This document shows, in pieces, positions 1 to 64,000 of a stretch of 64,000 nucleotides of DNA. The DNA comes from Cenococcum geophilum (taxonomy: Eukaryota), in the NCBI GenBank assembly GCA_050273025.1, contig CP158635.1, positions 3,286,001-3,350,000 of the forward strand. Reading direction: 5' to 3'. Both the position numbers and the translations under genes were made by a program. The notes beneath the pieces were generated by a model that did no database searches, was not told the DNA's origin, and saw only the letters and a list, made by a program, of their open reading frames with translations. How positions within the stretch are numbered: the stretch's first letter is position 1; every line of letters begins with the position of its first letter.

Positions 1-1683
1 AATATATACTAATAACTTAATTACATAGGCTAAAGTCCTCTTAATATAATTTGGATAAACCACGCTAAATTATCTAGAGTTAATTAAAGAGCTTTTAAAG
101 ATAATTAAGTTAAGAGGCACCTAGGTTTATAGCAATAATTCTTAAAAAGGTAGTCTCTCTCTACTCCAACATATACTGCTGCTTATTCTCCTATTTTAAA
201 GTAGCATCTTATTTTATATATTATTCGGTTAAAATTATATCCTTTTCCTACCAAACGATTATAATAGAAGGTACTAGCTTGGCCCTTAAGCATAACTAAA
301 TAAGTAATGTAGTATTAATTAGGTTCTAGTTTAACCTTCTAGTAATAGTTATAGAAGATACATAACTTTAAATTAAGGATATTATACAGTTCTTTACTAA
401 ACTTCTTCTCTTATTCTAAATAGAGCTTTATAAGCTCTATAAGCATTTTTAAGGTGCCTCCAATTAGTGTTTAGCTACATTATATTATAGGCTGCAATAG
501 TGACGTAGATCTAGTTAGTGGAGTTTAAAGGTTATTAAACCGCGAAGTAAGGGGATCTTACGCTTATTAGGGGTTATTAATTAAGGCTATAGGTTAAGCT
601 AGTTAATATAGGGAAGTTAAAGACAGAGGTAGAGGCGATAGATATAGAATATTAGAACTTATACCTAGAGTAATAGAGTTAGAACGCGTCTCTAGTGGTG
701 TATTACTTAGGTTCTATTATAATTTAAGCTTCTTTATAGTGCGTAGTTAGTACTTAATCTCTTATAGAGTCTATTTATGCTCTTCCTTTACATTAATAAC
801 GTGTTCCTAAATATTATCCCTAATACTACCCCTATCTATAGGGACAAATACTCTATACTCCTAAAGGAAGTTACGAAAGTCCTATACAATATCTTTATTT
901 ATAGGAACCTATATTTCCTTTATCTATTTAATAAAGTCCTCCTTTATACAATACTATAGCACGGTATTATCGTATTCGCTGTCTTTATAGTATTCTATAC
1001 GGTATATTAAGAATCTATTTAGGTCCTATTGCTTAGCGGTTACAAAGTTAGTTATGGCTCTATCCTATATCTCTAGGTTAATATCTTTCTTATACTTCTT
1101 TAGATAGGTTAACGCTATAGTAGGTAGAATTAACAAGGTGTTATATATTAAAGGTAGGCAGGATTTTTAGTTTTATAGGATCTTGTAGGTTTACTGTCCA
1201 AAGGTAAGCAATTTAAGATATTATTTAACGCGTTTCAGATATCAACTTAGGACCTTAGGTTTAGTAACACTTTTAACCTAAAGTACTTAACCAAATCTTT
1301 GTAAACGTAATTATTCTATATAATGGACGCAACTTAGTATCTCCTAATACTTAGTGACACTTCTATTACTAGTTTTCCGTAAGTTTAAGATAATATAGTA
1401 TTACCGGGATCCATTTCATATAAGCGCATATAACACCCCTATATAAAACTATCTCTTCTATTAATAACCTAGCTGCTCTATAGTTAACTATGTATTTAAC
1501 CACTGATTAGTATTAGTGTTATAGGGTAACTCACTAATGCTACTTAAGTAGATATAGTAAATATTAGTTATAAAGCTTGTTGTTTAGAATTAGGGGGTAG
1601 GTAAGGAACCTAAGGTTCCTCACTACGCTAGTGCCGTGGCGACACGTGATAATACGTAACGACCGCTTGCCTTATTCCCGACA
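1..1683 (-). mobile_element. 5' part (LTR 1511-1683 plus gag region) of a RIP-mutated Ty1/Copia element, same family as 25823-31911; runs off the window edge
   Basis: Reverse complement aligns with ~25823-27510, with mostly C>T/G>A differences; LTR outer end ...cttattcccgACA at 1683. Confidence 0.92.
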
Positions 1684-4340
1684 GTAAGTTTATTTAATAA
1701 GTTATTACTAGATATAAAGGTATTTCTAGGTTTAAGTAATTCTTATAGACGTTTAATTTTAGTATTAGCTACTATAAGCCTATCCTAAGGGTTTAAAATA
1801 GTAACTATTTTACAATTAGAGGTATTTAAAGATTCTATAGCTTCTTTATTAGCTACTATATTTCTTAAAATAGTAAAGAGGATATATATATACCTATAAA
1901 ATTAGATTATTTATTAAAAAGGATCTAAAGCTAAAGAAAGAGAAGGGGAAGAATAGTAACGCTACTTAAAGTAGAGTTTTTATACGGTCCTCTACTATTA
2001 TAATGCTTATAATAGGCTTTTTCTAAAAGCTATATTAGCTAAGTTATAGTTAAATAGATAAGGGGTAAGAGGTTTTATTAGTATCTTAAAAGGATTATAA
2101 AAGAAGCTAGTTCTCTATTAGAGAATAACTAGTAATTTATCTTTAAATAAAAAAAGTTAAAAAGGAATTATTTTTTAAATATATAATATATCTTATATTT
2201 AAACTACCTATAACTTTTATTTAATACTATTAATTAGTTAACTATATGTTTTAGTTAAAGGCCTTACTAGCCTCTTATAATACTTTAAAATACTTTATAC
2301 TAATACTTTATATATAATTATAACCCTATTATATATCTTAAATTTACTTAATAGAGCTTTATATAAATAAAATATAGTTAAAGAAATTTAAAACTTTTAG
2401 TTAAGTAATTCTCTAAATTTTAAGAGATTACTTAAGCACTATACTAGTGCCATAAACTAGATAGGTTTATTAGAATATCTAAGAAAATAAAAGGGGGTAT
2501 TAAAATTCTTAATAACCTCTAACGCTAGAAAGAGAACTCTTATTTTATAGATTATATAGGAAAATCCTCTAAGAATCTTAGAAAATCTAAGAAATCCTCC
2601 TTAGATAAACTAAGGCAAATTATAACTAAATAAAAAAGACAAAAAACCTATATAATCTTGGTATATCCGAGATTCTAAGCCAAATATTTAAAAATATCCA
2701 ACCACTAATTAGAATTAGAATCTTTTGGAAATTTATAAGGAGCTAGTAATATTTATTAATAAATTTTAAGAAAAATAAGCAATTTTACGTACCTAGTTAA
2801 AGACTATCCTTAAACTTAATTTTAGAAACTTTCTTTAATATAGCTACCTGCGCACCGTTAATATTAAGCATCTTAATAGAAAATCCAAAAAATTAGTTAA
2901 TTTTACTCGGAAAAAATATATCGAAAAAAAATTATATTAGAAAAAACGAGAATTAAATATCTTTTTAACTAAGAAAGTACTAAAAAGAATCTTAAAAAAG
3001 GAAAGTAAGTAAGACCTATATCTCCCAAATGCCTTAGGCATCCGTTTATTTTTATTAAGGTTAGAATTTCCCTAAAAAAAGTTAGTTTTATTAAAATATA
3101 TAAGAAATAAACTAGATTTCTTACCTCCTAAAGGCCCTTCTTTATATACTATAGCTCTAGAATTAATTCCTAGATAAAATAAGAAATTAAATTACTAATA
3201 TCGGAATTTTTAATAATATACTTTATAATTATAGTTATAAGGAAGTTTGTTAACCGCCTTAGTGCCATTAATTTTACCTTTAGAAGGCATTTTCTAAAAA
3301 AATATTAAATTAGTTTTTTTTATTGGAAAAATCGCGAAAATATACTGTATTTTAGATGCGGTAGGTATAATATCTAAAATCTATGTCTTTATGGCCCTAG
3401 AAACCAGCCCTAAAATATTAAAAGAACTGGGAAAAAATATAATATTTCTTACCTTAACTTCTCTTTAAGATTTTTATCTTGTTTATCCTAAATAGAATTA
3501 GTATATTCTTAAAGCTACTAAGAAAAAAATATACCTTTAATAGCTTTTTTAATAACTATCTTTTCTGGTATACTGCCTTTTTAGTAGTAGTTGCGGCAGC
3601 AGCACTAACAGATCTAATATCTAAATTTTAAAATAATTTTTAGAAAAAATAATAAAATAATAAAAAGGAAATAGAGAAAACTATAAGTTAATATAGTAAG
3701 AGGCCGCATATTAAATGATTCTTCCTAGTAAGAAAGAAAGCCTAGTATATTAGAAAATCCAATAATTAAGTAATTGCTATAGTAGAAAACTAAAAAACAA
3801 ATTTCCTAAAAAAATTTAAGTTGTTAATTTTAAGCTAATATGTTAAAATAACTAAGAAACTACTAAGCGATATAATATAAAACTAAAAAAGAAAAAAAGA
3901 GATTTTTATAAATTTAAAAATATAGTTCTAGAAGACTTTTTTTTCTGAAAATACATGAAAATCATATAACTTGAAAAATTGCTTACTTAGGAGGCATTTT
4001 AGAAGCTCTAAAAGAGCTATGGGATTGTTATTCTAGTATATAAGTTAGTATATAACGTATATAGCTAATATAAAGCTCTAGCTTACTTAATTTTTGCTCA
4101 TTAATTGAGCGTTAGGGTGTTTGAGGTTGAAGAGCTTGATCGAGAGTGAAGTTATCTCGGGCGCCAAGCCCTCGCGTATGCTAGGCCGTTTTAGGATTGG
4201 CGCCCCGACCGTCCGCGCCTGGACGGTTACCATCCGAGAAGAAGAGCGCGTACAGACGCGTATGGCTCGCTTCCTGGGGTGCGACGTTACCTCCCCTCCC
4301 CGGGAAACACCGTGATATTTTCACCGGGACTAGGGGTAGA
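1684..4340. mobile_element. Heavily RIP-degraded repeat of unknown class with a GC-rich right end abutting the ankyrin gene relic
   Basis: Extremely AT/TpA-rich, with stop-riddled coding-like frames on +; abrupt switch to GC-rich sequence at ~4100 and an imperfect hairpin at ~4310-4327; no domain recognised. Confidence 0.4.
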
Positions 4341-5083
4341 GAATAAAATTATAGCTTACCGTTGCTTCCAGTATATCTGCACTGATGCATTTTCCGAGCG
4401 CTTGGACGGCAGAACCCTTCCAGCAGAGAAATTAGAGATCGTCACCAGAAACACATCATATCTTGAGTATCCAGTGCTGCATTGGATGGACCACGGAAGG
4501 ACCGCATCTCTTGGTATCACCGAGCTCTTCAATTTAGAAGAGCAATTCTTTAGACAACACTCCAGATTGAGGCCGATCTGGTTTCACGCGTACTGGAAGT
4601 CACGTCACAAATATCAAAAGAGCCATATCTCCTCACAGTTTTACCTCTTGCCGCGTATTCCGGGTTATTATGGTTAGCGGTAAAGCTGTTTCACAGTGGC
4701 TATGAAGCAGACGTCAATAAAATTGATTCTACAGGCCGCGTGCCACTGCACTGGGCAGCTATAGAAGGGCACGAGGCGATGGTCAAGCTGCTGCTCGACC
4801 ACAACGCCAACATCGACACGAAGGATGAGGATGAATGGGCGGCGCTACACTGGGCAGCAATTAGGGAGCATAGTGCGGTAGTCCAGCTGCTCCTAGAGAA
4901 TAGGGCAGACGTTGAAGCAGCAGACGGGAGTAACGTCGCTGATGCTGGCGGCACATTATGGGCGACCAGCGATAATGAACGTGCTTGTATAGAAGGGGGC
5001 GGATGTCGAGGTAGAAGGCGAATATGGGACGGCGCTGATAAGAGCTTCTATGGGAGGACACAAAGAGGTAGTGCAATCCTTGC
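4340..5083 (+). pseudogene. Ankyrin-repeat (NACHT/NLR-like) gene relic, part 1
   Basis: YRCFQYI...LEYPVLHWMDH resembles the post-NACHT helical region; ankyrin repeats PLHWAAIEGHEAMVKLLL and ALHWAAIREHSAVVQLLL; frameshifts; cut by the hAT insertion. Confidence 0.8.
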
Positions 5084-5459
5084 CAGGGTGGTTGTCAATA
5101 AGTCAATAACGCTTCAATCAATATTGATATTGATTGGTCAATATCAATCAATATTGATAATCTTGTCAATAATTGAATAACAGCTAAGCTACTCCAAGCT
5201 CATCATTTGTAATACCACTCCGTTTCCAATGTTTTGAACACTACTCTCTCAATATTTTCAGCTCCTAGTTGCGCCCTTTCCCATAAGATTATACGACGAG
5301 CTCCTAAAAAGACTCTCTCTGGCTCATCACTTATCGCTAGAATTAATAGAATATTAATTGCCATATACAATAATCTTAGCTAACGTTTTCTTTATTAATC
5401 TTAACACCACTATTTAAAAGCAGATAGCTTCCTAATATCGTACGGTTCTCCATTGCTAT

Positions 5460-5598
5460 CCCTTAACCCGTTAAAATTGGTCCTTATGTTATCGATAATA
5501 GTCCACCAATCGGATTAGCTGAATTTAATGGCCGCATAGTCTTGATTCCGGTGTTCGCGCACAGACCACGTCCTCTAGGGACCTTGACGGGTTAAGGG
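5460..5598. mobile_element. 139-bp MITE with CCCTTAAC termini and apparent AT TSD (piggyBac-like family)
   Basis: TIR cccttaacccgt(t/c)aa at both ends; flanks ctAT / ATag; internal motifs shared with 45160-45785 and 61659-61968. Confidence 0.85.
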
Positions 5599-5606
5599 AT
5601 AGTCTT

Positions 5607-7877
5607 TGTAACCGACTACCGGACCCTGCATATTGCCCTGTTTCACTAGCGTCAGCACTACCCTCGTATGTCTCGGATATGGTTGAAATGACTCATAGGC
5701 TTCGGAGTTAGGGGTCTACTTTCATGTATTTATACCACTTGATTTCCATAGATTTACAATTAAGTCGCTCGTTCAATTCCCACACACTGCAAAGCTTACA
5801 GTTATGAGCCCGGCCTGCCTACCGTACTGCATCTGATCTGTACATCCAGCGCTTACTAAGCAATCAATCTACTACGTTCAAGAAGTCACTACTTCTTCCA
5901 CCTTTGCAAGTGTCTTGAGCTTCTTCATTTACCAAACGGACGGACGATCGAACATCAATCACATCGAACATCGATCAAATCGAACATCGATTAAATTGAA
6001 CATCGAACACATCGATTGCATCGAACATCGATCGAAACGAACCCGACCGACCGTACGACCCTTGACCGTACGAACGACCGACCGACGAACGGACGAATCA
6101 AATCAAAGCTTCGGAACGTCAAAATAAGGTTCTGCCAAGACGCTATCTGGACCCTGACCTGGACCCTTACTGACCTGTCAAATTCCAAAAATGACGACCT
6201 CTACCGAATCAAAAATCAACCTTATCCTCAACCAGCCATCCGATTGGATTCAATGGTTCTTTATCATCCAAGACACAGCCAAAACTAACAAGGTATGGGA
6301 GTATATCGACCCATCCAAGAAGAAAGATAAGCTTCCAAAGCTAGAACCACCGCATCGACCTGTACCAGCGGACGTACTTCCGAATGCTACATCGATAGCT
6401 CAGCTAGACCAAATTAAGCTCACAGCCTACAATCAGCTCTACGCCGAATACAAAGACGATCTCCGCATACATGAGTAGCGAGAACAGGCTATAAACGGTA
6501 TCAGCAACTACATCGTTCGCTCTACATCGGTAGCCTACCTTCCCCTCATCGACGGCCTTGATACGGTACACGAACGGCTTCAAGCACTGAAGACTGCACT
6601 TGCCCCTACCACCTCAGGTCGAAAGCACGACGTCCTTCAATACACGGCTCTAAAAGCCTACGGTACAACACAAAGCATCGAAAAATGGTTAAACAGCTGG
6701 CGGAACATCTATAAACTTGCGGAACAGTTGGACCTACCAGACGTACAGGGATTTAGGCCACACTATGATTTCATTCGAGCAATCAAACCAATCTCTTCTA
6801 GCTTTGCAGGAGCACTAGAAGTAGATCTTATTCGCAAAGAACGGAAGGACGAAGAAGCCCCATCCATTATCGATCTAATTGAGGAATTCAAAGAGCACTA
6901 CCGCATGCAGCAATCGGCATCATCTTCTACCACTACGACTGCCAATCACTCTGCGTTTGCAACACTTCAAAATAATTCCCCTGTCTCTTCAGTAAAGACA
7001 TGCCTCTGTGGTGAAGAACACCTATTTCGGGAATGCCAATATCTAATTGAGAGCCTAAGACCCCATGGGTGGGTACCCAATGAGAAAATACAACAGCAAA
7101 TTGATGAAAAGCTCATGAGATATGAGAGACTTGCTGCTGCTGTTGAGAAAGCACAAAAGGAGGCTTCCCAGAGGATGCCTACTACCGCTACTAATGATGA
7201 AGAACCATTGAATCCAGTCAGATGGCTGGTTGAGGATGAGGTTGACTTTTGATTCGTTCGTGGTCGTCATTTTTAGAATTTGTGGGGTCAGGCAGGGTCC
7301 AATTGGTGTCTTGGCGAAAACCTTATTTTGACGTTCCGAACTTTTGATTTGATTCGTCCGTTCGTCGGTCGGTCGGTCGTACGGTCGGGGTCGTACGGTC
7401 AGTCGGGTTCGGTTCGATCGATGTTCGATGTATTCGATGTTCGACGTAATCGATGTTCGATGTTCGATTTGATCGATGTTCTATCGTCCGTCCGTTTGGT
7501 AAATGAAGAAGCTCAAGACACTTGCAAAGGTGGAAGAAGTGACTTCTTGAACGTAGTAGATTGATTGCTTAGTAAGCGCTGGATGTACAGATCAGATGCA
7601 GTACGGTAGGCAGGCCGGGCTCATAACTGTAAGCTTTGCAGTGTGTGGGAATTGAACGAGTGACTTAATTGTAAATCTATGGAAATTAAGTGGTATATAT
7701 ACATAAAAATGGGCAACAAAAAGATGATGACGATGATGCACAATTGCCGAGGTAGACAGCGCTTACAGTCGGCAATAGGTAATGGAAATAGGTAGTGAGA
7801 CATAGGTAGTGAGACATACGATGTCAAGAAACGGATGGTGAGTCATAAGGTAAGGCGAACCTCAGTAGTCGGTTACA
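5607..7877. mobile_element. Gag-only Copia-derived element with inverted LTRs (5607-5800 on +, 7628-7877 on -)
   Basis: Termini tgtaaccgactac / gtagtcggttaca; 5-bp TSD gtctt (5602-5606, 7878-7882); Copia-type PBS gttatgagccc inside both LTRs; ~500-bp inverted homology. Confidence 0.9.
6191..7252 (+). pseudogene. gag: Copia-type Gag, one reading frame with a single TAG at 6476-6478
   Basis: ORFs 6191-6478 and 6728-7252 share a frame and the gap is open; zinc-knuckle-like CLCGEEHLFREC; the last ~20 codons are the antisense of the inverted arm. Confidence 0.8.
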
Positions 7878-10800
7878 GTCTTCGTACTTATCCTAACTTA
7901 CTAGCCAAGCGTATATTCCTAGATCTTAAGCAATCCAATCAAATTTATTAAGATCTTAATCTTAAGAGGGTTTCCTTTCGTACAAGGAAGGAGTAAAAGG
8001 AGTAAGTACTTTTTCCTAATAAGACTTCTAAAGCTCTTTTACCTTTTATAGTATTAGCTTTTACTATTTAGCCTTTTAGTTTACGCGAATATACTTTATA
8101 TAACGGTTTAGATAAAGAATAAGGGCAGCTGTATAAAGAGGAGAGTTGTTAGTTTTACTATAGTACTTATTAAAGGTCTCCCATCCCTTCCTAATTTAGG
8201 AGCTAAACTCCTTATTAGAAGTATACTTAGACTACTATATAGTATTAGCCTTATCTAACCTAATTAAGAATTCTACTTATAAGGGCCTTTTTAAAGTGCT
8301 TAATAAGAATATCCATAGTAAAGAGTACTCTATTAATTATCGTGTAGTCTCTCTAAGTTTCTAAGGTTACTTAATAGAATAGTTAAAGGAATATCTTAGT
8401 CGTATAAAGAAATTCCCAGTCCTTTAGATAGAGATACTCCATCTAGAGTATAATAAAGTAGCTCTTTAAATATATATTAATGGCGCTTAATTATTATTTA
8501 GCTATAGCTAGTATCTAATACTAGCTATTCCATCTTATCCGGTTATTAAGTAGAATTATTCTTCCTACTAGATCTTTAAACTCCCTTATATAACTAGCCG
8601 AATTATAAATATATATAATATTATTATAAAGCTTTCTAAGTAGTCCTATAGCCTAAAAAGCTGCCCTTTACTTAGCTTCGCCTTCTACCTTCCCTTTTCC
8701 TTCTTATTTGTTATATAACTTAAGTTACTCTATCTCTATTAGGCCCTAAAAAAAAGCTTATATAGCTAAGTTAATAATATAGCTAGTATAGCAGATCTGT
8801 TACGGACGCTTTAAGTACAATATTACGACTACTTAGAGAAGAGTTAGAAGAAGCTAGTTGGTTAATCTAGGTATGGTTTAAGATAAAACTAATAGAGCTA
8901 TGTGACAAGGAATGGTAACTAAGGTCACGTGACGTAATCTATATAATCCGTAGGATCTATGTAATCTATAATAGAGTAGATAGAGCACACGTATATTACG
9001 TATAAGAAGGATTTTATAGGAGTACGGTTGTGTATTTAAGGACCCTTAGTCCCTACCTAGATAGTTCCTTCCTTATAGTAATTCTCAGAATACAATTAGA
9101 GTTAATCTATTAGGCAACTACTCCACTAGTTATTATTACGTTATTAACTTTAATTTATATTACCTATACACCTAGCCTAATAACGAGCCTATTGTAGTAC
9201 TTGCTATAAGGTTCCGTTATATAATTACTACCTAGTTACGGTATTAAATATAGAAAGTTAAATAACATACCACTAAAAGCAGCCACCATAACGCCATTAA
9301 CGGCGGCAACTACTTTAAGGTTAGGAGGTAACACTAGTATAGCAGATACTAACTTATAGCAACCTATAACGGTCGGATAATTATAAGAGATAGTTGACTA
9401 ATTAATAACAAATAATGCGGCGCTAGAAGAAAGGGTTAATAGGATAGAAGCAGTAAAGATTAAGCTACTATTAATCAAAAGGTTCTTAGGAGAAAGATTA
9501 AAGCTTAAAGGATTCCTTATGTAGATGCACTTTAAAGTTATATAAAAAGGGGTAAAGCTACTAACACCTATGGATTGAATAGCCTATGCGGGACTATTCC
9601 TATTAGGAAGGGCACTTAAGTAGTTTAAGCCTTACCTTATGGAAATATAGGTAAACGGAATAATAACTACTAATTAGGAGGTACGATTTATATTCTTAAG
9701 CTAGGAAGGGTTTATAGAGCAACTTATATAAATATTTGGAGACCTAGAGGCGGTAACTATAGCGAAAAGAAAACTCTAAGATATTACGCAATAAACCTTA
9801 GTAATTAAGTACATAATATAGTTCTAGACGTTAGCTATATAAGTTAAGTAAAATAATAAGGCGCTTATAGCATAGTATAAATAAGGACTTAAGGCTAAAG
9901 TTTAGGACGTAATTATCCTAATAGAAGATGCGGATACCCTAAGGGAGTTAATAGATTAAGTAATTAAGATTAATAATTAAATCTACCAAAGGGAACAGGC
10001 TAAGAGAGGTTAGGATAGAGTTTTATAGTTATATAAGGCGCAAAGTACGCAATAACTAAAGCCAAATTAGAAACTATGGTATGGCGTAGAGCTAATAGAC
10101 CTAAGTGGTACTAAGGAAGCCTATAAAAGATAAAGTAAGAAACTATAAAAACCTAGAGGTTAAGGATTTAGTAATTATAGGACTAAGGAGCAGAGGCTAA
10201 ATTAGGGATTTTAGCAGCAGAAGATGTTTAGGCGGACTCTATAGTAAAGTTAGTGGTTTAAAGATAGAGCTTATATAAATTATGGGAAATAGGGTTACTT
10301 TATAAGGGATTATAAAGACAGTTAGAGTTACTATATAATAAAGGGAACTAAACTAGTAGAAGATATATATATATAGAGGGATAATAGTATACTATGAGGA
10401 ACAAAGGAATATTTAATTAGAAGTTTTGCGTTCTATTATAACAACGCATACTAAATTTATAAAGACGCTAAGTATAGCGTAAGCTATTAGCTATAAGAGC
10501 TAAAATCCTTAGAATATAAGGGGATTAACAAACTATCGCGTAGATTAAATATTAAAGACGATAAGTTTAATATAGGCGAAACATTTATAAACAATAAGGT
10601 AATAAAGGCAGCTTACTAAGAGCGTGTAAACCTTAAAAAAGTTATATTAGAAGTAGAAACTAAGACCGCTATAGAGCAAGGTTTAGTAACGGGTATTATA
10701 ACACCGTTAGATACGGCATCTATTACTTTATAAAACAAAAGGAAGAGTATCTTAAAGAGATTAAGTAAGCAGACAACTGCTAGTGCTAATTTATTACTTA

Positions 10801-12979
10801 ATAAAGGTAAAAGGCCAAAGGCTTAAGATTCTTAAAATAAGATAAGAGATAACTAAGATTCTTAAGACTAGATAAGGCACACCTAAGGACCCATAACGGA
10901 CGAAAACCAATAGAGTAGGGTAATAGCTTAGTTTAAAGATATACAAATAAGCTTAGGATAGAGTTTCCCACAGGCATAAGATTCTTAAGACGAGATAAGT
11001 AAGATTTAAGACTTTTAAGACGAGATAAGAATACTTAAGCTTAGTTAAACTAAGGTAGGAGTAAAGCTTAAAATAGAAGTAAGCTAAGGATTAAGAATCC
11101 TATAGGACTAAGATTTCAAGACATAAATAAGGACTATTAATAAGATTAAGAAGCAGAAAGACTTTAAGAATATACTTATAAGATATAAAAAGAAAGAAAC
11201 TATAGAGGAATTTAGAGCGAGAATTACCTTATAGTAAGAATAGAAACTAAATAAGAGGTTTAGTATACTAGGTTATATAAAGGACAAAGCACCTATATAA
11301 AGAATTACTAATAGGCCTAAAACAGGCATACTAAGAGCTAAGTAGCTTACTAAACTGGAATAAAAAGAGAATTTAGGGATCCTAACTAGGTTTAAAGAAC
11401 AATATATAAAAGGCTATAAGTCACATTAAAGGAGCCTTAATTATAATATTAAAAGATCTAGAGAAGCAATTAGAGAACTAAAAAAGTAAGAGGTAAATCT
11501 TAGTACCTGCAAATAAAGTTACAACGCTTAGATTAATATAAGAAAGGTTTAAAATTAAGGATAAGAATAAGCTAAGAGTTAACCTAAAACACTAAGTATA
11601 CTATATATTAGCGTAGATCGCATATATAGATAATATATATAACATATAACTATAGAGTATCTAAAGATAAGAACCGGAAGTACCTAGTAAGGATATATTA
11701 GGTACTAGATAAGGCGAAGTATAGAAATGCTAAGTATATATATAGTTAGCACCTAGTAGAAGTGCAAAGCTAAGGGGATTTAGTACTTTAACTAGGAAGA
11801 TTCCTTATAGAAGAATGCCTAGATGGATAATAGTAGTGGGAATATCTAGAGAACACGTATTTATGGTATATTAAAGATAAAAAGCGAACTAAGTATTGGC
11901 TAAAAGTAGACTAAGTACTAATAGGATTAAGCAGCTAATAATTAGGAAAAGTAGAGGCCTATAAAACTAGAGGGAACTAGTAATAGAGTCTTAGACCTTT
12001 AAAGGAATTTAAGGACGACACCTAAATTTACAAGTTAAGTGGTAAGATTAATAGTTTAAAGTATTAATAGATAGTAAAGTAATAAAGAACTATATCTTAC
12101 TAATAGCAGTTAAAAGAATAGGATTACTATATAGGAAAAAGAAGCACCCTTACCTATTAGTAATAATTTTTAGAAGATCCGATAGCCTACAGGGGAGGTA
12201 TTATTAATCTTAAAATAGGACCTATTTAGTTAACTTTTAAAGGGAGATAAATCGAGATGTCTTTTAATATATTACTATTAGGGAATAATAAGGTAGTATT
12301 AGGAATACCTTAGTTACAGGAATATAATCCAAAGATTAATTAGATTACCGGTTAGGTTAATATTAGGGATACTTAACGGCGCAAGATATAATAATAAGCT
12401 AAGTTAGTATAGTACTAAGTAGGAGCGACCTATAAAGAAATAGAAAAAGGATTAAGTTATATACCAAAGAGATACTATAAGTATGGCAAGAAACTATAGT
12501 TACCAAAAAGTAAAAAGCTATTAGAGTATATAGTATAAGACTATAAGATAGAATTAGAACTAGGAATAAGTTTAAGGTTCTTTCTAATCTACAAGCTTAC
12601 TAAAGAGAAAGGTAGAGCATTAAAAGAGTTTATCTAAGAAAACTTATAAAAGGGATATATTAGACCATCGTAGTTATTAGTAGGTTATCCAGTACTATTT
12701 ATATTAAAGAAGAATAGCAAACTAAGGCTATATATTGACTATAGATAGTTAAACAGCATTACTAGAAAGGATAGGTATTCTTTACCCTTAATTAGCGAAA
12801 TCTAAAATAGGATAGGTAACGTATAAATCTTTATAAAGATAGATCTAAGATAGGCGTACTATTAGATTAGAATTAAGGAAGGCAATAAATAGAAGGCAGC
12901 CTTTAGGTTAAAGGAAGGACTATATAAACTATTAGTTATGCAATTCAGGCTTATAAACGCACTAGCAATATTCTAAAAG

Positions 12980-15900
12980 TGTCACAGTGCTGCAATGAAG
13001 TAGACTGAATAACTACGTTGTGGTATAAAGAGGAGAAGAAGGTAGAAAGGGGGTATTGTATATAAATAGTAGGGCCAGCCGCCAAGTCGCTAGTGGTGGG
13101 CTAGCTAATAGTAGGGAATAGTATAAGACAGTATGAAACAGTATACGTTAGGTTAGTGCCATGACAGTACTCCTCTCCCCTAGACGGTTTGGTCCCTAAA
13201 CTAAATAGATAACTTAAAAATAGGCAGTGTACGGGGTTGCCTATTTTCTACTATAAAGATATTAGTTCCGCTTACCGCCCTTAACTAAGCCAATGGCGAT
13301 TTTTCATACCGGGCATAGAAAATTCTAATTAGTTAGTTTAGTAAGTAAGGTCGGCAGAACTCCATACCGCCACCCAAATCAGTCCGTATAGCGTTTCTTG
13401 GCGAGAATTTGGCCAATTAGACAACTTTAACCGCCGGTTGAAGTTCTATAACATCTTAACCACTATAAATTTTAATGCGGTAATCGGCCGCAACCTTAGC
13501 GTGACTTTTCCTTATCTTATGCCCAGTCTAGGGGTCCTAGCTTCTCAGGGTATTACTTATAAAAGCGCTATACAGCTTATTTATAACCCTTTAGGTCTTC
13601 CTCTAGCTGCCAGGTTATATCCTTATAATATTTCCATTTAATCTTATAAGTTAGGCCCTAGGGGTCTTTGTCATATACATTAAGGATTTTCTTAAACTCC
13701 TATTTGTCTTCTATATTGCCGTTATTATCTCTCTCTACTACTCGTCCTTATACATTACGGCGCTCTACGGTATTAATATTTGCTTAGCTAGGGATCTCTT
13801 TAGCAGCCTAGAGGCGGACCTTAGATATATAAAAGGATTTATTTACTTAGATATAGTCCGGGAGGTCTACTATAACTACCTCTTAGTATACTGCGAGTAC
13901 GGGGTACAGGCCGTCCCATTTATTGTCCTATTTCTTCTTAGGTCTATTTATCTTTATATTTTTTAAGCTAACCATAACTATATTACCTTCGTAAAATAAC
14001 GCGCTCTTATCCCTACAGGTATTAGCATTATCTTTATAGCGTTACTATAAAATCCGGGCTAGGGCCTTAAGCTATATTAATATCCGCTTAAAGCGGTTGG
14101 CTATAGAGTCTGCGCAGAAGAACTCCTTCTTTGCTTATACTAATAGTATTAATAGGTGGGGGCTAGTAGGCTTAATTCCAAGGCAAGGGTTAAAGCTATA
14201 GTTTGTAAAAAAACAGGGAGATGCCTGTGCTCTTATTGACTTGGTTATTTATAGCAAACTTAGTAAGCGGCAGGTAGTTAACCTAGTCATCCTATATAAA
14301 GCTAATAAAAGCACAAAGGTATTTATTTATGGCGGCGTTAATAATTTTAGTTTAGCCGTCCGTTTCTAGGTGCTAGGCTAAGCTTAGTTACAAGGTTGTC
14401 TTAAGGCGTTTACTTAGTTATTGCCAGAAGTCGCTAATAAATTATATACCGCGATTAGAGATAATCGTGCTTAGTATACTATAGAGCTTATATATATTAT
14501 TAACAAAGCTATTAACTAACTCCTCTATTAAGAGTCCTGTTACTAGAACGAGGTGTTACATTTTAGTTAGGCGGTCTATAATAACAAGGATATATTTATA
14601 TGCCTTGCCGTGGCGTTAGTATACTAGTAGTATTATAATATAGTTAATTAAGATATCGGTTTACGGGTAGGTGGGTAATTCTAGTAGCTTTAGGAAACCA
14701 GGTGGGGCAGAACGGGGGGTCTTAGTGCGAAAGTATAGGGTATAGTCTTTAATAAAGGTAGCCGTAAACTGGGAGATTCCTAGCCACCAGTATATTTAGT
14801 TTAAGAGATTAAGAGTCTTAACCCGGCCAGGGTAACTAGCAGGGCCGCTACTATAAGAGTAATAGGTAACTTCTAGGCGGAGGTCTAGGGCGTTAGGGAC
14901 AAAGAGATATTAGCGGAAGTAGATCTGTCTATCAACAATACTATATTCTAACTTATTATAACAAAGTAATTTCCTAATTTTCTTTAGCTAACGGCGAGCT
15001 TTCCAATTATATAGGGCTGCTACTATATCTCTTACAAGTTCGTTCTCCTAGTATCCTAGCCAAATTAACTTGTCTAGTGACTTTTCAGCTATTTTAGGGT
15101 CTAGAGCGGCTATAAACTTCGCGTCATTAGAGTTACAGAACTTATATAGTAATTCTTCTAAGATTATAGGGTTAACTTTCTAGGGCGGTATAATGACTTG
15201 GGCTTAGTGGCGGAGGTGTTCATTATTAGTGTCCTTAGGCCTTATTCCTAGTAGCCAGCTTAGGGCGTTAGGGAGCGTGGCTTTGCTGCTAGGTCTATAT
15301 ATAATTATAAAGTTAAACTATAAAAGGAACTCTACCCACTAAACTTAGCACTAGTTTAGCTGCTTAGTAGTTATAAACGTCTATAGGTTTTTATAGTTGG
15401 TAATAATTTTAAACAGCTCCTCAGTCCCTTATAGCTTAGGACGCCATTCCTCTAAAGCCTTAATAATAGCTAGGAGTTCTTTATTATAGATCTTATAGTT
15501 ATATTTTAGCGCGGAGTACTTTGCGGAGAAAAATGCGACCGGTCTTAATTTTCCGTTATTATTATACTGGGAAAGGACTCCGCCGGAAGCCCAATTTAAT
15601 ACGTCTATCTTTACCACTATTTTCTTTATATAGTTATAGTATGCTAGTACTAGTGCTAAAGTAAAGGCTCCCTTAAGGGCCTTAAACGATTTAGCTTATT
15701 CTAGTCCCTATAGCCATCCGATATCCTTCTTTAGAAGTTTTATTATAAGTATAGCAATAGCAGAGTAGCCTTAGATAAATTATTAGTAGAAGTTTATAAA
15801 GCCAAGAAATTGTTATAGTTCTTTAATTAATATTAGGTCCTTCTATTCCTATAAGGCCTATATCTTCTTAGGGTCTATAGGTATGCTATTAGTTAAGATA

Positions 15901-18900
15901 ATTAAGCTAAGGTATTTTATTTTAGTAGAGTAGAACTTAGACTTATTAATATTAATCTAAAGTCTAGTATTGCTGAGTCTTTAGATAACTTCATTTATAT
16001 ACTTAGTATACTTAGCGCGTGTTTTAGAAAAGATAAGGATGTTATTAAGGTAGGCAGTATAGTAGTTGTTAAGGGCGTTATATAGAATATGGTTAATATA
16101 GTTCTAAAATATAGCGGGTGCGTTATAGAGGCTAAATAGTATAACTAGTATCTTATAGAGTCCGAACCGGGTAATAAATACTATAAGCTATTTATAGCCC
16201 TCTGTAATCCGGATCTGGTTAAACATAGTAATTATATTAAGTTTAGTAAAGTACTTAGTGCTATAAAGTGCGTTAAGTGTCTCGCGGATTAGTAGTAGTA
16301 GGTATTAATTCTTAATAGTAACTATATTTAGGCCTCGGTAGTTATAGTAGATTTATACACCGCCGCCAGGCTTAGCAGCGAGAAGGAGTGGTGCGGCAGC
16401 TAGTAAGGTTAATTTACAGATAAAACCCTTATCCAGCATCTTATTAATCCACTTCTTTACACACCTAAATTTAGTAGGTAAGAGTGGTCTATTTTTATAG
16501 TACGGGGCCTAGTTTCCAGGGGTAATCTTAATTTTATAGTCCCATAGTTAGTAAGGGGGCAGCTTATCTATATTCTTAGGGAGGAAGTGCTTAATATATT
16601 TACTAAACTCCTTTAGTAGGCGTTATAGAATATCTTCGCGGGTTAATCCTGGTTTGCCTTTTAGGAATTTTTTAATATTGGTGTTAACTATCTTCCGACA
16701 TAAAAGCTCGGGTTTAGTTTTTAGATTTATCTTAAGGAAGTCATAAAAATAGGGGGGGAGCGCTTTACGGGCTTCCTTTATTATATAGTCGCCTTTCACT
16801 AGCCAGCGGAAAGACCTTTTTAATAGGTTCGGTACTTCTATTAGGCCTATAGGCAGCTCTTTAAGCAGCTATCAGTACTTATCTTATTTAACTAGTTCTA
16901 CTAACTCCGCTATATAGATCCTTATTACCTTTACGTCTTTTTATTTATAGAACTGGGTAAAATTAATAGCACAGGTGTATTTAATATTGTCTAGGTTAGG
17001 GCGTATCTAGCTCTCTAGTGCTACAGCTGGGCTAATATAGCTTAGTTAGCCTAGGGGGGCAAAAACAAGGCGGCGGCTCTGTACGGTACGCGTAGGAGAC
17101 AGGTATAAGGTTAGGCGTTACGGTGGCGCGGTTTCTATCATTTAGGTCTTAGTAGTTCTATAGCTAGTCCTTACTATAACGCGAGCTGTAGTGTGTATAT
17201 ATGGTATATAGCTTAGTTTTAGGTATTAGGCTAGGCGGCCAAGGTTTAAATAGTGCCTAGGTTAGGGTTAGTTTTTTAGTAGTGGCGGTATAAAGCGGAC
17301 CTTCTTCCTTAGTCTCGGCAGGGCTAGCTAGCCTATTATTTTGGTCTTAAGTACTAGGTTAGTCCAGTCTTCTACTATCTTATTTCTTTACAGCTATACG
17401 GGCTCCCCTTTATTAGGAACGTCTTTTACTATTAGGGCTTTATATATAGTCCTAGGCACTAGGCTTAGTAGTGCTAAGTGTCTATATAGGGCGTCCCTGC
17501 TAACGTCGGCTATCCCCCACAGGAGGTAGTGCCTAGAGTAGTAGTCTAAGTTAAAGCGGATCTTGAGTTTCCTAAAGCTAGGACGGGGCTCGTGCTTTTA
17601 AAGCTAGGGTATACCTAGGATAATTAGGGTAGCGGGCGAGAGTTTAGTAATAAAAAAGAGTATGGCTTTAGTATAGAGGCCGATTGATATTTAGGTGGTA
17701 AAGTAGTCCATAATAAGCGAAGTTAGGATACTATCTGCGAGGCATAGTAGCCTAGGTGCCAGCAGCTTCTTAGTTATAACATTATACTTTTTTATAATAG
17801 ACTCTGCGTCGGTAAATGCTATTACAGTACTACCGGAGTCTACTAGGCTTACTATATTAATATAAACTTGGGGGTATAGGTTACGTAATAAGGAGAGTTA
17901 GGTTTAAATAAGGATTAATTTCTTATTACTGTTTGCTAATCTAAGATTAAATAGCAGTTTACTAATAGAAAGAACTAATTAATCTAGTAATAGGGACCTA
18001 ATCTTCTTATCTTCCTCCTTATATAGTTTAGACCCTTAGGCGTAACTTAGTCTAAAGGTTTACCTTTTAATAACTAGGGTACGGGGCTGTTTTGGCAAGG
18101 CGGTCTAGTATCTATCTAGCTAGCGGTGTCTGTCTCTGTTTTAGTTAGGGTATAGGAAGACAATACCTTACCAACGACGTAGCCGTGTTCGTATTCGCTA
18201 GCGCGAAGTCGCTAATACTAGGCGTTGTTAACGGGTTGGGCTCCTATATAGGGTATAGTTTAGAGTAACTAAGCCGTAGGGTTAAAGGGGGGGGGTTATC
18301 CGCTGCGGCTATAATAGGCTCCGCGGTTGCCGTGTCTATAATAGACTCTACGGTCGCCGCGTCCGCGGTTATTTATTTGCGTTGTTTAATAGGGTGGCAT
18401 TAGGACTAGGTTTGCTATCTTAGCGGGGTTATAGGCATCCTTCTAGTGGCTAGGCAGGCTATAGGTAAGGCATAGTCTATTATTAACGCGGCGCTTACGC
18501 TCCGTGTTTAAGATTCTATTAAGGTCTATAGGTTCTTTAGTTACTACTAGGGTTAGGGTTAATATAGGGGCAGGGGCTTAGGTAGGTAGGCGGTAGTTAG
18601 TGTTCTTCTTAAGGTTAGCTTGGTGTGTATAGTTTATAAGGTTTTTAGTAAACATATCTATCTGCTTACTCTAACCTATATAGTTACTATTATTAATTTT
18701 ATAGGCTAGTCCAAGTACCAGCTCTTCTATCTTTAGAGAGATGAACTTTTAAAGTAGGTCTACCTTCTATTTATCTGTCTTTTTAGCGCAGATTATTAGC
18801 TTATTAAGCTCTCCCTTCTAGAACTAGTAATTACGCTCGCCTTAAGAGAAATAGTTAAGCTTATTCTTTATAACCTAGGTTATATTAAGGACCTCATAAT

Positions 18901-19895
18901 AGGCAGTAAGGTCTTTAAGCATATCTTCCTTAGTAGGCCATTTCCACGCAGATATATTGTTTAGGTTCTTATATATAAGCTCTAGGCCCTACTTAATAAA
19001 CTTATAGACCTTATCCTTTAGCATGTCCGAGATATAAAGGATCTAGGACTAAACTATGTTAAAGTAGTCCTAGTCCCGGTTAAAGACTCCCTTAATCTTA
19101 ATATACTAGGTCTTAAAATTAGCTTATCGTTCTAGCAGGGTGCCTTTTCCGCTAAATATTAGCGGGTCTTTAGATCTCCGTTTTTTCTTCTAGGTTACTA
19201 CCGTTATTATAGGGGTTAATTATTTTAGAACGGTAATAGTCTCTACCTAGGAGTTAATAGTTCCTATCTAGGAAGTAATAAGGGTACTAAGGTTTTTATT
19301 AGCTTTTTTATTGGTAGTATTTATGTTATATATGCACTATAGTCCTACTTTAATGTTGTTAAGGAACTTATTAGTATAGTTAATAAGAGTAAGGTAAGCT
19401 TTGCTAGGCTTAAAGGTCTTAGGGTATAGTAGGGAGCGGCGGATTATCTACGCAATATTAGGGTATATCTTTATAAATAGGTCTACAAAAACGTTATAGG
19501 GGTTCTAGGTTTCGGCTATTTTGGCGTCATTAGTGTCGCCTATCTAAGCGCTAGGTAAAAACTAAGGATTATTTTAGAACTATGCTAGGGATATATTAGT
19601 TTTAGCAGAGGCGCGCACAGGTTGCGATTGCTCTAGGGTAAAGGTTAATTAGCTAGGGTATAGGGAATTAGTAATCACAATAGGGCGTAAATTAAAGATA
19701 CCATAAACTGTTACAGTGCTGTAATAAAGTAGACTAAATAACTACGTTATAGTATAAAGAGGGGAAGAAGGTAGAAAGGGGGTATTGTATATAAATAGTA
19801 GGGCCGGCCGCTAAGTCGCTAGTAGTAGGCCAGCCAATAATAGGGAATAGTACGAGATAGTATAAAACAGTATGCGTTAGGTCAGTGCCGTGACA
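12980..19895 (-). mobile_element. Ty3/Gypsy chromovirus-type element B (RIP-mutated), inserted in the RT of element A
   Basis: 187-bp LTRs 12980-13166 and 19709-19895 (TG..CA); TSD aaaag; PPT ggggagaggagtac on -; RNase H remnant (GGVLSQ...LRPVAFFS...YNKELLAIIKALEEWRP, 15429-15617); chromodomain remnant ~13530-13730. Confidence 0.94.
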
Positions 19896-20477
19896 AAAAG
19901 CATATTAATAATGTATTAGGAGAACACTTAGATGAATTTATTATAGTATATCTTAATAATATTATTATCTACTTAATAATTAAGGAAGAGCACAGAGAAT
20001 ATATTAAATAGGTCTTAAAAAGACTATAAAAAGAATAAATACTAGTAGCAATTAAGAAATACAAGTTCTTTACTAGGAAGACCAATTTTATTAAATTTAT
20101 TATTAAACTAGGCCAACTTAGTATAGATCTAAAAAAGATTAAGGTTATAGTAAATTAGTAAGAACTAGAAAATATTATATAATTAAAATCGTTTCTAGGG
20201 TTTTGCAATTACTGTAGAAGGTTTATAGCGTAATAGTTAAAAAATATTAAACTATTTACGCGATTAATAAAGAAAGAAGAACTATAGGTATAGGGAAAGG
20301 AATAGTAAAAGTTATTTAAAAAGGTTAAAGAGTTGTTTACCTAGGAGCTAGTTCTTAAAATCTATTAACTACGTCAGGAAAAAATTTACCAGCATTTTTG
20401 CAGCATTTGGCAGCATTTGGCGGCCAAATGCGCATTCCGCGCACTACAACGTGTAGCGTATGGTATCGACTAAGGTG

Positions 20478-20785
20478 CGGCATACTGCCGTATTTAATAA
20501 TGCGGTGCGGCATACTGCTGTATTTAATAATGCGATGCAGCATACTGCCGCATACTGCTATATTCAACAACGCACTGCCGCATACTGCTGTATTCAACAA
20601 CGCAGTGCAGCTAACTGCCGTATTTAACAATGCAGTGCAGCTAATTGCGCATTTTGCACTTAATGCGCAATTAATATATAATGCCCTCCTCGTTCATTCT
20701 GTACATAATGCCTTCCTCGTGCATTCTGTACATAATGCCTTCCTCGTGCATTCTGTACATAATGCCCTCCTCGCGCATTCTATAT
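20478..20785 (+). repeat. 30-bp and 27-bp minisatellite arrays
   Basis: Degenerate gcatactgccgtatttaataatgcggtgcg units followed by cattctgtacataatgccttcctcgtg units. Confidence 0.8.
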
Positions 20786-20885
20786 ATCTTGCTCTTCCTA
20801 CGCACTTAATAGTATTTGCTTGGTTTATATAGTTGGTGCAAAATTATATTATTTTAGATAATTTAATATATAGCGACGGTGCTCT

Positions 20886-20997
20886 TCTACCTGCCTACCT
20901 ACCGACCTACCTGCCTGCCTGCCTACCTGCCTGCCTGCCTGCCTACCTGCCTGCCTGCCTACCTACCTACCTACCTGCCTACCTGCCTGCCTGCTTG

Positions 20998-21028
<31 letters not shown>

Positions 21029-21150
21029 ATCTACCTACCTACCTACCTACCTACCTGCCTACCCGCCTGCCTGCCTGCCTGCTTGCCTACCCGTCCGCCC
21101 GTCTGTCTGTCTATCTGTCTGTCTGTCTATCTGTCTGTCTGTCTGTCTAT
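20886..21150 (+). repeat. (CCTG/CCTA)n then (CTGT)n tetranucleotide microsatellite
   Basis: Directly visible. Confidence 0.95.
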
Positions 21151-21259
21151 ACCCACCCATCTGTGCCTACCTATCTATGCCTACCCGTCTATGTTACCTT
21201 AATTCGATCGATCGATCGAATCGTTTATCGTGTTCGCTGGCTGGTCGTTCGAACGGTTG

Positions 21260-21460
21260 TCGTGTGGCTCTGGCGACGGTCGTGTGGCGATGACGACGGT
21301 CGTCTAGCTCTGGCGACGGTCGTCTGGCTCTGACGGTCGTCCAGCTCTGGCGACGGTCATCTGGCTCCGGCGACGGTCGTCTAGCTCTGACGACGGTCGT
21401 CTGGCTCTGACGACGGTCGTCTGGCTCTGACGGTCGTCTAGCTCCGGCGACGGTCGTCTG
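21260..21460 (+). repeat. 17-20-bp minisatellite (ctggctctg[gc]gacggtcgt)
   Basis: About ten degenerate copies visible. Confidence 0.85.
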
Positions 21461-21599
21461 CTGGCTGTCGTTCTGGTGTCTTCCTAGGTAGGGAGGATGT
21501 AAGGAAGGGTAAAAAATGAGGTGGCTACCTAGGTGTATATAGGGGGTATACTTGGCAGAGGCACGTGTAGAGGCTATCGGGAATATAGCGGGGACCCGA

Positions 21600-22090
21600 T
21601 GCGGAGCTTCGTGTAAAGCCTCCGTACGCAGAGCTTCGCGCAGAGCCTTGTGCAGAGCCTCTGTACGCAGAGCTTTATGTAGAGCCTTGTGTAGAGCTTT
21701 GTGCAGAGCTTCGCGTAGAGCTTCGTGCAGAGCTTCGTGTAGAGCTTCGTGCAGAGCTTCGTGTAGAGCTTCGTGCAGAGCTTCGTGTAGAGCTTCGTGC
21801 AGAGCTTCGTGCAGAGCTTCGTGCAGAACTTCGTGTAGAACTTCGTGCAGAGCTTCGTGCAGAGCTTCGTGCAGAACTTCGTGTAGAACTTCGTGCAGAG
21901 CTTCGTGCAGAGCTTCGTGCAGAGCTTCGTGTAGAACTTCGTGCAGAGCTTCGTGCAGAGCTTCGTGTAGAACTTCGTGCAGAGCTTCGTGCAGAGCTTC
22001 GTGCAGAACTTCGTGTAGAACTTCGTGTAGAACTTCGTGCAGAGCTTCGTGTAGAGCTTTGTGCAGAACTTCGTGCAGAGCTTCGTACAG
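21600..22090 (+). repeat. 12-bp minisatellite gYagaRcttcgt, about 40 copies
   Basis: Directly visible; the same unit recurs at ~61147-61200. Confidence 0.95.
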
Positions 22091-24249
22091 CATTTAATTT
22101 TACTTTTCTGCCATTTTAGCATTTTCTAGCATTTAGCAGCTAAATGCTAATACTTAATTATAAATGCAGCTAAATGCTAGTACTTAGTAATAAATGCCGC
22201 ATTTAGCTGCTAAATGCTAGAAAATGCTAAAATGGCAGAAAAGTAAAATCAGATGCTGGTAAATTTTTTCCTGACGTAGAACTAGAGACGGTTATAGAAA
22301 CAAATATATTAGACTTTATGCTAGGGGCATACTTTATATAGAAACATTAAGATAGATAGCACCTAATAGTATACTATAGTCGAAAGATAACACTATTAAA
22401 GTTAAACTATAACATCTATAACAAGGAGTTATTAGTTATAGTTATAGCGTTAAAGGAATAAAGAGTATTCTTATAAGGTACAGAAAAACTATTTATAGTT
22501 AAAACGGATTATAAAAACCTAATAGGATTCCTAATAATAAAGGAGCTTAACCAAAGATAGGTTAGATAGGTAGAGATACTTATAGAATACTATTTTAAGA
22601 TTTAGTACACTAAGGGTACAGATAATATATAAGCAGATGCTCTAAGCCGAAAAGCTAAACTATAAAATAACGAAAAGCTATTAGGGGCTTTACTGTAAAA
22701 AGACACAGATGGATTAATTAGGTATAATTATCCAAAAATTATAATAACTTAAGAGGAACTAAACAGAGTTTATAAGTTACTAGAAAGCTTTTAGGTATAA
22801 AAGATCTTTAAGGTATAGCTAGAAGAATAGTTAGAATATCTAGGAGAAGAAATACTATATAAACATAGAGAGGTAAAGTATATCCTAAATAGTATAGCAA
22901 AACACTTTATGGAAGATTTCTATAAGGGATTAATTTAAGGATATAACGGAGCCATAGGCTTAGTGTTAAGACTTTAAGAGGAGTATATTATTAATGGAAT
23001 CTAGAGCTTAACGCGGAAAGTTACTAAGGAATATCTAGATTGCTAAAGAAATAAACTAATAAGACATAAGCCATATAGAGGGCTATAACCTATTAAAATA
23101 CCAGAGAGACTATAGGAGGTTATATTATAGAACTTTATTATTAAGTTACTAAAGTTAAAAAACCCTATTACCAGATAAGATTATAACGCGATCTTAGTAA
23201 TAGTAAATAAGCTTATAAAGTAGGGATACTTTATAGTATATATAGAAGAAATATCAGCAGAAGATATCGCTAGAATCTATATTAAGGAAGTGTTTATAAG
23301 ATATAGAGTACTAAGTAAAATTATATCGGATAGAGATCTAAGATTCATAGTAGTATTTTAGGAAGTATTCTTAGTGGAGTAAGGAGTTAGAGTAGTAACT
23401 TCTACTATATATTATCCGCAGACAGACGGTTAAATAGAAAGACTAAATTAAATACTAGAGCAGTATCTAAGATACTATATTAATTACGCACAGAATAATT
23501 AGGTATTATTATTACTAGTTATATAGTTTATATATAACGCAATACCACAAGAAAAAATAGACATATTACTATTTAAGGCAAATTATAGATATAAGCTAAG
23601 AATATCATTATTACTACGGCAAGTAAAGAAAATAAGTAGTATAGTTAAAGAAAGAATAAAGATACTAATAAATCTTTATATAGACCTTATAGAATTAATA
23701 AAGAAAGTATAGGAAAGAATAAAAAAGTACTATAATGCTAAGAGATCTAAGGGACTAGATCTTAAGGAGGGAGATAAAGTATAGCTACTATATAAAAATT
23801 TTAAGAGTTAACAACTAAGTAAGAAGTTAAACTATATTAGACTAGGACCTTTTAAAATTAAGTAAAAGATTTTACTAGTTACGTTTAAATTAAACCTACT
23901 AGCTAAAATAAAAATCTACCCTATATAGTATATCGCGATACTAAAACTAGTATATAGGAATATTAAGCCACCGGTTTATAAAGCAGACACGTATAAAGGT
24001 TAAAAAGAGGATAAATAGTAAGTTTTAAAGATTATTAGCTATAAGGATATTAATAATAAAATATAGTATAAGATAAAGTAAATAGGCTATAATAAGACTA
24101 CCTAGAAACTACTAGAGAACCTAAAAAACGCTATAGGAAAGGTATAGAAGTATTAGAAGAGATTAGGTTAGGTAATATTAATAAAAAAGGATCGCAAAAA
24201 AATAAGTCACCTAAGGGGGACTTAAGAAGAGTGGTTACTAAACTACTTA

Positions 24250-24803
24250 GATCTATTTCCTTCTTAGTTAAAAAAGAGTCCGTTTTTTTATTACTAAGTT
24301 TCTATAAACCCTATTTTATAAGCTTCTACTCCTTAAAATAAACCTTTTTATAAACCTTTTTAAGACGGATTGGTTAAGTAGACGCCGCAAGATAAGACTT
24401 AAGAGCCTATTACTAAGTATTAGCAACCTCCTATTTTACGTTATAAGAACGGCGTAACTCTACTAGAGTAATAGATAGTTTATTATCTAGCTGTGTAGCA
24501 GCAGATTAAATATAAAACCCTAAGATAAATTAATTAGGGAACTAGACGACTATTAAAAATAATAAGTTATATATATTTAGCATTAGAAATAGAGCGAATA
24601 TTATAGGATAAATAAATATTTACTTTAATGCACTTTAAATAAAAGGACGGTTATTATAAAGATGGGTTCGCCAACGTAATATAAACTAACCCTTCTTTTA
24701 AATAGCAAGAATATAGAGATAGTATAATCTCACTAAGAGACAATATCGCAGCAATAGTGCAAACACGACGAGCGGTTAAAGAAAAAGGAATTATTTTAGG
24801 TAT
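24250..24803 (-). pseudogene. Antisense accessory ORF of Gypsy A with a putative six-cysteine Zn-cluster-like motif
   Basis: Reads ..AILSLSEIILSLYSCYLKEGLVYITLANPSL**PSFYLKCIKVNIYLSYNIRS; reversing RIP changes (TAT>TGT etc.) gives C-x2-C-x6-C-x13-C-x2-C-x8-C. Confidence 0.55.
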
Positions 24804-25822
24804 AATAAGTAACGATATTAACTAAATTAATTAGACGGATATTACACCTCTAGTAAACAACTTAGAGATATTAGGGATCTTTAAGGACGAAGATAAAGAG
24901 GAGGGAGATAATGTTATAGACGCTTTAAGTACAATATTATGACTACTTAGAGAAGAGTTAAAAGAAGCTAGTTAGTTAATTTAGGTATAGTCTAGGATAG
25001 AACTAATAGAGCTATATAACGAGGAATAGTAACTAAGGTCACGTAATATAATCTATATAATATATAGGATCTATATAATCCGTAACAAAGCAGATAGAGT
25101 ATACGTATATTATGTATAAGAAGAATTTTATAGAAGTACGGTTGTGTATTTAAGGACCCTTAGTCCCTACCTAAATAGTTCCTTCCTTATAGTAATTCTT
25201 AAAATATAATTAGAGTTAATTTATTAGGCAACCACTCTACTAGTTATTATTACGTTGTTAACTTTAATTTACATTACCTATACACCTAGCCTAATAACAA
25301 GCCTATTGTAATACTTGCTATAAGGTTCCGTTATAAGATCTATTAAAACGTAGAATTTTACTTAACTTTCTCTTTCTTTTAGAGATAATTTACTACTATA
25401 CGGCAAAGCATATTATTTAAAGTAGCGTTATTACAAATAATAGAACTAAGCTTTTATATAATTCTATAGTCTTAAAGCACTAAAAAAAGAGTAGTAAATT
25501 GCTCTTCTCTATTATAGTTTACTACTGTATAAAGGGTAAGGAGTGCTTTAATAAGCTTCTCCTAGTATCGGTTAATAAAGTGCGCGTAAATCCTAAGAAG
25601 AAGAAGCTAGTTTAAAGAGGTCTAAATATTAAGCAAAATATATATACTTAATAATGCTAATTAATGCTTCTTTCATACAATATCTTTTTAGAATTACTAT
25701 AATTTCTTAATCTTCTTTATAACCTTAGAGTGTGCTATAATAATCTAGCCTTCTACTTCTAGATTTAGAACTTTTTAAAAAACTTAGGTATTAAGCTATT
25801 ATGTTTAACCTATAGATATTAC

Positions 25823-28800
25823 TGTCGGGAATGAGGCAAGCGGTCGTCACGTGTTGTCACGTGTCGCCGCGGCACTAGCGTGGTGAGGAACCTTAGGTTT
25901 CTTACCTACCCCCTAATTCTAAACAATAAGCTTTATAACTAACATTCACTATATCTACTCAAGTAGCATTAGTGAGTTACCCTATAACATTAATACTAAT
26001 TAGTAGTTAAATACACAGTTAACTATAGAGTAGCTAGGTTATTAATAGAAGAGATAGTCTTATATAGGGGTGCTATATGCGCTTATATAGAATGGATCCC
26101 GGTAATACTATACTACCTTAAACTTACAGAAAACTAGTAATAGAAGTGTTACTAAGTACTAAGAGATACTAAGTTGCGTTTATTACGCAGAATAATTACG
26201 TTTACAAAGATTTAGTCAAGTACTTTAGGTTAAAAGTATTACTAAACCTAAGGTCCTAAGTTAACGTCCGAAACGCGTCGAACAATATCTTAAATTGCCT
26301 ACCTTTGGACAGTAAACCTACGAGATCCTATAAAACCGAAAATCCTGCCTACCTTTAACGTATAATACCTTGTCGATTCTACCTACTATAGTATTAACCT
26401 ATCTAAAGAAGTATAAGAAAGATATTAACCTAAAGATATAGGATAGAGCTATAACTAACTTTATAACCGCTAAGCAATAGGACCTAAATAGATTCTTAGT
26501 ATACTATATAAAACACTATAAAAATAGCGAATATAATAATACCGCGCTATAGTATTATATAAAGGAGGACTTTATTAAATAGACAAAGGAAACATAGGTT
26601 TCTATAAATAAAGATATTATATAGGACTTCCGTAACTTCCTTTAGGAGTATAGAGTATTTGTCCCTATAGATGGGGGTAGTATTAGGGACAACATTTAGG
26701 AACACGTTATTAATATAAAGGAAGAGTATAAATGGACTCTATAAGAGATTAAGCACTAACTACGCACTATAAAGAAGCTTAAATTATAATAGAACCTAAG
26801 TAATATACTACTAAAGACGCGTTCTAACTCTATTACTCTAGGTATGAGTTCTAACATTCCATATCTATCGCCTCTACCTTTATCTTTAACTCCCCTATAT
26901 TAACCAGCTTAACCCATAGCCTTAATTAACAACCCCTAATAAGCATAAGATCCCCTTATTTCACGGTCTAATAACCTTTAAACTCCGCCGACTAGATCTA
27001 TATTACTATTATAGCCTATAATACAATATAGCTAAACACTAATTAGAGGCACCTTAAAAATGCTTATAGAGCTTATAAAGCTCTATTTAGAATAGGAGAA
27101 GAAGTTTAGCAAAGAACTATATAATATCCTTAATTCAAAGTTACGTATCTTCTATAACTATTACTAAAAGGTTAGACTAGAACCCAATTAATACCATATT
27201 ACTTATTTAGTTATACTTAAGGGCCGAGCTAGTACCTTTTATTATAATCGTTTGGCAGAAAAAGGATATAATTTTAACCGAATAATATATAAAATAAGAT
27301 GCCACTTTAAAATAGAGGAGAATAAGCAGCAGTATATGTTGGAGTAGAGAGAGACTACCTTCTTAAGAATTATTGCTATAAACCTAGGTGCCTTTTAACT
27401 TAATTATCTTTAAAAGCTCTTTAATTAACTCTAGATAATTTAGCGTAGTTTATCCAAATTATATTAAAAGGACTTCAGCCTACGCAATTAAGTTATTAGC
27501 GTATATTAAGGTGTTAAAAAATATAACCTTACTCTCTTTAACCCTATAAGTACTTATAAAGAAGTATATACTTAATTAAGATCCTCTATCAGCACCGCCC
27601 TATACTCTTAAAAAGTATAGCAATTTAACGCCTAACTCTAACCTACTTTAATTAACCCGGCTAACTAATATAATTATAACTAGACTAATTAAACATATAG
27701 TGGTTATAGTAGGGGATATAATAGAGGGTATAATTAACGTCAACTATAAAGCAATTATAGAGGTCCTTGTGGAGGTTCATTTCGCAATAATTAGCAGAAG
27801 AAATGCTATATTTATAAGAAGCCAAATTACTAGTTAATTAGATACCCCCTTAATAAATAAAAGGAGGCATATAATAAGTTTCGCTAGAGCGTATAAAATG
27901 TTAGAAACTAAGAAGTTATTATAGCCTACTTTTAAAGCTTCCTAATTTAATATAAAGGCGAAGAAGATCTTAAGGGTAAGATTAACGAGGCTAAACAGCT
28001 CCTTATAGATATGGAAATTAAGGACTACTTTCTTAACTAATACTTTACTAAGTATAGTAAGGTAAATAGCGCACAAACTGTTACTATCCTTAATAATTAA
28101 TCTACGCTCTATTCTATTATAAGGTTAGATATCTTTAATAAGCTAAAGAAAAGTTCCGCGTTCTCCTTTAATAACAGATACTCAGCGAACGTCTTTTATA
28201 GTATTATACTAGATATTAGAGCTGTAGGAGTATCTATAGTAGAAGAACCTTAAGTCTAAGCTCTTTAGCAGCTTAATAGTTCTGTCTAAATTAACTAATT
28301 AACGGCAGGCTAATATATAATTCGCTTTAATAAGGGTACTATAATCTCTCTTAGCATAATTAAGGTCTAAACCCCGTTAGGATATATTACTTTCCATATT
28401 ATTCCCACAAATACCCTATTCCTATTCTGCATCCAAAATATAGATAAATTAGGCGTTAAGCTTAATAACCTTAAGAATATACTTGTTTAGGGAGATAATT
28501 GGGTGCCCGTTATACGCAAGTAGGGTCACCCTTAATTGCTCCTTTAACAGCCAAAAAGGAGCGTTACTTAGAGTCACTTAACCAAGTCAGAGCTACGTTA
28601 ACTATATCGTCATTTTAGCTACCTATCCATTTACTAACTGCTTAGGGTTCTTTAATAAGCAGGTTATAAAGTTAAGGTTAAGGCAATTAAACATCTTATA
28701 AAGTACTACTATTACTGCTAAATAAACTAGAAGTCCCCCAGCCGATTCAAGTTTACCCTTAAAGACGACTACAACTTTAACTTCTATATTATTATAGATG

Positions 28801-31800
28801 TTATATATCTTAGCGGCAAGCTAGTACTCTAAGTTATTAACTTCTTAACCTCCTTCTAAGCCGCACGCTTTTTAAAAGATATATTAGCTAAGAACGCATA
28901 GGATACTCTTTAATTATACTAGATTAATGTCTACCTAGAACCCCCTAATTAAATCGTTTATAATATAAAAAAGAACTTCTTATCTATAGAGTTTTAATAA
29001 TAGGTAAAGGCAATAACAATTAAGGTTAAGGAAGTCCCCGTTAAGGTATATAATAGTATTAAAAAGGTAGAACGATACTATACGCCATTACGCCGCGCAT
29101 ATAAGATTATTTCTTTAGAACTAGAGGGTGCTAGCGAAGAGCTTATCTTATAGATAGCTATTAAAGCTATTAACGATACCACTAGCCTAGATAGGCTCGT
29201 ACCTACGTTACTAGTCTTTAGCGCCTACCTTTAAATAACTAACAATTCTTTACTATCTCCCTCTATTATATAACGAGCTAAGGCAATTTATAAGGCAATA
29301 AAGGAGGTATGACGTCTCTACGCCACGCGCTAGGTTAACGACGCACTAGGAATAAGAAATAGCCTAAATACCTTAACTACGCTTAATCTGCCACTCTAAT
29401 CTAAGATATGCATATAGCGTAAAAAGGGAGAATGGTTAGGCCTATATAAACTTATTACAATTAATAGTTAGACTTATACTCTTTAGATACCCTATAGACC
29501 TACTTAATTTTATTTAACTGTTATTAAGCCTTACTATAAAGATAATAGTTTTAAGCCTTTATAGGATACCCTAGAAGATACCCTAGAAGATGCCCTAGAG
29601 GAGAACTACAATTAATATACCCTAGAAGGTGACTACGACCCTAATATAACTGTAGTAGATACGCCGCAACTATAACGCGGTAGAGGTCGCCTAAAGGGAT
29701 TACAAAACCGCTAATATCTTATTAATTTCAAAGAGTAACTTGTTACCGCCATTAAGAATAGAGTTAAGCTATTAATGGCCTTTATAATAGCTAAAGAGAA
29801 GGCTAACTTTAAGCTTGCAAAACAGCTCTAAAAGGAAGGCTATATTATAACTTTAGGAGCTCCTTTCTAAGCATCTAATAAGCAGGAGATTAACGGTCTT
29901 ATTATAAGAGGAGTCTTTAAGTTTAAGAAGTATAACCCTACTAAGTTTAATAGGGTTCGTATATTTAAGTTAAAAATAGTTAATAAGATTAAAGGCAAAG
30001 CTACTAATACCCCATTTAAGAAGTTAAGGCTAGTTATTTAAGGTTATAACAATAATAGTAAGGAAGTAATTCTTATATAATCCCCTATAATTTAATAAGC
30101 TAGTTAGCGAGTTATTATTGCGCTAGCTTCTTCCTTAATAAAGAATAGAATGGCGGTTTATTTATAAGATATTACTTAAGCCTATACCTAATTAGAGATA
30201 CGCCTTTAGCGCTTAATACTAGTATACCTTCTAGAGCAAATTCGCCACTAATATCCCGAAGATATAATTATAGTTATACTTAAGCCACTATATAGAATCG
30301 CAGAGGTAGGAACTTATTAGTGGGCTACTTATAGCAAGCACTATAAAGAAAAGCTTTTAATAACTACTTCTATATTTAATTTCTACTTCCTCATTATAGC
30401 TATAGGAACTCTATTTAGAATCGTCGGCATATAAATAGATAATATAATTATCTTAGGAGATAACCAATTCTTAGCTCTTAAAGAAGATAAGCTAGTAAAA
30501 GTAAACCTTATAGCAAAGCCAAAGGAAAGACTTAATTTAATAACACCATTACTCTTTAATAGATGCATTATTTCCCTAAATAAGGATTCCATTACCCTAC
30601 GCCAGAAAGGTTAAGGTAAGAAGATTAACGTTATTAACGTTAATTCTCTAAAGTAAGGATACGTAGAGTAACGCGCTTATAGAGCTTATATAGCTTCTAT
30701 CTATTAACCTAAAGCTTTCTTTAATCTCTTTATTACCGCCTAATACTAGGAACTAACTAAGGATAATATTTTTAACCTAAATAAGCGTCTTTCCTAGTAA
30801 ATAAACCATCTTAATTGGGGACTACTCTATATGCCTATTAATCTTCCTACCGCTAAGTTATTTATATTTATTAATAAATCGTTTATAAATAATAAAGATT
30901 TTAGCTTTTAGCTAGGATATAAAATTATTATAGTAAATAAATCTACTAGAGAAAATAACTTTATAATCTACGGTAATCTTATTTATTAGAGCTTAACTAA
31001 GAGCAAACGCGTTACTTAAAGTATTTTAGCGTTAGAGATATATAGAATAGTTAGTGGAGTTAATATAGCAATTACAATTAGAACTACCCTTAAGATAATT
31101 ATAAATTAACTTAAACTTCCTATTATCCCTATAATTATATATACCAACTTATATTCCCTCTATAAGTATTTAGTTAAGCTTAGTACCACAAAGGAGAAGC
31201 GCCTTATAATTAATATTATAGCACTTTAGTAGTCCTATAAGCGTTAAAAACTCTTTAAGATCTAATGGATTAATAGTTAAGATAACCCAACAGATATAAT
31301 AACGAAGGTAAACCTAAATAAGGCACTAGAGACGTTTATTAATATAAATACTCTATATATATAAGTTAAAGGTTAGGTTAAAAGGGAAATTTAGAGAAGT
31401 TAAGATTTTATAGAACTTTAACCGCCGGTTAAAGTTATCTAATTAGTTAGATTCTTGCTAAGAGCACTATACCTAATTAATTTAGGTGGCGGTATGGAGT
31501 TCTACTAATACTATTTATTAAGCTGGCCAATTAGGATTTTCTATCCCCGGGATAGAAAATTACTATTGGCTTGGCTAAGAGCGGTAAGCGGAACTGATAT
31601 CTTCGCACGAACCTATATATCTACCTACGCTACCTTTTCCCCTTTATTTCTTCTTCTTCTTTTTCTTAGCTTTATATCTTTATATAGTAGTAATCTATAA
31701 GTGTATATAGATAGCAACTATAAAAGAAGAGTTGCCAGTGTTGGGAATAAGGCAAGCGGTCGTCACGTGTCGTCACGTGTTGCCGCGGCACTAGCGTAGT

Positions 31801-31911
31801 AAGGAACCTTAGGTTCCTCACCCACCCCCTAATTCTAAACAATAAGCTTTGCAACTAACATTCACTATGTCTACTCAAGTAGCATTAGTGAGTTACCCTA
31901 TAACACTAATA
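25823..31911 (+). mobile_element. Full-length Ty1/Copia element (RIP-mutated)
   Basis: 173-bp LTRs 25823-25995 and 31739-31911; TSD attac; CCHC remnant ~27805, integrase ~28570-29230, then RT ~29880-30800 and RNase H (..WINS*DNPTDIITK ~31265), i.e. IN before RT; purine tract aaaagaagag before the 3' LTR. Confidence 0.93.
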
Positions 31912-32384
31912 ATTACTTTAGTATAGAGCTGTTTTAGTTAATTAAGCGCTACCAACTAAACTTAGCCTAGAGTTAACTTAACCTTAATTCTATACTTACT
32001 CTTAAGATAAGATTAGAAATTATTACTAGCTAGAGCACTATACGGTGGATCCGTACAGTATTTATAGTAAAAAATGCGGTTTTTACCCCAGAATTCTAGC
32101 TCTAAGCTAGCCTAGGGTAGACAAGCGTGCTCCGATATTTTAACAGCTAAGCGCTTTCTAGTCGTTTTCAACTTCGTTTTAATTAATTCCTAGGTTAATA
32201 AAGGCGCAAGAAAAGATGAATCTGCCTCAGAAGCCATTTGTTATACGAATTTATAGACAATAGAAAATTTTTGCGGGTTATTGGTAATAGCGTCAATCAA
32301 TATTGATCTTATCGATACTTATCGATAACGATATTGATTAGTAAGATTGATAATAAAATTATTGACAACCACGCTGATCCTTGC

Positions 32385-33594
32385 TGGGAAGAGGGGCAAA
32401 GCCATCAGCGCTTGATAACAAATGTGGAGAAATGGCACTACACTGGGCTGCTGAACGAGGCCATGAGGGTATCTCTGAGCTTTTGTTACTGCATGGAGGA
32501 TTTCTAGATGCACAAGATGCGTTCGTGGAAACGGCATTGCATTACGCAGCAGGGAATGGGCATGGGCTAGTGGTTGAAGTGCCATTAAGAAACAGGCCCA
32601 ACTTACTTTTACAAGACAAAAAGGGGCGGACTCCACAGGCCTATGCGGAACAGAACAGGCATACAAATGTTTCTCGAATCCTAAAAGAGTAAAGCGGAGA
32701 CGTGCTAGAGCTTGATATAACAGAGACAGTAGGACGAACAGCATTGATTGAGGCAACGAGACTAGGACAAGTAAAAGTGTGGCAGCTAGTCGAGGAGGGG
32801 GCAAATCTCGAGGCGAGAGATGAATACGGACGGCGCTGACTATTGCAGCCTCGGGAGGCCATAAGATGACGGTAGAGCTGCTGATGGAGAATGGAGCGGA
32901 AATCGAGGCAAAGGACATGTACGGAAAGACGGCACTGATGTACGCAGCCCAGGGGCATAAGGCAGTATTACAGCTGCTGCTCGGGAAGAGGGCCGAAGTT
33001 CGGGTGACGGATGATGACGGCCAAACGGCGCTACATTGGGCAGCACGGTATGGGTACGAGGACATAGTGGGAGAGCTGCTTAAGACGGGAGCTATTCTTG
33101 ATGCAACCAGCCGCCACGGGACTGCCCTATCATGGGCAGCTAATAGCGGACATAATGCAGTAGTGAGGCCGCTGCTTAAAAAAATGCAAGTTTTGAGATC
33201 AAAGGAGGTGGAGGTGGGGGGGAGGAACCCCATTGTCGCTGGCGGCCGCGTGGGATCATGAATCTACAGCGCTACAGCTATTGGAGAGCGGTACGGAACT
33301 TTATGCGAAGGGTGAGTATGGACAGACAGCACTGGAGAGAGCAAGAGAAGGAGGGCATAAAGCGACAGTTAAGTTACTGGAAGGATGGAGCGAATATCGA
33401 AAGATTTGATTTTAACGAGTTGATTGAAACTGTCCGGCTACGAATTGGGAGGCGCATACCTTGTAATGATGTCTACGAGTTGTCAGTAAGGCGTAGGGAC
33501 GTTAATTGTTATCTTGAACATTTGTTGTCGTATCTGAGCAGTACAACTGGAGTGGTCAAAGAAAGAAATTTGCCTCCATCCATGTATCGTATGG
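32385..33594 (+). pseudogene. Ankyrin-repeat gene relic, part 2
   Basis: Continues part 1 in frame across the TSD (GGHKEVVQSL|LGRGAKPSALDNKCGEMALHWAAERGHE); many ankyrin repeats; stop at 32690-32692 and frameshifts. The right boundary is approximate. Confidence 0.85.
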
Positions 33595-33836
33595 TGTCGG
33601 ACGGACAAGTCACTGAGAAGAACTCTGTCGATTGAAGCTGGCTCTACATGGCGTTGGGGCAAAAGACTGACGACGACGATTTGGAACTATTACTCAATCG
33701 CCACCAGGTCGACATTGCCACTTAGTCGGTGATAGGTAATGAATAGGTAATAGAAAATAGATAGTAAGACATACGATGGCAAGAAACAGGGTGTGAGTCA
33801 TAAGGTGGTACTTGACAGTGACCTCAACGTTCGACA
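33595..33836 (-). mobile_element. Solo LTR (242 bp)
   Basis: Termini tgtcggacg..cgttcgaca; 5-bp TSD tatgg; interior homologous to 7700-7852 (orientation inferred from that match). Confidence 0.85.
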
Positions 33837-34770
33837 TATGGGTCTCCGGATGGGCCATGAGTAAAGATAGTGCCTACTAGAATTTCGGAAACACCCGCAA
33901 GCTCGTGTAGAACTCTCAACCTGTAGGTTCGTCTGCTAAGGAATTCGTGACTTCTCTATTCGGAGATAAGTAGGTTCTGCGGCCGTGACTATGGTTTCGG
34001 GCGGTCGTCATGATAACGGCAGGCTGTCGGCGGCGACTTGAGGAAGAATGTTGGTAGCGGCGCGTGTGGTGTCCGTGGTTATAGAGTGTTATTTTTGGAG
34101 TTTACTCTAAGGTGTTAGGCTCCATAGTTCAAAGGCATTTCTATCCAACATCTCCAAGGGTGGAGTTGATGGGTTCTTAGGCGAAAATTAACTTGCTCAC
34201 ATAGTAAGGGCTGAGTCCCGGTATACAAGAGAGGTTGTCCTTAGAATTCTGGGAAAAGGGCGTCAAAGACGTCCAAATTCAGCGGCAGATTTCCCTGGAA
34301 CTTCCATTGGGCCCGTAATCTCTCGCCGATAAGCTTCTGTAAAACACCCCTTGCTCCACGCTTTCTCTTACCAAGTATTCCTATTAAATTCACGCCATCT
34401 CCAGCGCGTCACATCATTGTATAGGAATTGGTCTAGCGCTACTTATTTCGAATGACATTTAAGCATAGCTGTCTTCTGTATTTCTGCCGTCTTTCATCTA
34501 TTTTGTTTCGGGTCGGCAGCTTCAACCTTTGTTCAAGGCTATCTCCAAAGCCCACATCATTTAAATATTGCCAGTCAACTTTCCTCCCCTCTCTATTATG
34601 GCCGTATGAAGTGCTTCAGGCCATTCAGCAGAGCCCATAAAAAGTTACAATAGAGTCATATTACCTCCTAACAAATCTATATTCCGTTGTGGAGTTCTTT
34701 AAGGGCTCGCCTAAATATATTTTCTCTTCCATCTTTGCATTTATAATATGACCAAGTCAACTTCCCTTAC

Positions 34771-34890
34771 ACATACGACTCATAGGTACTGGAGAACAAA
34801 GGGTCCCGTCCGCTCCCCTATATTTAAACCAGTAACCGGCGAATCAGTAGTTAGGTGGGTGACCACTAGCGAATCCTCGCTGTTGTATGT
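34771..34890 (+). rRNA. 5S rRNA: Dispersed 5S rRNA gene (variant)
   Basis: acatacgac...cccgtccgctc...agtagttaggtgggtgaccactagcgaatcc...tgttgtatgt; TATA-like ttataata about 30 bp upstream; oligo-T tract at ~34899-34907. Confidence 0.93.
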
Positions 34891-35996
34891 TTATTCCCTT
34901 TTTTTTTGGCCCTTGATCTATTCTCCATTTAATTTCCTACCTCACATACTTAGAATTACCCTCCATCCACCCACCCTCAGGGCAATGTATGTAAGTCGAG
35001 CAGTATCTTGATGTCTAGAATCCGCAGCAGCTATGAGCATGTCAGGAGAAGATCCCGCAACTGCCTAAAAAATTACACGTAAAATCCTATAAACTCCCTC
35101 TGCGTTATGTTTCCACGGGATAAACGTATCCTCAAAATCTAGTTTTTCTCCCAGACAAATCTGCAGAATGACAGCGGCTTTTCCCCAGTACCTTAACTGA
35201 CCTCCATTCAAATGCCTTCAGTCTTTCTGACGTTATCCAGATCACCAGAAACGAGAAGAATTTCAGTTAACCATTTTCCCAAACCACTAACAACCCAACG
35301 ACCACCTGGAGCGCCCTCAAAGTTACGATCTAGGCCCCGTCCCCTCGACCTTACCCAATAGTGCATATCCTCCATCCATCATAAGTGTGACATTGACGAT
35401 GCCTAAGGCGGTCTCATCAAGCCACGCTTGCCCACAAGAATCTCGGTCAATTTTAGAACACGTCTGCGACACGTGTTAGCCATGAAATTAGAAAGTCCTT
35501 CCAGCATATCACCGGGAATCTCTAATGTTCGAAGACCATTGGTAGAATCGCCACGCCCTTTAGGCCTGTATAGGCATATGGCATTCCGGTCCGGACTGGT
35601 CCCCGGAGGTTCAGCTTGATGCAAGGACCCGAATTCGTGCTAATAGCGCAAATGATATCTTGATATGTGATTGTAGTTATATTCTGAGTGTGAAGAAGCT
35701 ATAAATCTATGCGGAGCACTTCTAGAGTATACTCAGCCCAACGCTGATTTTAATTACGCTACAAAGGTCAGTCCTATAGCAAAACCCTAGCTATATTGTA
35801 CGATACTTTGACTTAGACAGCTACGGAAATCAGGATACAAGTAGAAGAAAACTATGAAAGACTGGGTTCCAGCCACTGCTGAGCCTCATTCCCGCTCTCT
35901 CGGCAGGCCGTGTGATCATTCTATAGTCACTGTAACAATAAATTCGCCTCATTGCGATAGGTCTTTACACTGCGGAATACCAAGACCTGGAAAGCT

Positions 35997-36672
35997 TTAG
36001 TACCAGCTTTTGTCCGACAGCCTAAGAACATTCTTACCTAGTGCAGCGAGCACCAACACCCAACTTCCATCGATTGTTTGGATTCCTCGGTCTTGACCGT
36101 TAGTAATGACGACAGTTGCATGGATATCATCGCCTTGGCGAGTGTGATTTCTAGGAAGTTGGCGAATTAATGCTAGCACAATGGCTATACATTTCGGGGA
36201 TCTGACTCACCTCCTGGATGACAAAATGAATGTCCTGCTTCCCCTCCCCAGGAACATGATCACCTACACTTCGGAATTTAATCTTAGCTCCAGCTCCAAG
36301 CCCTCGCCTTACAAAGACGTTCAATATCTTCTCCACGGGGAATGTATTTTCAACCGCTTAATCGTAAGCTCTTATTTTAATTTTTAATTTCTTTGTCCTG
36401 CCATTGAATAGCTCCCCTAATGTGCATGGAATAATCTTTTCGTAGATGGTAGTTTCAGACTCGGATTCCGATTTCAATCCCAGGGGCGTGGACTCAGACG
36501 TCGGAGAAGACAATTTTCCCCCAGAAGCTTGTTTGGGCGAATGCTCACCCGGTTGGGAATCCCGTTTCACTGAGGGTAAAGGAGGTAAATGTTGAGGCGG
36601 AGGTGGTTTACTATGGCGAGGATGCATGAATTCAAAGGGCATGACTTGTGTAATACGCCCCTGATATTTCAA
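35997..36672 (-). pseudogene. DnaJ/Hsp40 C-terminal domain (Sis1-like) fragment
   Basis: EKIIPCTLGELFNGRTKKLKI...*...VRRGLGAGAKIKFRSVGD...QDIHFVIQE [intron] ..GDDIH; in-frame TAA at 36358-36360; no J-domain seen. Confidence 0.7.
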
Positions 36673-36858
36673 TGAAGTATCCTTTTAGTGTTAAGGCCCA
36701 CAACTACTGGCCTTCCTTGTCCATTGGCAAGATGTGATTGTCCCAAGTGCAAGCTGCAGATTGTATCGCTTTAGTTCCGTTTTAGTAGTTTTCTTAGTAA
36801 TATGCTGCTCGCAGAAACTCGACGACCTTTAGACCATGGTTCCATTGACATGGCCTTA

Positions 36859-37011
36859 TGTCGACCTGAGTCGGACCCCTGCTGCCTTGACTCGGTCACC
36901 GACCCCTTGACTCAGTCACCCTCATGTATATATAGCCTCATTTCCTTCATAGATCAATCTTTACACGAGTTTTTCCTTTCCTAACGTCTGCGCACGGACT
37001 TCCAATCGACA
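36859..37011. mobile_element. Solo LTR (153 bp)
   Basis: Termini tgtcga..tcgaca; 5-bp TSD cctta; internal TATA-like tatatata. Confidence 0.85.
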
Positions 37012-37299
37012 CCTTATTTGCCCAAAAGTGGTTCGCAGCAAACCAACCATTCTTAACGCAACAACTATTTTAATATAAGCCAGATTCAATTCCAATCAAC
37101 GCTTAACACCATATATCTAACCCAAGGAGTTCCAATAACCCTATTCTACCACCGGCCTAAAACAGGGATGCGCATAATCAGTGCAATTATAATCAGGCCA
37201 AAGATTTTAATTCTTATAAAACCACCGCACCTAATTCTGATCAATTATATTGATTATATTAATTATACACTAATTTCCTAATTAGGATTAGATTGATCT

Positions 37300-40200
37300 T
37301 GTTAAAATAGGTATAGTTTAATAATTATTTTTATTGAGCATACATTTCTAAGAGGGTGGGGAAGCGATAATTATATAGAAGAGTATCAGAGGTTCCACCT
37401 GACAAGAAGCAATATACGTTAACTAGAACCCACTTTAACAGCCCCTTTTAAGCTGAATATAGGTAACAATATAAAGGTCATAAGAGACGTTAATATTTCT
37501 CTAAACCTAAAGCATCTCTAAATGCATAGAATACATCTTTTAGCAGCGCCTTAGTAAAACCATTAGCTATTTATCAACTTATTTATATATATTTTAGCTT
37601 AATATCTCCGTCTACAACCTTCTCCCAAATGAAGTAATATTAGAGAGTAATATGCTTAGTTTAAGCGTGAAACTTAGGGTCTTTTGTAAGAGTAATAGTA
37701 CCTTAATTATCGGCGTAAATAATTATTACGTAAGGGGATTCGTTAGTTAGAGATAGTTCTTAAAGGAGTTATTATAACTAAATAGCTTCTTTTACTGCAA
37801 CTGTCTATACTATATACTCTGCTTTATAGGTTAAGAGTGCCACCATAAGTTAGCGCTTTAAGGACTAGCTAATTGCACTGCTTCTAATATTAAACATAAA
37901 TCCTAATATTAATCTTTAAGTTTCTAAGTTATCTGCCTAGCTAAAGTCTATAAACCCCTAAAGCGCTTATATTTCTCCTTAGAGGATAAGTTAGAGGTCA
38001 AGTATACCGCGTAAGTAGGAAAGTATTTAAAGAATAGCTTATATATAAGACTTATTAGAATTAGAAGCAAAGCGACTAATAAGGGAGATAGCGAAGGCAA
38101 TATTAGGTTAAGTACTAAGTATAGCATATATTAGGGTGCTAACTAGCGATTAGTATTAAGTCTTAAACGTAGAGTTAGCCTAATAATCTGCCGCTATTAG
38201 TTAAAGATAAGAGGTTTCTATTAGCGTAAGGTAAGGGGAACAGTTCTAAAGACTAGTGCTATAAATAGCCTCTTTAAGGTAAGAGAATTGGCTAAGCCGT
38301 AGTTTACGGAGTTATCGATCTTAAGTTACTTTTATACTAAGGTAATAAGTAATAGGGCCTAGATCAGTTATACTAAAGCGTCCGCTAAGTTAAGCTTTAA
38401 TAATCTTAATATTAATAATATCTAGTCTAATAAATAGGAGGTTGTTAATATAGACTGCGATATATATAGAACCTTTAGTGAAGACTAAAGAGTTAGAGTT
38501 AAGGGGTTTAAAATTAATATTTATAAGGAACTCTAAGAGCGTTTAATGCTAAACTTAAGGCGACTGTTTAAGACCGTAAAGTGCTTTATTTAGACGACAA
38601 ACCCGTCTAGTTTTATCATTAAAACCTTTAGGTTAATTAATGTAGATCTCCTCCTTAACGCTTCCGTAAAGGAAAGCGGTCTTAATATCTATTTGTTTAA
38701 TCTTAAGGTCTTATACAGCTATAATGGTAAAGAGCGCTTTATAGCTTATAGGTTTTATAATAAACGCGAAGGTCTTATTAAAGTTAACCCTAGCTTATTA
38801 TTTATAACCCTTTACTACCTACCTTACCTTATATTATATAATCCTTCCTTTACTATCCCGCTTATGCTTAAAAACCTATTAGGTATTAAGAACTTTATAA
38901 TTAAGAGGTTAGTTAACAAGTATCTAGGTATTATTTGCTTTATAAGAGCTAATTTCGTCTTTACTAGCGGAGTACTATTTATTATTATTAACGTTAAGGG
39001 TAGATTATTTCTATAACCTTGGCTCATAAGGTTTAGCTATAGGGGAGTTACTAAGTATAGCGTAAAGGTGTTTAAAGGAAGGGGTCGAGAAGTAGGCAAG
39101 CGCTAAGAATGCTGTAATAGGCGGGTTTTCTCTAATATTAACAGAATTGCGATACTTAAGAGGTAGTTAAGGCCTATTAGTAGCTACTAGACGTTTTAAC
39201 TTCCGTAGGGGTGTCTTATTAGTAGTAAGGCGCTTTAATTTTTAAGCTTTCTTAAGGAGCTGTTTCTCTTCTTAATGCTGTTTATATTAGGTAGCGTAAT
39301 TAGGTAGAGCTTCTTTTTCCTTAAACTAAGTATTAATATCTAGAGTATCGGAGTTATATTTAATATATTATTCTTAAATTTAACACTTATTGCTACTGGG
39401 AACTATTAAAACAGTCTCTTAAAAGTGGATAGCTAAGGCACGTATAAGCCGTCCTATCTCTTTATCTCGAATTTAAATAATATATTTACCCTTAAAGCTA
39501 ACAAGGTTCCCTAATCTTGCCTTCTTATCTATATAAGAGCTGAACTTCTTTTAATTACTGGCCCTGTACCAAATATCGCACCTAAAGGTATAAATCTAGG
39601 AGTAATTAAAGACTTCGCCTTGCTCTATTTTGTAGGGGGTCTATATTTCTAATAATTTAATAGGGAGAATATTTTATATAAAGTTAGCGTACTTAACTGC
39701 TTCTGGCTAGAAGTTCTTAGGAAGTAAGCAATTATTTATAAAGGTAAAGGCTCGGTTATATATCGTGTGATTAAGTCGTTTTAAGGCTCTATTTTGTTGT
39801 TAACTCTCTAGGGTTAAGTATAAGAACTAAATTCCCTTATTTGCAAGTTCTAGCTAAAAAGCATATTTAAGATATTCTCCTCCGCCATTACTATATAGCC
39901 GTAAGATAAGACTTCCTCGTTATTTAACCTTTGCTTAATATTATTGAAAATAGAACGGGACTTTAGCCTTATACTTTATTAGGTAGACTTTACTTATTTT
40001 ATTAACTCCATCTTAGAAAGTAATAAAATATCTTAATCTATTATAGCCAGCTACTTTTATAGGTCCTTTAATATTAGAGAATATAACTTCATAAGGCTTA
40101 GTATTGTGGTTAATAAGAGAATCCCAATATATGACATCGTGTATTCTGCCACGTAGGTAGGCTTTATAGGTACAGTTATAAAGGTCTAGTAAGTGAGTGA

Positions 40201-42970
40201 GGTCTATCCCTTTTAACATTCTTTAGAGTTTTTGTAAGTTCTAGGGGCTAATGTAACCGAGCCTTTCGTGCTATAACCTCTCGGCTAGGTTTTGTAAGCT
40301 GCTGTATAATATATAGCTGGTTTAATAGCTAACTGTAAAGGCTATAAGCCCTTCTTAATAGTTAGCCTAAGTATAGAGAAAGAAGAGGCCAGACTTACGA
40401 AACGCGTAAGCTATAAGCTCTAAGTTATAGAGAAAATCGCATCTAAGGTTAAATAGATAAAGATAAACTTAATTATTAATAAGCTGTAAACTAGATACTA
40501 GGTTGGCTTATAAATTAGGGATATAAAGGATATTAGTGAGAATAAGCTCTCTCTTAACTCCTAGAACTATAAGTCTTAGGTATATATCTCCCTTTCCTAT
40601 TAACTAGAGATATGTTTCTCTAATTCTAGAGATAATAATCTTCTTATTAGCTTAAAGATCTTAATAGGTAATAAATAGCTCTTTTAACTAAAATATATAC
40701 TAAGTATACCTAGTATTAATAATAATTGCAGAGAAGAGGTTAATATTTAGTTTAGCTATAAAATAAAGTTGTCTAGTAAGCTTAGAGGCGTAGGAGTAAA
40801 AAGGAATGCAAATAATATAGGGAACCCGCCACTAATAGGTAATAAGGTATAGTTAGCGAAGTAGGTTATATATAAAGTAGCGTAAGTTCTTTTATAGGTT
40901 GTATATATAGGCTAATAGTTTCTATATTAATAGTAAAGGTTAAAGGGTAATCTATATAAGCAGTAAAAGACTATAAAAGAAGAATAGTATGCTGGTTATA
41001 AAGAGTCCAAAGGGAATAAATAAAAGATAATATAAGAGTGGATAGATCTATAGTAAAGAATATCTAATATAATTGGAAATACGGGAGTTTTGGCCACGAT
41101 TATTAAGGTGTAATTATAGCCTAGTCAGCTTACTATAGAGTTAAAGCTTTTATAGCTACCTTATTTATTACTAGACTATAGTTAATTAAATAGCCATTCC
41201 TGCATATTGCCTTAACTTAGTAAGAGGCTTGCTATTTATTATTGTCGCTAATAGTGCTGTAGGTAATAATGTAGATCCTAATAAGGAGTTGCTCTAATAG
41301 GCTCTTTGTTGTTTTCTAAAGTCCCTTCTATAAGCAGAGCGCGTATCTATTTCTATGGCTTTTTTAGGGTTTTCCTTTCGCCAGATCTCCTTTAAGTGGG
41401 GTTAAAGGATTTAGTATTTGTCTTTCTAGTGGCTAGTGTATTTGTATGGCCTGTAATATAGTCTATTATATTGTTGTTGGCCTTGCTAATTATAGTGCTG
41501 CTGGCGGTAAGAGGCTTAATTTGTGTATGCTTGGAAAGCTATTAGTTAACTTTAGAGTATAAGTTGCTCTTATATATAGGCAAGGCCCTAAACTTTTAAG
41601 AGAGTAAGGGTCTTGTTAGTAAGGGAGTATATAAGGTAGAACGATTCTTGCTAGCTATTAAAAGTAGGACCGAGACCATTAATAAACTTAGAGAGTAGGT
41701 CTATTTGGTCTATAGTGTGGTTTTAGGTTTTAAGGTCTAAGTATATCTCCTTAAATTTAATAACGTATTCTTTAACGTTCTTATAGTTTGCGAGAGTAAG
41801 GTTTCGCCATTTGGCGCATATTTTAGCGTGTGTTGTATTTCCTTTTAGCTTAAATTCCGCGTGTAAGATTTCTATTACATCCTTAATTTCAATATAGTTT
41901 TCGATAAGGTTCTGTTTATGAGTGCTATAGGTTATAGAGATGCAGTTTATTCCCTTAAGTTACTTTTTCTTTTAAGCTTTGAGATCCGCCTAATAAGTTT
42001 TAATAAGTTTATTATAAGCGTCTCTCTTAACCTAAGGTTGGTTTATAGCTGGTCCGGCTCCTAGGTTAACTAAAGCGTCTAAATTAAAGTTATTTTTGAT
42101 TAGCTACTGCCCGGTACCTTTCTTTTACTTCTTATAGTCTGTAGGGCTTTTAAGTATCTAAATGTTAGAGAGATTGATATTGGACTTAGAGTATTTAATC
42201 GCTATAATAACTTATAAGAGAGAAGCAAGTATTTTAGTAAAAAGGTGGGAAATAATATTCTTTGGCTTATATACTATTACCTTTTTAGTATTTAGTATAG
42301 TGCTAAGGATTTAATGACTAATGATAATAATAATAATAATAATAATGGCACTAGGAATAGTAATAGTGATAGGTAACTAAGACATTAATAGAAAACCTAA
42401 TTTAAGGTTAATAGATAGTAACAGGCAACTAAGACATAGTAAGAAAAGCCAATTTTAATTAATAGGATATCTAAAATTTCTAAAGTGCGTATATTTAAGT
42501 TAGAGTGCGTATATCTAAATGTCCGAAATATCTAGAGTGCGTATGTTTAAGATGTCTAGAGTACATATATCCGAAATATCTAGAGTGTAAAGTGTCTGGA
42601 GTGCGTATGTCTAAAATGTCTAAAGTGCGTATATCTAAAGTGTCTAAAGTGTAAAGTATCTAAAGTACGCATGTCTAAAAAGTCTAGAGTGTGTATATCC
42701 GAAGTGTCTAGAGTATAAAGTGTCTGGAGTGCGCATGTCTAAAATGTCTAGAGTGCGTATGTCTAAGGTGTATCTTGAGACGTAGTATATAGGTCGCTGC
42801 GCGATAGAAGCGTCTCTGGGCTTATAACCTGTTAAAATAGGTATAGTTTGATGATTATTTTTATTGAGCATATATTTCTAAGAGGGTGGGGAAGCGACAA
42901 TTATATAGAAGAGTGTTAGAGGTTCCACCCGACAAGAAGCAATACACGCTAACTGGAACCCACTTCAACA
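37300..42970 (-). mobile_element. Ty1/Copia element 2 (RIP-mutated)
   Basis: 141-bp LTRs 37300-37440 and 42830-42970; TSD gatct; PBS ggttataagccc on -; purine tract aaaaggggc; integrase, RT and RNase H remnants in Copia order. Confidence 0.92.
42480..42770. repeat. Tandem ~21-24-bp repeats (gagtgcgtatgtctaaaatgtcta-like) in the Copia 2 leader
   Basis: Directly visible degenerate array between PBS and gag. Confidence 0.8.
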
Positions 42971-43404
42971 GATCTCGGCCTAAGAGAAGCTCAGGAGGCT
43001 TACGCAGGCGTGCATCGTGAGGAAGACATGGTTGGTAGGTGGTAATTAAAAAGAAGCTCCAGATGAGATACGCGTCGACGCGATACAACAACCCTCCCTA
43101 AGAGCCTGCACGGACGTAAAACAGCAAGCTCGGCGCTTTTTGGTTAATGCTGACTGTATAGTAGGAAAACTAATAAACAACTTTCTCAATACCAAAGTTT
43201 TATCACCACATTCTATTCCTACCTGTTCTTGCCACTGGTGATTATATTAATTATAAACATGTGACCATAATCAAAAGATTGATTTTGATTATAATTAATT
43301 AGATTATGTAGTAATCATAACTTATGTAACTAATAAAAGTATTATGTGCATCCCTGGTCTAAAATACAGTACTCCCCAACACTTTGCTAAAACTAAAGAA
43401 GTAC

Positions 43405-44517
43405 CTACAACCTCGCTCCCTCACCTTCCAAAAACTCCTTGCTGAATGGCTGATCAATGTACCCGTCCTTCGCCTTAGCATTGTAGAAAGTATCCCGGTT
43501 ATACGGCGTCAGCGGAATACCCTTCATGATCTTGAACGGTAGATCCGGATTCGAGATATATAGTCTCCCAAACACAACCGCGACGTCCTTATCCTTAAAG
43601 TCTTCATCCACCGTCTTCCTCGCCGAATCCGGCTTGAAGCCTCCAGCCAGCAGGACAGGCGAACGCCCGCCCCACGCCTCGACCGCGAAGTCAACCTGAT
43701 CGGAGCTCTCGATATCCAAAAGGCCCGATATGCGACTAGTGACGACATGTAGGTATGCCAGCCCGATCTCCTTCAGCCCTTTAACTAGGTACGTGAACTG
43801 CGGCACTGGGTCCGCCATCCGCATGCCCTGGAACGTGCTCCACGGACTCAGCCGGATGGCCGCCTTATCACTGCCGACAGCCTTGACCACCGCCTTCGTA
43901 ACCTCCAGCGCGAACCGGGCCCTGTTCTCGATGCTCCCGCCCCATCTATCCGTCCGCTTGTTCACGTTATCCTGGATGAACTGGTCAACGAGATACCCAT
44001 TCGCGCCGTGGATCTCCACGCCATCGAACCCAGCCTCCACCGCGCGCTTCGCCGCCGTCGCATAGTCCGCCACATACTGCCAGATCTCCTCCTCCGTCAG
44101 CTCGCGCGGCGCCGGTGCGTCGTCGGACAGCGGTGTCGCGCTCGAACTGACCAGATCCCCCGTCCCCTCGGCTGCCTTGACCTTTGGATTCGCCGTCCGC
44201 CCCAGCGCCCATAGCTGCATGAAGATGTGCGAGCCCTTTGCGTGCACCGCGTCCGTGACTTCCTTCCACGCTTGCAGCTGCTCGGTGTTCCAGAGGCCGG
44301 GCACGTTGGGGTAGCCGGAGGCGGCGGGCGAGATGCAGGTCGCTTCGGTGATGAGCAGCGTGCCGGGGACGGCGGCGCGCTGCGCGTAGTAGTCTTTCAC
44401 GAAGGGCAAGGGGATGTGGGCGTCGGAGGCGCGGAAGCGGGTTAGTGGGGCCAGGACGAGGCGGTGTTGGAGGGTCAAGGGGCCGATTTGGAGGGGGGTG
44501 AAGAGTTTGGACGTCAT
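43405..44517 (-). CDS. Old Yellow Enzyme family NADH:flavin oxidoreductase (370 aa, intronless)
   Basis: LAPLTRFRA, YYAQRA, GFDGVEIHGANGYLVDQF, RTDRWGGSIENRARF, SNPDLP motifs. Confidence 0.96.
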   Translation of the reverse strand: MTSKLFTPLQIGPLTLQHRLVLAPLTRFRASDAHIPLPFVKDYYAQRAAVPGTLLITEATCISPAASGYPNVPGLWNTEQLQAWKEVTDAVHAKGSHIFMQLWALGRTANPKVKAAEGTGDLVSSSATPLSDDAPAPRELTEEEIWQYVADYATAAKRAVEAGFDGVEIHGANGYLVDQFIQDNVNKRTDRWGGSIENRARFALEVTKAVVKAVGSDKAAIRLSPWSTFQGMRMADPVPQFTYLVKGLKEIGLAYLHVVTSRISGLLDIESSDQVDFAVEAWGGRSPVLLAGGFKPDSARKTVDEDFKDKDVAVVFGRLYISNPDLPFKIMKGIPLTPYNRDTFYNAKAKDGYIDQPFSKEFLEGEGARL

Positions 44518-45159
44518 GGTTTTGGTTTGGAAAATGATTCCGTTAGGATTCTGAGGGGCTCGCGGTAGGATCTCGGCGGATTGGTGTCTTTTCGGGTTGA
44601 TTTAAAGTGGATTGCGTCGAGTTTCTTAAAGTCAGTTGGAGGTCAATTGCAGATGAGATTGTGTGAATGGAGAGTGAAGCTGCAATTGGATTATCTCCAG
44701 TGGGAGATATGATGTTTAAGTAGGGGAAGCATTGATTAGGACGTGGTGTTTGGTTTGTGCTTGGTGCTTAGTTATGGATAATTTGAAATGCTAAGTCGTC
44801 ATTTTGCTCTTATAGATAGTACGAATTACAAAGCCCGGCTTGTACGACGGAGGGATTTCTAAGAGTAATCTCCGCTTTCTTACTAATTCCCTACTTCGGA
44901 GAGGGTTTAAATTGGCTTAATAAAAGACCATTTCCGACTGTGCAACTCTGCTTATCGTGTCTTTAGGCTGTTCGCTGCTTGAGGTAAAAAAATCAAGCAC
45001 GCAACCGGCTGTGTCATCATCTTTCTGGTGCTCTTATTATTTCGGAATTATCGGCTTTTCGATTAATAATGTGAATTTAAGAGGACTGTTTTCTGGTTTG
45101 ACAGATCCGGCTTCTCGGCTCTGGTGTAGGAAGTAATGAGCCATTATTCCTTCATCTAT

Positions 45160-45785
45160 CCCTTGGAAGGCCAGTTTGCGTCCATCTGTTATCGATAAGA
45201 ACTAGCCAATTATATCAATAGGATCAAGGCTCCGTGATCAGAAATACGAGGTTTGGAATATCTGTCGATTGCTATACAAAAGTTATATATACACTCAATC
45301 TTTGGGGTTCAATTGCTCTATATAAGGTAGCAAATATTTATCCTTTCTGCAGAAAGGAATGCTACAAATAGTACACCTAAATAAGGTCCCTGGAGCTCTC
45401 TAATGCCTCTTCCACTCCTTACTACTACGTGGCTTGCGTGTAGTATTTGGTGAGAGCTCCGGTAGGGCCTTCCTAAGCCCTTTATATTGCTCTTGTGAAG
45501 TTCTACAGACCTCAACGCAGGCAGAGTTCCTTTACTTTAGCCATTCGTAAATGTAAAGGGGGTTAAAAGCGGACAGAGGCCAGGGCTGTGGGGGAGGTTC
45601 TTTTGCCTTGCGATTTGGATCAACTCGATATTGGGTCTGTTCAACATGGTCTGTATTATTAGAAGTACATTTAGAAGGCATGGTCGATGAAAATCTATTG
45701 CTTGAATCTATATGCAATATACGCGTATTTTTGAGCTCGGCGTTCCGCACGGATCACTTCTAGATGGACGCAGGTGTTCCATGGG
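45160..45785 (-). mobile_element. Internally deleted piggyBac-like transposon (626 bp), apparent AT TSD
   Basis: Imperfect TIRs cccttggaa..tgcgtccatc / gatggacgca..ttccatggg; flanks ctAT / ATaa; minus strand carries a putative transposase N-terminus (MPSK..PPPQPWPLSAFNPL) fused to a Cys-rich end (CVEVC..RKALPELSPN..CTICSIPFC). Confidence 0.7.
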
Positions 45786-48368
45786 ATAAGCTATTTTGTG
45801 CGGAAACGCACTCTGTTCAATGCGGCAGTTAACTTGGCATTCGGAATCTCTCTTGCTAAATTGCCATGTGGCATCTTCGATGTTCCAGGATCGGCTTTTA
45901 TGTTTCCGTGGCTTGTGGGAACCCCGGTGATTTCCTAGAAACGTCGGCATGCATCAAATCCCACATGGGTGCCACCATTAACCCTGGTGTCCACGGCGTT
46001 TTCTTGGGCAAAACTCGACATCCATCTGGAGCGGCCTGTTGCTTCTAGACCAAAAGACGAGCCTAGGCGACAAGGGCTTAACTATTGGCCTCCGTGCTGC
46101 CTCGTCAGTCTCAGCCAGTCTCAGCCAGTCTCAGCCATCTGCAGGGGCATTTCGAGGGGCGGATCTCTCCGGAGTTGTTGTTCATTTCCTCTCCAGCTGG
46201 TTGCGACTTCATAGAGTGAAGTTCCCACTAAAGGTGGTAAATCTGCTAAGGGCGGCGATAATTGAAGGTAATTAGTAGGCGCTCATCTGCGTGGACGAAA
46301 GGCGTGTTAGTTTGTGGTCTTGATCTGCTAGAGAGCTGATCCTACCTATAGCAAAAATTTGTTTTCTCTTTCAAGCCTTCCGCCAAGTCGTCTAGGTAGC
46401 GCCATTGTCACACCGCAAAGCAAAGCGAAGCAGACACCCAGCCTTCGGCAGCCCTTCGGACGTCTCTTCGACTACATTTCCTGCTGCGAGACTCAGCAGT
46501 TGTCCTGGAGTCTATATTCAAAAGTCTCTTCTCGCGATAAAAATTTCGAAACCTATCTTCTTCCCCGAATCCGAGATTACCCCGTTCTAAGCTAGCTATA
46601 TTCCCTGTGCTGAACCACCTGACGCAAACCCCCCAGATTTGGCCGCACGAGTTATCAGCCTTACGATGCAGCTGCACAAAAAAAGCCCTCCCCTGCAGCC
46701 CACAACGTGCTGGTAGCGTGGCAAGCTGCCAAATATCACGCTACTATCGTTAGATCAAATCTGGCTGTGCGGCCAATCATCTTTATTCCACTGATATTAT
46801 TCCGCTTTCCATTCCCTACTACATATTGCAATTGGTTTCCGAAAATGATTCTCATGGTCGATCATTCTAGGTACGCTTGCTAAGACGAGTCCTGTCACTT
46901 GACAGACAAAACCTATGGAATTAGCTAGGGAAAGTGGTGATAAATTCATGGTGTTCAGTATATCCTGGGCCGAGATAATCGCCACCCCCAGTTCATGGAT
47001 GGTGACTAGATATTTCCACGCAATTCTACCAAAGCGTACAATAATTCATCACACCGATAATCAGGTGTGCGTCCGGCTCTCAGAGTGTTTGCAACCACGT
47101 GCGAAGCCTACGCAGCCTCTGTGGTCAAACGAGCCAAAGGTACGGCACTTCGCTAAGACGCTAGACGGTAGGTTTCACTCGTTGGCTTAGCTCATACCCG
47201 AATAAAATTACATCCGTCTATTCTAGGAAATAAAGACTTCATTCTCTAGCTTTTATTTGGAAGACGCCTTACCACTAGGCCGCTTGTTGCTGATTTTTGT
47301 CGTGGAGCTACGTTGTTTTTACGCAACGATGGTTGCAACTACATTTAGGCTTCCTCCTGCGGCTCGTAAGATGTGAAGGGGGTCTTCTGACGAGCGAGAG
47401 ATAATCAGAATTGTGGGTTGGCTGATAGGCGCAGCTCTTGGCTCAAAACGCCAGCAAAACACGCTACCGCAAAGCTAGCTTGGGATTCCTCAAAACGGTA
47501 ATGCCGCCGAACGCCACCAAGTCCAAGAGGCTTAGAGCTACCCAGCACTCGGGTCAAAGTCTTCAAGATCTGCAGTAAACGAAGGAATGCCTACTTTAAG
47601 CTAGATAATACGTCATAAATACGCTGCATTGTGACCTTAAGAGAAAATGCACCTACATTTGTGTCTGAAGCAGGAACTGTTGCTTCGTGATGCCGAACAC
47701 GGCCTGCCGAACAATCGTCGATGGGCATCGTCGATAGGGATGCCCGGCATAACCAAAAACGTCCATCTTAATATCGATAGCGAGGCGGACGCCACAGCCC
47801 TGCGCAGAGCCGGAACTTGCCAATTGTGGGTGGTGAAAAACTTCTGGGCCGTGTCTGGAATACGATTCGACATGGCTCTGCAGCATCTCAGGGGGGATGG
47901 CACCCGCATGCTGGGCGCTTTTTTAGGGACCCCGGAGTCGAGGCCGAACTCCATCGCATCGATATTTGCTGGGGCGATCTAGACTTCCCACGCCTCCCGG
48001 TCCCTGTCGCCCTGTTGACCGGGATGTGCCGATAGCGCCAGGCCGATGAAGAAGTGGCATGTTTGTCGTAAGACATGCCCAGCCATGAGGAGCATGCAGC
48101 TGCCAGCTGCCGTAGAGAGCCCTGAGCTACCTTCATATAAGGGGAGCCCAGTGACCTCATGAAAGGGACAAGTACTTCATTTCCAGCCCCAACTTAACAA
48201 CTAGCAGCATCCTTCGACACTTCTTTGACCTCTTATGATTGCGTAACTGTCGCATCGGAACTGCACAACGAAGCGCCCCCATCCACAATACACACCATCT
48301 AAATAGCAAAGACTGTCTCTTCCATTATCAGAAGCAATTCTATCTCCAATACCAATACCAACATCGCC

Positions 48369-49502
48369 ATGGCCCTCGACTGGGCCGTCTTCAGGCCTGC
48401 CGACGCACTTGCAGGCGAACAGCCCTCTTGTAGTGAGCTTCCTTCTCAGAGCCCAGGCTCTGTCGAAACATGAAGATTAAAGACTCACCTTCCGTTAGCA
48501 TCCTCAGACTACAGCCCCTCAACAGAGTTGTTTTCATATCCTGACGCCTTTAGCAAGGCAAACCCTATGGATTCTTGTACCGGCCAGCCTGACTACCTGC
48601 TTGACGATTGGATGAGTCATGATATCTTCGATCGCCCGCTGTCAAGCGTGGAAGCAACAGGTTTTTCAGCAAAGAACCCGGGCATTTTCAACTCAAACCC
48701 CTCAATGGCTGTCCCAAACCTGAACACATGGCGACGGACCAACTCCGCACCCTTCGGCAACACTCTCCCCAATCTGAACGAGAACATGTTCGTAAGCGGC
48801 ATGCCATTCAGCACCATGAACCATGGATCCCTCGACTCCAGCTGTGCATCTCCGCGCGATTCTTCCCCAACACCCTCGCTCTGCGGGGACGGCTCGCAGC
48901 TCGGTCTAGAACCACGCCCCGCTTCGCCGGCCAGCTCGGACGCATCGCTGAAGCGCCATTCGCCGACCGACAGCACGGACCAGGACTCGCCCGCTCCGAA
49001 GCGCGTCCAGCGGAAACGCGGCCGCCCGAGACTCAACCGGAGCGGGACCGACGACTGCCCCACCACTACCATCACCACCAACACTAACATCAACAACATC
49101 AACAACACTAATAATTCCGCCGACTCGACCGCAACCACCAAGTCTCGCACAACCCGCCGCCTACCCCACAACCAAGTCGAGCGCAAGTACCGCGAGGGCC
49201 TAAACTCGGAGCTCGAGCGCCTCCGCCGTGCCGTCCCCACGCTACCGCAGCGCGAAGGCGGCGACCTGAACAGCCCGCCGAAGCCGAGCAAGGCGACCGT
49301 GCTCGCAAGCGCGATCGACTACATCAAGTTCATCGAGGCGGAGCGCGAGCGGTTGACGGAGGAGAACAAGCGGCTGAGGGAGGGGCGCGGCGGGCGCGGT
49401 AGCAACGCGGCGGGCGGCCCCCGGTCGAGTGCGAAGTTGCGCGGGTACGGGTGGAGCAAGGGTCGCTCGAACTCGTCCGGGTCGTTTGCGCTGGGCGGGT
49501 GA
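48369..49502 (+). CDS. bHLH transcription factor with an AT-hook-like motif; one intron 48433-48498
   Basis: ATG 48369; GTGAGC..ctcac..TAG intron joins in frame to ORF 48528-49502; RKRGRPR; HNQVERKYREGLNSELERLR...KPSKATVLASAIDYIKFIE. Confidence 0.92.
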
Positions 49503-51020
49503 TTGGGAGTTTGCGCGCGTGTGTGTCAGTTCCTTTTGTTTCCGCTCGAGGCGATGCGGGGTCCCGTTTTCGGGCGCTGGAGAGCTCCTCTCACGCTTCC
49601 CCTCCCCTCCCTGGACCCGTCCAACCCTCCCCGGAAGCGAATCTCGAGCGCGACACGCAAGGACGGATTGGAACAAGTTCCTCTGTGATGGTGTGCGGCT
49701 TGTGGATTTCCGGACCATGCTGACTGTGGAGTGTTAATGATACCCCCCATCATGAGTTTTATGGCTCATTCCTGAGGCCCTGGGCGGGTACCAGGCTCGA
49801 TGACGGATTTTCTCTTACAGATGGTTCGATGGATTAGGAGAGGTTCAAGGATGGTGTGAATGGAGTAATTCTCACGTCTCTAGCAAGAGATGGCTCGCTT
49901 ATTATTTAATATCCTATCCAGCTACTAGTTAGCAAATAATCCAAGTGCTCTTTGTGTCGATACAAAAAGAGCTCCACGTGCAGCGTGCAGCGTAGATGGT
50001 TGTGGGTCCAGTTCGCGTATAACAGTAGTTAGTATTACGCAGGCAGACTATCTGGGCACGAGCACGTCTTATACCCTTTTTCTCGCCGCAACAATACTGC
50101 GTCTCAAACGCAACCTTAACAGGCATGCGCGTCCTTATTCGTGATGTCGGTAGGAAACGCGTAATCTAGAAAAGAATTTCCTTTCATTGTCCACAGCAAG
50201 ATAATATAGAGTTCGAAAGCCATAACGGGACAATAAACATTGCTCGCTCTAACGATGGATGAAATAACTGATCAGGGAAAACCATGAATAGCCCAATTGC
50301 CTAAAGCCATGGGGTGAAGCCACAGACCCACTCACGAGCACCTATCCCACATGCACGTAACCCCTGCCTCACTTAGCAAACGCCACCCACGGACCTGATC
50401 CGCAGACCCGACGCGAGCGGAACACTAACCAGAGTATCGGACACCGAGATCTGCTAGTCGTTCCATTCCCCATGGGATCTCGGTCGATTAAGTGCGGCAA
50501 TGGGACGAGATCTAGGTCCGAGCCGTGGAGCGCAAGGCTTGGCGATATCAGGTGAGACATCCGTGCGCGATGCAATCGCATCTGTGCTGGTATCTCGAGG
50601 GAAAATTTTCACTGTCTTAAGGATGGAATCGTTAATATATACTGTATAGTGCCTGAAGCCTCTGTGATACCCTTTAACCTACTAGATAGTAGGTTGCGGG
50701 CAAACGGATAGAAGCATAGAATCTGCAAACAATAGAGTCAGTGTGAGAAAAGTCGTTCCAAACCGAGCCACACTAGACAATTGTCAGCGTGCATGACTTC
50801 AATGAAACACTCAAGACATTGGAAGTAGATAGATGGAAAAAGACTGTTTGCTCAACCTAGAGAAGCCTTTATGATGGTAGCCCCTGTCTTTTAGATTTCA
50901 GGGAAAGAGACAGAAGGAAGCACAGAGACATCTCCGTCAATTAACATACATGAAGTAAATTTCTAACTTTGCTACTCGACAGCTTCCCACATATGGCCAA
51001 AATCCCACCACTATCCCATC

Positions 51021-53693
51021 TTACACCTTCCTCCTTTTCCCTGCAGTTGGAGTGTCATCCTCTCCGCCTAAATCTTCACTTTCCATCCGCCCTGTCGATC
51101 GCTCCGCACTCCGCCAGTTGCTCACACTCCCTTGCACGGTTTCGTACATCTCCTTCGCATCTTGAACCACGCCGTCCTCGCCCGAGTTGAACATCACCGC
51201 ATTGACAAACATCCGCATGAGCTCCTTCTCCAGCTGCGCCGAATTGACAATAGCTTTCGGCGGCACCACCTCGGCACTAAGCGGTAGGATGACGTTTGCA
51301 CCTCCTCCGCCCGGACTGCCAGCCGGAGTATCCGAAGCCGCAGCAGCTTGGACGGCTTTCGCGCCTGCACTGATGGCCGTACGAATTGACTTCAGATCCT
51401 GCGGACGCTTGATGATGCTGTGGTACCCTTCCGCGTTTTTCTCCTTGACTGGGTTACTGAAGATTGACGCGTGCTTGTGCGACCAGATATCGTTCATGAT
51501 TGGGACACTCATCCTGGAGAAGTGTCGGGGCGCCACGACTGTCTGAGTTCCAGGCGTACCAGGCATATCTTCTGATTCGGTGATAGAAACTTCTCGGGCG
51601 TTGCGTTTACGTTTGTTAGATTGAAGGGACTGCATCGTGCCACCACGTCGGCGCGCGGCTGTTGCTGGGATCAGAGTAGTATCAGCGGGAGTAGCATCTC
51701 CCTCTATGATATCGGCAGAAGTGTCAGGTTCAGTCTTGACTCGATATCCAGTAGCGGATTCGTTGTCGGCTGATACTGTTTCCGCATGAGAGGCAACCGA
51801 CTGGCTCCTGGTACGGCCGCGAGTTGAGCTACCAACTACTGAGGATGCCGTGCTGCCGCCTCTGCGTCGTTTTGTCGGCCTTCGACCACTCCGCATTTGC
51901 CGTACATCAACATCCCCAGCAATATCCTCCTTGCGTGCAGGTTCTTGAATCTTGCCTTTTTGTCGAGGCTCGCCAGTCGGTGAGGAAGCCACGGGTGCCT
52001 TCGGTAGTTCAAATGGAGCAACATCATCAATTGGACTCACAGTTGGCGAACGCCTTGGAGAATTTGGGATGCCAAGAGCAGAAGGTTTCCACCGCGTCTC
52101 GCTGCTAGGAGTCACCAGCGATAAAGGAGGTCTTGGCGTTCGGATACTTGAAGGCGTCGATATGGAGGTTCTAGCTTGGCCGGGAGGTTGCACAGATGGA
52201 AGCGCTCGGTGTCCAGGTCGAGACGGAACTGCACCGCCGGGTTTGGAAGAGATAGGAGCTGCTCGGTCGCTGATTGGGGTAACCGCTGGAGCCTGCTGAG
52301 CTGCCTTTTGCTGCTGCTGATGCGCTCGCGTTGGGTCCTGAGGTGTAACCTGGAATGGCGGAAGCATATAGCCGCCTTGATGCGGAGGATGAACAATTGG
52401 CTGCGGTTGCTGTGGCTGAGGAGGGTAGAGAGGTTGGTGACCTGAATATGGCGGATAGTAACTCCGTTGCTGTTGCGGAAGTTGAGGTGCATGTTGCACG
52501 CTGGGTGATTGTTGTCCAGGGGGGACTCCGGGATAACGCTGCGGAGTGGGAGAGTACTGCATAGGTGGGCCGGTCGGCGATCCCGGATATTGCGGCACAC
52601 CATTTCCTGGAAAGCCTGGGGTAGGCAGAGTAGGAGGGAACTGCATCCCCGGAGGAGGAGGCAACAGAACTGGCGAGGGAGGGTGGGCCTGTACTGCAGC
52701 ATTCTGGGACTTCGGGCTTGCTGATAGTGCAGGGCCAGGGCCAGGACCAGGACTTGGCTGGGGTTGTTGAGCATACGGAGACCGATGTATGGTAGGTGGA
52801 GAAGCTTTGTATCCAGGTCCCGAGAACTGAGGTGGAGGTAACTTTGGAGGAGCAAAGGGTTGGGAAGGTGTGCGGCTGTGAGTTGGAGACTGATGACCTG
52901 GACCTGGAGCCGGCTGAGATGTGGAGTGTGGTGTTGGTGGATTCAAGATTAAAGGCTTCCCATTTGGCGCTGTGTCGGAGTCGTGATTGATGACAGACTC
53001 GATCTTTGCTTGGCCATGGCGAGATTCTAGGGACTTATCACCGCTGTCCGTACTAACTTGCTGCGGAGCAGTAATCTTCTGAGTATCTGGAGCGAGAGTA
53101 GTGGAACTGGTGCTCATTTCCGCGTCTTTTGTAGTCGGTTGTGATGCATCATTGGAGGGAGTTTGGTCAGGTAATGCTGGGGTCTTCCCATTGAGCAGAT
53201 CCAAACGGCGTAATTTGTCGTCCCATTCCCCTCGTTCAATTTCTTGGAGCTCTCGCGTGAGGCCGTCGTACCTGCGCTCTTCTTCCCGAATTTGCTCCGT
53301 CACGTAAGATCTATATCTTGAATATAGCTTTGCAACCAGTTTCGGGATGAGGTAGGTGTGTTGCGAGGCCTCTTGGACAGTTGGCAAGCTTGGACTGGGT
53401 ACTTTTCGCTTCCTTGGATTTTTGACCTCTCCATTCTGGCCGTCACTATCACCACGCGTGGCATCCTGTACCTCAGACTTGGCCTCCTCTTTTAAAAGTC
53501 GCAGATAGAGCTCCCTTAACGCATCAGGGCTTAGTCGGCCGTTGTCGAAATGCTCTGCACCGTTGATGTGAGGATTCTTCTTCAGCAGATCGGAGATTCT
53601 GCTGAAGATGGCGGGTTCTACGCCATAAGAAGCGAGGGATTGAAACAATAGGAGTGTCTCGAGCGGTGTGTAGGTTGTGAGGCTAGTATTCAT
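51021..53693 (-). CDS. BRD8-like bromodomain protein (putative NuA4/SWR1-associated)
   Basis: Long ORF, likely start MNTSLTTYTPLETLLLFQSL; coiled coil ending ..EIERGEWD; P/Q-rich middle; split C-terminal bromodomain (SHKHASIFSNPVKEKNAEGYHSIIKRPQDLKSIR...ELMRMFVNAVMFN). Confidence 0.88.
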   Translation of the reverse strand: MNTSLTTYTPLETLLLFQSLASYGVEPAIFSRISDLLKKNPHINGAEHFDNGRLSPDALRELYLRLLKEEAKSEVQDATRGDSDGQNGEVKNPRKRKVPSPSLPTVQEASQHTYLIPKLVAKLYSRYRSYVTEQIREEERRYDGLTRELQEIERGEWDDKLRRLDLLNGKTPALPDQTPSNDASQPTTKDAEMSTSSTTLAPDTQKITAPQQVSTDSGDKSLESRHGQAKIESVINHDSDTAPNGKPLILNPPTPHSTSQPAPGPGHQSPTHSRTPSQPFAPPKLPPPQFSGPGYKASPPTIHRSPYAQQPQPSPGPGPGPALSASPKSQNAAVQAHPPSPVLLPPPPGMQFPPTLPTPGFPGNGVPQYPGSPTGPPMQYSPTPQRYPGVPPGQQSPSVQHAPQLPQQQRSYYPPYSGHQPLYPPQPQQPQPIVHPPHQGGYMLPPFQVTPQDPTRAHQQQQKAAQQAPAVTPISDRAAPISSKPGGAVPSRPGHRALPSVQPPGQARTSISTPSSIRTPRPPLSLVTPSSETRWKPSALGIPNSPRRSPTVSPIDDVAPFELPKAPVASSPTGEPRQKGKIQEPARKEDIAGDVDVRQMRSGRRPTKRRRGGSTASSVVGSSTRGRTRSQSVASHAETVSADNESATGYRVKTEPDTSADIIEGDATPADTTLIPATAARRRGGTMQSLQSNKRKRNAREVSITESEDMPGTPGTQTVVAPRHFSRMSVPIMNDIWSHKHASIFSNPVKEKNAEGYHSIIKRPQDLKSIRTAISAGAKAVQAAAASDTPAGSPGGGGANVILPLSAEVVPPKAIVNSAQLEKELMRMFVNAVMFNSGEDGVVQDAKEMYETVQGSVSNWRSAERSTGRMESEDLGGEDDTPTAGKRRKV

Positions 53694-54509
53694 CCCCCGA
53701 TACCGATGGAAGGCTTCTGGGGGACGATGGCGAAGGTAGGAGGGTGGTAGGGGAGCCAGCACGGCGGGAGGACTAGGATTGTGATAAGCATCAGTTCATG
53801 TGGGATAGAACGGGTCAGCCGTTGCTAACTGCGAGATGGGAATTTGCGCGTGGCGGTTGCGCCTCGATGAAATGGAAATAGCTGGTGCTCTGTGGTTTTG
53901 GTGTTTTTGCGACCGGGCTGCGGGCTCTGGACTGCGGGCTCTCTGTTTGGGGGGTGTGCAGGCGCGGACGAGCCAATGAACGGGGAGCCAATGGAGCTAC
54001 ACGACGAGAGGGGGCACGTGCCTCGACTCCCATATGGCGTCCCGGTGTGCGTGTGGACAGTGCCTGAAATATCGCCGGCTTCTGCAGGATGATGTTATGG
54101 TGCTTTTGCAGGAATGCTGCGCGAGACTTGCTTCCCCCCAGTGCTACGGGCTCCTAGGCAAAGACACGCACGCCTGCTACCCAGCTTCCCTCTCACAAGA
54201 CAAAGCTGCCGATCCTCGCTACGTACTTGGGCGCGCGGGAAATGAACGATGGCCTCCTTTTCGGACTCCAGCCCCAACACCCCAGAGTATGTGGCGAAGG
54301 ATTACTATTAGATGATGCTTCTCCTCCGCATGTCTTATCGAGTGCATCTGTTGGAACTTCTTTAAAGCCCGAAGAGACATTCCGCTTTCATTCAGAGCGC
54401 TCGCAACCCAACCAACCTCATTCCGCCCCTCAACAAAGACTATCTCCAAAGACATCCCCGCACACCTCCCTGGGGTCTCTACGAGGCCATACAGTCAGAC
54501 GAGAGAACT

Positions 54510-55017
54510 ATGGCGGATCCTGATAGAGATTGGAAGCCCAGCGGACGTCCTCAATCGTACGTTCTCAAACTTCTGACTTCTAGGACACCCAGATCTTACC
54601 GTGCGGCATAGCACTGTTGCACGTAATTTTTCGGCAGCTCTTGATGACCTATTCAAGATTGATGAAGGGTTGGATACTTTGGACAAGAAAGTCCACCAGA
54701 AGTACTGCCTACCCAGATCTTCTCCTGAAACCAACATAGGGGCTGACCTTGCTAGAAAGCAAGCAGTTTCGACCCACACCCAAGAGCTTGAAGCCCTCGA
54801 AGCCCGCCTCCGAGAGACTGAGGAGCGGTTGAAGCAGGCAAAATCGTCCCCTCCATCCTTCAATCGCAAAAATAGCCAGCACCGAACTCCGATTCGTGGG
54901 ACCTTCGCTGAAGCAGACAAAGCGGGTGCATCCGATCCCACAAGTTCCTTGGCTCAAGTTACCGCAGCATCACGGCGTCACACGGTCCAAACCGGATCAC
55001 AAAACCTCAATGATTAG
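54510..55017 (+). CDS. Small fungal coiled-coil protein of unknown function; introns ~54557-54611 and 54702-54755
   Basis: MADPDRDWKPSGRPQS|TVARNFSAALDDLFKID..|KQAVSTHTQELEALEARLRETEERLK; GT..AG introns; divergent from the bromodomain gene. The frame reopens after the TAG and runs to 55146. Confidence 0.72.
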
Positions 55018-55971
55018 ACATTCCTAGCACCGATGCCGGCCACATTGCCGGAAACACCACGGTCTCACACCAGCCGAGACTATGTGATGGCGGATAGACC
55101 GCAGGATGGTCAGAACAACGGAGACGGCGAGAAGACCCGGCTGTGAGAGTGAATAGAGCATTGGGTAACTTGATATGAGATTATGATACTAGTGATGTTA
55201 GTGGGGCCAGGGAAGGATGGTCAACTCGGCAACTTTCGGCTTTAGATGGGTTGAGTTTTTATTACTTCATGACGAAGCTTTTATACTAATTTGATTCTAT
55301 TGGCTAGGTGAGCTATTGGCAGACAGAATCAACGTTATCGAATTCATATAGCTATATCCGTTTATGAAAAGCCAGACGACAGGAAATAGAATGCGTGAAC
55401 GTAGAACTTATACCAGGCACCTAAGGAAGAAGACAATTTTTACATGTACCGAATGCCGAATGCAATATTTGTCGTACATGGAAGATCTGAATTACTACAA
55501 CGGTTGGTCTACTAGAATCACTGTCTGAGTTGATCTGGTTTTCCAGCACCTACGCAAAACCGCTCGGCGTTAACCACCTGTTTACGCATTTACCCCCAAG
55601 CGGTCCGCTATTCACCCGTGCTATATCGCTTAATCTCATCAGCCCACGGGTGGTCTTTTAACTACGAAATGCTTTTCAAAGCCGCGTCAGCAATTGTGAT
55701 TCGCTGTTCGTTGGCTGCAATCGTTGAGGCTGAGTGCGGACGAAAAATCGGCCTTGGCGTGATTATTAGGGCGTCCGTTTATGTATCAGAATTCGGACTT
55801 AACAGAGTAACTGGAACGCAACAGCGATAGCGATTAACATAAATGCAATTCTAAGTATGTATAAAAGGAAGGGAATGTTTCTTTCTAAGAAGTCTACCAA
55901 AATCAAAATCATCCAGCCTTCTTTCTCTTCCAGTCTTCTACCCCCAGCCAGAAACTACTCAAAAGCTCGCC

Positions 55972-56967
55972 ATGACTTCCAAGTACGCTGCTGCCCATGC
56001 TTCCACCAAAGGACCTGGCGACGCTCGTCCCACAGCTCTCCAAATCGTCCAAGACGAAGGCTTCGAGGGGAAACTCCAAGGCAAAGTCGCCTTCATCACT
56101 GGCTGCTCTTCCGGTATTGGGATTGAGACTGCTCGAGCCCTCTCCGCGACAGGTGCAACTGTATATGCGGCAGTGAGAGATCTCGAGAAGGGCAAGGTCG
56201 CCCTCGGCGACATCCTCTCACCTGGCCGTGTCGAACTGCTCAAGCTCGACCTCAGCTCTCTCTCTAGCGTCCGTGAATGTGTAAAGGAGTTCCTTACCAA
56301 GAGCAGTACTCTGAACATTCTTGCCAACAATGCAGGCATCATGGCCTGCCCCGAGAGCCGTACAGCTGATGGATTCGAGATGCAATTCGGCACAAACCAT
56401 CTCGGGCACTTTCTGCTCTTCAACCTCCTCAAGCCAACACTTTTAGCGTCGTCCACACCCTCGTTTAACTCGCGGGTTGTAAATGTCTCATCAACCGGAC
56501 ACCGCTACACTCAGATTCATTTTGACAACCTCAGCCTGGCGGGCGAATACGAACCTTTCATAGCATACGGCCAAAGCAAACTCGCAAACATATATATGGC
56601 CAACGAGCTCGACCGCCGCTACGGTTCTAAAGGCTTGCATGCCTTCAGCTTGCATCCCGGTGGAATCTGGTCTGAACTACAGAGACATATGCCAGACGAT
56701 GAGTTGAAGGTATGGAATACTCCTCAAGTCCATGTCTATATGAAAAGCCCGGCCCAGGGCGCGGCGACAACGGTGTGGGCAGCAATTGCAAGGGAATGGG
56801 AAGGCAAGGGTGGCAAGTATCTTGAAGACTGTCAGGTAAGCCTGCCAGTGGAGGAAGGGTATACGGTTTTGTCTCCTGGGTATGAAAAGTATGCATATGA
56901 TCCGGAGAGTGAGAAGAAATTGTGGACGCTTTCTTTGCAGATGATCGGTTTGGAAGATGATGAGTGA
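55972..56967 (+). CDS. Short-chain dehydrogenase/reductase (retinol dehydrogenase/WWOX-like)
   Basis: TGCSSGIG, NNAGIM, FGTNHLGHF, YGQSK, LHPGGI motifs. Confidence 0.96.
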   Translation: MTSKYAAAHASTKGPGDARPTALQIVQDEGFEGKLQGKVAFITGCSSGIGIETARALSATGATVYAAVRDLEKGKVALGDILSPGRVELLKLDLSSLSSVRECVKEFLTKSSTLNILANNAGIMACPESRTADGFEMQFGTNHLGHFLLFNLLKPTLLASSTPSFNSRVVNVSSTGHRYTQIHFDNLSLAGEYEPFIAYGQSKLANIYMANELDRRYGSKGLHAFSLHPGGIWSELQRHMPDDELKVWNTPQVHVYMKSPAQGAATTVWAAIAREWEGKGGKYLEDCQVSLPVEEGYTVLSPGYEKYAYDPESEKKLWTLSLQMIGLEDDE

Positions 56968-57171
56968 AGACTCTACTGGAACTTTATGTAAGACAAAGTG
57001 TCTCTACTCCACTCAGCGAATGGAGTTAGCATCATTTTCAGACATGCTTTACAAGCATTTCTTAAAAGCACCAAGAGCAAGCTTTCCTGTACTCCTGAGA
57101 TATCTAGACGAAGTACAATTTAAATCCAAAAACCGCTACCGTATATCCACCCACTGTGTCTGCCTGCCTAG

Positions 57172-58123
57172 TCACAACCAACGTTTATCGCCATGGTGAG
57201 ACAGGAACTTCCCTGAATCAGCGAGTGTTAAACCACGGATCACCTTGAGTTGCATCTTCACACTCTGTTCTGGACTAATCGGGCCCTTGAAGTTCGGCTC
57301 ATAAGCTCGAAACTGCTGGGACATGATTTGGAATTCGGCGAGCTTTTCCGGGTTTACTGGGAGAAGGTATCAGATTTACAGAATCGAAAAGGGGGCCGTT
57401 ATCGAGCTCAGAGCTACGTTTCAAAATACTTACAATCTTCAGATGAATTCGCTCTGGTATTAACCAGGCCTGGGCTCAAAGCCAAGAATGCAATACCTTC
57501 GGACTTCAGTTCGATAGCATATTTTGTAGCCAGCACGTTGGCTGCAGATTTTGAAGCAGAATAGGTGACAGCTTGCGAAACACCCGCAATCTCCATGAGC
57601 TCGGTATCGGCCATTCCGGATGATATGATAACAACCTTCTTAGCGGTTCCGGCACGGACCAAGGGTAGAAAGGCGTTGATTGCGTACAGAGGTCCGGCCA
57701 CATTAGTCATGAATGATTTCGTGAGGTCATCTTTGAAGAGCTTCTCTTTTCCGATAAAATCCGTAGGCGATAGGGCCCGGGTGTCTTCAGAAACAAAGGC
57801 TCCGTTTACGATCAAATAATCGACAGCACCGCCAGTGAGCTCTGCTGTGGCTTTTGCGGCGGCAACTAAAGCTTCTGGATCAGTTAGGTCGGCCGTAACG
57901 AGGCGTACATCTGTAATCGTATCTGCAGAGAGTTGCGACTGCACGGCTTCTTTGTTCCGGACAATACCGATGACCTTATTTGAGGTATCGGAGCTGAGTT
58001 GCCTTAGGAACTCGTACTATCATGGGGTTAGCTGGAACGTAAACACCTTGTAGTATTCAGCTAGACGACAAATAAGCTTACCCCGAGCCCTCGAGAGGCA
58101 CCTGCGATAACATAAGAAGTCAT
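57172..58123 (-). CDS. Short-chain dehydrogenase/reductase (C-factor/CsgA-like), two introns
   Basis: MTSYVIAGASRGLG | YEFLRQLS..; YSASK; ALSPGLVNT; C-terminus GKFLSHHGDKRWL*. Confidence 0.9.
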
Positions 58124-58700
58124 TGGATTTTGATAAGTGAGATGCCTTTGACAAGTTATTTCGAGAAGAATAAAGGAAGATGCGTTTAGATAGAATCGTT
58201 GGGGCCATTGTTGCGAGCAAGTAGAATATATACTCCGGCACTGAATTTGGTTGGAAATCAAGAGAGTTTGGAACCTTTTAGAAGCAAAGTCCCATAGGTA
58301 ACGATGCTGCAAATTTCGAAGAAAATGGGGCTTTGTCCAATCTCGGAATAGCGCCTCGCAGATACTTGCACATCTTCTATATGCTTTGAAACATAACACC
58401 AATCATCAATAACGGACGCTGACGCTAGCATTCAAAGCATGTCTTTAGTAGGGAATTCCCGCCTTCTGAATTTCGCAATTTCTTGCTTCAATTTGCGTTG
58501 TGGAGTAATTTCTGATGTAACCCTGGCATTTACAATTAGTGCATTTCCTTCATGTCCTTATTAGTCATTTCCGGCTTAATAACAAGAAAATGGCTGCAGA
58601 GGTTATCATAATACTCTGCCCGTGCTATACTAGAAGTTTCTAGCTATTAACATTGAAAGTTGCTGAGAAATAGCGAACAAACCCTTCTAATTCCAATATT

Positions 58701-60498
58701 TCAGCTAAAAGCTGGCAAGGCGCCGCTGGTACTCAGAATTGCAGTGACTTTCAGTGAATAGTCAAGCTGGTTCTCGCTATCCAAATCATCCTGAGTCCAC
58801 AAACGCTCTACAAGCCGTTGGATGCGGATGATATTCCCAACTTTTAATACTTTCTGTGTATTTGCTAGTATACGGAGAATTTCACTCCTTTGAGTGTCCG
58901 TCCGCGCCTCACAGGCAACGATGAAAAGTGGAAAACCACGCTCACATGTTTCGAGACGTTCAAGAATCTCGAAGGCGTCTCTGACAAATTTCATTACGCT
59001 AGAATGTGAAATGGGCGTCTTTTTCGCTGCTCGGTGCAGGTAGATCAATCCTGCAAGGCGGTACAGCTCGGCTATACCTCGTAGATTTCGCTCTTGAGTA
59101 GGGTGTTCAATATCATCTAAAATCTCGACATCCAATTCCTGCCGGGCAAATTTGAGTCTCCGTTCTAACTTATCAATCGTATCCATAGATACAGTGGAAG
59201 AGCTGTCAATTTCAAGAGTAACGTCAAAGATTTGAGATATCGTTACCAAAGTCTCAAGAGAGCATCCAAAAGTCCCTAGAATCTAATTTTATGTTAGCGA
59301 GGACGTATTAAGAGACGCCTAAACATATCATACCGTCGTTTTCTTAGGAGAAGCAAATTGCTTGTACATAATATACTTGTCCCTCGCACATGTCTCTTGA
59401 CCGATCGTTCTTTGCTTATAATGACGGACGCTGAATTTAGAGAGAACGTCGTGATAATACACCCAATCCAATATCAATGCAAGGTCACCTTGATATGGGG
59501 TATCGAGAGTATAAATATCTTTGACAGCCATCTTCGCTTTGCAGATATGCTGTGCCCAGGCGTACGGTGAATCCGGTTGGTCAAAAATCTTCATTTGAGA
59601 CAACGGGTTAAAACAAAGACAGACCAAAGATTCTGGTGTCAATTACTAACCTCGTAGAGACCTAGAATCATTGCTGCAGCAATGCGTTGGAGGACCTCCC
59701 TCATTCCACTCCCCTCATTTGAGGAAGCTTCTATCGCCAACAAAGCCTTCTCTTTGAAAACAATCGCTTGCGATTGACCATAAAGATGCAGTGATGCCAG
59801 AGCAAAATTTGCTTGAAGAACTGCACAGGATGACGAAGAGCTATCCGCAAACGACATTCGTAATATAAGGCTACAAAATTGTTGATTGCTAACAGATGCT
59901 ATCATTTTTGAGATGACCATCTCATCTGCAACTTGTCAGCGGCTCTATAGATATATCCCGATTTGGCGTACGATGTACAATAAGATATTAAGGTTGCTCT
60001 GCGCTCTTCCGGTGAGGAAGGAATCCAAGAGGGTCCCTTCTGAATCCTCGGATACTCCAGAGAGAAATAAGGATTTCCTAATGAAGCTACCGCTATTTGG
60101 CAGTCATGAGTAAACTTTAGATATGTTGAGCAAAACTTGTTAGCTATCTTACATAGGGTATCATCCCCACATATGTCATTATATAACCTCAAGTCGGAAG
60201 CAAAGACATTCAAAAATTGAACTTTGTTGCCGGATAACAATCCAACACTGTTCCCTAGGGTAAGAGGATTCTTCGCACAAACTGCGCGTCGTTGATCGCC
60301 TGGTCGTGGCCATGAGAGGCGGATGCCATACCCCTGACATTGCCTTCTTGACCGAAAGCAGTTCTGGCAAAAGGGAATCTGCCTGTCACATCAGATTTTG
60401 CGTTCTGGAGACGTTAACTCTAGAGCAATGGATAGGAGGGCTCCTAGTGGAGTACCTCGGCAAGTCCAGCATCCTCCTGAAATCTTAGAATTAACCAT
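58701..60498 (-). pseudogene. Zn(II)2Cys6 transcription factor with fungal-specific TF domain; nonsense codon inside the zinc cluster
   Basis: MVNSKISGGCWTCR |intron| ERKI*CDRQIPFCQNCFRSRRQCQGYGIRLSWP; downstream WVYYHDVLSKFS, AELYRLAGLIYLHR, FPLFIVACEARTD; TGA at 60391-60393. Confidence 0.82.
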
Positions 60499-61139
60499 AT
60501 GTTTCTGGTTTAGGATCCTAGCGAATTAATTCAAAGCATAATATATCCGTAATAAATGCACAAAGAAACGGGAAGAATATGAACGACAAAGAACAAGCTC
60601 AATGGGTAGGGGCGCTGACGTCAGCACAGCTAGGATTATGGATACGCATTCGTGCGTAGATGTACGCGCAGGAAGAGCCACGAATTCTGCAAAGACCATC
60701 CTTTCAGCTGGAAACTATTTTTCTAGTCGCTTACTATATTTCCGCAGCAAGGTAGAGCCAAATTCGCATACACTTTTTGCCTAAAATACATAGGATGAAT
60801 GTCTGATACTTACGAGACGGGGGGTGAAAGCATGTTTGGGGCCACATCGTGCTCTGGGCGTGTCCAGGTATACGAACAGGAGCTCTGAGGACACATTATA
60901 CACTATAGAGAAAATTCCGAAGATGTTTTGGGTGTAGGTGCCAAACGATGATTGAGTTAGTTAGCTACCTAATTAGTACTGGCAATATTATAATCAATTA
61001 CGTGCCATATCACCCACATAACTCAAATTCGTATGCAATCAACTGCATTAACTAAATAAGAATTATTATATACACTGGGGCAGTAAAACGCACTTCTTAA
61101 TTAAATTAGTGTCTTTAAAACTTATAGATTCTATTTCCG

Positions 61140-61658
61140 TACTACTGTGTAGAGCCTCGTGCAGGGCTTCGTGTAGAGCTTCGTGCAGAGCTTCGTGTAG
61201 TTTTATAGTATTTTTGTTGCAGAAAAAATTAGGGTTTAGCAATTTGCGGCGATTTGCACGAGTAGCCTGTGTGTTTATAATAGGGCGCCTCGGTTACTAT
61301 AGTAGATCCTTTTAATAAGATAATACTACCTAGCAGTAACTAAGGCGCCTTAGCTTTACTACTACTTCTAAAAGCTCTATAAGGGGATCTAGGGGGTCTC
61401 CTCTTAGAAAGCCTTATATATATATATAGATATTAATTAGACTATATTACTTCTAAATCAAGCCTAACTTAAGTAGGGCGCCTCAGTCTCTGTAATAGAT
61501 CCTCTTAGTAAGATAATATTACTTAGTAGTAACTAAGGCGCATTAGCCTTACTACTACTTTTAAATTAAGCAAAAGCTCTATAGAGGGGGGGTCCAGGGG
61601 GTCTCCCCCTGGAAAACCTTATATCTATATCTATATTAATATATTAATTAAACTCTAT
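61140..61658. repeat. RIP-altered repeat relic with gYagagcttcgt units and a ~180-bp direct duplication
   Basis: 12-mer copies at 61147-61200; ~61281-61450 repeated at ~61474-61655, the second copy with hairpin ccagggggtctccccctgg. Confidence 0.6.
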
Positions 61659-61968
61659 CCCTTAACACGTTAGGGCACCCAGAGGAGAAGGCCCGTGCGC
61701 GAACACCAAAACTTGAACAACGCGTTTATCTAGGCGGCAGCGTCATTCAAGGACTTATTTTAGCAGCAGTATCTATAAAATACCGTTCTGCAAGAAGTAC
61801 GGCCGCTAGAGACTTTATATCAGGCGACTCAACTCCAAAGATAAGCTTATATATTATTTCGCTATGAAATCAGAAGCTTTGTATTCCTAAGCACAGGCAT
61901 TGAATTCTATTGATCTGATTGGTAGGCTCTTATCGATAACACGGGTGCCCAAGTTGACGTGTTAAGGG
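61659..61968. mobile_element. 310-bp MITE of the CCC..GGG / AT-TSD family
   Basis: TIR cccttaacacgt / acgtgttaaggg; flanks ctAT / ATat; shared internal motifs gtgcgcgaacacc and ttatcgataaca. Confidence 0.85.
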
Positions 61969-62103
61969 ATATATAAGGCTCTAAGTTAAAGCTTTTAAAC
62001 TCGGGTCAAAGTTTACGTAGGGTACCTAACGTTCCGCATGTTAATAATTAGACGTTAACTAAGGGACGAGATATGGCAGTTAAAAAGGTAAGTTTTGGGT
62101 ATA

Positions 62104-62248
62104 CAAGGGGGTAGCATGAACGGGTCAGACGGCCCTCCCTGCTAGTATGTTATCAAAATAAGCGAACCTTTGCAAAATGGTTGGGCTGTATTATTCTGCT
62201 AGCATACTAGCAGGGAGGGCCGTCTGACCCGTTCATGTTACCCCCTTG
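62104..62248. mobile_element. Tc1/mariner-type MITE (TA TSD, ~45-bp TIR)
   Basis: caagggggtagcatgaacgggtcagacggccctccctgctagtatg and its near-perfect reverse complement, flanked by TA. Confidence 0.88.
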
Positions 62249-62949
62249 TATTTTGGGCTTGGGTACCGCCAAAGCTAGGACCATAAGCCTCAGACCCTCG
62301 GTGGAAAATTCGTTTGGATAAGGAGCAGTATGCCCACAAACGATCCACGGAGGGTCTGATTCATGAGAGAACTGTCAATGCTGTGTACCAGTATTCGAGG
62401 CGGCATCTCTACCCCATAAGGAACCACTTGTGAAGCCTACACATAGCAAGCAGCTTCCCTGAAATGTTTTGAAAAGTTGAGAATGCTCATGAGTTAAAAG
62501 TTGGCCTACTATCAGTCATTGGACAGGCCTGCAGAACAGTTTTGGATACCCCTAGATAATGTGCTGAATAGACTTTGGGTGGCGCCTGCAGGGCAACCTC
62601 CCAGCTTTCAGCTCTAGACCCCGCATCCAATCTCGCCTGGTTGCCACCAACTGTACATAGTAATTGTAGCGAAGCCGTATGCTTGGCTGCAAGAACTTTG
62701 CTTCTGCATTGTCGTGATCTTCGTTAATATCGTAAGGTTCCCACCCGTACAATATTGCCAAATTTTATCGGCAATTGCAGAGACAACGTTGTATTTGCGT
62801 TTTAGCAGAGGCATAAGAAAAAGAGGGAGCGTACGTCGGGGGAGCGTCGTCAAGCAAGTTCAATTCTCCCGGCTAACCAGAATAATTCTCCATGGCAACC
62901 AAAACAGCCCTTGCGCGTAGCCACAGCCGTTCGCTACAATTGCTATGTA

Positions 62950-63362
62950 CAAGGGGGTAACATGAATGGCTCAGACGCCCCCTCTCCACCGGAGAAAAAG
63001 GTGGCCGATTTTGACGCACGGTCCACAAACACTAAAACACTACCTTAGCGCGGTTTAAAAAGGTTTTTGGAGAGAATATAGATTAGGAGAAGATTAATAA
63101 GCAGTTTACGTGGTATACAAAGAGACTGCACGAATGTATTAGGCTTAGTGGGCAAATGATAAAGTATTAGAGAGTATAATAAGGCTTTTGGTATTTTTGG
63201 CCCGTGCGTCAAAATCGGCCACCTTTTTCTCCGGTGGAGAGGGGCCCCCCCTGCTATTATGGAGAGGAAAATAAGCGAGCCCTAAGTAACATAGCAGAGC
63301 TAGGTTATTTTGTGTACCGTACTAGCAGGGGGGGCGTCTGAGGCATTGATGTTACCCCCTTG
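62950..63362. mobile_element. Second MITE of the caaggggg family, interrupted in its left TIR
   Basis: caagggggtaacatg.. / ..atgttacccccttg; TA flanks. Confidence 0.85.
62980..63243. mobile_element. Nested MITE with ~43-bp TIR and probable 3-bp TSD gcc
   Basis: ccctctccaccggagaaaaaggtggccgattttgacgcacgg and its exact reverse complement; removing it plus one gcc restores the host TIR (g + 7 c). Confidence 0.8.
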
Positions 63363-63388
63363 TACAGTTGGTGGCAGCCAAGCGAGAT

Positions 63389-63485
63389 TACGGTGGTGCA
63401 TGCACCACCGTAGATGCGCGTACCGAATTTAAAATTTTGGAGCGCTCGCCAAAGGGGGGGGTGGAAGCTGGTGCACATCACTGTA
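63389..63485. mobile_element. Possible tiny TA-flanked MITE starting with a 24-bp perfect palindrome
   Basis: tacggtggtgcatgcaccaccgta at the left; tggtgcacatcactgta at the right. Confidence 0.45.
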
Positions 63486-64000
63486 TACGCAGCTCGCCCC
63501 CTCACTATCGCCACGCTTTCGCTAAGAACACATGCTGGACACTTGGAGCATGAGCTGAGAAAGACGAGACGCCAAGCTTGCCCAGATTTTGGGGGCCTGT
63601 TCTTGAGAGACAGAATGAGTTCAGTTCGGTTGGTGAATAAACTGCCGCTTGCCCCAGACACTTCTTATACCTGTTGTACCGTTTTACCTTGCGCATACCA
63701 GGAAAACCCGGGTTCTATAAGATCTTAATGTCAACTCTTCCTACATCACATCATGCATAACCTTCTCCGAATTTTTGCGGCCCATCTACTTCCACTTACT
63801 CTTAATTTTAGCTCTGCTTTTGCCATACGTACTAAAGCTGGGATCGTTATAACTCCTCCTCCGATCCCAAAACCAACTGGCTGGGTAAATATCAACCTCT
63901 TCGAACGCCAGGATAGCTGTTCATATGGCCTCTGCGGAACCGAGTGCCTGTCTCAAGGCGCTTTTTGCTGTGGACCAGCTGGGACTTTGGCGACGTCTCC

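Follow-up and report, generated by a model that had tools for sequence, protein, structure and literature searches.

The silencing locus Mu killer of maize arose from a DNA transposon by genomic rearrangement, and its silencing has been genetically proven. It is named in an article on the plant copia element EVD, in the consulted parts of which LTR hairpins and convergent LTR transcription are proposed as silencing triggers (PMC11624286). In the EVD arrangement, an antisense copy is nested within another copy of the element in the ordinary manner and has a TSD of its own there (PMC11624286). Complex copia insertions that carry one TSD have been ascribed to abnormal template switching (Sabot and Schulman 2007, PMC1950507), and cDNA multimers of Ty1 are able to integrate (PMC7524711). 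In the portions of these two sources on which we draw, the precedents are tandem. The template-switch complexes have the order LTR-core-LTR-core-LTR with one U3 and one U5 outer end, and the word "inverted" has 0 occurrences in the 2007 article (PMC1950507). Two opposed LTR elements at one site are known from inverted tandems in Drosophila, which have been ascribed in part to double insertion, and in which both elements are whole with the target motif between them (McGurk and Barbash 2018, PMC5932611, in the parts used here). Short gag-only LTR elements are represented in plants by TR-GAG, which has direct terminal repeats and replicates (PMC4350172, likewise in part). Retroelements of the DIRS-1 type have inverted terminal repeats and, as far as the consulted description goes, a tyrosine recombinase, an internal complementary region and no TSD.

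Here we describe a retroelement unit in the fungus Cenococcum geophilum that touches on each of these systems. The window, meaning the whole stretch of DNA analysed, comprises 64,000 nt (assembly GCA_050273025.1, contig CP158635.1, positions 3,286,001-3,350,000), and all coordinates below are window positions. Like the template-switch complexes, the unit is a two-parent copia chimera with a single 5-bp TSD and, in the reading that we favour, was inserted as one unit by integrase. It has two parents in one TSD-flanked unit, yet it is inverted rather than tandem, has no internal LTR, ends in U3 on both sides and lacks the 3' halves. It shares with the Drosophila tandems two opposed LTR elements at one site, but its centre is gone and the outer TSD copies alone are left. 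As in Mu killer, the 5' part of a transposon is duplicated in inverted orientation and could give a hairpin transcript homologous to the active family. In contrast to Mu killer, it is a TSD-bounded retroelement, and its silencing role is hypothetical. EVD is likewise a Ty1/copia element with antisense LTRs and a proposed hairpin or convergent-transcription trigger, whereas the present unit has no second TSD and both of its outer ends are U3. The resemblance to TR-GAG lies in the short gag-only content, and the lineage of the left parent ends its ORF just after gag; the LTRs, in contrast, are inverted. Inverted terminal repeats are also the point of likeness to DIRS-1, from which the unit differs as a Ty1/copia element with a 5-bp TSD: no tyrosine recombinase ORF was found in it, and its relatives carry a DDE integrase. 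The unit is best described as a variant of the known complex insertions and not as a new class.

Structure of the inverted-LTR unit and identity of its gag

Direct reading of positions 5000-8500 and a repeat scan delimited a unit of 2,271 bp (5607-7877), in which the two LTRs are inverted, not direct, and no internal LTR is present (Table 1). The outer tips are reverse complements of each other (13/13), and GTCTT lies directly outside the unit on either side (5/5). A 5-bp match at fixed borders has a chance probability of about 1 in 1024. The left LTR runs TGTAAC...CTTACA. Both LTRs are alike in the 13-bp tip and again from the TATA-like box onward, which is kept in both; the body of U3 differs, resulting in lengths of 194 and 250 bp. 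An identical 33-nt PBS-like block is located directly inside each LTR. Its reverse complement was compared with the anticodon stem and loop of initiator tRNA-Met, for which E. coli metZ served as a stand-in for the fungal tRNA, and matched at 12/12 positions. Half-tRNA priming, in which the tRNA is cut in the anticodon loop, has been described for copia and Ty5 (PMC5371799, in the part consulted).

Table 1. Features of the unit and of its insertion site (window positions)
Feature	Position	Strand	Remarks
TSD, left copy, GTCTT	5602-5606		
Left LTR, 194 bp, TG...CA	5607-5800	+	lineage-specific U3 up to 5719; R/U5 common to both arms from 5720
U3 tip of left LTR	5607-5619	+	
TATA-like box of left LTR	5727-5734	+	
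Left PBS-like block, 33 nt	5801-5833	+	5801-5812 complementary (12/12) to the initiator tRNA-Met anticodon arm; half-tRNA primer type
Left leader	5834-6190	+	16-nt tandem repeats at 5936-6042
Left gag, assigned by homology to Ty1/copia Gag of a short-gag lineage	6191-7201	+	
Junction overlap, ATGATGAA	7194-7201		8 nt assignable to both parents
Second gag start	7194-7270	-	ATG at 7270-7268; 25 codons + 2 nt
Second leader	7271-7594	-	repeat number unlike that of the left leader; segment before the ATG matches relative P0007
Second PBS-like block	7595-7627	-	identical to the left PBS-like block
Right LTR, 250 bp	7628-7877	-	U3 body unlike that of the left LTR; same 13-bp U3 tip at 7877-7865
TSD, right copy, GTCTT	7878-7882		
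Host hAT, C-terminal part, RIP-degraded	5190-5457	-	residues about 582-670 of relatives
Host hAT, preceding part	7878-8799	-	residues about 290-580 of relatives
MITE-like element, 148 bp	5456-5603		16-bp perfect terminal inverted repeats; within the hAT ORF; abuts the insertion site

The first-pass annotation had proposed a single retroelement unit with inverted LTRs and gag only, with U3 ends on both outsides and one 5-bp TSD. The borders, the tips, the TSD and the order LTR-PBS-leader-gag all bear this out. BLAST of the unit against the window returned the unit itself, the inverted self-match and one match of 85 nt at 33724-33806, and hence the window holds no second copy of the family. Neither a PPT nor a 3' R or 3' LTR in direct orientation was found in the unit. 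Beyond gag, no ORF is present between 7201 and the right arm, and pol (protease, integrase, RT/RNase H) is absent from the unit. The first strand transfer needs a direct 3' R, which is missing, as is a PPT, and the unit is thus incapable of retrotransposition; it is a dead-end product and not a propagating class.

A Pfam search with Gag itself gave no family, and its identity was therefore taken from the domain order of its relatives. Gag has 40 close relatives, most at 70-91% identity, and 1,436 relatives in a representative library. In all long relatives scanned (5/5), a protease-barrel or Pol_BBD domain is followed by rve and/or SH3_retrovirus and then by RVT_2. The ORF from 6191 is, on this homology, a Ty1/copia Gag. 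The unit combines TG...CA LTRs, a 5-bp TSD, a PBS adjoining each LTR and a Gag homologous to polyproteins of copia order, and it is a rearranged derivative of Ty1/copia, not an intact member. Comparison with ten close relatives revealed one stop in Gag (TAG, 6476-6478), the same single stop that had been noted at first, and additionally one missing codon. Two C-terminal forms of the protein are found in the family: in seven relatives the ORF ends 5-7 codons past ...MPTTA, whereas in P0006 and P0007 it runs on into protease. The left-arm gag is of the short form, and it stops 4-6 codons short of the native stop in relatives. The possibility that the C-terminus of P0001 reads into a direct 3' LTR was also considered and was rejected, as no significant match was obtained (best E = 2.3).

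Two parental sublineages and the junction between them

In a BLAST alignment of 549 columns, the inverted arms (5720-6267 against 7708-7194) are 87.6% identical; identity is as high as 97% in sub-blocks (over 176 nt). They differ by 33 substitutions (18 transitions and 15 transversions) and 8 indels. RIP as the source of these differences was ruled out by the 15 transversions among the 33 substitutions and by the 8 indels. The two leader variants each have their own matching relatives. Immediately before its ATG, the right arm has the same 22 residues as P0007 (22/22), and the duplicated segment of the left-arm leader is also present in P0001, P0016 and P0031, the left leader being of the P0001/P0031 type. 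As judged from these alignments, the arms are derived from two sublineages of one family and not from RIP or drift. This agrees with the initial view that two variants with common R/U5 and leader and with unlike U3 bodies had contributed to the unit.

The left Gag tracks the relative P0001 through ...TATNDE (7201) and is then unlike all relatives, and from 7194 onward the right arm is homologous to the gag start. Positions 7194-7201 (8 nt) could consequently come from either parent. From this we infer a joint within an 8-nt microhomology, rather than observe one, because the left limit rests on three residues common to a single relative (P0001).

To look for the junction elsewhere, family proteins were inspected for the tail that results from reading through it. 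None of the 62 family proteins carries this tail. When 9 candidates were scored on the final 58 residues of the junction ORF, 8 of them matched; the tail is present in one of these eight, and the remaining seven have a native end. This one protein, P0212, equals the window ORF 6728-7249 in 173/173 residues after the start codon and spans the junction. It is letter-identical to the window and so is not a second diverged copy. P0212 is encoded on a contig of 1,236 nt from a different collection of read assemblies, and this contig may rest on the same reads as the window assembly; with this limit, it supports the junction against misassembly. The length of the contig was dropped as evidence, since a break at shared 31-mers predicts 1,295 nt compared to the actual 1,236 nt, which is of the same order but unequal.

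Mapping of family proteins onto the unit by tblastn revealed two further direct sense-to-antisense gag joints, in family copies from outside the window. In P0022 and P0031 the sense part extends to about 6844 and the antisense part begins from 6547, while in P0026 and P0058 the sense part extends to about 6800 and the antisense part begins from 6719. Between the antisense and sense arms, 4/47 and 1/27 codons, respectively, are incompatible, indicating that the arms of these joints are not identical. As far as the protein sequences go, the joints are evidence of repeated inverted rearrangement within the family; the route of formation is not given by them. P0030 was considered as a snap-back junction as well. 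In this protein the U5 end of an LTR is situated between sense and antisense gag, which identifies a nested antisense insertion.

The host hAT transposon and the age of the insertion

Three full-length hAT transposases were mapped onto the minus strand of the window. Residues 290-463 are located at 8799-8281 and residues 464 to about 580 at 8231-7878. On the other side of the unit, residues 582-652 are located at 5457-5242 and residues 654-670 at 5240-5190. Where the hAT relatives read ...YED directly followed by YSNGEPYD, the window reads ...KYED, the unit, DY, the 148-bp MITE-like element and SNGEPYD. No hAT residue was lost at the insertion site and only 5 bp were duplicated. The continuity of the hAT frame across the unit, which had been claimed from the sequence at the outset, is upheld by the collinearity of all three relatives on both sides, and the MITE-like element had been overlooked. 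Pfam on the six-frame read-through of the flanks gave one sub-threshold match, to the hAT dimerisation domain (E = 0.0036).

The whole hAT extends from 5084 to 32376, with terminal inverted repeats of 19 bp (17/19 matching) and an 8-bp TSD, and sits within an ankyrin-repeat ORF. A second interruption of the hAT is an LTR element of 16.5 kb (8798-25335), which is RIP-degraded and has its own TSD, AGATC. The RIP indices of the unit are 0.79 / 1.02, compared to 1.74 / 0.36 in the right flank, in keeping with the earlier remark that the unit is far less affected by RIP than its neighbours. The unit is the youngest layer of the transposon nest. An empty-site paralog was sought within the window. 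The match at 61655-62083 covers the MITE-like element alone and does not continue past it. When RIP was allowed for, 1513-2538 could be aligned across the site; this alignment was rejected as noise, with a score of 130 compared to 90-110 for shuffles and an identity of 57%.

Origin of the unit and its hairpin potential

Two U3 ends, a single TSD and a collinear host together indicate that integrase inserted DNA with a U3 tip at both ends. The best explanation, in which we place middling confidence and which rests on one locus, is that one aberrant cDNA, in which two 5' portions had been fused tail to tail, was recently inserted in a single integrase-type event. Two partly double-stranded cDNAs of different sublineages would have been joined at the 8-nt microhomology, through a switch of template during plus-strand synthesis within one particle or else through end joining. 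In the template-switch variant, the nascent plus strand would move onto the plus strand of the second cDNA. Integrase would then synapse the two identical 13-bp U3 tips and insert the dimer, giving the 5-bp duplication. In the established replication scheme, the 5'-LTR side of the cDNA is the first to become duplex after plus-strand transfer, so that truncated intermediates would retain exactly the parts seen in the unit. Integrases can pair two like ends in vitro. In the literature searched, which covered few subscription journals, no TSD-flanked LTR element ending in U3 on both sides is reported, and in the literature consulted no documentation was found of an integrase using two U3 ends in vivo. 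The first-pass annotation had already suggested a template-switch product inserted through two U3 ends. This part is the reading that we favour, and the suggestion was incomplete in that a double insertion with central deletion had not been considered.

A double insertion followed by deletion yields the same end structure as the one-step insertion. Two elements, A on the plus and B on the minus strand, would have entered the same 5-bp target, sequentially or simultaneously, to give the intermediate TSD-A-TSD-B(inverted)-TSD, in which the two 3' LTRs form a central near-palindrome. The centre would then have been lost in a microhomology-mediated deletion with its ends at 7201 in A and at codon 26 in B. 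The 8-nt overlap at the junction fits such a deletion, and the attribution of some inverted LTR-element tandems in Drosophila to double insertion provides a precedent (PMC5932611, as far as consulted). The insertion lies right beside a MITE of 148 bp whose terminal inverted repeats are 16 bp long, and LTR elements often target palindromes (PMC6911290, in the part seen); GTCTT, on the other hand, is not palindromic, and no sign of site specificity was observed in the family. Antisense self-nesting does occur in the family, as in P0030 with its order of sense gag, LTR U5 end and antisense gag. Yet the same 5 bp would have to be reused before the deletion, which amounts to two or three events compared to one integration, and neither a 3' LTR nor a PPT nor a middle TSD has left a trace. 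We regard this route, the main rival, as less likely than the one-step insertion. A nested insertion followed by two deletions was rejected by reasoning alone, as it needs a precise deletion between two TGTAA termini and is unparsimonious.

It is hardly credible that the unit belongs to a propagating non-autonomous class of inverted-LTR elements, copied with the help of autonomous ones, as had also been suggested at first. The two other direct joints (P0022/P0031 and P0026/P0058) are each present in two proteins, as might fit such a class, but they lie at other positions and none equals the window junction, and the two proteins of a pair may stem from one locus or from variant assemblies. The absence of the tail from the family proteins, its single, window-identical occurrence in the targeted search and the fact that standard strand transfers cannot reproduce the unit without a PPT and a direct 3' R all argue against this suggestion. 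An assembly artefact, or a set of unrelated rearrangements with a chance 5-bp match, is very improbable as well. Assembly errors are known to arise at inverted repeats, and a fold-back read chimera would give identical arms; the arms here differ in their U3 bodies and by 8 indels. The junction ORF is exactly reproduced on a contig of another collection, and the evidence from the TSD, from the 13-bp tips and from hAT collinearity is mutually consistent.

The folding of the strand at 5760-7668 was predicted and compared with shuffled sequences. The MFE was -1029 kcal/mol, compared to -510 +/- 6 kcal/mol for 5 shuffles, and the predicted stem contained 452 inter-arm pairs with perfect helices of 130, 55, 34, 26, 25 and 22 bp. 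The hairpin potential that had been proposed for the unit is thereby borne out at the level of prediction. The two LTR promoters are convergent, and a read-through transcript would fold into a stem of ~515-548 nt comprising R, U5, PBS, leader and gag start, the region common to the family. The unit is a plausible candidate source of dsRNA. It could further act as a silencer, whichever way it was formed: the locus would be transcribed, its hairpin or convergent transcripts would be diced, and the small RNAs would repress the family in trans, as Mu killer does MuDR. The 452 predicted inter-arm pairs, with helices up to 130 bp, and the TATA-like boxes kept in both LTRs are consistent with this role, and LTR hairpins from antisense arrangements have been discussed as triggers of EVD silencing (PMC11624286, in the part consulted). 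The locus lies, however, within RIP-degraded and probably heterochromatic DNA, and we consider the silencing role quite unlikely.

A wider proposal is that Ty1/copia replication makes U3-to-U3 inverted cDNA dimers, which integrase inserts in one step. Ready-made hairpin loci against the own family would thereby arise without a later genomic rearrangement, and the other sense-to-antisense gag joints would be products of the same process. We think this proposal unlikely; if it were true, the dimers would be a retroelement counterpart of Mu killer. Whichever route gave rise to it, the locus offers a clean test for long-read and small-RNA data, because its age is low, its borders are exact and RIP has left it unmutated. 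Should the two-step route hold, the locus reflects ordinary decay within a transposon nest. If instead the one-step route is correct, the integrase of an LTR element accepts two U3 ends in vivo and aberrant reverse-transcription products can seed inverted-repeat loci. The one-step route would also offer a simple origin for the hairpin triggers of retroelement RNA silencing, a step that is still sought according to the consulted part of the EVD article (PMC11624286).

A hAT transposon enlarged by nested insertions

The RIP-degraded hAT transposon that hosts the unit (two Ty1/copia front halves fused in inverted orientation) was delimited at 5084-32376, where it splits an ankyrin-repeat ORF (4554-5083, resuming after 32384). 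Its present length of 27.3 kb is due to nested insertions. One of these, at window positions 8798-25335, is ~16.5 kb long and was inserted between hAT codons 288 and 290; it is an LTR element, or a nest of them, that has been degraded by RIP. Another insertion within the hAT ORF is a MITE-like element that adjoins the target site of the unit (5607-7877). A longer relative of this element was detected near 61.7 kb, and the changes in its terminal repeats are matched on both sides.

Features of the hAT transposon, its insertions and the arms of the unit
Feature	Coordinates	Detail
hAT 8-bp TSD	5076-5083 and 32377-32384	ATCCTTGC
hAT terminal inverted repeats	5084-5102 and 32358-32376	17/19 matching
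hAT transposase piece	32237-31959	minus strand
hAT transposase piece	25783-25346	minus strand
hAT transposase piece	8799-7878	minus strand
hAT transposase piece	5457-5190	minus strand
LTR matches of ~16.5-kb element	8798-9221 and 24912-25335	424 bp, 90% identical
5-bp TSD of ~16.5-kb element	8793-8797 and 25336-25340	AGATC
MITE-like element	5456-5603	16-bp perfect terminal inverted repeats
Longer MITE-like relative	61655-61990	orientation opposite to 5456-5603 copy
16-nt tandem repeats in leader	5936-6042 and 7407-7484	

Ordinary fungal genes are located to the right of the nest at 21197-22093 (minus strand), 43408-44601, 48474-49499, 51024-53795 and 55855-59282. Pfam matches among them were to a NACHT N-terminal helical domain protein, an old-yellow-enzyme type oxidoreductase, an HLH factor, a bromodomain protein, short-chain dehydrogenases and a fungal-specific transcription factor.

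Variation between the arms and rearrangement in the family

The two arms of the unit carry unequal numbers of the 16-nt leader repeat, with ~5 copies in the left arm and ~3 in the right. Downstream of the ankyrin-repeat region, a fragment at ~33660-33810 resembles the right-arm LTR in its U3 body, with a column identity of 79% and a BLAST identity of 81% over 85 nt, and has neither the LTR tip nor R/U5. This fragment may be what is left of an old LTR, or it may be the source of the right-arm U3 variant.

Sense-to-antisense gag joints were also observed in the family copies P0022/P0031 and P0026/P0058, at positions other than the junction of the unit. P0030 contains an antisense self-nested insertion, and P0031 has a deletion from the leader to codon 88 at a repeated KDDL-coding motif. 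Judged from these copies, the Ty1/copia family of the unit looks prone to microhomology-type rearrangements.

Gag lineages

Over its whole length, the Gag of the unit shares 68-71% identity with P0006 and P0007, which represent a gag-protease lineage of the same family. A short-gag lineage (P0002, P0004, P0061, P0062, P0009, P0213 and P0214) has an intact ORF of ~340 aa with its stop codon shortly past ...MPTTA. The two lineages are closely similar over the first ~260 residues and strongly diverged in their zinc-knuckle tails. This pattern suggests that the short-gag lineage is recombinant and represents a non-autonomous, possibly gag-only, lineage of fungal copia elements.

Follow-up and report, generated by a model that had tools for sequence, protein, structure and literature searches.

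The superfamilies of LTR retrotransposons are generally regarded as separate evolutionary lines, in which only close relatives recombine. In the window, the 64-kb stretch of DNA analysed here, a Copia element and a Gypsy element (Gypsy B) carry the same non-coding cassette of about 220 nt, and this raises the question of what the cassette is and how it came to lie in both.

A cassette common to two host elements

BLASTN against the window aligned 31399-31604 with 13460-13256 at 79.1% identity over 206 nt (E 4.6e-45), and comparison of the window with itself lengthened the match to 31387-31603 versus 13472-13256 (78.9% over 218 nt, E 3e-45), confirming the end-to-end match described in the initial annotation. 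The same annotation had seen no other sequence common to the two elements, and this held in the self-comparison at E<=1e-10, which gave no further match beyond the cassette; in the MAFFT alignment the similarity stops sharply at both edges. A covariance model of the core of the cassette, R1, matched twice in the 64 kb, with 148.5 bits in Gypsy B and 140 bits in Copia, while the best score elsewhere was 17.5 bits, and the R1 scan found no cassette in Gypsy A of the same window. In both hosts the cassette begins 23-44 nt past the pol stop and ahead of the polypurine tract. Coordinates also confirmed that both window copies lie in element-sense orientation between the pol stop and the polypurine tract or 3′ LTR: the Copia pol frame ends at a TAA stop (31362-31364), followed by a purine run (31722-31731) and the 3′ LTR from 31739, and the corresponding positions in Gypsy B are 13519-13517 for the stop, 13181-13170 for the purine run and 13166 for the start of the LTR (Table 1).

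Table 1. Positions in the window of the two cassette copies, their parts and their host elements.
Feature	Position	Strand	Basis
Host 1, complete GalEa-type Ty1/Copia	25823..31911	+	LTRs, TSD, hairpin-site motif, RIP-degraded GalEa motifs
Cassette copy in Copia (5′ unit, linker, core)	31387..31604	+	BLAST, alignment, 219-nt comparison with L012
5′ unit: outer-stem arm, hairpin 1, CTAATT-containing tail	31399..31463	+	sequence, alignment
Core: long imperfect hairpin	31485..31604	+	folds of lineage consensuses, R1 140 bits
Host 2, complete Ty3/Gypsy (Gypsy B)	12976..19895	-	LTRs, TSD, Pfam RVT_1, RT_RNaseH, Integrase_H2C2
Cassette copy in Gypsy B	13256..13472	-	BLASTN, MAFFT, self-comparison; R1 148.5 bits at 13244-13382
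Extra 10-bp hairpin between Gypsy B cassette and purine tract	13216..13245	-	sequence

The Copia element is 6089 bp long, with LTRs at 25823-25995 and 31739-31911 and the target-site duplication ATTAC at 25818-25822 and 31912-31916. According to the excerpted text of Donnart et al. 2017 (PMC5445492), elements of the fungal GalEa clade have no tRNA primer site and carry, immediately downstream of the 5′ LTR, the 9-nt CHSeq1 (CTGATCAGT or CTAATTAGT); they also have a 5-bp duplication, measure about 6.1 kb and contain the motifs KSRLVI, QTDD, CQPEA and ADxxTK. In the window Copia, CTAATTAGT directly follows the 5′ LTR at 25996-26004 (CTAATCAGT in the second copy), and frame 2 reads KLRLVI, XIDN, YXPKA and TDIITK, each separated from its GalEa motif by one or two RIP-type transitions. 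Judged on its sequence, by CHSeq1 as well as by duplication, length and motifs, the element is assigned to the GalEa clade. Its translations gave no hit in Pfam, and the partner CHSeq2 was not clearly identified in it. Gypsy B has LTRs at 12976-13166 and 19705-19895 and the duplication CTTTT at 12971-12975 and 19896-19900; the Pfam order of reverse transcriptase, RNase H and integrase, found in Gypsy B and in the metagenome loci L012, L013 and L020, is that of Ty3/Gypsy elements. The extra hairpin downstream of the Gypsy B cassette is absent from Copia, and a chance mir-26 match (13217-13248) outlines its stem.

Copies beyond the window and their exchange

Further copies were located by an exact scan of metagenome contigs with the 19-mer that opens the core (31485-31503), so that the sample consists of two metagenome samples and the window, and the invariance of the 19-mer among the loci follows from how they were found. 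The scan gave 29 loci, in all of which (29/29) the cassette follows a Gypsy pol, and a 30th copy, within L020, follows another Gypsy pol and has an A4G7 purine run about 75 nt further downstream. Thus, in all 32 copies examined (2 from the window and 30 from the metagenomes), the pol of an LTR element precedes the cassette. The proposed placement between pol and the polypurine tract or LTR was borne out, with the limit that the 4 copies of lineage d show the position after pol only, no polypurine tract or LTR having been found in them. No copy (0/32) was found outside the stretch just after pol, which is not the pattern of an ordinary MITE scattered at random. The hosts are at least five Ty3/Gypsy backbones and one GalEa-type Ty1/Copia, and the 19-mer had no matches in viral contigs or in prokaryote genome contigs. 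In one locus, L002, the 3′ half has been lost from the cassette. The cassette is a palindrome-rich non-coding block of the post-pol spacer in LTR retrotransposons of one RIP-affected fungus.

Between the Copia cassette and that of Gypsy L012, there were 21 transitions and neither transversions nor gaps in 219 nt, so the two are identical apart from RIP-type changes; the Copia cassette differs from those of lineages a and b by 14-15 transversions. Compared with lineage b, L012 has 5 transversions in 533 nt of pol and 10 in 208 nt of the module. Because the pol of L012 belongs to lineage b, whose own module lies 14 transversions from Copia, the cassette has been exchanged between backbones, and the exchange between LTR superfamilies proposed earlier is upheld by the agreement of the Copia and L012 copies. 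Outside the module, the Copia spacer showed no homology to L012 (score 29 versus a null of 34 +/- 5.4). Lineages a and b differ by 62 transversions in 527 nt at the 3′ end of pol and by 12 in 515 nt of 3′ UTR and LTR, a pattern showing that Gypsy lineages have swapped the whole 3′ end (UTR and LTR), the breakpoint lying close to the stop of pol.

The region was also covered by read and contig data. In DNA runs X1 and X5, thousands of pieces fell on 31100-31950; those listed are about 100-170 nt long, their depth is not copy number, and none of them bridges the junction between Copia and cassette. The absence of a well-supported loose end at 31387 hints that most members of the Copia family carry the cassette. 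Contigs matching 31100-31950 have a depth peak at 31419-31447 and loose ends at 31413, 31463, 31529 and 31571, and sub-blocks of the cassette therefore occur in further contexts. One contig of organism B (side 22, depth 8) links 31385 to 31529 through 31 other letters, too weak an observation for use. RNA run X21 gave 21 reads on 31100-31950 from the 12% of the run that was read, and metatranscriptome contigs X16 gave 7 pieces; these are hairpin sub-blocks joined to other sequence, partly Gypsy LTR-like, and they decide neither expression of this cassette nor its absence and carry no information on habitat.

Fold, orientation and conservation

The cassette consists of a 5′ unit (65 nt), a linker and a core of about 125 nt. 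The stems named in the initial annotation were found: hairpin 1 (31414-31436), a perfect 10-bp stem AACTTTAACC-GCC-GGTTAAAGTT whose loop differs between the window copies as described (GCC versus GGC in the alignment), and the perfect hairpin 3 (31535-31560, 11-12 bp), which caps the core. The suggested long-range pair CTAATTGGCCAG/CTGGCCAATTAG arises only from combining copies, and two of its pairs are C.A in 14/14 copies of lineage a. Folding of de-RIP consensus sequences, on both strands, gave more structure than dinucleotide shuffles (z -2.5 to -5.2), and under the long-hairpin model 93% of cells are paired, compared with 30-45% when the partners are slid. Scored against R1, the antisense strands of the two window copies still reach 28-33 bits (32.7 bits for the Copia core).

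The constant sense orientation claimed earlier does not extend to all copies, since two Gypsy lineages carry the core of about 125 nt antisense to pol; the 5′ unit keeps the sense orientation wherever it is present, and the two parts are found in differing relative orientations. In lineage d only, the core is flanked by a direct repeat of 10-11 nt, half of which overlaps cassette sequence conserved in other lineages. Consistent terminal inverted repeats or target-site duplications were not found in lineages a, b and c and Copia.

Conservation is uneven along the cassette. Any two lineages are separated by no more than 1-6 transversions in 123 nt of the core. In the comparison of lineages a, b and c, hairpin 1 with the outer arm has 2 transversions in 37 nt and the core past the 19-mer 4 in 101 nt, while the linker has 8 in 52 nt together with the sole indel (11 nt). 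Two of the four core transversions form a compensatory change from a G:C to a C:G pair, which is the only compensatory change other than RIP-type transitions, and several lineage-level changes break pairs. Significant covariation, which the initial annotation had named as a sign in favour, was not seen above controls: 6 pairs are changed on both sides against 5.9 +/- 1.1 in shuffles (303/500 shuffles reach 6), and nearly all of the variation is RIP-type. The covariation score of 0.182 against 0.167 in shuffles (4/500) and the percentage paired (8/500) show a marginal excess, of a level often reached by unstructured related sequences. All copies seen are RIP-degraded, and variation within lineages is therefore uninformative on selection.

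Candidate explanations

The reading we favour, at slightly less than even confidence, is that the cassette is a strand-symmetric hairpin cis-element that moves by recombination. Of the structured cis-acting RNA originally proposed, the structure beyond shuffles, the placement and the exchange found support, and significant covariation, a constant orientation and membership of a known RNA family did not. Exchange would occur by template switching of reverse transcriptase between co-packaged RNAs; pausing at the hairpins would aid switching and, once the cassette is shared, so would its own homology. What is kept would be the hairpin shape, which survives inversion, and for this reason the cassette would act as folded RNA or minus-strand DNA in replication, most plausibly in genomic RNA pairing or packaging, or as a site where reverse transcriptase pauses and transfers. 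Strand switching between co-packaged RNAs is an accepted entry route for foreign sequence in the excerpts of Sabot and Schulman 2007 (PMC1950507) and Tan et al. 2016 (PMC5131818), but the chimeras described there are complex insertions or captured mRNAs, whereas the cassette is a small hairpin block at the same place in two superfamilies.

Two known systems bear on the favoured reading. As excerpted, Donnart et al. 2017 (PMC5445492) describe a Conserved Hairpin Site (CHS) and an 'extended CHS' in fungal GalEa Copia elements, suspected to be necessary for transposition and common to distant families within one species. The cassette resembles the CHS as a conserved non-coding hairpin in fungal Copia, and the window Copia itself carries the CHS motif; however, the CHS in these excerpts follows the 5′ LTR, in the place of the primer-binding site, with arms of 9 nt, while the cassette lies after pol, measures about 220 nt, is common to Gypsy elements and has an invertible core. 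The minimal transposing form of Ty3 needs part of the 3′ UTR, and dimerisation of Ty3 RNA is mediated by a short palindrome at the tip of a hairpin (Andrzejewska-Romanowska et al. 2024, PMC11381356, in excerpt). The Ty3 dimer site, however, lies in the 5′ region and the 3′ element is a tRNA-complementary box, neither of which was found in the cassette elements, and the known dimerization sites of Ty3, Ty1 and HIV-1 are at the 5′ end of the RNA according to the same excerpt, which counts against the cassette as a cis-element.

A passenger origin, the main rival, is possible but doubtful in our judgement. The cassette would then be a foldback palindromic repeat that does nothing for the elements carrying it, MITE-like or filler from break repair or template switching, that landed in the only places where LTR elements tolerate extra sequence and was homogenised and flipped by palindrome-driven recombination. 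It is like MITEs and foldback elements in size, in its long imperfect palindrome and in occurring in both orientations, and the lineage-d repeat, the varying relative orientation of 5′ unit and core, the sub-blocks in further contexts and the covariation results all fit such an origin. Core inversion, inversion of the hairpin-1 loop (GGC versus GCC) and rearranged sub-blocks are mutational outcomes of palindromes that need no function, and the loss of the 3′ half in L002, the lack of a cassette in Gypsy A and the low count of RNA reads in X21 speak against a cis-element. Moreover, four independent contexts that are all post-pol are not very improbable if only non-coding sites are tolerated (an estimated 0.06 or so). 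Unlike MITEs and foldback elements, however, none of the 32 copies is free-standing, consistent termini or target duplications are missing as described above, and the lineage-d repeat, given its overlap with conserved cassette sequence, may not be a target duplication. The hairpins are also far better conserved than the linker within one cassette.

We consider it somewhat unlikely that the cassette is a transferable, strand-symmetric RNA hairpin module acquired between Gypsy and GalEa Copia elements because of a step common to both. This step would involve either an RNA-binding factor of the host or pairing between RNAs by which the genome of one family can use the particles of another. Such a module would be the retrotransposon counterpart of mobile 3′ UTR elements of RNA viruses and would serve as a homology patch for recombination between superfamilies. 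The constitutive transport element of simian type D viruses and s2m of RNA viruses are structured and lie between the last gene and the 3′ end, and they act through host factors and can thus move between, or be common to, unrelated viruses; these elements are strand-specific, and no sequence or Rfam relation of the cassette to them was found.

An element acting at the DNA level, in which palindromes bind dimeric host or element proteins in either orientation as an enhancer, insulator or chromatin mark, is improbable. At the centre of each perfect palindrome lies CCGG or CCCGG, kept across all lineages, and fungal zinc-cluster factors bind CGG repeats. Orientation-independent function would fit the flipped core, and the G:C to C:G swap preserves dyad symmetry as well as RNA pairing; yet pairing of about 90% is also kept along the rest of the long imperfect stem, beyond the perfect palindromes, which a short binding site does not need.

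A strand-specific RNA of known kind (ribozyme, tRNA-derived SINE head or second primer-binding site) is very improbable and close to refuted. The 19-mer bears what we take to be a loose similarity to the start of a tRNA. Ty3 needs the 3′ UTR part of a bipartite primer-binding site (PMC11381356, in excerpt). The antisense core in two lineages speaks against a ribozyme or any other strand-specific RNA, and Rfam gave no family at E<=10 for the window copies (best RsaA, 21.6 bits against a gathering score of 50) and no match at E<=1 for four less mutated loci (L016, L007, L012 and L026; 23,922 nt in total). According to ARAGORN, neither the window nor any of the 29 loci contains a tRNA, and since Rfam gave no tRNA match either, a tRNA or SINE origin was rejected. 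Cyclisation through the 5′ UTR of the same element was likewise rejected (duplex energies z about -0.6, with 11/40 and 12/40 shuffles doing as well). A coding extension of pol was discarded because the 11-nt indel of lineage b shifts the frame and every frame contains stops, and the different frames of the module relative to pol in Copia and Gypsy B also argue against coding; a catalytic element tied to one strand, or a protein-coding one, is unlikely.

A word-matched search of open-access full-text literature returned nothing on a shared cassette of this kind: a discrete non-coding block at the same place in Copia and several Gypsy backbones, with two copies identical except for RIP-type changes. 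If the hairpins are functional, they would mark a step, in replication or in interaction with the host, that the two superfamilies have in common, and if they are passengers, they would show palindromes seeding mosaic elements in a repeat-dominated genome. Even as a passenger, the cassette sequence would be a marker for tracing recombination among families.

A non-coding block common to a Copia and a Gypsy element

A discrete, hairpin-built cassette of ~220 nt recurs at the same type of site across several backbones from two LTR-element superfamilies. In the window, 31399-31604 aligned with 13460-13256 (79.1% over 206 nt, E 4.6e-45; BLASTN against the window), and self-comparison extended the pair to 31387-31603 and 13472-13256 (78.9% over 218 nt), this being the only match between the Copia host and the Ty3/Gypsy element Gypsy B at E<=1e-10. 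According to MAFFT, similarity breaks off sharply at both block ends, and a covariance model built from 31 copies scored the window copies at 148.5 and 140 bits, compared with 17.5 bits for the best match anywhere else in the 64 kb. The shared block reported in the initial annotation is confirmed, and its placement after the pol stop, ahead of the purine tract and 3′ LTR, is correct by coordinates in both hosts.

Coordinates of the two host elements and of the cassette parts in the window
Feature	Position	Strand	Details
GalEa-type Copia host	25823-31911	+	6089 bp; 173-bp LTRs; 5-bp target duplication ATTAC; complete insertion
Copia pol stop	31362-31364	+	TAA
Cassette, Copia copy	from 31387	+	
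5′ unit	31399-31463	+	perfect 10-bp hairpin (hairpin 1), 3-nt loop
Linker		+	variable; between 5′ unit and core
Core	31485-31604	+	
Hairpin 3	31535-31560	+	perfect hairpin
Copia purine run	31722-31731	+	
Copia 3′ LTR	from 31739	+	
Gypsy B	12976-19895	-	191-bp LTRs; target duplication CTTTT; complete insertion
Gypsy B pol stop	13519-13517	-	
Cassette, Gypsy B copy	from 13472	-	
Gypsy B purine tract	13181-13170	-	

The Copia host carries the hallmarks of fungal GalEa elements set out in the passages of Donnart et al. (PMC5445492) used for its assignment. A tRNA primer site is absent, as in GalEa elements, the 9-nt motif CTAATTAGT lies directly 3′ of the 5′ LTR (25996-26004), and frame 2 contains RIP-degraded KSRLVI, QTDD, CQPEA and ADxxTK, in that order. 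Damage by RIP, a transition-type mutation affecting all copies, is so heavy that Pfam gave no match to this element. RVT_1, RT_RNaseH and Integrase_H2C2 matched Gypsy B within one frame (Pfam), and the tail of its pol frame was read as chromodomain-like.

The same GalEa Copia is present a second time at 1-1687 (minus strand, 92% to 25819-27507), truncated by the window start; the hairpin-site motif of this copy, CTAATCAGT, is less mutated. Gypsy B is inserted within the RT of Gypsy A, a larger Ty3/Gypsy element on the plus strand (8798-25335; 424-bp LTRs at 8798-9221 and 24912-25335), whose RVT_1 match stops just before 12976 and whose RNase H resumes near 22270; covariance-model search of the window found no cassette copy in Gypsy A. 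Tandem and inverted repeats (20359-22258) between its RT and RNase H include a 171-nt palindrome (22088-22258), weakly matched by the core model on both strands (~16 bits). A repetitive minus-strand ORF in the same repeat block (21194-22093) has weak NNH2 and DUF445 matches that look like low-complexity artefacts. Direct repeats of 142 bp (37300-37441 and 42830-42971; 92%, 5.5 kb apart) are probably the LTRs of another element.

Cassette copies elsewhere and their exchange

Metagenome contigs were scanned for the 19-mer identical in both window copies (31485-31503), yielding 29 loci from two samples; since the loci were selected by that 19-mer, its invariance among them is uninformative. Viral contigs and prokaryote genomes did not contain this 19-mer. 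The loci were sorted by BLAST, with both window copies and their 400-nt flanks as queries. Thirteen belong to the Gypsy-B family (lineage a, 14 sequences with the window copy; 87-92% identity including flanks), and 12 are related Gypsy elements (71-75% with flanks), 10 of which form lineage b, with an 11-nt deletion in the linker. Lineage c consists of L002 and L012; in the latter, the block is preceded by RT, RNase H and integrase (Pfam). In lineage d (L013, L014, L019 and L026), sharing is limited to the core, the last 125-130 nt of the block. Pfam matches in this lineage (RT, RNase H and integrase in L013, RNase H in L014) lie on the strand opposite the core, with the core downstream, and the core is therefore antisense to the element. 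A 30th copy, without the exact 19-mer (L020, lineage e), follows a different Gypsy pol, which matched RNase H, Integrase_H2C2 and SH3_Tf2-1; in this copy the core is antisense, the 5′ unit being in sense, and ~75 nt further on comes an A4G7 purine run. The core is thus inverted in lineages d and e, and the constant element-sense orientation described from the window pair did not hold. All 32 copies lie in the stretch after an LTR-element pol, in at least four independent sequence contexts; random scatter of the MITE type, which would have spoken against the initial annotation, was not seen, and none of the 32 copies examined in the window and the metagenome loci was free-standing.

In lineage d (L013 3100-6019 on the plus strand, also L014 and L026), at least 3 kb common to the family lies beyond the inverted core, with long open stretches in one frame (e.g. 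L013 3962-4369 and 5570-5938) that had no Pfam match and may represent an additional ORF 3′ of pol. In L002 the cassette has been lost from mid-core onward, and both lineage c loci carry an extra spacer between cassette and purine tract (~85 nt in L012, longer in L002), absent from lineage b. Lineages a and b have a further hairpin (ACCACC.../...GGTGGT type) between pol stop and cassette, ~40 nt upstream of the latter (about 13500-13460 in Gypsy B); the Copia lacks this hairpin, and in lineage c it has been destroyed.

Transitions carry no information under RIP, and comparisons bearing on exchange were therefore based on transversions and gaps alone. Over 219 nt, 21 transitions but no transversions or gaps separate the Copia copy from that of the Gypsy element L012; RIP products are split 10 to 11 between the two copies, which were probably identical before RIP; no homology between these elements continues past the module. 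Exchange between LTR superfamilies, as first proposed, therefore holds, and it is recent. From lineages a and b the Copia copy differs by 14-15 transversions. Lineages b and c differ by 5 transversions in 533 nt of pol and by 10 in 208 nt of module, the simplest reading, whichever way the first transfer ran, being that a lineage-b backbone imported a Copia-type module. The 3′ ends are mosaic. At the pol 3′ end, lineages a and b are separated by 62 transversions in 527 nt, but across 3′ UTR and LTR by only 12 in 515 nt. Coding versus non-coding sequence should give the opposite, and whole 3′ ends have thus been swapped, with a breakpoint near the pol stop. Between any two lineages, d included, the core differs by 1-6 transversions in 123 nt, and the flanks of lineage d cannot be aligned with those of other lineages.

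Two DNA runs and two RNA runs were mapped to 31100-31950. The DNA runs gave thousands of pieces (~100-170 nt among the pieces listed), with loose ends at hairpin borders and maximal depth over both perfect hairpins, and thus hairpin blocks occur in more contexts than were recovered. Many reads had C or G at window T or A, which fits RIP mutation of the window copies. In the few RNA reads and metatranscriptome contigs, hairpin sub-blocks were joined to other sequence, part of it resembling a Gypsy LTR; these RNA data show neither expression nor silence of the cassette. Many DNA contigs, from both organisms, match from 31704 on (31704-31738; purine tract, LTR) but differ before 31704; this Copia therefore has relatives whose spacer differs.

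Folding and conservation

De-RIP lineage consensus sequences were derived, and their folds gave z of -2.5 to -5.2 on both strands relative to dinucleotide shuffles. In these folds the core is a single long imperfect hairpin capped by hairpin 3; under this model 93.0% of cells pair in 31 natural sequences, compared with 30-45% with slid partners. RNAalifold gave an alternative in which the 5′ arm of hairpin 1 pairs with the 19-mer, itself fixed by the search, instead of with its own partner.

Evolutionary support for the structure is weak. Significant covariation, which would have supported the initial annotation, was not seen, with 6 pairs changed on both sides compared to 5.9 ± 1.1 in shuffles, and two other measures exceeded shuffles (8/500 and 4/500) at a level common for related sequences without structure. 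Of the lineage-level changes, about six break pairs, and pairing is retained by two or three transition series and by a single double transversion in hairpin 3 (G:C to C:G); G:C to A:U changes are expected without selection because RIP-affected palindrome arms share one mutable context. The main rival, a functionless passenger palindrome surviving where insertions are tolerated, is a serious if doubtful reading of the cassette. In lineages a, b and c, the only indel and 8 transversions fall in the 52-nt linker; hairpin 1 plus the outer arm (37 nt) has 2 transversions, and the core beyond the 19-mer (101 nt) has 4, two of them a compensatory pair. The hairpins are better conserved than the linker, a pattern that speaks for constraint.

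Read antisense, each window copy still reaches 28-33 bits under the covariance model, and thus the core is nearly its own reverse complement; the hairpin 1 loop is GCC in some lineages and the complement, GGC, in others. That a cassette of this kind is a binding site at the DNA level is improbable. A known strand-specific RNA is far less probable still: the Rfam search suggested initially brought nothing to the gathering score for either window copy (E<=10) and nothing at E<=1 for four less mutated loci, and the cassette thus matches no ribozyme (hammerhead or other), tRNA or known viral element. No tRNA genes were found in the window or in the loci. Analogies to the cassette can be drawn with the retroviral transport element and with s2m of RNA viruses. 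The cassette was found to be non-coding, and its pairing with the element's own 5′ UTR was no better than that of shuffles.

Related systems and a possible route of exchange

The nearest described system is the Conserved Hairpin Site of GalEa elements, which, in the passages of PMC5445492 dealing with it, is also a conserved non-coding hairpin common to families within species, but it is far smaller than the cassette and found at the 5′ end. Ty3, as described in the relevant part of PMC11381356, requires part of its own 3′ UTR and dimerises via a palindrome at a hairpin tip; that palindrome is in the 5′ region, whereas the cassette lies after pol. Template-switch chimeras of LTR elements are known (PMC1950507, PMC5131818). 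Word searches of open-access papers turned up no description of a non-coding cassette common to Copia and Gypsy.

Of the interpretation in the initial annotation, exchange and placement stand, and covariation, constant orientation and a ribozyme do not. Exchange may proceed via template switching by reverse transcriptase: the spacer would be copied soon after first strand transfer, stable hairpins could pause the enzyme, and the cassette, once common to elements, would itself provide homology for switching. Simple sense-to-sense switching does not explain the inverted cores, which suggest palindrome-mediated inversion or DNA-level events. Since inversion leaves the hairpins nearly unchanged, the folded hairpins are taken as the kept feature. 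We tentatively favor a strand-symmetric hairpin cis-element in replication, exchanged by template switching, whose role may be in RNA pairing or packaging, or as a pause and transfer site.
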